Below, in pieces: positions 1 to 22,432 of a stretch of DNA of 22,432 nucleotides. The DNA is from Coleofasciculus sp. B1-GNL1-01 (lineage in GTDB: Bacteria; Cyanobacteriota; Cyanobacteriia; Cyanobacteriales; Coleofasciculaceae). The notes under the pieces are model-generated. The model made no database searches, had not been told where the DNA came from, and was given only the letters and a program-made list of their open reading frames with translations. Within the stretch, counting starts at the first letter, position 1; each line of letters opens with the position of its first letter. The stretch lies in the NCBI GenBank assembly GCA_040220235.1, contig JAVJTO010000165.1; one strand, given 5' to 3'. Position numbers and translations under genes: made by a program.

Positions 1-194
1 GCAGTTGTTTCTGGGGGACTAGCCCCCCAGACCCCCCAATGGGGGACGAGCGCCTCCCCCATACCCCCTGCGCAACGCTTCGCTAATCCCATACCTCATC
101 CGGTGGTCTTCATCTGTCAATAAGGATGTCAATCAGACTTCATCAAGGTGAACTTCCTAATCAACAAATGACATAAGACAAATGACGAATGACA

Positions 195-2420
195 TCAAGA
201 CCTTGTAGCACCTGTGGGAATTGGCTCCTCTTGTTCTTCTTCTAATTCTTCATCTTCAAAGGTGTCTTCGTCTTCGTCTTCATACTCCAGTTCAATATCT
301 TCCTCAACCTCAGTGGCGCTGACTGGAATCGAGGTATCCGCACCGTTGATAATCGCCCCTAATAGCGGTGATGGCTCGGCTTCCGTTAATTCTTGAGCTG
401 CCAGATTCAGGATTGATTTGTCGCTGTAACCCGGTCGGGTGACGAGTACCATTCCATCGGCTAGGGGTTCAAGCAACAGGGTATCATTGGACAGGGAGAG
501 CGCTGGACTATCAATAACTACAAAGTCAAAGCGATTGCGAGCATCGCTGATAAGCTGTTGAAATTCTCGCGATTCTAGGATAGCGGCGGCTTGTTTTTGG
601 GGTCCGGGACTGGGTACGATATAGAGATTCTCAATATTTGGGGCTAATTGAATGCAAGCACTCTTAGACCCGTAGTACGGTAAGGGTTGGGTCTTCGCTT
701 CCGGTTCAGGGGTGACGTGGTGGAAATGGGCTTGAGAGGATGAGCGCAAATCGGCTTCAATTAATAGGGTACGCTTACCCGCATGAGCTGACGCGATCGC
801 TAAATTATAAGCGGTGGTGCTTTTACCCTCTCCGTTAACCGTGCTGGCGATTAACACCACTTTCAAGGATTTATTTTCCCCACTACAAAGCTTACTGCGG
901 AACCGTTCGTACACCTCTAAATAAGGTGAACTTGACTTGAGTAAAATACCCGTTTGTCCCAAATCTGGGTCAATGCTCATCACCACAGGCAATTCTGCCA
1001 AGACAGGGACATCATGTTGTGCCAGCAATTGCTGGATTTCTTTCGCGGCGTAGAGTTTGCTATCCAAGATAGCTAGGATGAGAATCACACCAGCCGCCGC
1101 GACTAAGCCGACAAAGGTTCCCCCAGCGAGGATGACAATCGGATTAGTTGATTCTTTCCCGCCTTTCTTCTGGACGCCGGGAGGCTGACTAACGCTTAGA
1201 TAGCTCACGGTTTCCGCTTCGGCGGCTTTGGCATCGATGAGTTTAGACTGTAGTGTGTTGTAGAAGTTTTGTTTGAGCTGAAACTGCTGCTGCAAGCGCA
1301 CCTGCTCAAGCTGCCTAGTGGGAATCTGTTGATAGTCTTGAAGCAGTTCCTGTCCAATTCTTTTGGTCGTTTCCAGTTGATCTTGCAGGGTATCGCGTTG
1401 GGTTGATAATGACACCAACGTGTCAGCCAACTGTTTCCGGGCGGGGTCAAGGCTGCTATCGGCTCGGATTTGCGGCGGGGTTAACGCTTCACCTCTGCCG
1501 TTCCCCTGAATCACCTCAGCGGCTCGTCGTGCCAGCATTGCTTCATAGGTACGTTGCTGTCGCTGTAACTCCTGCACATTCGGGTGTTGGTCTTTATACC
1601 CTTGACTCTTGAGCAGTTCTTCCTGAGTTTCAATTTGTTGTAGTTGTTGACGCAAGCCAGCGATGGTGGGATCAGCGCTGAGAGCAGAGTTCGTATAGGC
1701 TTGGTCAGCCGTCAACCCCAACCGCCTCTGCAAACTAGCCATCTGACTCTCAATTCCTTCGAGAGTCTGTTGAATTTGGCGTTGCTGTTGTTGGTTGGCA
1801 CTAATTTGTGCCAGCAAGCTGTTATCTTCAGCTAGGGCTAAGGCTGCACCCTCAATCCGGTTAAAGGTTTCCAGTTCTTCTTGTGCCTGTTTTAGTTCTT
1901 CTTCTGCCTCGGCTGAGCGTGTTTCAATTAAGTCAATCATCGCTTGTAGTCGTCCAGTATTAATCAAACGACTTTGCTCGATCATTTTTTGCATCAGCAC
2001 TTCTACAGTTTTGGCGGCTTGCTCCGGATCATCATCGTTGTAAAACACTCCGATTATTGATGGAGGCGCGGCTTCTTTGTCTCCTTGCGGCGGGTCGAAT
2101 CTCAATTTCACATTATCCTTGATTTCTTTAGGATCAGCGCCCACAGCTATAGAGGTAGCTTTAGTTACATTCTCCTCTAACAGATTCTCTTCTGTCAGTT
2201 GCAACCCCTGCTGTTTAATTTGCGTTCCAGTTTCCGAAAAGGTTTGCACCGGAGGCGTAACCGACAAAATTCCAACAGCTTCGTAAGACACAGCACTGGG
2301 GGGAGATGGCATAATCGCCACAACGCCCGATCCGCCAGTAATTAAAGCAAAAATACCGATACCAATAAATTTATAGCGATCAAGAGCGATTAAATAACGT
2401 TTAATTAAGGGGATAGTCAT
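195..2420 (-). CDS. wzc: Wzc/GumC-like polysaccharide co-polymerase with BY-kinase domain
   Basis: 741 aa: N-terminal TM, long coiled coil, second TM (IVILAGGTFVGLVAAAGVILILAIL), then Walker A (STVNGEGKST), A' (LLIEADLR) and B (VVIDSP); downstream of a wza-like gene. Confidence 0.88.
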   Translation of the reverse strand: MTIPLIKRYLIALDRYKFIGIGIFALITGGSGVVAIMPSPPSAVSYEAVGILSVTPPVQTFSETGTQIKQQGLQLTEENLLEENVTKATSIAVGADPKEIKDNVKLRFDPPQGDKEAAPPSIIGVFYNDDDPEQAAKTVEVLMQKMIEQSRLINTGRLQAMIDLIETRSAEAEEELKQAQEELETFNRIEGAALALAEDNSLLAQISANQQQQRQIQQTLEGIESQMASLQRRLGLTADQAYTNSALSADPTIAGLRQQLQQIETQEELLKSQGYKDQHPNVQELQRQQRTYEAMLARRAAEVIQGNGRGEALTPPQIRADSSLDPARKQLADTLVSLSTQRDTLQDQLETTKRIGQELLQDYQQIPTRQLEQVRLQQQFQLKQNFYNTLQSKLIDAKAAEAETVSYLSVSQPPGVQKKGGKESTNPIVILAGGTFVGLVAAAGVILILAILDSKLYAAKEIQQLLAQHDVPVLAELPVVMSIDPDLGQTGILLKSSSPYLEVYERFRSKLCSGENKSLKVVLIASTVNGEGKSTTAYNLAIASAHAGKRTLLIEADLRSSSQAHFHHVTPEPEAKTQPLPYYGSKSACIQLAPNIENLYIVPSPGPQKQAAAILESREFQQLISDARNRFDFVVIDSPALSLSNDTLLLEPLADGMVLVTRPGYSDKSILNLAAQELTEAEPSPLLGAIINGADTSIPVSATEVEEDIELEYEDEDEDTFEDEELEEEQEEPIPTGATRS

Positions 2421-2630
2421 AGCAATTTAACTGAACGAGTCGTGCAGGCGGAGTCTAGGAGAGGATGCACTGAATGGAGGTATACTAAACTAAGAGAACT
2501 TATGTCAAAAGGTCTGTGCTTGTATTCTAGCTCAGCACCTCTGTAAGAGGATAGTGGAAGGGATGCGATCACGCAGCCATTCAACGAGCAACGTCTTGTC
2601 CGGATAACAAATTGCATCTCTTCCCTGCTC

Positions 2631-2654
2631 CCAGACGTGCCATGGCACGTCTGG
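2631..2654. repeat. REP-like palindrome, AGACGYGCCATGGCRCGTCT family
   Basis: Perfect 24-bp palindrome ccagacgtgccatggcacgtctgg; relatives at ~6466-6488, 10533-10562 and 11656-11685. Confidence 0.8.
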
Positions 2655-2685
2655 AACACTCATCACAATGCTGATTCAGCAAGCC

Positions 2686-3896
2686 CTAGTTATTATCCCC
2701 TGAGCCAAACACATCCCCGACATTCTCAAAAAAGTTGCGAAATCCCAGAAAATCACTAAAGGGTCGAGTCACTAAACGCAAAGCATAGTTGATTTTAGCG
2801 ATAAGGCTACGACCAACCACAATAACATCTTCATTCTGCAAAGGGACATTTTGCGCCAAATCACCCATGAGGACAGCCTTCCCATCAATCTCCTGGGTCA
2901 CAACTTTACCCCGTTCTGGATCAAACCGCATTAAAGCAATCTCACCTAAATCCGCATCCTCCAAACTTGGCGCTAGCGAGGTCAATGCATCAATAAAATT
3001 ACTGCCATTGGGCAAATCCAGGTTGCCAATTCGACCAGTGGGATAACTCAAGACTCGCAGCCTAATTTGCGGTGTCGCTAGCGTCGAGCGAGAGGCGAGA
3101 CTGCGGTCATAATCCATAGTTGTACCCGTTTCCAATTCCAATACGACAACAGAATCCCCATCCCGGAGACGCACATCCGGTAAGGCTGTCGCATTTTGCA
3201 ACGGTGTAAATAAATCAATCTGTTGTTCAATAATCGAATTATCCACAGGAGAACGCCGACGCACGATGACAGTACGCAAGTCAGCCAGATTCGTGGTTCC
3301 GCCAGCCGCTTGTAGAGCCGCCGTAAGCTGGGAACCGGGCGCTAGGGAATAATAACCCGGTCGAGTCACTTCACCGGCAATGGTTATTGTAGCGGGACGC
3401 AATCCGGCTAGAACCACCGTTACATCAGGGTCAACTACAAATTCACTATACGCGGCGGCTAGTTTCGCTTCAACTTGGTCGGGAGTAAGTCCGAGGACGT
3501 TAATTTTACCGACTAAGGGAACTAATATATTCCCTTGTAAATCAATTGTGCCGGAAAAATTAAGGTCAGGAAAACGTTCTACCGTAACCGCAATGGAATC
3601 ACCAATACCGAGAACATATTCATTAAATTGAGTATCCGGGACTCTTTGCGGCGATTCTTCTGGGTAACCCAGGGGGGGCGGTGGGGCAAAGGGATCAGGA
3701 ACATTAATATTTACGCCCTCTGTCGGACTATTAATGTCTTGTGGAGGTGGCAAGGTGGGAATTTGGGCATGTTCTCTTTGGGGAGTTGATGCTGAAGGTT
3801 CTACTATTCTCTGAGACGTTGCCCAAGCGATTGAATTAATTTGCCCTAACCAGCCAATTGCGATTAATGTGCCGACAGCATACCAATTAACTTTAG
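2686..3896 (-). CDS. wza: Polysaccharide export protein (Wza-like, Poly_export + SLBB domains); native start displaced by the IscB element
   Basis: EYVLGIGDSIAVTV...GNILVPLVG motif, SLBB repeats (GEVTRPGYY, LTAALQAAGG, LRDGDSVVV, LQNEDVIVV). The ORF-track start at 4017 lies inside the IS; the native N-terminus reconstructs as TTG-A (5553-5550) joined to CT AAA GTT (3896 downward). Confidence 0.85.
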
Positions 3897-3955
3897 CAAA
3901 ATCTCGCAGAATCCTACGTCTTGTATGCGTAGCATCAAGCGTAGATGAATGCGAG

Positions 3956-5290
3956 TCAGGATGTAAGTTGTTCACAGACTCCCTTCCTCCATAAATAAGG
4001 TTGAACTTTTTTGACATCAGCCGTTAAGTTTTTATCTGCATACAAAGCCACGATGGCACCTAAATTTTGCATACCTCTAACGCGATACACTTCCCCGTCG
4101 AATATCACTAAATCGTTTTGTTGGTATGGATATCGAGACTTTCTGATTGAACGTCGCCCCTTGCTTGTTTTTTGCCCTCGATAAATTCTAAGGTTCTCAC
4201 TGTTTAAGTTTTTATTTCGAGTCCGTCTACCAGAAAACAAGGCTGAACCTGCAACTTTTTTTCCGGTTCTTACATCAATATATTTGGCATCATAGAACTG
4301 CTCAAGAGAGCGTCTATTCCTCCTTGTTTGCTCTAAGTTAAGTACTTGGCATCGTATCTGATTTGTCCCACCTGCGATAACAAAAGCATCGTTTTGATGC
4401 GTTTTTGGCAACTCCAAAGCTTCTCTATCCGCTTCAGTAATGTAGCCATAAGTTTCTTGAACATTTAAAGTTTCAACTAACTTCTTGTACACTATCGTCA
4501 TGAATGTTTCAGCTTTAAATGACTTGAGTTTTGGTTCCCATCCAAACAGAGACTTGCCTTTTTTATGATTTGCAGGTGTATGACACTTCGAGCAAAGTGT
4601 AATCAGATTAGATGGTTTGTTGCTTCGATCAGGTGGTAATTTCCAAAAGCCTAAATGATGAACTTGCAAAATCTTTTGTTCTGACTTGTTTTTGCAGTCT
4701 GGGTTTTGGCACTTGTAACCATCACGATGGCGAACATAAGAAGAAAGATTTTTCCATCCATACTGTTCTCCTTGTTGGTACTGTTCGCCTTGAATCTGAG
4801 GGGTTTTGATTTTCTGGATGTCAAACTTGGTTGTCTCAACAACAACTCTAGTCACAGGAAGTCTTGCTTTTATCCGCTCAACTAGCTTGATCTGACTATC
4901 AAATTTATGTTGAATGCTTGGAGCCAGCCATTCTTCTTGACGCTCCCGATTATCAAATCTAGGTTGACGATGCCGTAAACGATTACGTCTTGTCCTACGG
5001 TATTTTCGACGTTCTGTTATTCGCTCAGACATTCCTTCTAAAAGTTTTAATTCACCTCCGATTAACTCTTCTTTTTCAGTTACAGCACTATACCCAACTG
5101 TTTGATAACCCGAATCAATGCCTAAAGTTACAGGTTGAGTATAACCTCGACATCCATAAAGAAGTTGAATTGTAAAAGGTCTACGAGCATAAATTTTGGC
5201 TCTGCCACTTTCTAACAACTTTCTCGCTTTACGAGGTGTTGTCGGCATCAAAGGTCTACCATGTTTGTTGACTACGAGTACTTTTTGCAT
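3956..5290 (-). CDS. iscB: IscB RNA-guided endonuclease (PLMP, RuvC, RRXRR bridge helix, HNH)
   Basis: GRPLMPT; RuvC-I LGIDSG; RRKYRRTRRNR; RuvC-II VVVETTKFD; HNH with CQNPDC...VHH...NLITLCSKCH; RuvC-III THQNDAFVIA. Confidence 0.95.
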   Translation of the reverse strand: MQKVLVVNKHGRPLMPTTPRKARKLLESGRAKIYARRPFTIQLLYGCRGYTQPVTLGIDSGYQTVGYSAVTEKEELIGGELKLLEGMSERITERRKYRRTRRNRLRHRQPRFDNRERQEEWLAPSIQHKFDSQIKLVERIKARLPVTRVVVETTKFDIQKIKTPQIQGEQYQQGEQYGWKNLSSYVRHRDGYKCQNPDCKNKSEQKILQVHHLGFWKLPPDRSNKPSNLITLCSKCHTPANHKKGKSLFGWEPKLKSFKAETFMTIVYKKLVETLNVQETYGYITEADREALELPKTHQNDAFVIAGGTNQIRCQVLNLEQTRRNRRSLEQFYDAKYIDVRTGKKVAGSALFSGRRTRNKNLNSENLRIYRGQKTSKGRRSIRKSRYPYQQNDLVIFDGEVYRVRGMQNLGAIVALYADKNLTADVKKVQPYLWRKGVCEQLTS

Positions 5291-5549
5291 TGGTTTGAAC
5301 TAGATCAAGTTCGTCTCTTGCGAGTGGTTCACTTCGCCAAAGTTATCTCAGGTTTTGTACGTTCTACACACTTGTGTTACCCATCACAGATGTTTAATGT
5401 AAAACCGCAGTGTCACAGAACTGGTGAAGCATTCTGAAGTGCCTATATATTCTGAGATAACGTAGCTATTTCTAGCTGAGGCTAATCAACAAGGGCGCTT
5501 TTCACACGCCCCGCTTCTATCCGTTAAGGATGAAGCGTGGGTTGTTGAC
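5291..5549 (-). ncRNA. omegaRNA scaffold of IscB (HEARO-like); guide expected from the flank at about 5550-5568
   Basis: 259-nt non-coding segment directly 5' of iscB starting GTCAACAA, which can pair with a downstream TTGTTGAT; multiple hairpins; position matches the established IscB locus layout. Confidence 0.8.
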
Positions 5550-5602
5550 TCAAAATTATTCCCTCCACATCACTCAATTATCAGGACGGGTTTAGCCACA
5601 AT

Positions 5603-5666
5603 TGTAGGGGCGGGTTTAGGGACTCAATTCAAATATCCACCAATAATGGAACAACAAAACCCGCCC
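5603..5666. repeat. REPIN-like GTAGGGGCGGGTTT...AAACCCGCCC element
   Basis: Inverted arms around a variable spacer; relatives at ~6498-6563, ~8954-9007 and ~13631-13691. Confidence 0.7.
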
Positions 5667-5721
5667 TCCCCACCGATAACTCCCCCTGCTTCCCCAGCTC
5701 CCTCTGCTCCCTCTGCGCCCC

Positions 5722-6444
5722 TTAATCCTCTCCCGCCAACGGTTCTGTCATCAACGTTTTTTGCACAGTTTGACTGAGAGATTCAGCGATAGGTTTGACC
5801 TCTGCCAAATCCCCTAACGGTTCCATGGGAATCTGGATAGAAACCGCTATCCATGGTACTCGCTGACGCTTTAACTGGGCAATTTGGTCAACCCAAAACC
5901 ATTGACGGGTGGCGGGATGACCCCCTGTCGCCCAAGCGTACCACTGAACAACGGCAAAGGTTTGTTGTTGAGTCCAAGCGCGAAAGAGACGGGCATTAAC
6001 TTGCGCCTGCTGGGATTGCGTTTCAACGGTAAAGTTTAAGCGTTGATGGGAATCCTTCTTCCATTGAAAGACACCATTAATATCCATCCATTCAACCTGG
6101 GGTTGATCAATCGGACCATTAGGAGGACGTAATAATAACAATACAGGTTTATCCAAGTCTCCCTTAATTTCCTGATACGACCATTTATGTCCCCCTAAGG
6201 TTACGGTTCGTTGCTCTAGGGTTTCCCAGCCCGGAATCTCTAACCCCTCAATTTGCACCACTTTGATGCTACTGAAATTGGCAAATCTCGGTGGCTCAAT
6301 CCACGACCAGTTGCCTGTCAAATAACTGGGTACTGCCCCGATCGCGACAATGACTAACAACAACAGTAACACGATCGCGCGGTTGAATCGCAAGCGTTTA
6401 ATCACCTGGCGCAGTCTTGAGGATTTCATCTGATTTGCCTTCAT
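5722..6444 (-). CDS. Cyanoexosortase B system-associated protein (EpsI-like partner)
   Basis: N-terminal TM then GAVPSYLTGNWSW, PQVEWMDING, TFAVVQWYAW motifs; immediately downstream of the exosortase. Confidence 0.8.
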   Translation of the reverse strand: MKANQMKSSRLRQVIKRLRFNRAIVLLLLLVIVAIGAVPSYLTGNWSWIEPPRFANFSSIKVVQIEGLEIPGWETLEQRTVTLGGHKWSYQEIKGDLDKPVLLLLRPPNGPIDQPQVEWMDINGVFQWKKDSHQRLNFTVETQSQQAQVNARLFRAWTQQQTFAVVQWYAWATGGHPATRQWFWVDQIAQLKRQRVPWIAVSIQIPMEPLGDLAEVKPIAESLSQTVQKTLMTEPLAGED

Positions 6445-6582
6445 GGGCGGAAGAGTTTTGAGTGTTCCAGACGTGTCATGGCGCGTCTTTAAGTTTGTGT
6501 AGGGGCGGGTTTAGGGATTTTAGGCTTGGCTATTGATGGTAACGTTTGTACAAAACCCACCCTGACTAAATACAAACGTTTT

Positions 6583-7482
6583 TTAACCTCCCTCAGATAC
6601 AGAATCAGGGGTTTGAGGTTCGGCATCAACAGAACGTTCAATGACTTTCAGTAAAAGCACCAGAATACCCAACATTCCCGCCGAATATAGATCTCCACCC
6701 CAACTTTCATGCAGCCAATGGAATGCCCCATCCATCCCAGTACCATGGAAGAATGTGAGTAGGGTATTGCGGATAATATTACCAATTACACTAACCAACA
6801 CCGCACCAATGAGCAACAATGTGGTCTTCTGTCGGGATATCCACGCCCCACTCCAGTACAACAGCATTAAACTCACATATAAACTGGTAAACAGCATCTT
6901 TAATCCAGCGCAGTGAGGGGCAACTTCCACAATTCGTCCGCCGACAAATAAGTTAATGCCGACAACATTAACATCAATGCCAAATTGAATCAAAATAAAT
7001 CCGGCAACTCCGGCAATAAAGCGTTGTAGGGGCAAGGCGTAGGGTTCGATTAAGTAAGGAAAGGCAGTGGGTGTTGCCAAAATCACCAACAGTAGGGGAA
7101 AGCTTTGTAAGCGTAAGCCCGGAATCCCTTTAAACCACAAACAAAGTCCCGCTAAAACCGTGGGAAAGGAAATATTAACCAGTTCCGATTGACCCGACAG
7201 ATAAAAAACACCACCAACTGCCAGTAATCCTAACCCAATATAATTTGATTTATCTGGTATGGCTTGCCACTGCTGGCGATGAGTCCAAGCGATGTAGGCG
7301 GCAAAAGGCAAACCAATTAAACCGTGGCTAAAGTATTCATGCTCAATACTAATACTTTTATTCAGCCAGCCATCATACCAGTGGATGAGTAAAGGCGCAT
7401 AGAGGATAATCAGTAAAGCTGCGATCGCACCATCCCACAGGTGACGGTTAATAGCAGTAGGAATCTTTTGTCCAAGTTGCAT
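6583..7482 (-). CDS. crtB: Cyanoexosortase B (exosortase family; unrelated to phytoene synthase CrtB)
   Basis: Multi-TM protein; EHEYFSHG, catalytic-type VAPHCAGLKML, GNIIRN and WLHESWGG (Cys/Arg/His triad of exosortases). Confidence 0.9.
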   Translation of the reverse strand: MQLGQKIPTAINRHLWDGAIAALLIILYAPLLIHWYDGWLNKSISIEHEYFSHGLIGLPFAAYIAWTHRQQWQAIPDKSNYIGLGLLAVGGVFYLSGQSELVNISFPTVLAGLCLWFKGIPGLRLQSFPLLLVILATPTAFPYLIEPYALPLQRFIAGVAGFILIQFGIDVNVVGINLFVGGRIVEVAPHCAGLKMLFTSLYVSLMLLYWSGAWISRQKTTLLLIGAVLVSVIGNIIRNTLLTFFHGTGMDGAFHWLHESWGGDLYSAGMLGILVLLLKVIERSVDAEPQTPDSVSEGG

Positions 7483-7516
7483 AATTGTACCCCGAAATTA
7501 CAGCCGCCGGATGCGG

Positions 7517-8656
7517 TTACAACAGGCTATTGAGGCAATCAACCACCCGCTCAATTTGAGCGTTACTTATTCCAGGATACATAGGCAATGATAAAATTTC
7601 CTGGCACAGGGTCTCGGCATGGGGAAAATCACCCGCTTGATAGCCCAAATAGTGATAAGCGGGTTGTAAATGGCAAGGGAGGGGATAATGGATACCCGTT
7701 TGAATCCCAGCGGTATTGAGTTTCTCTTGCACCATTTCACGAGTCAGGGAACAGGCGGCGGTAATCCGGATGACGTACAGATGATACACATGACCCGTAC
7801 CGCTTTGGTTTTGGATGGGGATAATCCCTTTATCGGCTAGCGGTGCTAATAATTGGTCATAATACTGGGCGGCGGCGTTGCGAGACTGATTCCATTGGTG
7901 TAAGTGGGGTAACTTGGCGTTAAGAATCGCTGCTTGGATGGAATCTAAGCGACTATTTTTGCCCAGTTCTGAGTGATAATATTTACGGGGTGCGCCATAA
8001 TTCCGCAGCGATCGCAAGGTCTGATAGACATCGGGATCACTCGTCAGGGCGATTCCGCCATCGCCAAACGCGCCTAAATTCTTACTCGGATAAAAGCTAA
8101 AACCAGCGGCTTCACCCACCGAACCCGCCCGATACCCGTCCCGTTGGGCTAAATGGGCTTGGGCGGCGTCTTCAAAGAGTAACAGGTTATGGCTATGGGC
8201 AAAGTTGAGTGATTGCGGCGGTGATACCATCTGACCATAGAGGTGAACGGGTATAATCGCCTTGGTTTTGGGAGTGATTGCCCTTTGTGCTGCATTCAGG
8301 TCAATCAGGGCGGTGTTGGGGTCACAATCGGTTAAGACGGGCGTCGCCTTTGCCTCAAGCACACCAATGAGGGTGGCAATAAACGTATTGGCAGGAACAA
8401 TCACTTCATCACCTGCACCAATCCCATTTGCTTGTAATCCTAGCGCGATCGCATCCGTCCCGGAAGCGACACCGACACCATACTCTGCACCAGACGCCGC
8501 CGCAAATGCTGCTTCCAACTCGGCTAAGGCTTGACCTAAAACGAAATCGCCGCGCTGGATAACCGTCTGAATCGCTTGTTCAATGTCCGCTTGAATCGGC
8601 TGGTGTTGCAGCGTCAGATCAACAAAGGGAATGGTTTCTGGGGGTGGGGGGTTCAT
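7517..8656 (-). CDS. DegT/DnrJ/EryC1/StrS family sugar aminotransferase
   Basis: IPFVDL, GVASGTDA, PVHLYGQ, EDAAQAH, SFYPSKNLGAFGDGG (PLP lysine), LSLPMYP. Confidence 0.93.
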   Translation of the reverse strand: MNPPPPETIPFVDLTLQHQPIQADIEQAIQTVIQRGDFVLGQALAELEAAFAAASGAEYGVGVASGTDAIALGLQANGIGAGDEVIVPANTFIATLIGVLEAKATPVLTDCDPNTALIDLNAAQRAITPKTKAIIPVHLYGQMVSPPQSLNFAHSHNLLLFEDAAQAHLAQRDGYRAGSVGEAAGFSFYPSKNLGAFGDGGIALTSDPDVYQTLRSLRNYGAPRKYYHSELGKNSRLDSIQAAILNAKLPHLHQWNQSRNAAAQYYDQLLAPLADKGIIPIQNQSGTGHVYHLYVIRITAACSLTREMVQEKLNTAGIQTGIHYPLPCHLQPAYHYLGYQAGDFPHAETLCQEILSLPMYPGISNAQIERVVDCLNSLL

Positions 8657-8692
8657 GAATACACTGGGAAAGAATAGGAGTTTGCTGAGTTA

Positions 8693-8841
8693 AGTAGGTG
8701 GGGACAATTAAAGTTAACGGTAGGGAACTCGCTTCCCTTGAGAAGCAAGCTACGTCATTCGTCATTCGTCCGTCCTTATGTAAGGGTTTGAGACTTTTTA
8801 ACATAACTTCATAAGGTTGAGTTTATTTCCACCAACCTACT
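8693..8841. mobile_element. MITE-like element with TA flanks (IS630/Tc1-mariner type)
   Basis: TA|AGTAGGTGGGGACAATTAAA ... TTTATTTCCACCAACCTACT|TA: imperfect terminal inverted repeats, TA on both sides, no transposase. Confidence 0.6.
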
Positions 8842-9094
8842 TAGGATTTTATCCCTTATTTAATTTATGTCCGATTTAGGTGCTAATGCCTACCCCTGAA
8901 TTGTCAAGTTTTGATAAAGTTTCCGGTTAACCTACGTCTGGTAGCAACGTTGTCGGGGCGGGTTTTACCGATAAGACTTTGGTATCTACCGATAACTTAA
9001 CTAAACCTTAGTTTTTGCGGTATGTGGCGTCACGAAGGGAAGTAAATTTAAAAAGCTACAATTGTAGCTAAGGGAGTAGCATCGGGAGAACTTC

Positions 9095-10504
9095 ATGAAT
9101 CGGCTACAACGGATGAACTTTAAGACGTTATTGGCTACCGCTCTTTGTTTAAGCCTAATTAACAGTGTAGACCTAGAGGTATCGCGCGATCGCATCAGCG
9201 CCTCGATTGATAGGGGTCATGACGCCTATGCTAGAAGTAGTGGGGGACGCAGCGGTGGCGGTTCCTTTAGTCGCGGTTCATCCTCACGTTCGGGGTCCAG
9301 CAGTAGCAGCCGTTCATCTTCTCCTAGCCGTTCATCTTCCCCTAGCCGTTCATCTTCCCCTCCATCGTCGTCGAGAACATCTCCATCTCAATCTAATCCT
9401 ACCAATAGGGGAACAACTGGGGGACGAGCTAGTGGCGGGACATTAGAGAAACCCACATCTCCAACTCCGACTCAAACCAAGCCGCATCAACCAAGTCACT
9501 CGTCAACCCATCCCAGGCGTACCTCTCACCCGTCTTCTGGACATGGACATAGTTCCATGGAACTGGAAATTGAAATCGAAAATGACGATAACGATTTCCA
9601 GGATTATCCATCAACATCCTATCCAGGGACAACTTCAGCACCGCCTCCCCAAAATCAAACCCTTCCGGATTCAGCGACAACCGATTCAGCACCGCCTCCA
9701 CAACCCAATCAAACCCTTACCAATCCGGGATCAACGAATAGTACAACTCCACCGCCAGCTACCGCGCCAGCCACGAATCCAACTCAAGCGGTGAACTCCA
9801 CGAAATCAGCGAACCCGTTACCCGTCTTGATCGCTTTACTATTTTTTGGTGTCGGGATTTTCCTAGTTGTTTATCTACTAATCAGATTAATTTTGTCTCT
9901 CCTCAAACGCCGAAAAGCCGCCACCAATGAACTAGACAATGATATTGTCACAGTGAGTAAATTACAGGTCGCCTTATTTGCTCACACCCCAAACTTGCAA
10001 TCAGAGTTATCGGAACTCGCCTTAACTGTCGATACAACGACTCCCGAAGGCTTACTCGAACTGCTGCAAGAATCGGCGTTAGTTTTGCTACGTCATTCAG
10101 ATACCTGGAGTCATGTTTCAAGCCGTTCGCAAAGCGTTAATATCGAGGAAGCAAAAACACTATTTACCCAACTTTCGGTAGAAGAACGCAGCAAATTTAG
10201 TGCCGAAACCCTGAGCAATGTTGGCGGAAGAGTTCGGCAAAAGGTTCCGGTAATGCCTGATGCTCAAGAAGACCCAGCGGCTTATATTGTCGTGACGCTG
10301 TTAGTGGGAACGGCAGATGATCACCCGTTGTTTGGCGATATTCGTTCAGCCGAAACCCTGAATCAGGCATTAAAGAAAGTCGCGTCAGTGCGTCCTGAGT
10401 ATTTGATGACCGTGGAACTGCTTTGGAGTCCTCAGAGTCAAGACGATAGCCTAACTTATGATGAATTGTTGACCGAATATACGGATATGATTCAAATCAT
10501 TTAA
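9095..10504 (+). CDS. DUF1517 family membrane protein (FLAP1-like) with an expanded Ser/Pro/Thr-rich region
   Basis: Signal-like N-terminus, ARSSGGRSGGGSF motif, one TM, C-terminal VSKLQVAL...EERSKFSAETLSNV...YIVVTLLVG...ELLWSPQ...LTYDELL. Confidence 0.85.
   Translation: MNRLQRMNFKTLLATALCLSLINSVDLEVSRDRISASIDRGHDAYARSSGGRSGGGSFSRGSSSRSGSSSSSRSSSPSRSSSPSRSSSPPSSSRTSPSQSNPTNRGTTGGRASGGTLEKPTSPTPTQTKPHQPSHSSTHPRRTSHPSSGHGHSSMELEIEIENDDNDFQDYPSTSYPGTTSAPPPQNQTLPDSATTDSAPPPQPNQTLTNPGSTNSTTPPPATAPATNPTQAVNSTKSANPLPVLIALLFFGVGIFLVVYLLIRLILSLLKRRKAATNELDNDIVTVSKLQVALFAHTPNLQSELSELALTVDTTTPEGLLELLQESALVLLRHSDTWSHVSSRSQSVNIEEAKTLFTQLSVEERSKFSAETLSNVGGRVRQKVPVMPDAQEDPAAYIVVTLLVGTADDHPLFGDIRSAETLNQALKKVASVRPEYLMTVELLWSPQSQDDSLTYDELLTEYTDMIQII
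9308..9361 (+). repeat. 3 x 18-bp in-frame tandem repeat (SRSSSP)
   Basis: agccgttcatcttc(t/c)cct three times within the DUF1517 gene. Confidence 0.9.
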
Positions 10505-10532
10505 TTAGGAAAAATGCCTCCTCAAGAGGAAA

Positions 10533-10562
10533 AGTAGAGACGTTGCATGCAACGTCTCTACT
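10533..10562. repeat. GTAG-type REP palindrome downstream of the DUF1517 gene (possible terminator or RNA stabiliser)
   Basis: Perfect 30-bp palindrome agtagagacgttgcatgcaacgtctctact. Confidence 0.8.
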
Positions 10563-10739
10563 AACACAGGGGATTAAATAAAGGGCGATCCGAGCAAATT
10601 GAGGGGATAAAGTTGTTGATTTGTGCCAGCGGATCGCCCCTACACAAATACAAAAAGCGACAGGCTCCCGTTTTTATTTCCCATATCCCTATATTGTTAA
10701 ATTTAATTTTATCCTACTTCTTATCGATGAGAAAAAACC

Positions 10740-11648
10740 ATGAAATTTATCAGTCCTAAAGTTGATTATGCGTTTAAAAAAATATTTGGTTCTGACCAAA
10801 GCCAAGAAATACTGATTAGTTTTCTCAATGCCATTATTTATAGTAACAAAAACGTTATTCGTTCTTTAACCATTCTCAACCCATACAATCCTGGTAAAGT
10901 TCGAGAGTTAAAGGAGAGCTATTTGGACGTGAGAGCCATTTTGTATGACGGCTCGACTGTTATTATTGAAATGCAAGTATCCAGCACAAAAGCTTTTGAT
11001 AAACAGGTCGCTTACAACCTCGCTAAGACTTACGCCAATCAGTTAGGCGTTGGCGAAGGTTACTGGCTGTTAAATCCAGTAATTGCTATAAATATTGCTG
11101 GTTTTATCATGTTTCAAGAAACCCCTAAAGTTGTGACAAAGTTTATTTTCAAGGAAGAGGAAGAGTCATTTAAGTATAAAGCTGTAGAATTACAACTCAT
11201 TTTCATAGAATTACCAAAATTCAATAAAACCTTGTCTGAGTTAAATAGTTTGACGGATAAGTGGATTTACTTTATTAAAGAAGCAGCAACCTGGGAAAGC
11301 ATTCCAGCACCATTAGCGGAAGTATCTGCAATAGAAAAAGCGCTAAATATCGCGAATCAAGCCAATCTCACCGTAGCCGAATTGGAGGAATTGGAGCGGC
11401 GAGCAATAATGTTACAAGATGAAACAGGGCGAATCATTCAAGCTAAAGATGAAGGAATTCTACAAGGAAAGCTCGGAGTAGTAATAGCTTTTCTCCAGCA
11501 GCGTTTTGGCGAAATTCCTAAAAACATTAGCCGGAAAATCGAAGGTTTGTCTGGAAAAGATTTAGAACGTTTAGTCCAGACAATTTTAAGCTTTAATAGC
11601 CTGGAAGATTTGTCGAGTTGGCTGGAACAAGATACATCGGCGGAATAA
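10740..11648 (+). CDS. Rpn family recombination-promoting nuclease / PD-(D/E)XK putative transposase with DUF4351-like C-terminus
   Basis: FISPKVDYAFKKIFG, YLDVRA, IIEMQV, FIELPKF, DKWIYFIK; C-terminal LQQRFGEIP...LSSWL. Confidence 0.9.
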   Translation: MKFISPKVDYAFKKIFGSDQSQEILISFLNAIIYSNKNVIRSLTILNPYNPGKVRELKESYLDVRAILYDGSTVIIEMQVSSTKAFDKQVAYNLAKTYANQLGVGEGYWLLNPVIAINIAGFIMFQETPKVVTKFIFKEEEESFKYKAVELQLIFIELPKFNKTLSELNSLTDKWIYFIKEAATWESIPAPLAEVSAIEKALNIANQANLTVAELEELERRAIMLQDETGRIIQAKDEGILQGKLGVVIAFLQQRFGEIPKNISRKIEGLSGKDLERLVQTILSFNSLEDLSSWLEQDTSAE

Positions 11649-11687
11649 GCACCATTGTAGAGACGCGCCATGGCGTGTCTCTACATA

Positions 11688-11901
11688 GGGTCTGCTGAAT
11701 AAGTCTTGTGGTGGGGAGAGGCAATAGGGAATAGGCAATGGGCAATGGTTTCAACCCTCTGTCGAGGGAGAATTCAGCGCTGAGGTCGGCAAAAATTCCA
11801 GGATGCAAGACGGTTATAGTGTAAAAACCTTGCACTTGTTGGGTCGGAAAATGGCTTGAAACCCCTATCTAGTCTACCTTACACACTTATGCAGCAAGCC
11901 C
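11688..11901. mobile_element. 214-bp MITE with terminal inverted repeats and TACATA direct repeats
   Basis: TACATA|GGGTCTGCTGAATAAG ... CTTATGCAGCAAGCCC|TACATA; internal heptamer-like GGCAATA/GGGAATA repeats. Confidence 0.7.
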
Positions 11902-11979
11902 TACATAAATGATGTGTCCTAACCGCTATGGCGGTTGCTATATGTGCTTTCGCTAACCTTTTCCTACCCTCATCCCCTC

Positions 11980-13476
11980 TCAACGTTGAGACCAAGGAAT
12001 CTCAGACTTATCGGCTAAGAGACTCGCCACAGCCGCTGCGCCATACCGATTAAGATGACTCGGATCAGCAAAATACTGATTCTGATTTTTCCATTGTTCT
12101 CCTAAATCAACAAAAACAAACTCATTCCGAGCCGCCTTCTGCTGCATTCGCTTGCGGAATTGCCGTTCACGAGTTAAACGCACCGAATCTAAATAATCAT
12201 CACTTACAGGCAAATTCACAATCACCAAAGGAATCTGCTGCTGTGCTAAAAACGCCTGAATCGAATTCAACGCCACCGTCTGCGGACCGGCAAAGCTAAA
12301 GGGTTGATAATCGGCATCATAACGCCCCGCCACACGCGGATTTTGCTGATAGTACGTTTTTGGGTCAAATTTACTATCCATCGGCAAAAAGCCATTGGCA
12401 TCCATCGCGATCGCACTGTACCCTGTAGTATTACGTGCCAGTGCTAGTCGTTGCGGTTGGCTTCCCCCTAACTGAGTTAAGAGCAACCGCGTCTCTGGAG
12501 TGGTGACAGGATTGCTACTGGTTTCAAAGGAAACGCGGGTTAATCGCCAGCGTTCAGCCGTGTCATTAGCAGGTATAGTATTTCGCGGTTGTGTGGATTT
12601 TTCTGAGTCGGGACTCTGGGTAATGGATGCCGGAATCTCTTCACAAGTATTTGGGGTTTTGGTCGTCGATTCCGGTAGGTTGGGGCGATTCCCTGCCATT
12701 ACCTGTTGATAGCCCGCCGATGTTGCCAAACTATTATAGGTTTTATCCGTTCGCCCACTATTAAACGCCCGCACGCCATCTGCCCAAATCACCAGGCGCG
12801 GGAGTTGTTCTGGCGTTAAAAGTTGCCGCAGTTGAAAATCAACCACTTGAGCCGTCGCCCCATTCACGCCAAAGTTGAAAATTTTTAACCCCCCTTTACC
12901 GTAACGCGCCAGCACTTGTTGCAGTTGTTGCGGATCAACACCAACTAATGCCCGTGAACTACCTACAATCAGGACATCTGGAGGACCAACGGCGGCGACA
13001 TAAGACAGATACAGCAGGAGTTGTTCTTCAAAGATGGGGTTATTAAAGCTGGCAAAGGGTAGAGGAGAGGTTTTTGTCGTGGCTTTTTGTTGGGCAACAT
13101 CTAAGTTGTTTAGATATTCTGCCACCTTTTTCTGAGCAAAGGCTCGTTTCGGACTATCCGGTGGCACCGACTGCATCGCTTCAATCGCTTGAATCCAGCC
13201 TAAGACAACCAAATCCCAATCTTGGGGCGATTGGGCAGATTGAGCCAGATTCGCCGCCCCCATCGCTTTGTCAATCGCTTTGGTAAAGGGATCAACTTGG
13301 GGCGGACAGGATGGAGAATTTTCCACCGCGAGAATGGATTCAGCCGGGGAGTCCGCTTGGGATGGGGAATGCTGATTTTTAGCCGTATCAGGAGGAGAAT
13401 TCCATGAACAGCCAGTTACCCCCACCAATAACGCGGCAAGGGCGGTATAGGGACGTTTCCAGTAAAAATTAGCCAT
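11980..13476 (-). CDS. Putative lipoprotein with C-terminal SGNH-hydrolase-like (DUF1574-like) domain
   Basis: Likely start ATG 13476 (MANFYWKR...LLVGVTGC lipobox); helical N-domain; IVGSSR, NFGVNGA and FADPSHLN blocks. Confidence 0.65.
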   Translation of the reverse strand: MANFYWKRPYTALAALLVGVTGCSWNSPPDTAKNQHSPSQADSPAESILAVENSPSCPPQVDPFTKAIDKAMGAANLAQSAQSPQDWDLVVLGWIQAIEAMQSVPPDSPKRAFAQKKVAEYLNNLDVAQQKATTKTSPLPFASFNNPIFEEQLLLYLSYVAAVGPPDVLIVGSSRALVGVDPQQLQQVLARYGKGGLKIFNFGVNGATAQVVDFQLRQLLTPEQLPRLVIWADGVRAFNSGRTDKTYNSLATSAGYQQVMAGNRPNLPESTTKTPNTCEEIPASITQSPDSEKSTQPRNTIPANDTAERWRLTRVSFETSSNPVTTPETRLLLTQLGGSQPQRLALARNTTGYSAIAMDANGFLPMDSKFDPKTYYQQNPRVAGRYDADYQPFSFAGPQTVALNSIQAFLAQQQIPLVIVNLPVSDDYLDSVRLTRERQFRKRMQQKAARNEFVFVDLGEQWKNQNQYFADPSHLNRYGAAAVASLLADKSEIPWSQR

Positions 13477-13728
13477 AAGGCGATCGCACTCTAGATTTAA
13501 ACCTTGTGCTGAGAACAATATTCAGCAGGAATTTATAGCCAGATAGTTCTATATTATGCTCAAAATCGGGATCATAATGGAGATCTCAATGTATCCACCC
13601 GTCCAGATTTTCTCCCTGTCCCCCTGCACACGGGCGGGTTTAATTCCATCGGGGTGAGGTCAGAAACGATAGTCGTGAAACTCGCCCCTACACAAACTCA
13701 AAACTTCACCTCTCCCTCCCCAAGAGAA

Positions 13729-14112
13729 CTACGGCAAAAATCGATCTAACGCCGTCTTCAATTGTTCAATTTCCGCCTCCATGTTACCTTCCTCAGCCGC
13801 CCGACCGATACATTCACTTAAATGCTCATCTAGAATAATCCGGGCAACTCGATTTAATGCGCCTCGCACGGCAGCAACTTGCACCAACACATCGGGACAA
13901 GGGCGACTTTCCTGTACCATCGTCTTAATCCCTCGGATATGTCCCTCAATTCGAGAAAGCCGATTGACAATTCGCCGCAGAGACTCTTCATCGTGAACAT
14001 GGGCATGGGTAGATCCAGCATGATCATGATCATGCTCACCATGACTGGTGTGGAAGGATTGATTTAGCGAATGTTGGTCTGAGTCTGACCGAGTATAGGT
14101 TTCATTAATCAA
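13729..14112 (-). CDS. CsoR/RcnR-family metal-sensing repressor, InrS-like
   Basis: His-rich N-terminus, NRLSRIEGHIRGI, RPCPDVL, DEHLSEC (Cys-His-Cys ligands); TTG start with upstream GGAG. Confidence 0.88.
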   Translation of the reverse strand: MINETYTRSDSDQHSLNQSFHTSHGEHDHDHAGSTHAHVHDEESLRRIVNRLSRIEGHIRGIKTMVQESRPCPDVLVQVAAVRGALNRVARIILDEHLSECIGRAAEEGNMEAEIEQLKTALDRFLP

Positions 14113-14345
14113 TGGCTTAGCTCCAGTTCGGGATTGGCAACGTTGATGGATTGGTTCTTACTGTTCATCCTAATCCAGAGTTGAGATGTTTGGGAGCCAG
14201 GTTTTCTAAGGAAGGGGAACCGCCCATCGCTGAAACACTCTTGGCTCAAAGAACGTCCTGGATCAACCAGCCAATGTTAAGTGCTTGTGACAATAATTTG
14301 GATAGATGATCATAGATACATACAACTGAACTTAAGAATAAGGCT

Positions 14346-15548
14346 ATGCGATTGACAACGTTGTTTCCTCGATTACGCCAAATCAGCGCTTATCTGATCG
14401 CGATCGCGACAGGTGTTCTGTTGACGGTTGGGTTTTATAATGTCTCACCCTCTCACGCTGAACCGATCTTGACAAATGAACCCGAATCCCCAATAGTTCT
14501 CGCCCAACGCCCACCCATTACCGATATCGGCGGCAGTTTTGTCACGGCGGCGGTGAATCAAGTGGGACCGGCTGTGGTACGAATTGACACGGAACGTACA
14601 GTAACACGCCGCCTCGATCCATTTCTTGATGATCCCTTCTTCCGGCGGTTTTTCGGGGAGGATGCGTTTCCCCAAATGCCCCAAGAACGGCGTCTGCGGG
14701 GTCAAGGATCTGGGTTTATTATTGATCCCACTGGTGTAGTTGTCACCAATGCCCATGTGGTGGATCGGGCAGATAAGGTAACGGTGATTCTCAAAGACGG
14801 ACGCCAGTTTGAAGGGAATGTGCAAGGTGTCGATGAAATCACAGATTTAGCGGTGGTCAAAATTGATGGCAACGATTTGCCTGTTGTCTCACTGGGAGAC
14901 TCGACTAATGTACAAGTTGGGGATTGGGCGATCGCGGTGGGCAATCCCTTGGGGTTAGATAATACCGTGACGCTAGGGATTATCAGTACTCTCCAGCGAT
15001 CGAGTGCAGAAGCTGGGATTCCCGAAAAACGACTTGATTTCATTCAAACCGACGCCGCCATTAACCCTGGTAACTCTGGGGGTCCACTGTTAAACCAACA
15101 GGGACAAGTGATTGGTATCAATACCGCGATTCGTCCAGATGCGATGGGGATTGGGTTTGCCATTCCCATTAATAAAGCTAAAGAAATTACCGCCAAGCTG
15201 ATGCGGGGTGAAAAAGTTGTCCACCCATTCATCGGTATTCGCATGACTACCCTAACCCCGCAACTGGCGCAAGAAAATAATCGCGATCCCAATTCCTCGT
15301 TTATGGTACCGGAAGTGAATGGGGTTTTAGTCGTGCAAGTTGTACCTGATTCTCCAGCAGCAGCAGGAGGTATGCGTCGTGGGGATGTTGTCACAGCCAT
15401 TAATGGACAATCGGTGACGAGTGCAGAACAGTTACAACGTTTAGTTGAGAATAGTGGTGTGAATCAAGTTCTCCAAGTCAAAGTGGTGCGGGGTAACCAG
15501 ACGAAAACTTTATCAGTCCGCACCAGCGAAATGCGAGAAACAACGTAA
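14346..15548 (+). CDS. HtrA/HhoA-family serine protease with one PDZ domain
   Basis: GSGFII, TNAHVV (His), DLAVVKI (Asp), TDAAINPGNSGGPL (Ser), PDZ with DSPAAAGGMRRGDVV. Confidence 0.93.
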   Translation: MRLTTLFPRLRQISAYLIAIATGVLLTVGFYNVSPSHAEPILTNEPESPIVLAQRPPITDIGGSFVTAAVNQVGPAVVRIDTERTVTRRLDPFLDDPFFRRFFGEDAFPQMPQERRLRGQGSGFIIDPTGVVVTNAHVVDRADKVTVILKDGRQFEGNVQGVDEITDLAVVKIDGNDLPVVSLGDSTNVQVGDWAIAVGNPLGLDNTVTLGIISTLQRSSAEAGIPEKRLDFIQTDAAINPGNSGGPLLNQQGQVIGINTAIRPDAMGIGFAIPINKAKEITAKLMRGEKVVHPFIGIRMTTLTPQLAQENNRDPNSSFMVPEVNGVLVVQVVPDSPAAAGGMRRGDVVTAINGQSVTSAEQLQRLVENSGVNQVLQVKVVRGNQTKTLSVRTSEMRETT

Positions 15549-15550
15549 CG
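15511..15550 (+). repeat. Direct repeat copy 1: last codons and stop of htrA
   Basis: tatcagtccgcaccagcgaaatgcgagaaacaacgtaacg; 36/40 identical to 18031-18070. Confidence 0.9.
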
Positions 15551-15592
15551 AAACATATCGGTTTGATTCAAAGGGCGCACGTCTGTGCGCCC

Positions 15593-15928
15593 CTACCATT
15601 CCAATCCATCACGTTTCTCGGACACACTTTCAGGCGCGATCGCAGCTAAATCAACTGCTACCTCCCGTCCCATCTGTTCAGCTAACTGTTGAAACGCCTT
15701 GGTGACAACCTGCCGCATGAGTTCGCCATATCCGCCATCCATTCCTACTGCCCAATCTCTCAACCTCAGACGGGTTTCATGCTCGCTCGCTGCCTGAGTA
15801 TAAATTGATTTCCAAACCTCTGGGTGTTCCAGCAGTGCATCCGGTAATCTCATGAGCGGCAGAAAAGGTCTTGCCCAGGTTAGGGTTGGCAAGGATAAGG
15901 CTGGTAGCCAGTCAGTATATGTCCTCAA
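15593..15928 (-). pseudogene. Probable fragment of a hypothetical protein gene
   Basis: Protein-like central part; runs through a HIP1 site (15636-15643) and stops in a REP; start overlaps the upstream gene; no family recognised. Confidence 0.35.
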
Positions 15929-16790
15929 TTCTAATTTCGATACCTCGATTAGCTATCCTTTGCAAAGATGCATTAACCTCATCGCGGACTTGTTCAGAAG
16001 GGTCGTACTTCATCTGTAAAAGCTCCGCATATGCCTTTTGTGCTAGTTGTTGGTCATGAGAATCCTTGACAATATGCTCTAATCCATGAGGTATCAACGA
16101 ACGCGGTTCCGCCGCTTCGATATTCTTCAGTCGGCATAATACTTGAAATGCTTGCTCGTTGGCAAAGTATTCCCCTAGCATTTCCGATATTACAAACCAT
16201 GCCATCCAATCCGTAAATGAACTGTAGGAACTTTCTAGCAACGGCAGGAGCCGATTTTTCTGATCTTCAGAGAGGAATTCCCAATTTTCTATTTCTAAAA
16301 TATAGAGTAAATGCCATGCTCCTTTTGAGGTCAAGAAACGATTTTGTTTGAGAAAACCAAGAATCAAGTTTAAGTACTTATCTGGAAAATAGCTGAGTCC
16401 TGAAACGGCAGATGATATGGCTTTTGCACATTCTTTCATCTGCATTTCTTCTCCTGAATTAATAGCTTGTTCAATAGCTTCTGAAAATAGTTCTGGAGAA
16501 ATTTTTTCAATAGAATCGTAAGCGATTAACATTGCAGAGTTAATTCGATCTCGTTGGGCAAAGGACAAACTCTCTCTAGGAATTTGAAAGAGCATTGCAA
16601 AATACCATCCTCCTCCTAGACCTATAAATTTCGGTTGCTCTAGTAAATTGATGAAAAAATCTATATCTTCTGGACTAAAATTTTTTTCCTCCAACATTAA
16701 ACCTTTGAGTTTATAAAAACATTCCCTAAGTAGCTTAGTATCACCGCAAATGAGGGCTTGATAGATAGTTTTTTTGAATTGTTCAATCAT
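15912..16790 (-). CDS. Candidate immunity protein 3: alpha-helical, two internal ~95-aa repeats plus a HEAT-like end
   Basis: Directly downstream of DUF4157 toxin 3, AT-rich; C-terminal YDPSEQVRDEV resembles a HEAT repeat. Confidence 0.6.
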   Translation of the reverse strand: MIEQFKKTIYQALICGDTKLLRECFYKLKGLMLEEKNFSPEDIDFFINLLEQPKFIGLGGGWYFAMLFQIPRESLSFAQRDRINSAMLIAYDSIEKISPELFSEAIEQAINSGEEMQMKECAKAISSAVSGLSYFPDKYLNLILGFLKQNRFLTSKGAWHLLYILEIENWEFLSEDQKNRLLPLLESSYSSFTDWMAWFVISEMLGEYFANEQAFQVLCRLKNIEAAEPRSLIPHGLEHIVKDSHDQQLAQKAYAELLQMKYDPSEQVRDEVNASLQRIANRGIEIRIEDIY

Positions 16791-16843
16791 AACTTATTCT
16801 CGTTATATTGGGGGTCTTCATAGATATTTATGCTCAGCTCTAT

Positions 16844-17937
16844 TTAATGAATAGGTCGCCGATCGATTAACTGTAGTCCTAATAGGCTAGCTAGTGTAAT
16901 TAGTGCTGCCAAACCCCAGGATGGAAGGGTGACAGCCGCTCCTATGACTATAGCCCCAGCAACTATAATCACTCCTGCTCTAACTGCCCAGTCAGGTAGT
17001 CTAAACCAATTAACATTTGGATCGTCTGATTCTCGAACATCTTCAGGGAGTTGACCGCACTTTGCCACATATTTTGCTTTTTGTGCAGCTAAACTTTCTT
17101 TTGCTTCATTAATCAGCCGCCGATGACCTCTCTTACTGAGTCTAGGTTTTTTATCATCATCTGGGTGAGTCTCAGGTAAGTTATGTAGATTTTCTGCTAG
17201 TTCTCCTATCCGTTTTCTGACTTCTTGTATAAGATTGCGTATTCTTCGTAAAATGTCTGCACATTCTTTTTCAGTTCCTCCTCCTTTGTTGTTACTTAGC
17301 TCTACTTGTGGATTTATTTCTTTTTCATTAGTAAATTGTTTGGATTGAGCGATCTCTTTAATATTTAGTGCAATCTGTTCTCTTCCTTGCTGTACCACAT
17401 GAGTCAACTCGTTGGCAGTCCACTCATTATTACCAGGAGACTTCCCAGCCCCAAAGAAAATATCCCGCTCATGAGTAAACGCCTGAGCGCCCAACTCCCG
17501 ACTCATCTGCACGGCTTCACCACCCGTATGCACCCTTACTGAGCTGAAATCTGCACCAAAGCGCGGCTCCATGAAGCTTCGCACCTCATGCGATAAAGGA
17601 CTACCACCGCCCTTAGAGGCATTCAACTGAGTCTCTACATTACTGCTCGTCTCAAAGCCGCCATCTGAGGTTGCCTTAGCTTGAACCTTTTCTTGCTTCT
17701 CATCCTCTAATGCCATCTCCCGTTGCACTAGGGGAGTAATAGAAGCAGCGATTGGTTTAGCTTGCACTTTCTCAACCTTTTCCTCGGCTATCCCTTCCCG
17801 TTGAATTGGCTGATTGTTGACAGGTGCAGGCATTAACATCACCTGACGCGCTACGGTATCAGCTTCCACCTCATACTTATCCCCAGGCGCACCATTGGAG
17901 TCCAGGAGGAATTGTTCTTTTGTAGGGGTTTATACAT
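16844..17937 (-). pseudogene. DUF4157 (eCIS-core) protein 3 with a novel C-terminal domain; 5' end out of frame
   Basis: Open frame 16844-17869 has GGGSPL...MEPRFGADFSSVRVH...AQAFT...ANELTHVVQQ (His to Asn in HExxH); ATG at 17937 (MYKPLQKNNSSWTP, same as the lead gene) is 68 nt upstream and out of frame. Confidence 0.75.
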
Positions 17938-18030
17938 GATGCCGCCTCAGTTACCTGATGATTTATTGAATCCAGCTTAATCCTGGAGGAAACTCTATCA
18001 TTCTATCTCCTCATCGCCTATCCAGAACAC

Positions 18031-18070
18031 TATCAGTACACACCAGCGAACTGCGAGAAACAACGTAGCG
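18031..18070 (+). repeat. Direct repeat copy 2: orphan copy of the htrA 3' end
   Basis: tatcagtacacaccagcgaactgcgagaaacaacgtagcg, 2520 bp downstream of copy 1. Confidence 0.9.
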
Positions 18071-18147
18071 CATAAAGCATAAATCTTGCCATAACGCACT
18101 GTCATCAAGTTGGATGGGTGCGTTACTTCGTTAACGCAGCCGACAAG

Positions 18148-18222
18148 ATCCGCGATCGCACTCAAAAAAGCGATCGCCTACACTTGATTAGATTGTGATT
18201 TTAACACGGCTAATTTTGCTAT
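18148..18222. repeat. Direct repeat A: HIP1 pair plus 3' end of the HEAT gene
   Basis: atccgcgatcgcact...atcgcctacac...attagattgt.attttaacac.gctaattttgctat recurs at 20080-20157. Confidence 0.88.
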
Positions 18223-18999
18223 AATGCTCTGACTATGATGAGCTAATAGTGGGAAACGCTTTTCAAGTAAATTCAATACTTGACAAATTTCGGATGCATC
18301 AGAAGTAATTGTTAATGGTATTTTGCGATCTATCAAATCACCTAATATATTGAGCATAACGGTAGCTAAATCTTCATCCGCATTTTCAAAAAAAGTCAAT
18401 AGCGATTTCATGGCTTCCGTGTCACCAAGCCTGTATTTAGCTGCTAATAGTTCAGCTTTAACTTCTAGGGAATCTTCTGATTCAATGTAAGTTTGAAGCT
18501 GTGGTAATAGATCGGGTTTACCTACAAGTCCGAGGGAGTTAGCCGTATATGACCGAACTGCTTCATCAGGATCTTGCATTGCTGATTTTAAAGTATCTAG
18601 AGCATCAGGATCTCCTAGATCTCCAAGCGTTTCTGCTGCTGACGCCCGAACCAGGGGAGCCGAATCGTTAAGTAACAAGGACTCGATTGAATCTCTTGCT
18701 GGTTTATAAGCAAGTATTCCCAAGGAATCTGTTGCCCCCGATCTAACCAGCTCTTTTGGATCGACTAGTAAGTTTATAAGTGCACAGCCAACAGATTCAA
18801 TTTCGTTTTCTCCCAAATCACCAAGAGCTTCTGCTGCACAGAAGCGAATTCCCTCATCAGAAGAATGCAGTAATTCTAATATCACGGGGACAGCCGAATC
18901 AGCTTTCATTTTGACTAATTCCTGAAGTGCAAAAGCTTGCTCTTTAGGTTCGCCAGAAGCACACTTTTCTATTAACTTATTAATCCTAGTATCTTGCAT
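18178..18999 (-). CDS. HEAT-repeat protein, candidate immunity protein 2
   Basis: Tandem HEAT motifs (IRFCAAEALGDLG, VRSGATDSLG, VRASAAETLGDLG, VRSYTANSLG); starts 18 nt after the toxin 2 stop with an AAGGAG RBS. Confidence 0.85.
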   Translation of the reverse strand: MQDTRINKLIEKCASGEPKEQAFALQELVKMKADSAVPVILELLHSSDEGIRFCAAEALGDLGENEIESVGCALINLLVDPKELVRSGATDSLGILAYKPARDSIESLLLNDSAPLVRASAAETLGDLGDPDALDTLKSAMQDPDEAVRSYTANSLGLVGKPDLLPQLQTYIESEDSLEVKAELLAAKYRLGDTEAMKSLLTFFENADEDLATVMLNILGDLIDRKIPLTITSDASEICQVLNLLEKRFPLLAHHSQSIIAKLAVLKSQSNQV

Positions 19000-19017
19000 G
19001 AAAATAACTCCTTAACT

Positions 19018-20109
19018 CTAACTATCGCGACTATGGCGACTGTGCCTACATCTTTTTGCTTTTTGGGTTGCTTTGATTCTGTTGATTTTGTTGGTATCTC
19101 CAGCAGCTTTAGCTGCCGCCATCAAGATAGCCAGTGCTTCACAAATATCTCCAGCTCTACCGCTACTTATGAGTTCGTTAGCTTCTGCCAATATGCCTGT
19201 ATCCGCTTGATTTCCCCGAGCAGCCATTGGGAAAATATGTTCTCGAATATAATCTTCAATTTCCCTTAGCCCCTCTCTAGCCGTATCACCCGCTCTATTA
19301 AGTATATTTTCAAGGTCTTCCAGAGTACCATCAATACCTCTAGTAATAACATTACTAATCCTGCCAATTTCTTCCCAACCGCCGTTGTTCAAGTACCAAA
19401 CAACAATCCCAAATCCAACAATTGTCAAACCCACAGGACCAAAAACAACAGCAGGTGCAGCCACAGCAACTCGTTGGATTACCTCAGTTTTCATCCGTGC
19501 TATTGGCTTTGAAGCAGTGGTCTGCTGCACTACATGAGTCAACTCATGCGCCAACAACTCTTGCCCATCCCGACTCCCTGGATTATATTCTCCCTGTTTA
19601 AAAAAGATATCCGGACCCGTCGTAAACGCCCGGGCATTTAAGGAGCGATTAAGCTGATCAGCATTGCTATTGTTATGCACCCTCACGCCACTAAAATCAG
19701 CCCCAAACGCCTGTTCCATTGGCTCTCTAACGTCCTCGGAAAGCCCCTGTCCGCTACCTTTGGCTTGTTGAATACTTTGCTCAACAGAAGCATCAACCGC
19801 ACCTCCACCAACTCCGCCATCACGCATCACTGTTGGCTGAGCTACTGGTTCTACTTTTCCTTGTACGGATTGCTGGGACGTGGGAGAATTAATCTGTTCG
19901 ACGACTTTTGCCGCTACTGTGTCGGCTTCCTGTTCGTACTTATCTCCTGGTTGCCCGACTGTTAACTTTCTCTGGAGTGGACTCAGGGTGTGTGGAGTCA
20001 GGGTAGGCATTCTCTGTCTGACGACATCAGCAACTGAAATCCTTGATTCTGACTGAGGCTGTACTGTTGGCGTTTCTGTATCCGCGATCGCACTAACCAA
20101 AACAGCCAT
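19018..20109 (-). CDS. DUF4157 protein 2, N-terminally truncated orphan cassette, with a TM segment and Ntox34-like C-terminus
   Basis: DUF4157 (AFGADFSGVRVH...LLAHELTHVVQQ), hydrophobic VAVAAPAVVFGPVGLTIVGFGIVVWYL, C-terminal GNQAD...C...KATQKAKRCRHS. Confidence 0.8.
   Translation of the reverse strand: MAVLVSAIADTETPTVQPQSESRISVADVVRQRMPTLTPHTLSPLQRKLTVGQPGDKYEQEADTVAAKVVEQINSPTSQQSVQGKVEPVAQPTVMRDGGVGGGAVDASVEQSIQQAKGSGQGLSEDVREPMEQAFGADFSGVRVHNNSNADQLNRSLNARAFTTGPDIFFKQGEYNPGSRDGQELLAHELTHVVQQTTASKPIARMKTEVIQRVAVAAPAVVFGPVGLTIVGFGIVVWYLNNGGWEEIGRISNVITRGIDGTLEDLENILNRAGDTAREGLREIEDYIREHIFPMAARGNQADTGILAEANELISSGRAGDICEALAILMAAAKAAGDTNKINRIKATQKAKRCRHSRHSRDS
19522..20079. repeat. 558-bp near-identical duplicate of 21655-22212 (offset 2133), covering the DUF4157 core
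   Basis: Direct nucleotide comparison; similarity stops at the HVVQQ codons. Confidence 0.93.
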
Positions 20110-20157
20110 CGCCTACACGTTATTAGATTGTCATTTTAACACAGCTAATTTTGCTAT
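20080..20157. repeat. Direct repeat B: decayed remnant of the HEAT-gene 3' end plus HIP1
   Basis: Minus strand reads IAKLAVLK*QSNNV* versus IAKLAVLKSQSNQV* in the intact gene. Confidence 0.88.
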
Positions 20158-20257
20158 CTACTGTCTCGTTAAATGGGGCTTTCCAGGACAAATTCCCAAG
20201 CGCGATCGCACGGCTTCCCCTTCACCTTATACCTTTTCTCCGATTTGACGTTTTAAT

Positions 20258-20698
20258 TTACCGTCTCCATCGCCTTACCAACTTTATAGGAGACGTCGCT
20301 TCTAGGCAAACCTCACCTGCCTGCAACTGTAATACGACCCCCACAGACTCTCCAAAGGCAGGTTGATCTGTTATTTTGGGAAAAGTCATATAAAATTCCA
20401 AAGAATCATTGGCGCTAACTTGGAAAGACTGGGGGTCTAAACTGACTTGTTCCTCTCGATCCCAGACAGTAACTGGCTGTACTAACTGACGCTCATCTCC
20501 TACCTTTAACCAAAGATGTTTCACAGAAGCTGAAAGGGGAGAATCGTCGGGGTTATTCAGTTCAAAGTGACCATGACCTATAGCTAGGTTTGACTCATAA
20601 GTGATGGTAACCGTTTGTCCAGTGAGAGTAGGAGACATAGGAGGATTCGGGTTAACGACATTGAGAAAGTAGCTGAGAAAGTGGATTAACATGTCCAT
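20258..20698 (-). CDS. Hypothetical beta-rich protein, candidate immunity/accessory protein 1
   Basis: 146 aa; start overlaps the end of the lead DUF4157 gene (translational coupling); alternating hydrophobic beta-strand pattern. Confidence 0.6.
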   Translation of the reverse strand: MDMLIHFLSYFLNVVNPNPPMSPTLTGQTVTITYESNLAIGHGHFELNNPDDSPLSASVKHLWLKVGDERQLVQPVTVWDREEQVSLDPQSFQVSANDSLEFYMTFPKITDQPAFGESVGVVLQLQAGEVCLEATSPIKLVRRWRR

Positions 20699-22428
20699 TT
20701 AGAAGTATCATGTGTCACTTCGTTAACTGTCCGGATTGGACCAGGAACCTTTTCGCCAATCTTTGCAGGTCGAACATAAACACTACCATCTGGGCGAAGA
20801 ACCTCCACATCAGGACCAGAACCTAATCGTCCGATGATTTCCTCTCCTCCTCCTGCAACTGAAGGGTACTCAGCCGCTACAAATTCGTCTACCTTAGCTT
20901 GATCAGCATACTCCCGCCCTTGAGCATCACTGGAGCGAAGTTCAGGAAACCCAGAGAGACCCATTCCGATAGAAAATTCCTCCCCAATTCGATAAGCATA
21001 GCCTTCTACCTCTTGAGTAGTAGAGTGGGTACTAGGTTGCTTAGCATGGAGTACCTCGTGGTAAAGAGTTTCCGCAACTGCCTCGCAGGTTTCATCATTG
21101 AGAAGACCAATTTCCCTGTCAGATGTGCTTTGGTATCCTCCACCAGGAAATGGATCTACAACCCAAGATTTACCATCCCACTTCTCGTCATCCCAGAAGA
21201 TACTATCAAAGGATTTGACAGTATAGGAACTCAGTACATCAACCGTGTGAGGACTCCAAGGACAGAGAATATCCTTTACGCAAGACCAATTCCACGTAGC
21301 TCTTAATTTAGCCTTAGCCGGAAGAGTCACAGGTGGGAAACGAGCATCAAGAGCAGCCATTGTTTTCGGACCAACCAGTCCATCGGGTACAAGACCTTTG
21401 CCTTTTTGAAATTGACGAACTGCGGCATCAGTTTCTGCGCCAAATTCCCCGTCTGCTCCAAATTTTGGCAGGGGGATGCCGATGTCGTATAAAGCTTGCT
21501 GGATAGCTTGCACACCTCGACCAGAGGAGCCTTTCTTAATCAGGGTTTCGTCATCGTATGCTTCCTCCAAATCCAGCAATTTGGAGAAACGAGGAGAGGT
21601 TAAGTCATGTCCATCCCCTAGAGTTCTTTGCAAAGTTTGTTTTTGACCAACTCCCTGCTGAACTACATGAGTTAATTCATGTGCCAATAACTCTTGCCCA
21701 TCCCGACTTCCTGGATTATATTCTCCCTGCTTAAAAAAGATATCCGGACCTGTCGTAAACGCCCGGGCATTTAAGGAGCGATTAAGCTGATCAGCATTGC
21801 TATTGTTATGCACCCTCACGCCACTAAAATCAGCCCCAAACGCCTGTTCCATTGGCTCTCTAACGTCCTCGGAAAGCCCCTGTCCGCCACCTTTGGCTTG
21901 CTGAATACTTTGCTCAACGGAAGCATCAACCGTACCTCCACCAACACCACCATCACGCCTCACTGTTGGCTCAACGACAGGCTCTACTTTTCCTTGTACG
22001 GATTGCTGGGACGTGGGAGAATTAATCTGTTCGACGACTTTTGCCGCTACTGTGTCGGCTTCCTGTTCGTACTTATCTCCTGGCTGCCCGACTGTTAACT
22101 TTCTCTGGAGTAGAGTCAGGGTGTGTGGAGTCAGGGTGGACATTCTCTGTCCGACGACATCAGCAACTGAAATCCTTGATTCTGACTGAGGCTGCACTGT
22201 TGGCGTTTCTGTCTCCTGAGACCCCTTGGCTTCCAGACTTCGCATCACATTCGCGGCTAGTCTATCCGCCGACTCTCTGGAATACTCCCCTATTTCCGGC
22301 GACTGAGACGATTTTTGATTTGGCTTGGGTTGAATCGAAAAATGCCCTAATTTAGACGGACTCTTGCTCTTTTTCTGTGCCGTTGTTGGAGTCCAGGAGG
22401 AATTTTTCTTTTGTAGGGGTTTATACAT
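20686..22428 (-). CDS. Full-length DUF4157 (eCIS-core) protein with peptidoglycan-binding domain and C-terminal HExxH metallopeptidase-like domain
   Basis: Disordered N-terminus, LTVGQPGDKYEQEAD, DUF4157 HELTHVVQQ; PG-binding LIKKGSSGRGVQAIQQAL...DGEFGAETDAAVRQFQ...DGLVGPKT; ETLYHEVLHAKQ...EVEGYAY. Confidence 0.88.
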   Translation of the reverse strand: MYKPLQKKNSSWTPTTAQKKSKSPSKLGHFSIQPKPNQKSSQSPEIGEYSRESADRLAANVMRSLEAKGSQETETPTVQPQSESRISVADVVGQRMSTLTPHTLTLLQRKLTVGQPGDKYEQEADTVAAKVVEQINSPTSQQSVQGKVEPVVEPTVRRDGGVGGGTVDASVEQSIQQAKGGGQGLSEDVREPMEQAFGADFSGVRVHNNSNADQLNRSLNARAFTTGPDIFFKQGEYNPGSRDGQELLAHELTHVVQQGVGQKQTLQRTLGDGHDLTSPRFSKLLDLEEAYDDETLIKKGSSGRGVQAIQQALYDIGIPLPKFGADGEFGAETDAAVRQFQKGKGLVPDGLVGPKTMAALDARFPPVTLPAKAKLRATWNWSCVKDILCPWSPHTVDVLSSYTVKSFDSIFWDDEKWDGKSWVVDPFPGGGYQSTSDREIGLLNDETCEAVAETLYHEVLHAKQPSTHSTTQEVEGYAYRIGEEFSIGMGLSGFPELRSSDAQGREYADQAKVDEFVAAEYPSVAGGGEEIIGRLGSGPDVEVLRPDGSVYVRPAKIGEKVPGPIRTVNEVTHDTSKWTC

Positions 22429-22432
22429 GATG

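Follow-up and report, generated by a model that had tools for sequence, protein, structure and literature searches.

A decaying array of DUF4157 effector and partner genes beside htrA in Coleofasciculus, and a linked prenyltransferase-like gene that may act on effectors

The window, by which we mean the whole 22,432-nt stretch of DNA that was analysed, is an entire contig (JAVJTO010000165.1, assembly GCA_040220235.1) of Coleofasciculus sp. B1-GNL1-01, a mat-forming cyanobacterium, and its gene array runs on beyond the contig end. Three minus-strand genes, g1, g2 and g3 (Table 1), score above the Pfam cut-off for eCIS_core (PF13699, that is, DUF4157), with E-values of 1e-33, 1e-33 and, for the frame at 16844-17869, 2e-24. 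The first is intact, the second lacks its leader and the third is frameshifted. g1 and g2 are 95% identical across 562 nt and split immediately past HVVQQ; the tips of all three genes are mutually unrelated, and each gene is succeeded by a different partner gene, of 146, 273 (HEAT) and 292 aa respectively. A constant N-terminal carrier with a variable C-terminal tip is the arrangement of polymorphic toxins. The original prediction for this DNA had described three DUF4157 genes diverging after HVVQQ, each with a different small gene behind it and only the first with an intact start, as a polymorphic effector/partner array on a DUF4157 carrier; the Pfam scores, the g1/g2 alignment, the reading frames and the conserved tip-partner pairing described below all agree with it. 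Its claim of a common N-terminal architecture holds for g1 and g2, but g3 begins with another paralog type, 42% identical to g1 in the core region. The three cassettes of its inventory were found, but so was x4, a remnant of a further partner gene.

Table 1. Features of the window, in order of position
Feature	Position	Strand	Description	Basis or contents
htrA	14346..15548	+	conserved right boundary of the island	congener comparison
x4	15593..15928	-	N-terminal third of a partner gene from a lost module	lost tip related to tip 3
i3	15912..16790	-	intact 292-aa helical partner	duplicated internally; resemblance to HEAT only an Atlas lead
g3	16844..17937	-	pseudogene	leader out of frame; core HExxH decayed
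spacer	17938..18177	-	stacked scars	HIP1 pair; 45-nt copy of htrA 3' end (18026-18070)
i2	18178..18999	-	HEAT-repeat partner (Imm-HEAT of Ntox34)	Pfam; pairing in PMC3482391
g2	19018..20109	-	leaderless open effector	eCIS_core; Ntox34 tip (aa 294-360)
spacer	20084..20257	-		60-nt copy of HEAT gene 3' end (20098-20157); HIP1 sites 20084, 20202
i1	20258..20698	-	146-aa tip 1 partner, candidate immunity protein	overlaps g1 stop
g1	20686..22428	-	intact effector	leader; eCIS_core (aa 185-259); PG_binding_1 (aa 303-360); HExxH..E zincin-like tip, no family name (aa ~368-580)
overlap	22293..22432	-	exact 140-nt overlap with contig C155	C155 bears the upstream module

The leader of g1 (first 72 residues) is rich in Lys, Ser, Pro and Gln. 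In tip 1, the residues H, E, H and a third E are invariant across 62 rows. Its structure was predicted with a pLDDT of 95.8, and comparison with zincins gave matches of only Z 4-6 (rmsd 3-6 over 80-140 residues). A scan of the genome collection with tip 1 alone found one close relative and no other match. The partner, i1, has no Pfam family match, and a homolog lies directly 3' of tip 1 in 19/19 metagenome loci. Since the i1 of the window has no lipobox, and a hydrophobic N-terminus, judged by eye, is present in about 7 of the 19 homologs, the case for immunity in the periplasm is a weak one.

Examination of the C-termini with HMMs, which the original prediction had called for, identified the tip of g2 as Ntox34 (PF15606, E 8.6e-25, above the cut-off), with the HEAT gene downstream; Ntox34 and Imm-HEAT are listed as a toxin/immunity pair in the available text of Zhang et al. 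2012 (PMC3482391). About 72 residues are missing from the N-terminus of g2, whose start is an ATG within the spacer at 20084..20257; this start is also present in the congener G002 and in two metagenome contigs. The other spacer also holds the 3' end of another module's gene, followed by the shared leader region, and the 3' end of htrA has been captured twice, in two different ways. A role for HIP1 as a recombination site is not supported: a single junction (20083) abuts HIP1, and there are 5 sites in 7 kb vs. 0.81 per kb genome-wide.

Set against an intact copy in a congener, g3 has lost ~430 nt, a deletion that leaves its own leader ATG (17937) out of frame with what follows, and its core motif reads NELTH in place of HELTH. 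The lesion is real: contigs from two public runs, one of them possibly the source sample, cover 17472-17944 with 1 difference. Tip 3 is a Cys-bounded helical hairpin (SxRGH) with a hydrophobic tail that also caps Rhs proteins. It has 149 homologs; 400 sampled cyanobacterial genomes yielded 1 weak match, in the tail only, and none was found in plasmids. Its sequence matches in the PDB are to the Rhs core only, and Foldseek gave no match at E up to 0.001, generic hairpins reaching Z 8.2. The assignment of x4 has an hhalign probability of 91%. A scan for promoters and terminators performed no better than chance. Seven metatranscriptome runs contain 59-66% of the sequence words, which gives no evidence of expression: in the two runs examined the cover is even and contigs reach 109 kb, so DNA carry-over is likely.

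The window is only the distal, htrA-proximal end of an island. Contig C155 carries a fourth module, consisting of a DUF4157 gene with linker and tip, a lipoprotein gene and, last, a polyprenyl-synthase-like gene without chain-elongation motifs; C155 in turn overlaps by 38 nt with C80, which carries an Afp15-like ATPase, and the module order is based on draft assemblies and on these 38- and 140-nt overlaps inside repeats. The ATPase and the polyprenyl-synthase-like gene had been missed by the original prediction because both lie outside the window. In run X1 contig depth was 30 for module 1 and ~100 for modules 2, 3 and htrA. Comparison of the htrA-downstream locus across relatives, also proposed with that prediction, revealed a gene set that varies: among nine congeners, which are non-independent samples, modules are present in six, a remnant in one and none in two. 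By their tips, 93 genes of the congeners form 59 clusters, and in 14 of the 16 clusters with at least two partner calls the gene directly downstream belongs to one partner family; for tip 3 the pairing with i3 is seen in close relatives only. For site-specific integration at htrA there are the two captures of its 3' end, but the complete island of G003 showed no integrase ORF.

There are 13 eCIS_core matches in the genome, and CIS structural genes (sheath, 4 tubes, baseplate J, gp25, PAAR-like, Pvc16) are located on contigs C29, C172, C83 and C30; together with the Afp15-like ATPase these make the DUF4157 proteins putative eCIS cargo. Because the structural genes lie on other contigs, delivery would be in trans, as had been anticipated. 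This genome (G000) has four Afp15-like ATPases, and the DUF4157 genes next to each of them share a leader type particular to that ATPase; congeners are alike. The island ATPase is without its ~21 first codons and the divergent promoter region, and loading here would therefore need the paralog on C50. In the available text on AlgoCIS, a disordered N-terminus and an AAA ATPase are both required for loading (10.64898/2026.05.27.728243). Likewise, the accessible portions report two DUF4157 proteins in Anabaena tCIS preparations (PMC8894136), and experimentally verified archaeal DUF4157 toxin-immunity pairs (Zachs et al. 2024, PMC11566945).

Within the genus, the polyprenyl-synthase-like (trans-IDS-like) gene stands behind those effectors, and only those, that have a linker of ~80 residues: both are present in 11 cases, neither in 84 and there are no discordant cases, the congeners being non-independent and 14 of the 84 having less than 2.2 kb of downstream sequence. 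Outside the genus, 7/8 IDS-like loci lie 1-3 genes behind an effector-type gene, and the linkage recurs across other cyanobacterial families. Canonical trans-isoprenyl diphosphate synthases have the motifs named GKRxRP, FARM-RRG and second DDxxD. The genome's three housekeeping synthases retain most canonical motifs; canonical GKRxRP, RRG and second DDxxD are each found in 0/47 IDS-like rows, and the third gene is not a canonical synthase, while 43/47 rows retain the first aspartate motif, which binds the donor. This combination of a kept first and an altered second aspartate motif is that of the ComQ/PalQ type, whose Trp acceptor has no conserved counterpart in the linker. Co-folding of enzyme and linker gave a score of 0.89, the best control 0.00, with runs agreeing in at least 68% of contacts and a partner pLDDT of 66 or higher; among reference pairs, 116/157 solved and 2/215 mismatched ones reached the mark. 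On the linker side the predicted interface includes the tail (..TLRRCISG), on the enzyme side FARM, Lys161 and second-motif residues. An R/K-C-G-type motif, chosen post hoc, precedes the tip in 9/13 enzyme-linked vs. 3/53 other effectors; it is absent from 4/13 distinct enzyme-linked effectors, including the C155 effector next to the window. A mirror-tree comparison between the linker and its enzyme gave rho 0.62 (p 0.018) for 9 pairs but 0.26 (p 0.18) without the C155 pair, and is not used as support. Pfam gives no support for the third gene on C59 as an ABBA prenyltransferase. The IDS-like family was not found in viral contigs; there is one plasmid match, 25% identical, and one partial match in G851. 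A literature search, mostly of non-subscription papers and including 12 of the 15 Geller supplements, found nothing relevant on the enzyme link.

We consider it likely that an eCIS or thylakoid-type CIS is served by a satellite effector island whose htrA-proximal end is the window, and that in this island whole gene-pair units are shuffled and decay, a subset having a trans-IDS-like third gene. A unit would comprise a gene for shared leader, DUF4157 and variable tip, then its cognate partner, the putative immunity gene; such toxin/antidote pairs are probably fired by a phage-tail-like syringe. By analogy with AlgoCIS, effectors with a leader would be loaded by the island's Afp15-like ATPase into a syringe whose genes lie in other parts of the genome. 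Units would be gained, lost, reordered and moved between islands via recombination across the shared leader and carrier, and old ones would decay at the leader, their partner genes remaining intact. Of the array's four effectors in this genome, g1, probably a periplasmic metallopeptidase, would be the sole loadable one; g2 has an open frame but no leader, and g3 is dead. Some units have the third gene, whose protein would recognise the linker before the tip.

Orphan cassette arrays of the CDI and MafB kind combine toxin-immunity order, tip exchange and remnant immunity genes. These likenesses to the Rhs/CDI/MafB cassette model, as set out in the available text of PMC3482391, extend here to Rhs through tip 3, common to both, and through Ntox34-HEAT, an Rhs-type pair. 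A strict Rhs/CDI model, with a single expressed carrier gene into which silent downstream tip-immunity cassettes recombine, would also fit the 562-nt block common to g1 and g2, which permits tip exchange, a second Ntox34 tip and HEAT pair without carrier on C31, and x4 and the stacked 3'-end scars, which resemble the immunity remnants in what was available of PMC3482391. We nevertheless think it unlikely, even though one tip, which occurs behind three different leader types and which we take from its motif to be L,D-transpeptidase-like, would suit it. In congeners, full-length genes stand one after another, each with a leader (three in G003, more in G002), an intact copy of module 3 with the same partner sits in another island, G004:C175, and g1 is not the first of its array. 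The original layout of one full gene and silent orphan tips is not supported: g2 and g3 retain the carrier core and have decayed by deletion, and the modules are whole, leader-bearing genes in decay rather than carrier-less tips. Still less probable, in our estimate, is action within the producer's own filament, as addiction or programmed cell death with a thylakoid-type CIS. The accessible text of PMC8894136 ties tCIS to ghost-cell formation in Anabaena, and intact partners beside dead toxins are consistent with addiction modules. Against this, the same tips cap Rhs proteins, many partners are lipoproteins, and the high tip diversity among co-occurring strains is consistent with competition with neighbours.

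The linkage of the genes, the lost motifs and the co-fold score lead us to infer that the third gene's protein most likely prenylates or otherwise matures its own effector; it may attach a lipid to tagged toxins. A fuller reading, held tentatively and at a little under an even chance, is that a subset of eCIS effectors is RiPP-like: a cognate trans-IDS-like enzyme would grip the ~80-residue linker, prenylate a non-Trp residue at the start of the tip, either the Cys of R-C-G-x-S or a conserved Arg, and lipid-anchor the toxin before injection, such units circulating among satellite islands with their own AAA loader and leader code. That the protein is instead a non-catalytic chaperone or adaptor, which would hold the effector or help it fold by binding its linker, is quite possible, though we incline against it; it touches the third gene only and is compatible with the remainder of the satellite-island explanation. 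The modelled complex would demonstrate binding at most, the canonical motifs are missing in 47/47 rows, the C155 copy is under purifying selection (pN/pS 0.17-0.28) though its own effector has no Cys at the motif, and the characterised trans-IDS-like prenyltransferases in the available text of PMC13290415 take Trp. The kept donor-binding motif, the placing of the linker tail at FARM, Lys161 and the second-motif residues in the predicted interface, and the enrichment of the post hoc R/K-C-G-type pattern argue against a chaperone.

Among known systems, the PVC-metallopeptidase (DUF4157) toxins have the same N-terminal carrier and variable toxin tips (Zhang et al. 2012, PMC3482391; Geller et al. 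2021, PMC8213781; Danov et al. 2024, PMC11297309), and Microcoleus chthonoplastes is named as rich in them (PMC3482391). In the portions available of these three accounts it is stressed that many lack adjacent immunity genes, whereas in this island almost all units come with a locked partner, and neither a satellite island with its own ATPase nor a prenyltransferase-like third gene appears in them. The Geller table, as available, gives 3 counts for polyprenyl_synt, which is not enriched in eCIS operons, and 0 counts for Ntox34 (PMC8213781). Haloarchaeal CIS also pair a DUF4157 toxin with a downstream immunity gene, some pairs lying outside the CIS cluster; they differ in being archaeal and T6SS-like, and the accessible text describes no strain-level shuffling or modifying enzymes (PMC11566945). 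Similar in cargo, from what is available, are Alr3311/3312 of the Anabaena tCIS (PMC8894136) and Cgo1/Cgo2 with Alg15 of AlgoCIS (10.64898/2026.05.27.728243), with leader-DUF4157-tip proteins and an AAA+ loader; their cargo genes lie at the CIS cluster, whereas here the structural genes are scattered and there are at least four ATPase paralogs, each with its own leader family. By their descriptions in the available texts, ComQ, PalQ and ChrPC (PMC13290415, PMC10853753) resemble the third gene's protein in belonging to the isoprenoid-synthase family, in their aspartate motifs, in an adjacent substrate gene and in recognition via a leader-like segment. They modify Trp of small RiPPs, in contrast to the putative substrate here, a large injected effector.

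Since DUF4157 toxins are already known, the array taken alone clearly exemplifies a known kind, to which it adds two tip families without names and their candidate immunity proteins. A single genome in which ATPase paralogs are paired with leader families is a natural test of loader-leader specificity; that each eCIS loader reads its own leader is, from its available text, the hypothesis of a 2026 preprint. The tie between a prenyltransferase-like gene and a recognition linker suggests lipidation, by the bacteria themselves, of the protein toxins that they inject. If this is true, trans-IDS-like prenylation would extend from small Trp peptides to large effectors, with a new acceptor residue.

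The window is one complete contig, C165, from a draft genome of 8.66 Mb. Three of its minus-strand genes (g1, g2 and g3) exceed the Pfam cut-off for eCIS_core (DUF4157), and the genes behind them (i1, i2 and i3) encode 146, 273 and 292 aa. An identical, named homolog of g1 assigns the window to the cyanobacterial genus Coleofasciculus. Pfam matches and open reading frames confirmed the original prediction of three DUF4157 genes followed by different small genes, of which only the first has an intact start: g1 is intact, g2 is without its N-terminus and the g3 leader is out of frame. The g2 gene is open, yet ~72 N-terminal residues are missing. Its start position recurs in a congener (G002) and two metagenome contigs, which retain the new ATG, where the truncated gene restarts in frame; this ATG is located where sister spacers have a HIP1 palindrome (GCGATCGC vs. 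GCGATGGC). In g3 the frame is lost by a deletion of ~430 nt, and the core motif HELTH is changed to NELTH. The lesion is spanned by contigs from two public runs, and a different island of the congener G004 has an intact g3 followed by the same partner.

The variable C-terminus (tip) of g2 is Ntox34 (E 8.6e-25), for which a section of Zhang et al. gives Imm-HEAT as partner (PMC3482391). A true orphan pair, an Ntox34 tip without carrier and an intact HEAT gene, is found on contig C31. Tip 1 consists of a peptidoglycan-binding domain, present in all 102 homologs, and an unnamed domain; HExxH and a third Glu do not vary across 62 aligned rows. Its confidently predicted structure (pLDDT 95.8) has weak zincin matches (Z ≤5.8). 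An i1 homolog follows tip 1 in 19 of 19 metagenome loci (40–77% GC), of which two are almost identical to the window. Homologs of tip 3 number 149; Rhs or YD-shell domains occur in ~35 of the 80 scanned, and the DPxGL core motif stands in front of the tip. The tip 3 model is a helical hairpin bounded by Cys; one His is invariant, the tail is hydrophobic, and fold comparison gave no informative match. Genus-wide, 97 eCIS_core matches led to 95 genes, from which 93 tips form 59 coarse clusters; a single partner family was found in 14 of the 16 clusters having at least two partner calls.

DUF4157 polymorphic toxins, many from Coleofasciculus, are already described in parts of PMC3482391, PMC8213781 and PMC11297309, as are verified archaeal toxin-immunity pairs (in part of PMC11566945) and Anabaena cargo (in part of PMC8894136). 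As to how it works, the array resembles a polymorphic toxin locus; of its proposed Rhs-style character this much stands, whereas the orphan-tip layout of Rhs-type arrays does not hold for the window. The island is probably a genuine effector-immunity island.

Probable order of the island, with coordinates of other features
Feature	Location	Remarks
Pentapeptide gene, Afp15-like ATPase (5′ end deleted)	C80	First part; contig overlaps
Fourth DUF4157 module (leader deleted), lipoprotein, polyprenyl-synthase-like gene	C155, before g1	Contig overlaps
g1-i1-g2-i2-g3-i3-remnant, then htrA	Window	Last part
New ATG of g2	Window 20084-20109	
ORF, first third of a further partner gene	Window 15593-15928	Toxin in relatives related to tip 3
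Exopolysaccharide export cluster	Window 195-8656 (-)	Presumably Wzc-like, Wza-like, exosortase-like genes and DegT-like aminotransferase
444-aa ORF, RRXRR-like motif at start, CxxC..H region	Window 3956-5290 (-)	Presumably IscB-like; interrupts the export cluster
ORF similar to the 444-aa ORF	C29 11815-12936	Just upstream of sheath gene
Perfect 28-bp palindrome	Window 10534-10561	Behind DUF1517 gene; also in congener loci
Orphan Ntox34-HEAT pair	C31 57061-58090	HEAT gene 52% identical to i2
DUF4157 effector with annexin repeats, lipoprotein, 292-aa third gene	C59 13532-17596 (L124)	Third gene in no Pfam family; adjoins another Afp15-like ATPase
Island right end fused to left-boundary sequence	G007:C687 1-235 (L004)	Resembles a tandem duplication or an excised circle; possibly an assembly artefact
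86-aa peptide gene	L136 830-1090 (G920)	Presumably Nif11-like; ~5 kb upstream of IDS-like gene

The order across the three contigs would follow from overlaps inside repeats: C155 shares 140 identical bases with the window end, and C80 and C155 overlap by 38. As expected from the original prediction, the htrA locus varies in module content: among nine congeners, six have modules, one an i1 remnant and two none. Near-identical sequences differ in module order: B-1-2-3 (the present genome, G000), 1-2-B (G002), D-1-2 (a metagenome contig) and A-B-C-2′ (G003). The spacers are stacked former ends, namely the 3′ ends of i1, i2, htrA (captured in two different forms) and the last gene of another module. 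Contig depth, which is not copy number, is unequal between modules inside single runs. Elsewhere, the 8.9-kb contig C127 has a tyrosine-recombinase-like gene, a 1183-aa DUF4157 gene and a peptidase-like gene, and is possibly a mobile element with an effector.

Some modules have a polyprenyl-synthase-like third gene. A linker of ~80 residues between core and tip, recognized with a profile from three own-genome sequences, is present in 11 of 11 complete congener effectors followed by this enzyme and in 0 of 84 others, 14 of which have short sequence downstream. The 11 fall into six of the tip clusters; a twelfth enzyme lies behind a truncated gene. As controls, one tip family has linker and enzyme on contig C50 and neither on C4, and a second has neither in Coleofasciculus but the two together in G448. 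Outside the genus, a 401-genome sample contained four linker genes in three genomes, with the enzyme 2–3 genes downstream of three of these genes and, in G186, on a separate contig. A class-wide sample gave four more enzyme loci, each directly behind an effector or effector-partner pair; only one has a recognizable linker. In the literature covered, including one passage of 10.1101/2025.01.14.632903, with most subscription papers and bioRxiv supplements outside its scope, nothing relevant to a prenyltransferase-effector link was found. In the Geller table (PMC8213781; 12 of 15 supplementary files) polyprenyl_synt is not enriched in eCIS operons; supplement file 12 has such a gene (~320 codons) in a Methanomethylovorans hollandica eCIS locus, which may be of the same family.

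GKRxRP, RRG and the canonical second aspartate motif are absent from all 47 enzyme-family rows, and the first aspartate motif is retained in 43; ComQ-type peptide prenyltransferases likewise keep the first and alter the second (parts of PMC13290415 and PMC10853753). The C50 enzyme co-folds with its own linker at 0.89 (best control 0.00; contacts shared at least 68%; partner pLDDT at least 66). Of 157 solved pairs 116 reach the mark, as do 2 of 215 mismatched ones; these counts are approximate because own alignments were used. Invariant linker residues pack in the model against enzyme residues 266–275, and the interface further includes the tail of the linker and the two aspartate-motif regions. 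Of 13 distinct enzyme-linked effectors, 9 have an R/K-C-G-type motif in front of the tip, vs. 3 of 53 others; the pattern was picked afterwards, so that its p-value is overstated. Three points count against this: the module adjoining the window has no such Cys, although purifying selection acts on its enzyme (pN/pS 0.17–0.28); Trp is the acceptor of known trans-IDS-like enzymes in the account of PMC13290415, and the linker has no conserved Trp; and linker-enzyme co-divergence is weak. Arg N-prenylation is documented for other cyanobacterial enzymes (part of PMC12371840). That the effectors of enzyme-bearing units are prenylated is a tentative reading, somewhat below even chances. In G920 only, the 86-aa peptide is a possible alternative substrate.

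Delivery had been expected in trans, with no secretion genes in the window, and four other contigs do encode sheath, four tubes, baseplate J, gp25, a PAAR-like gene and Pvc16. Four Afp15-like ATPases each adjoin DUF4157 genes of their own leader type, a pattern that recurs in congeners. According to 10.64898/2026.05.27.728243, AlgoCIS loading needs a disordered N-terminus and an ATPase, not DUF4157, and leader-ATPase specificity is proposed. At six loci (L026, L028, L130, L132, L134 and L135) an effector with the same leader or linker but no DUF4157 core is accompanied by a partner gene, in agreement with the reported dispensability of the core. On the AlgoCIS model, g1 would be loadable and g2 not; g3 would be dead. 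Despite the state of g2 and g3, i2 and i3 may still be protective.
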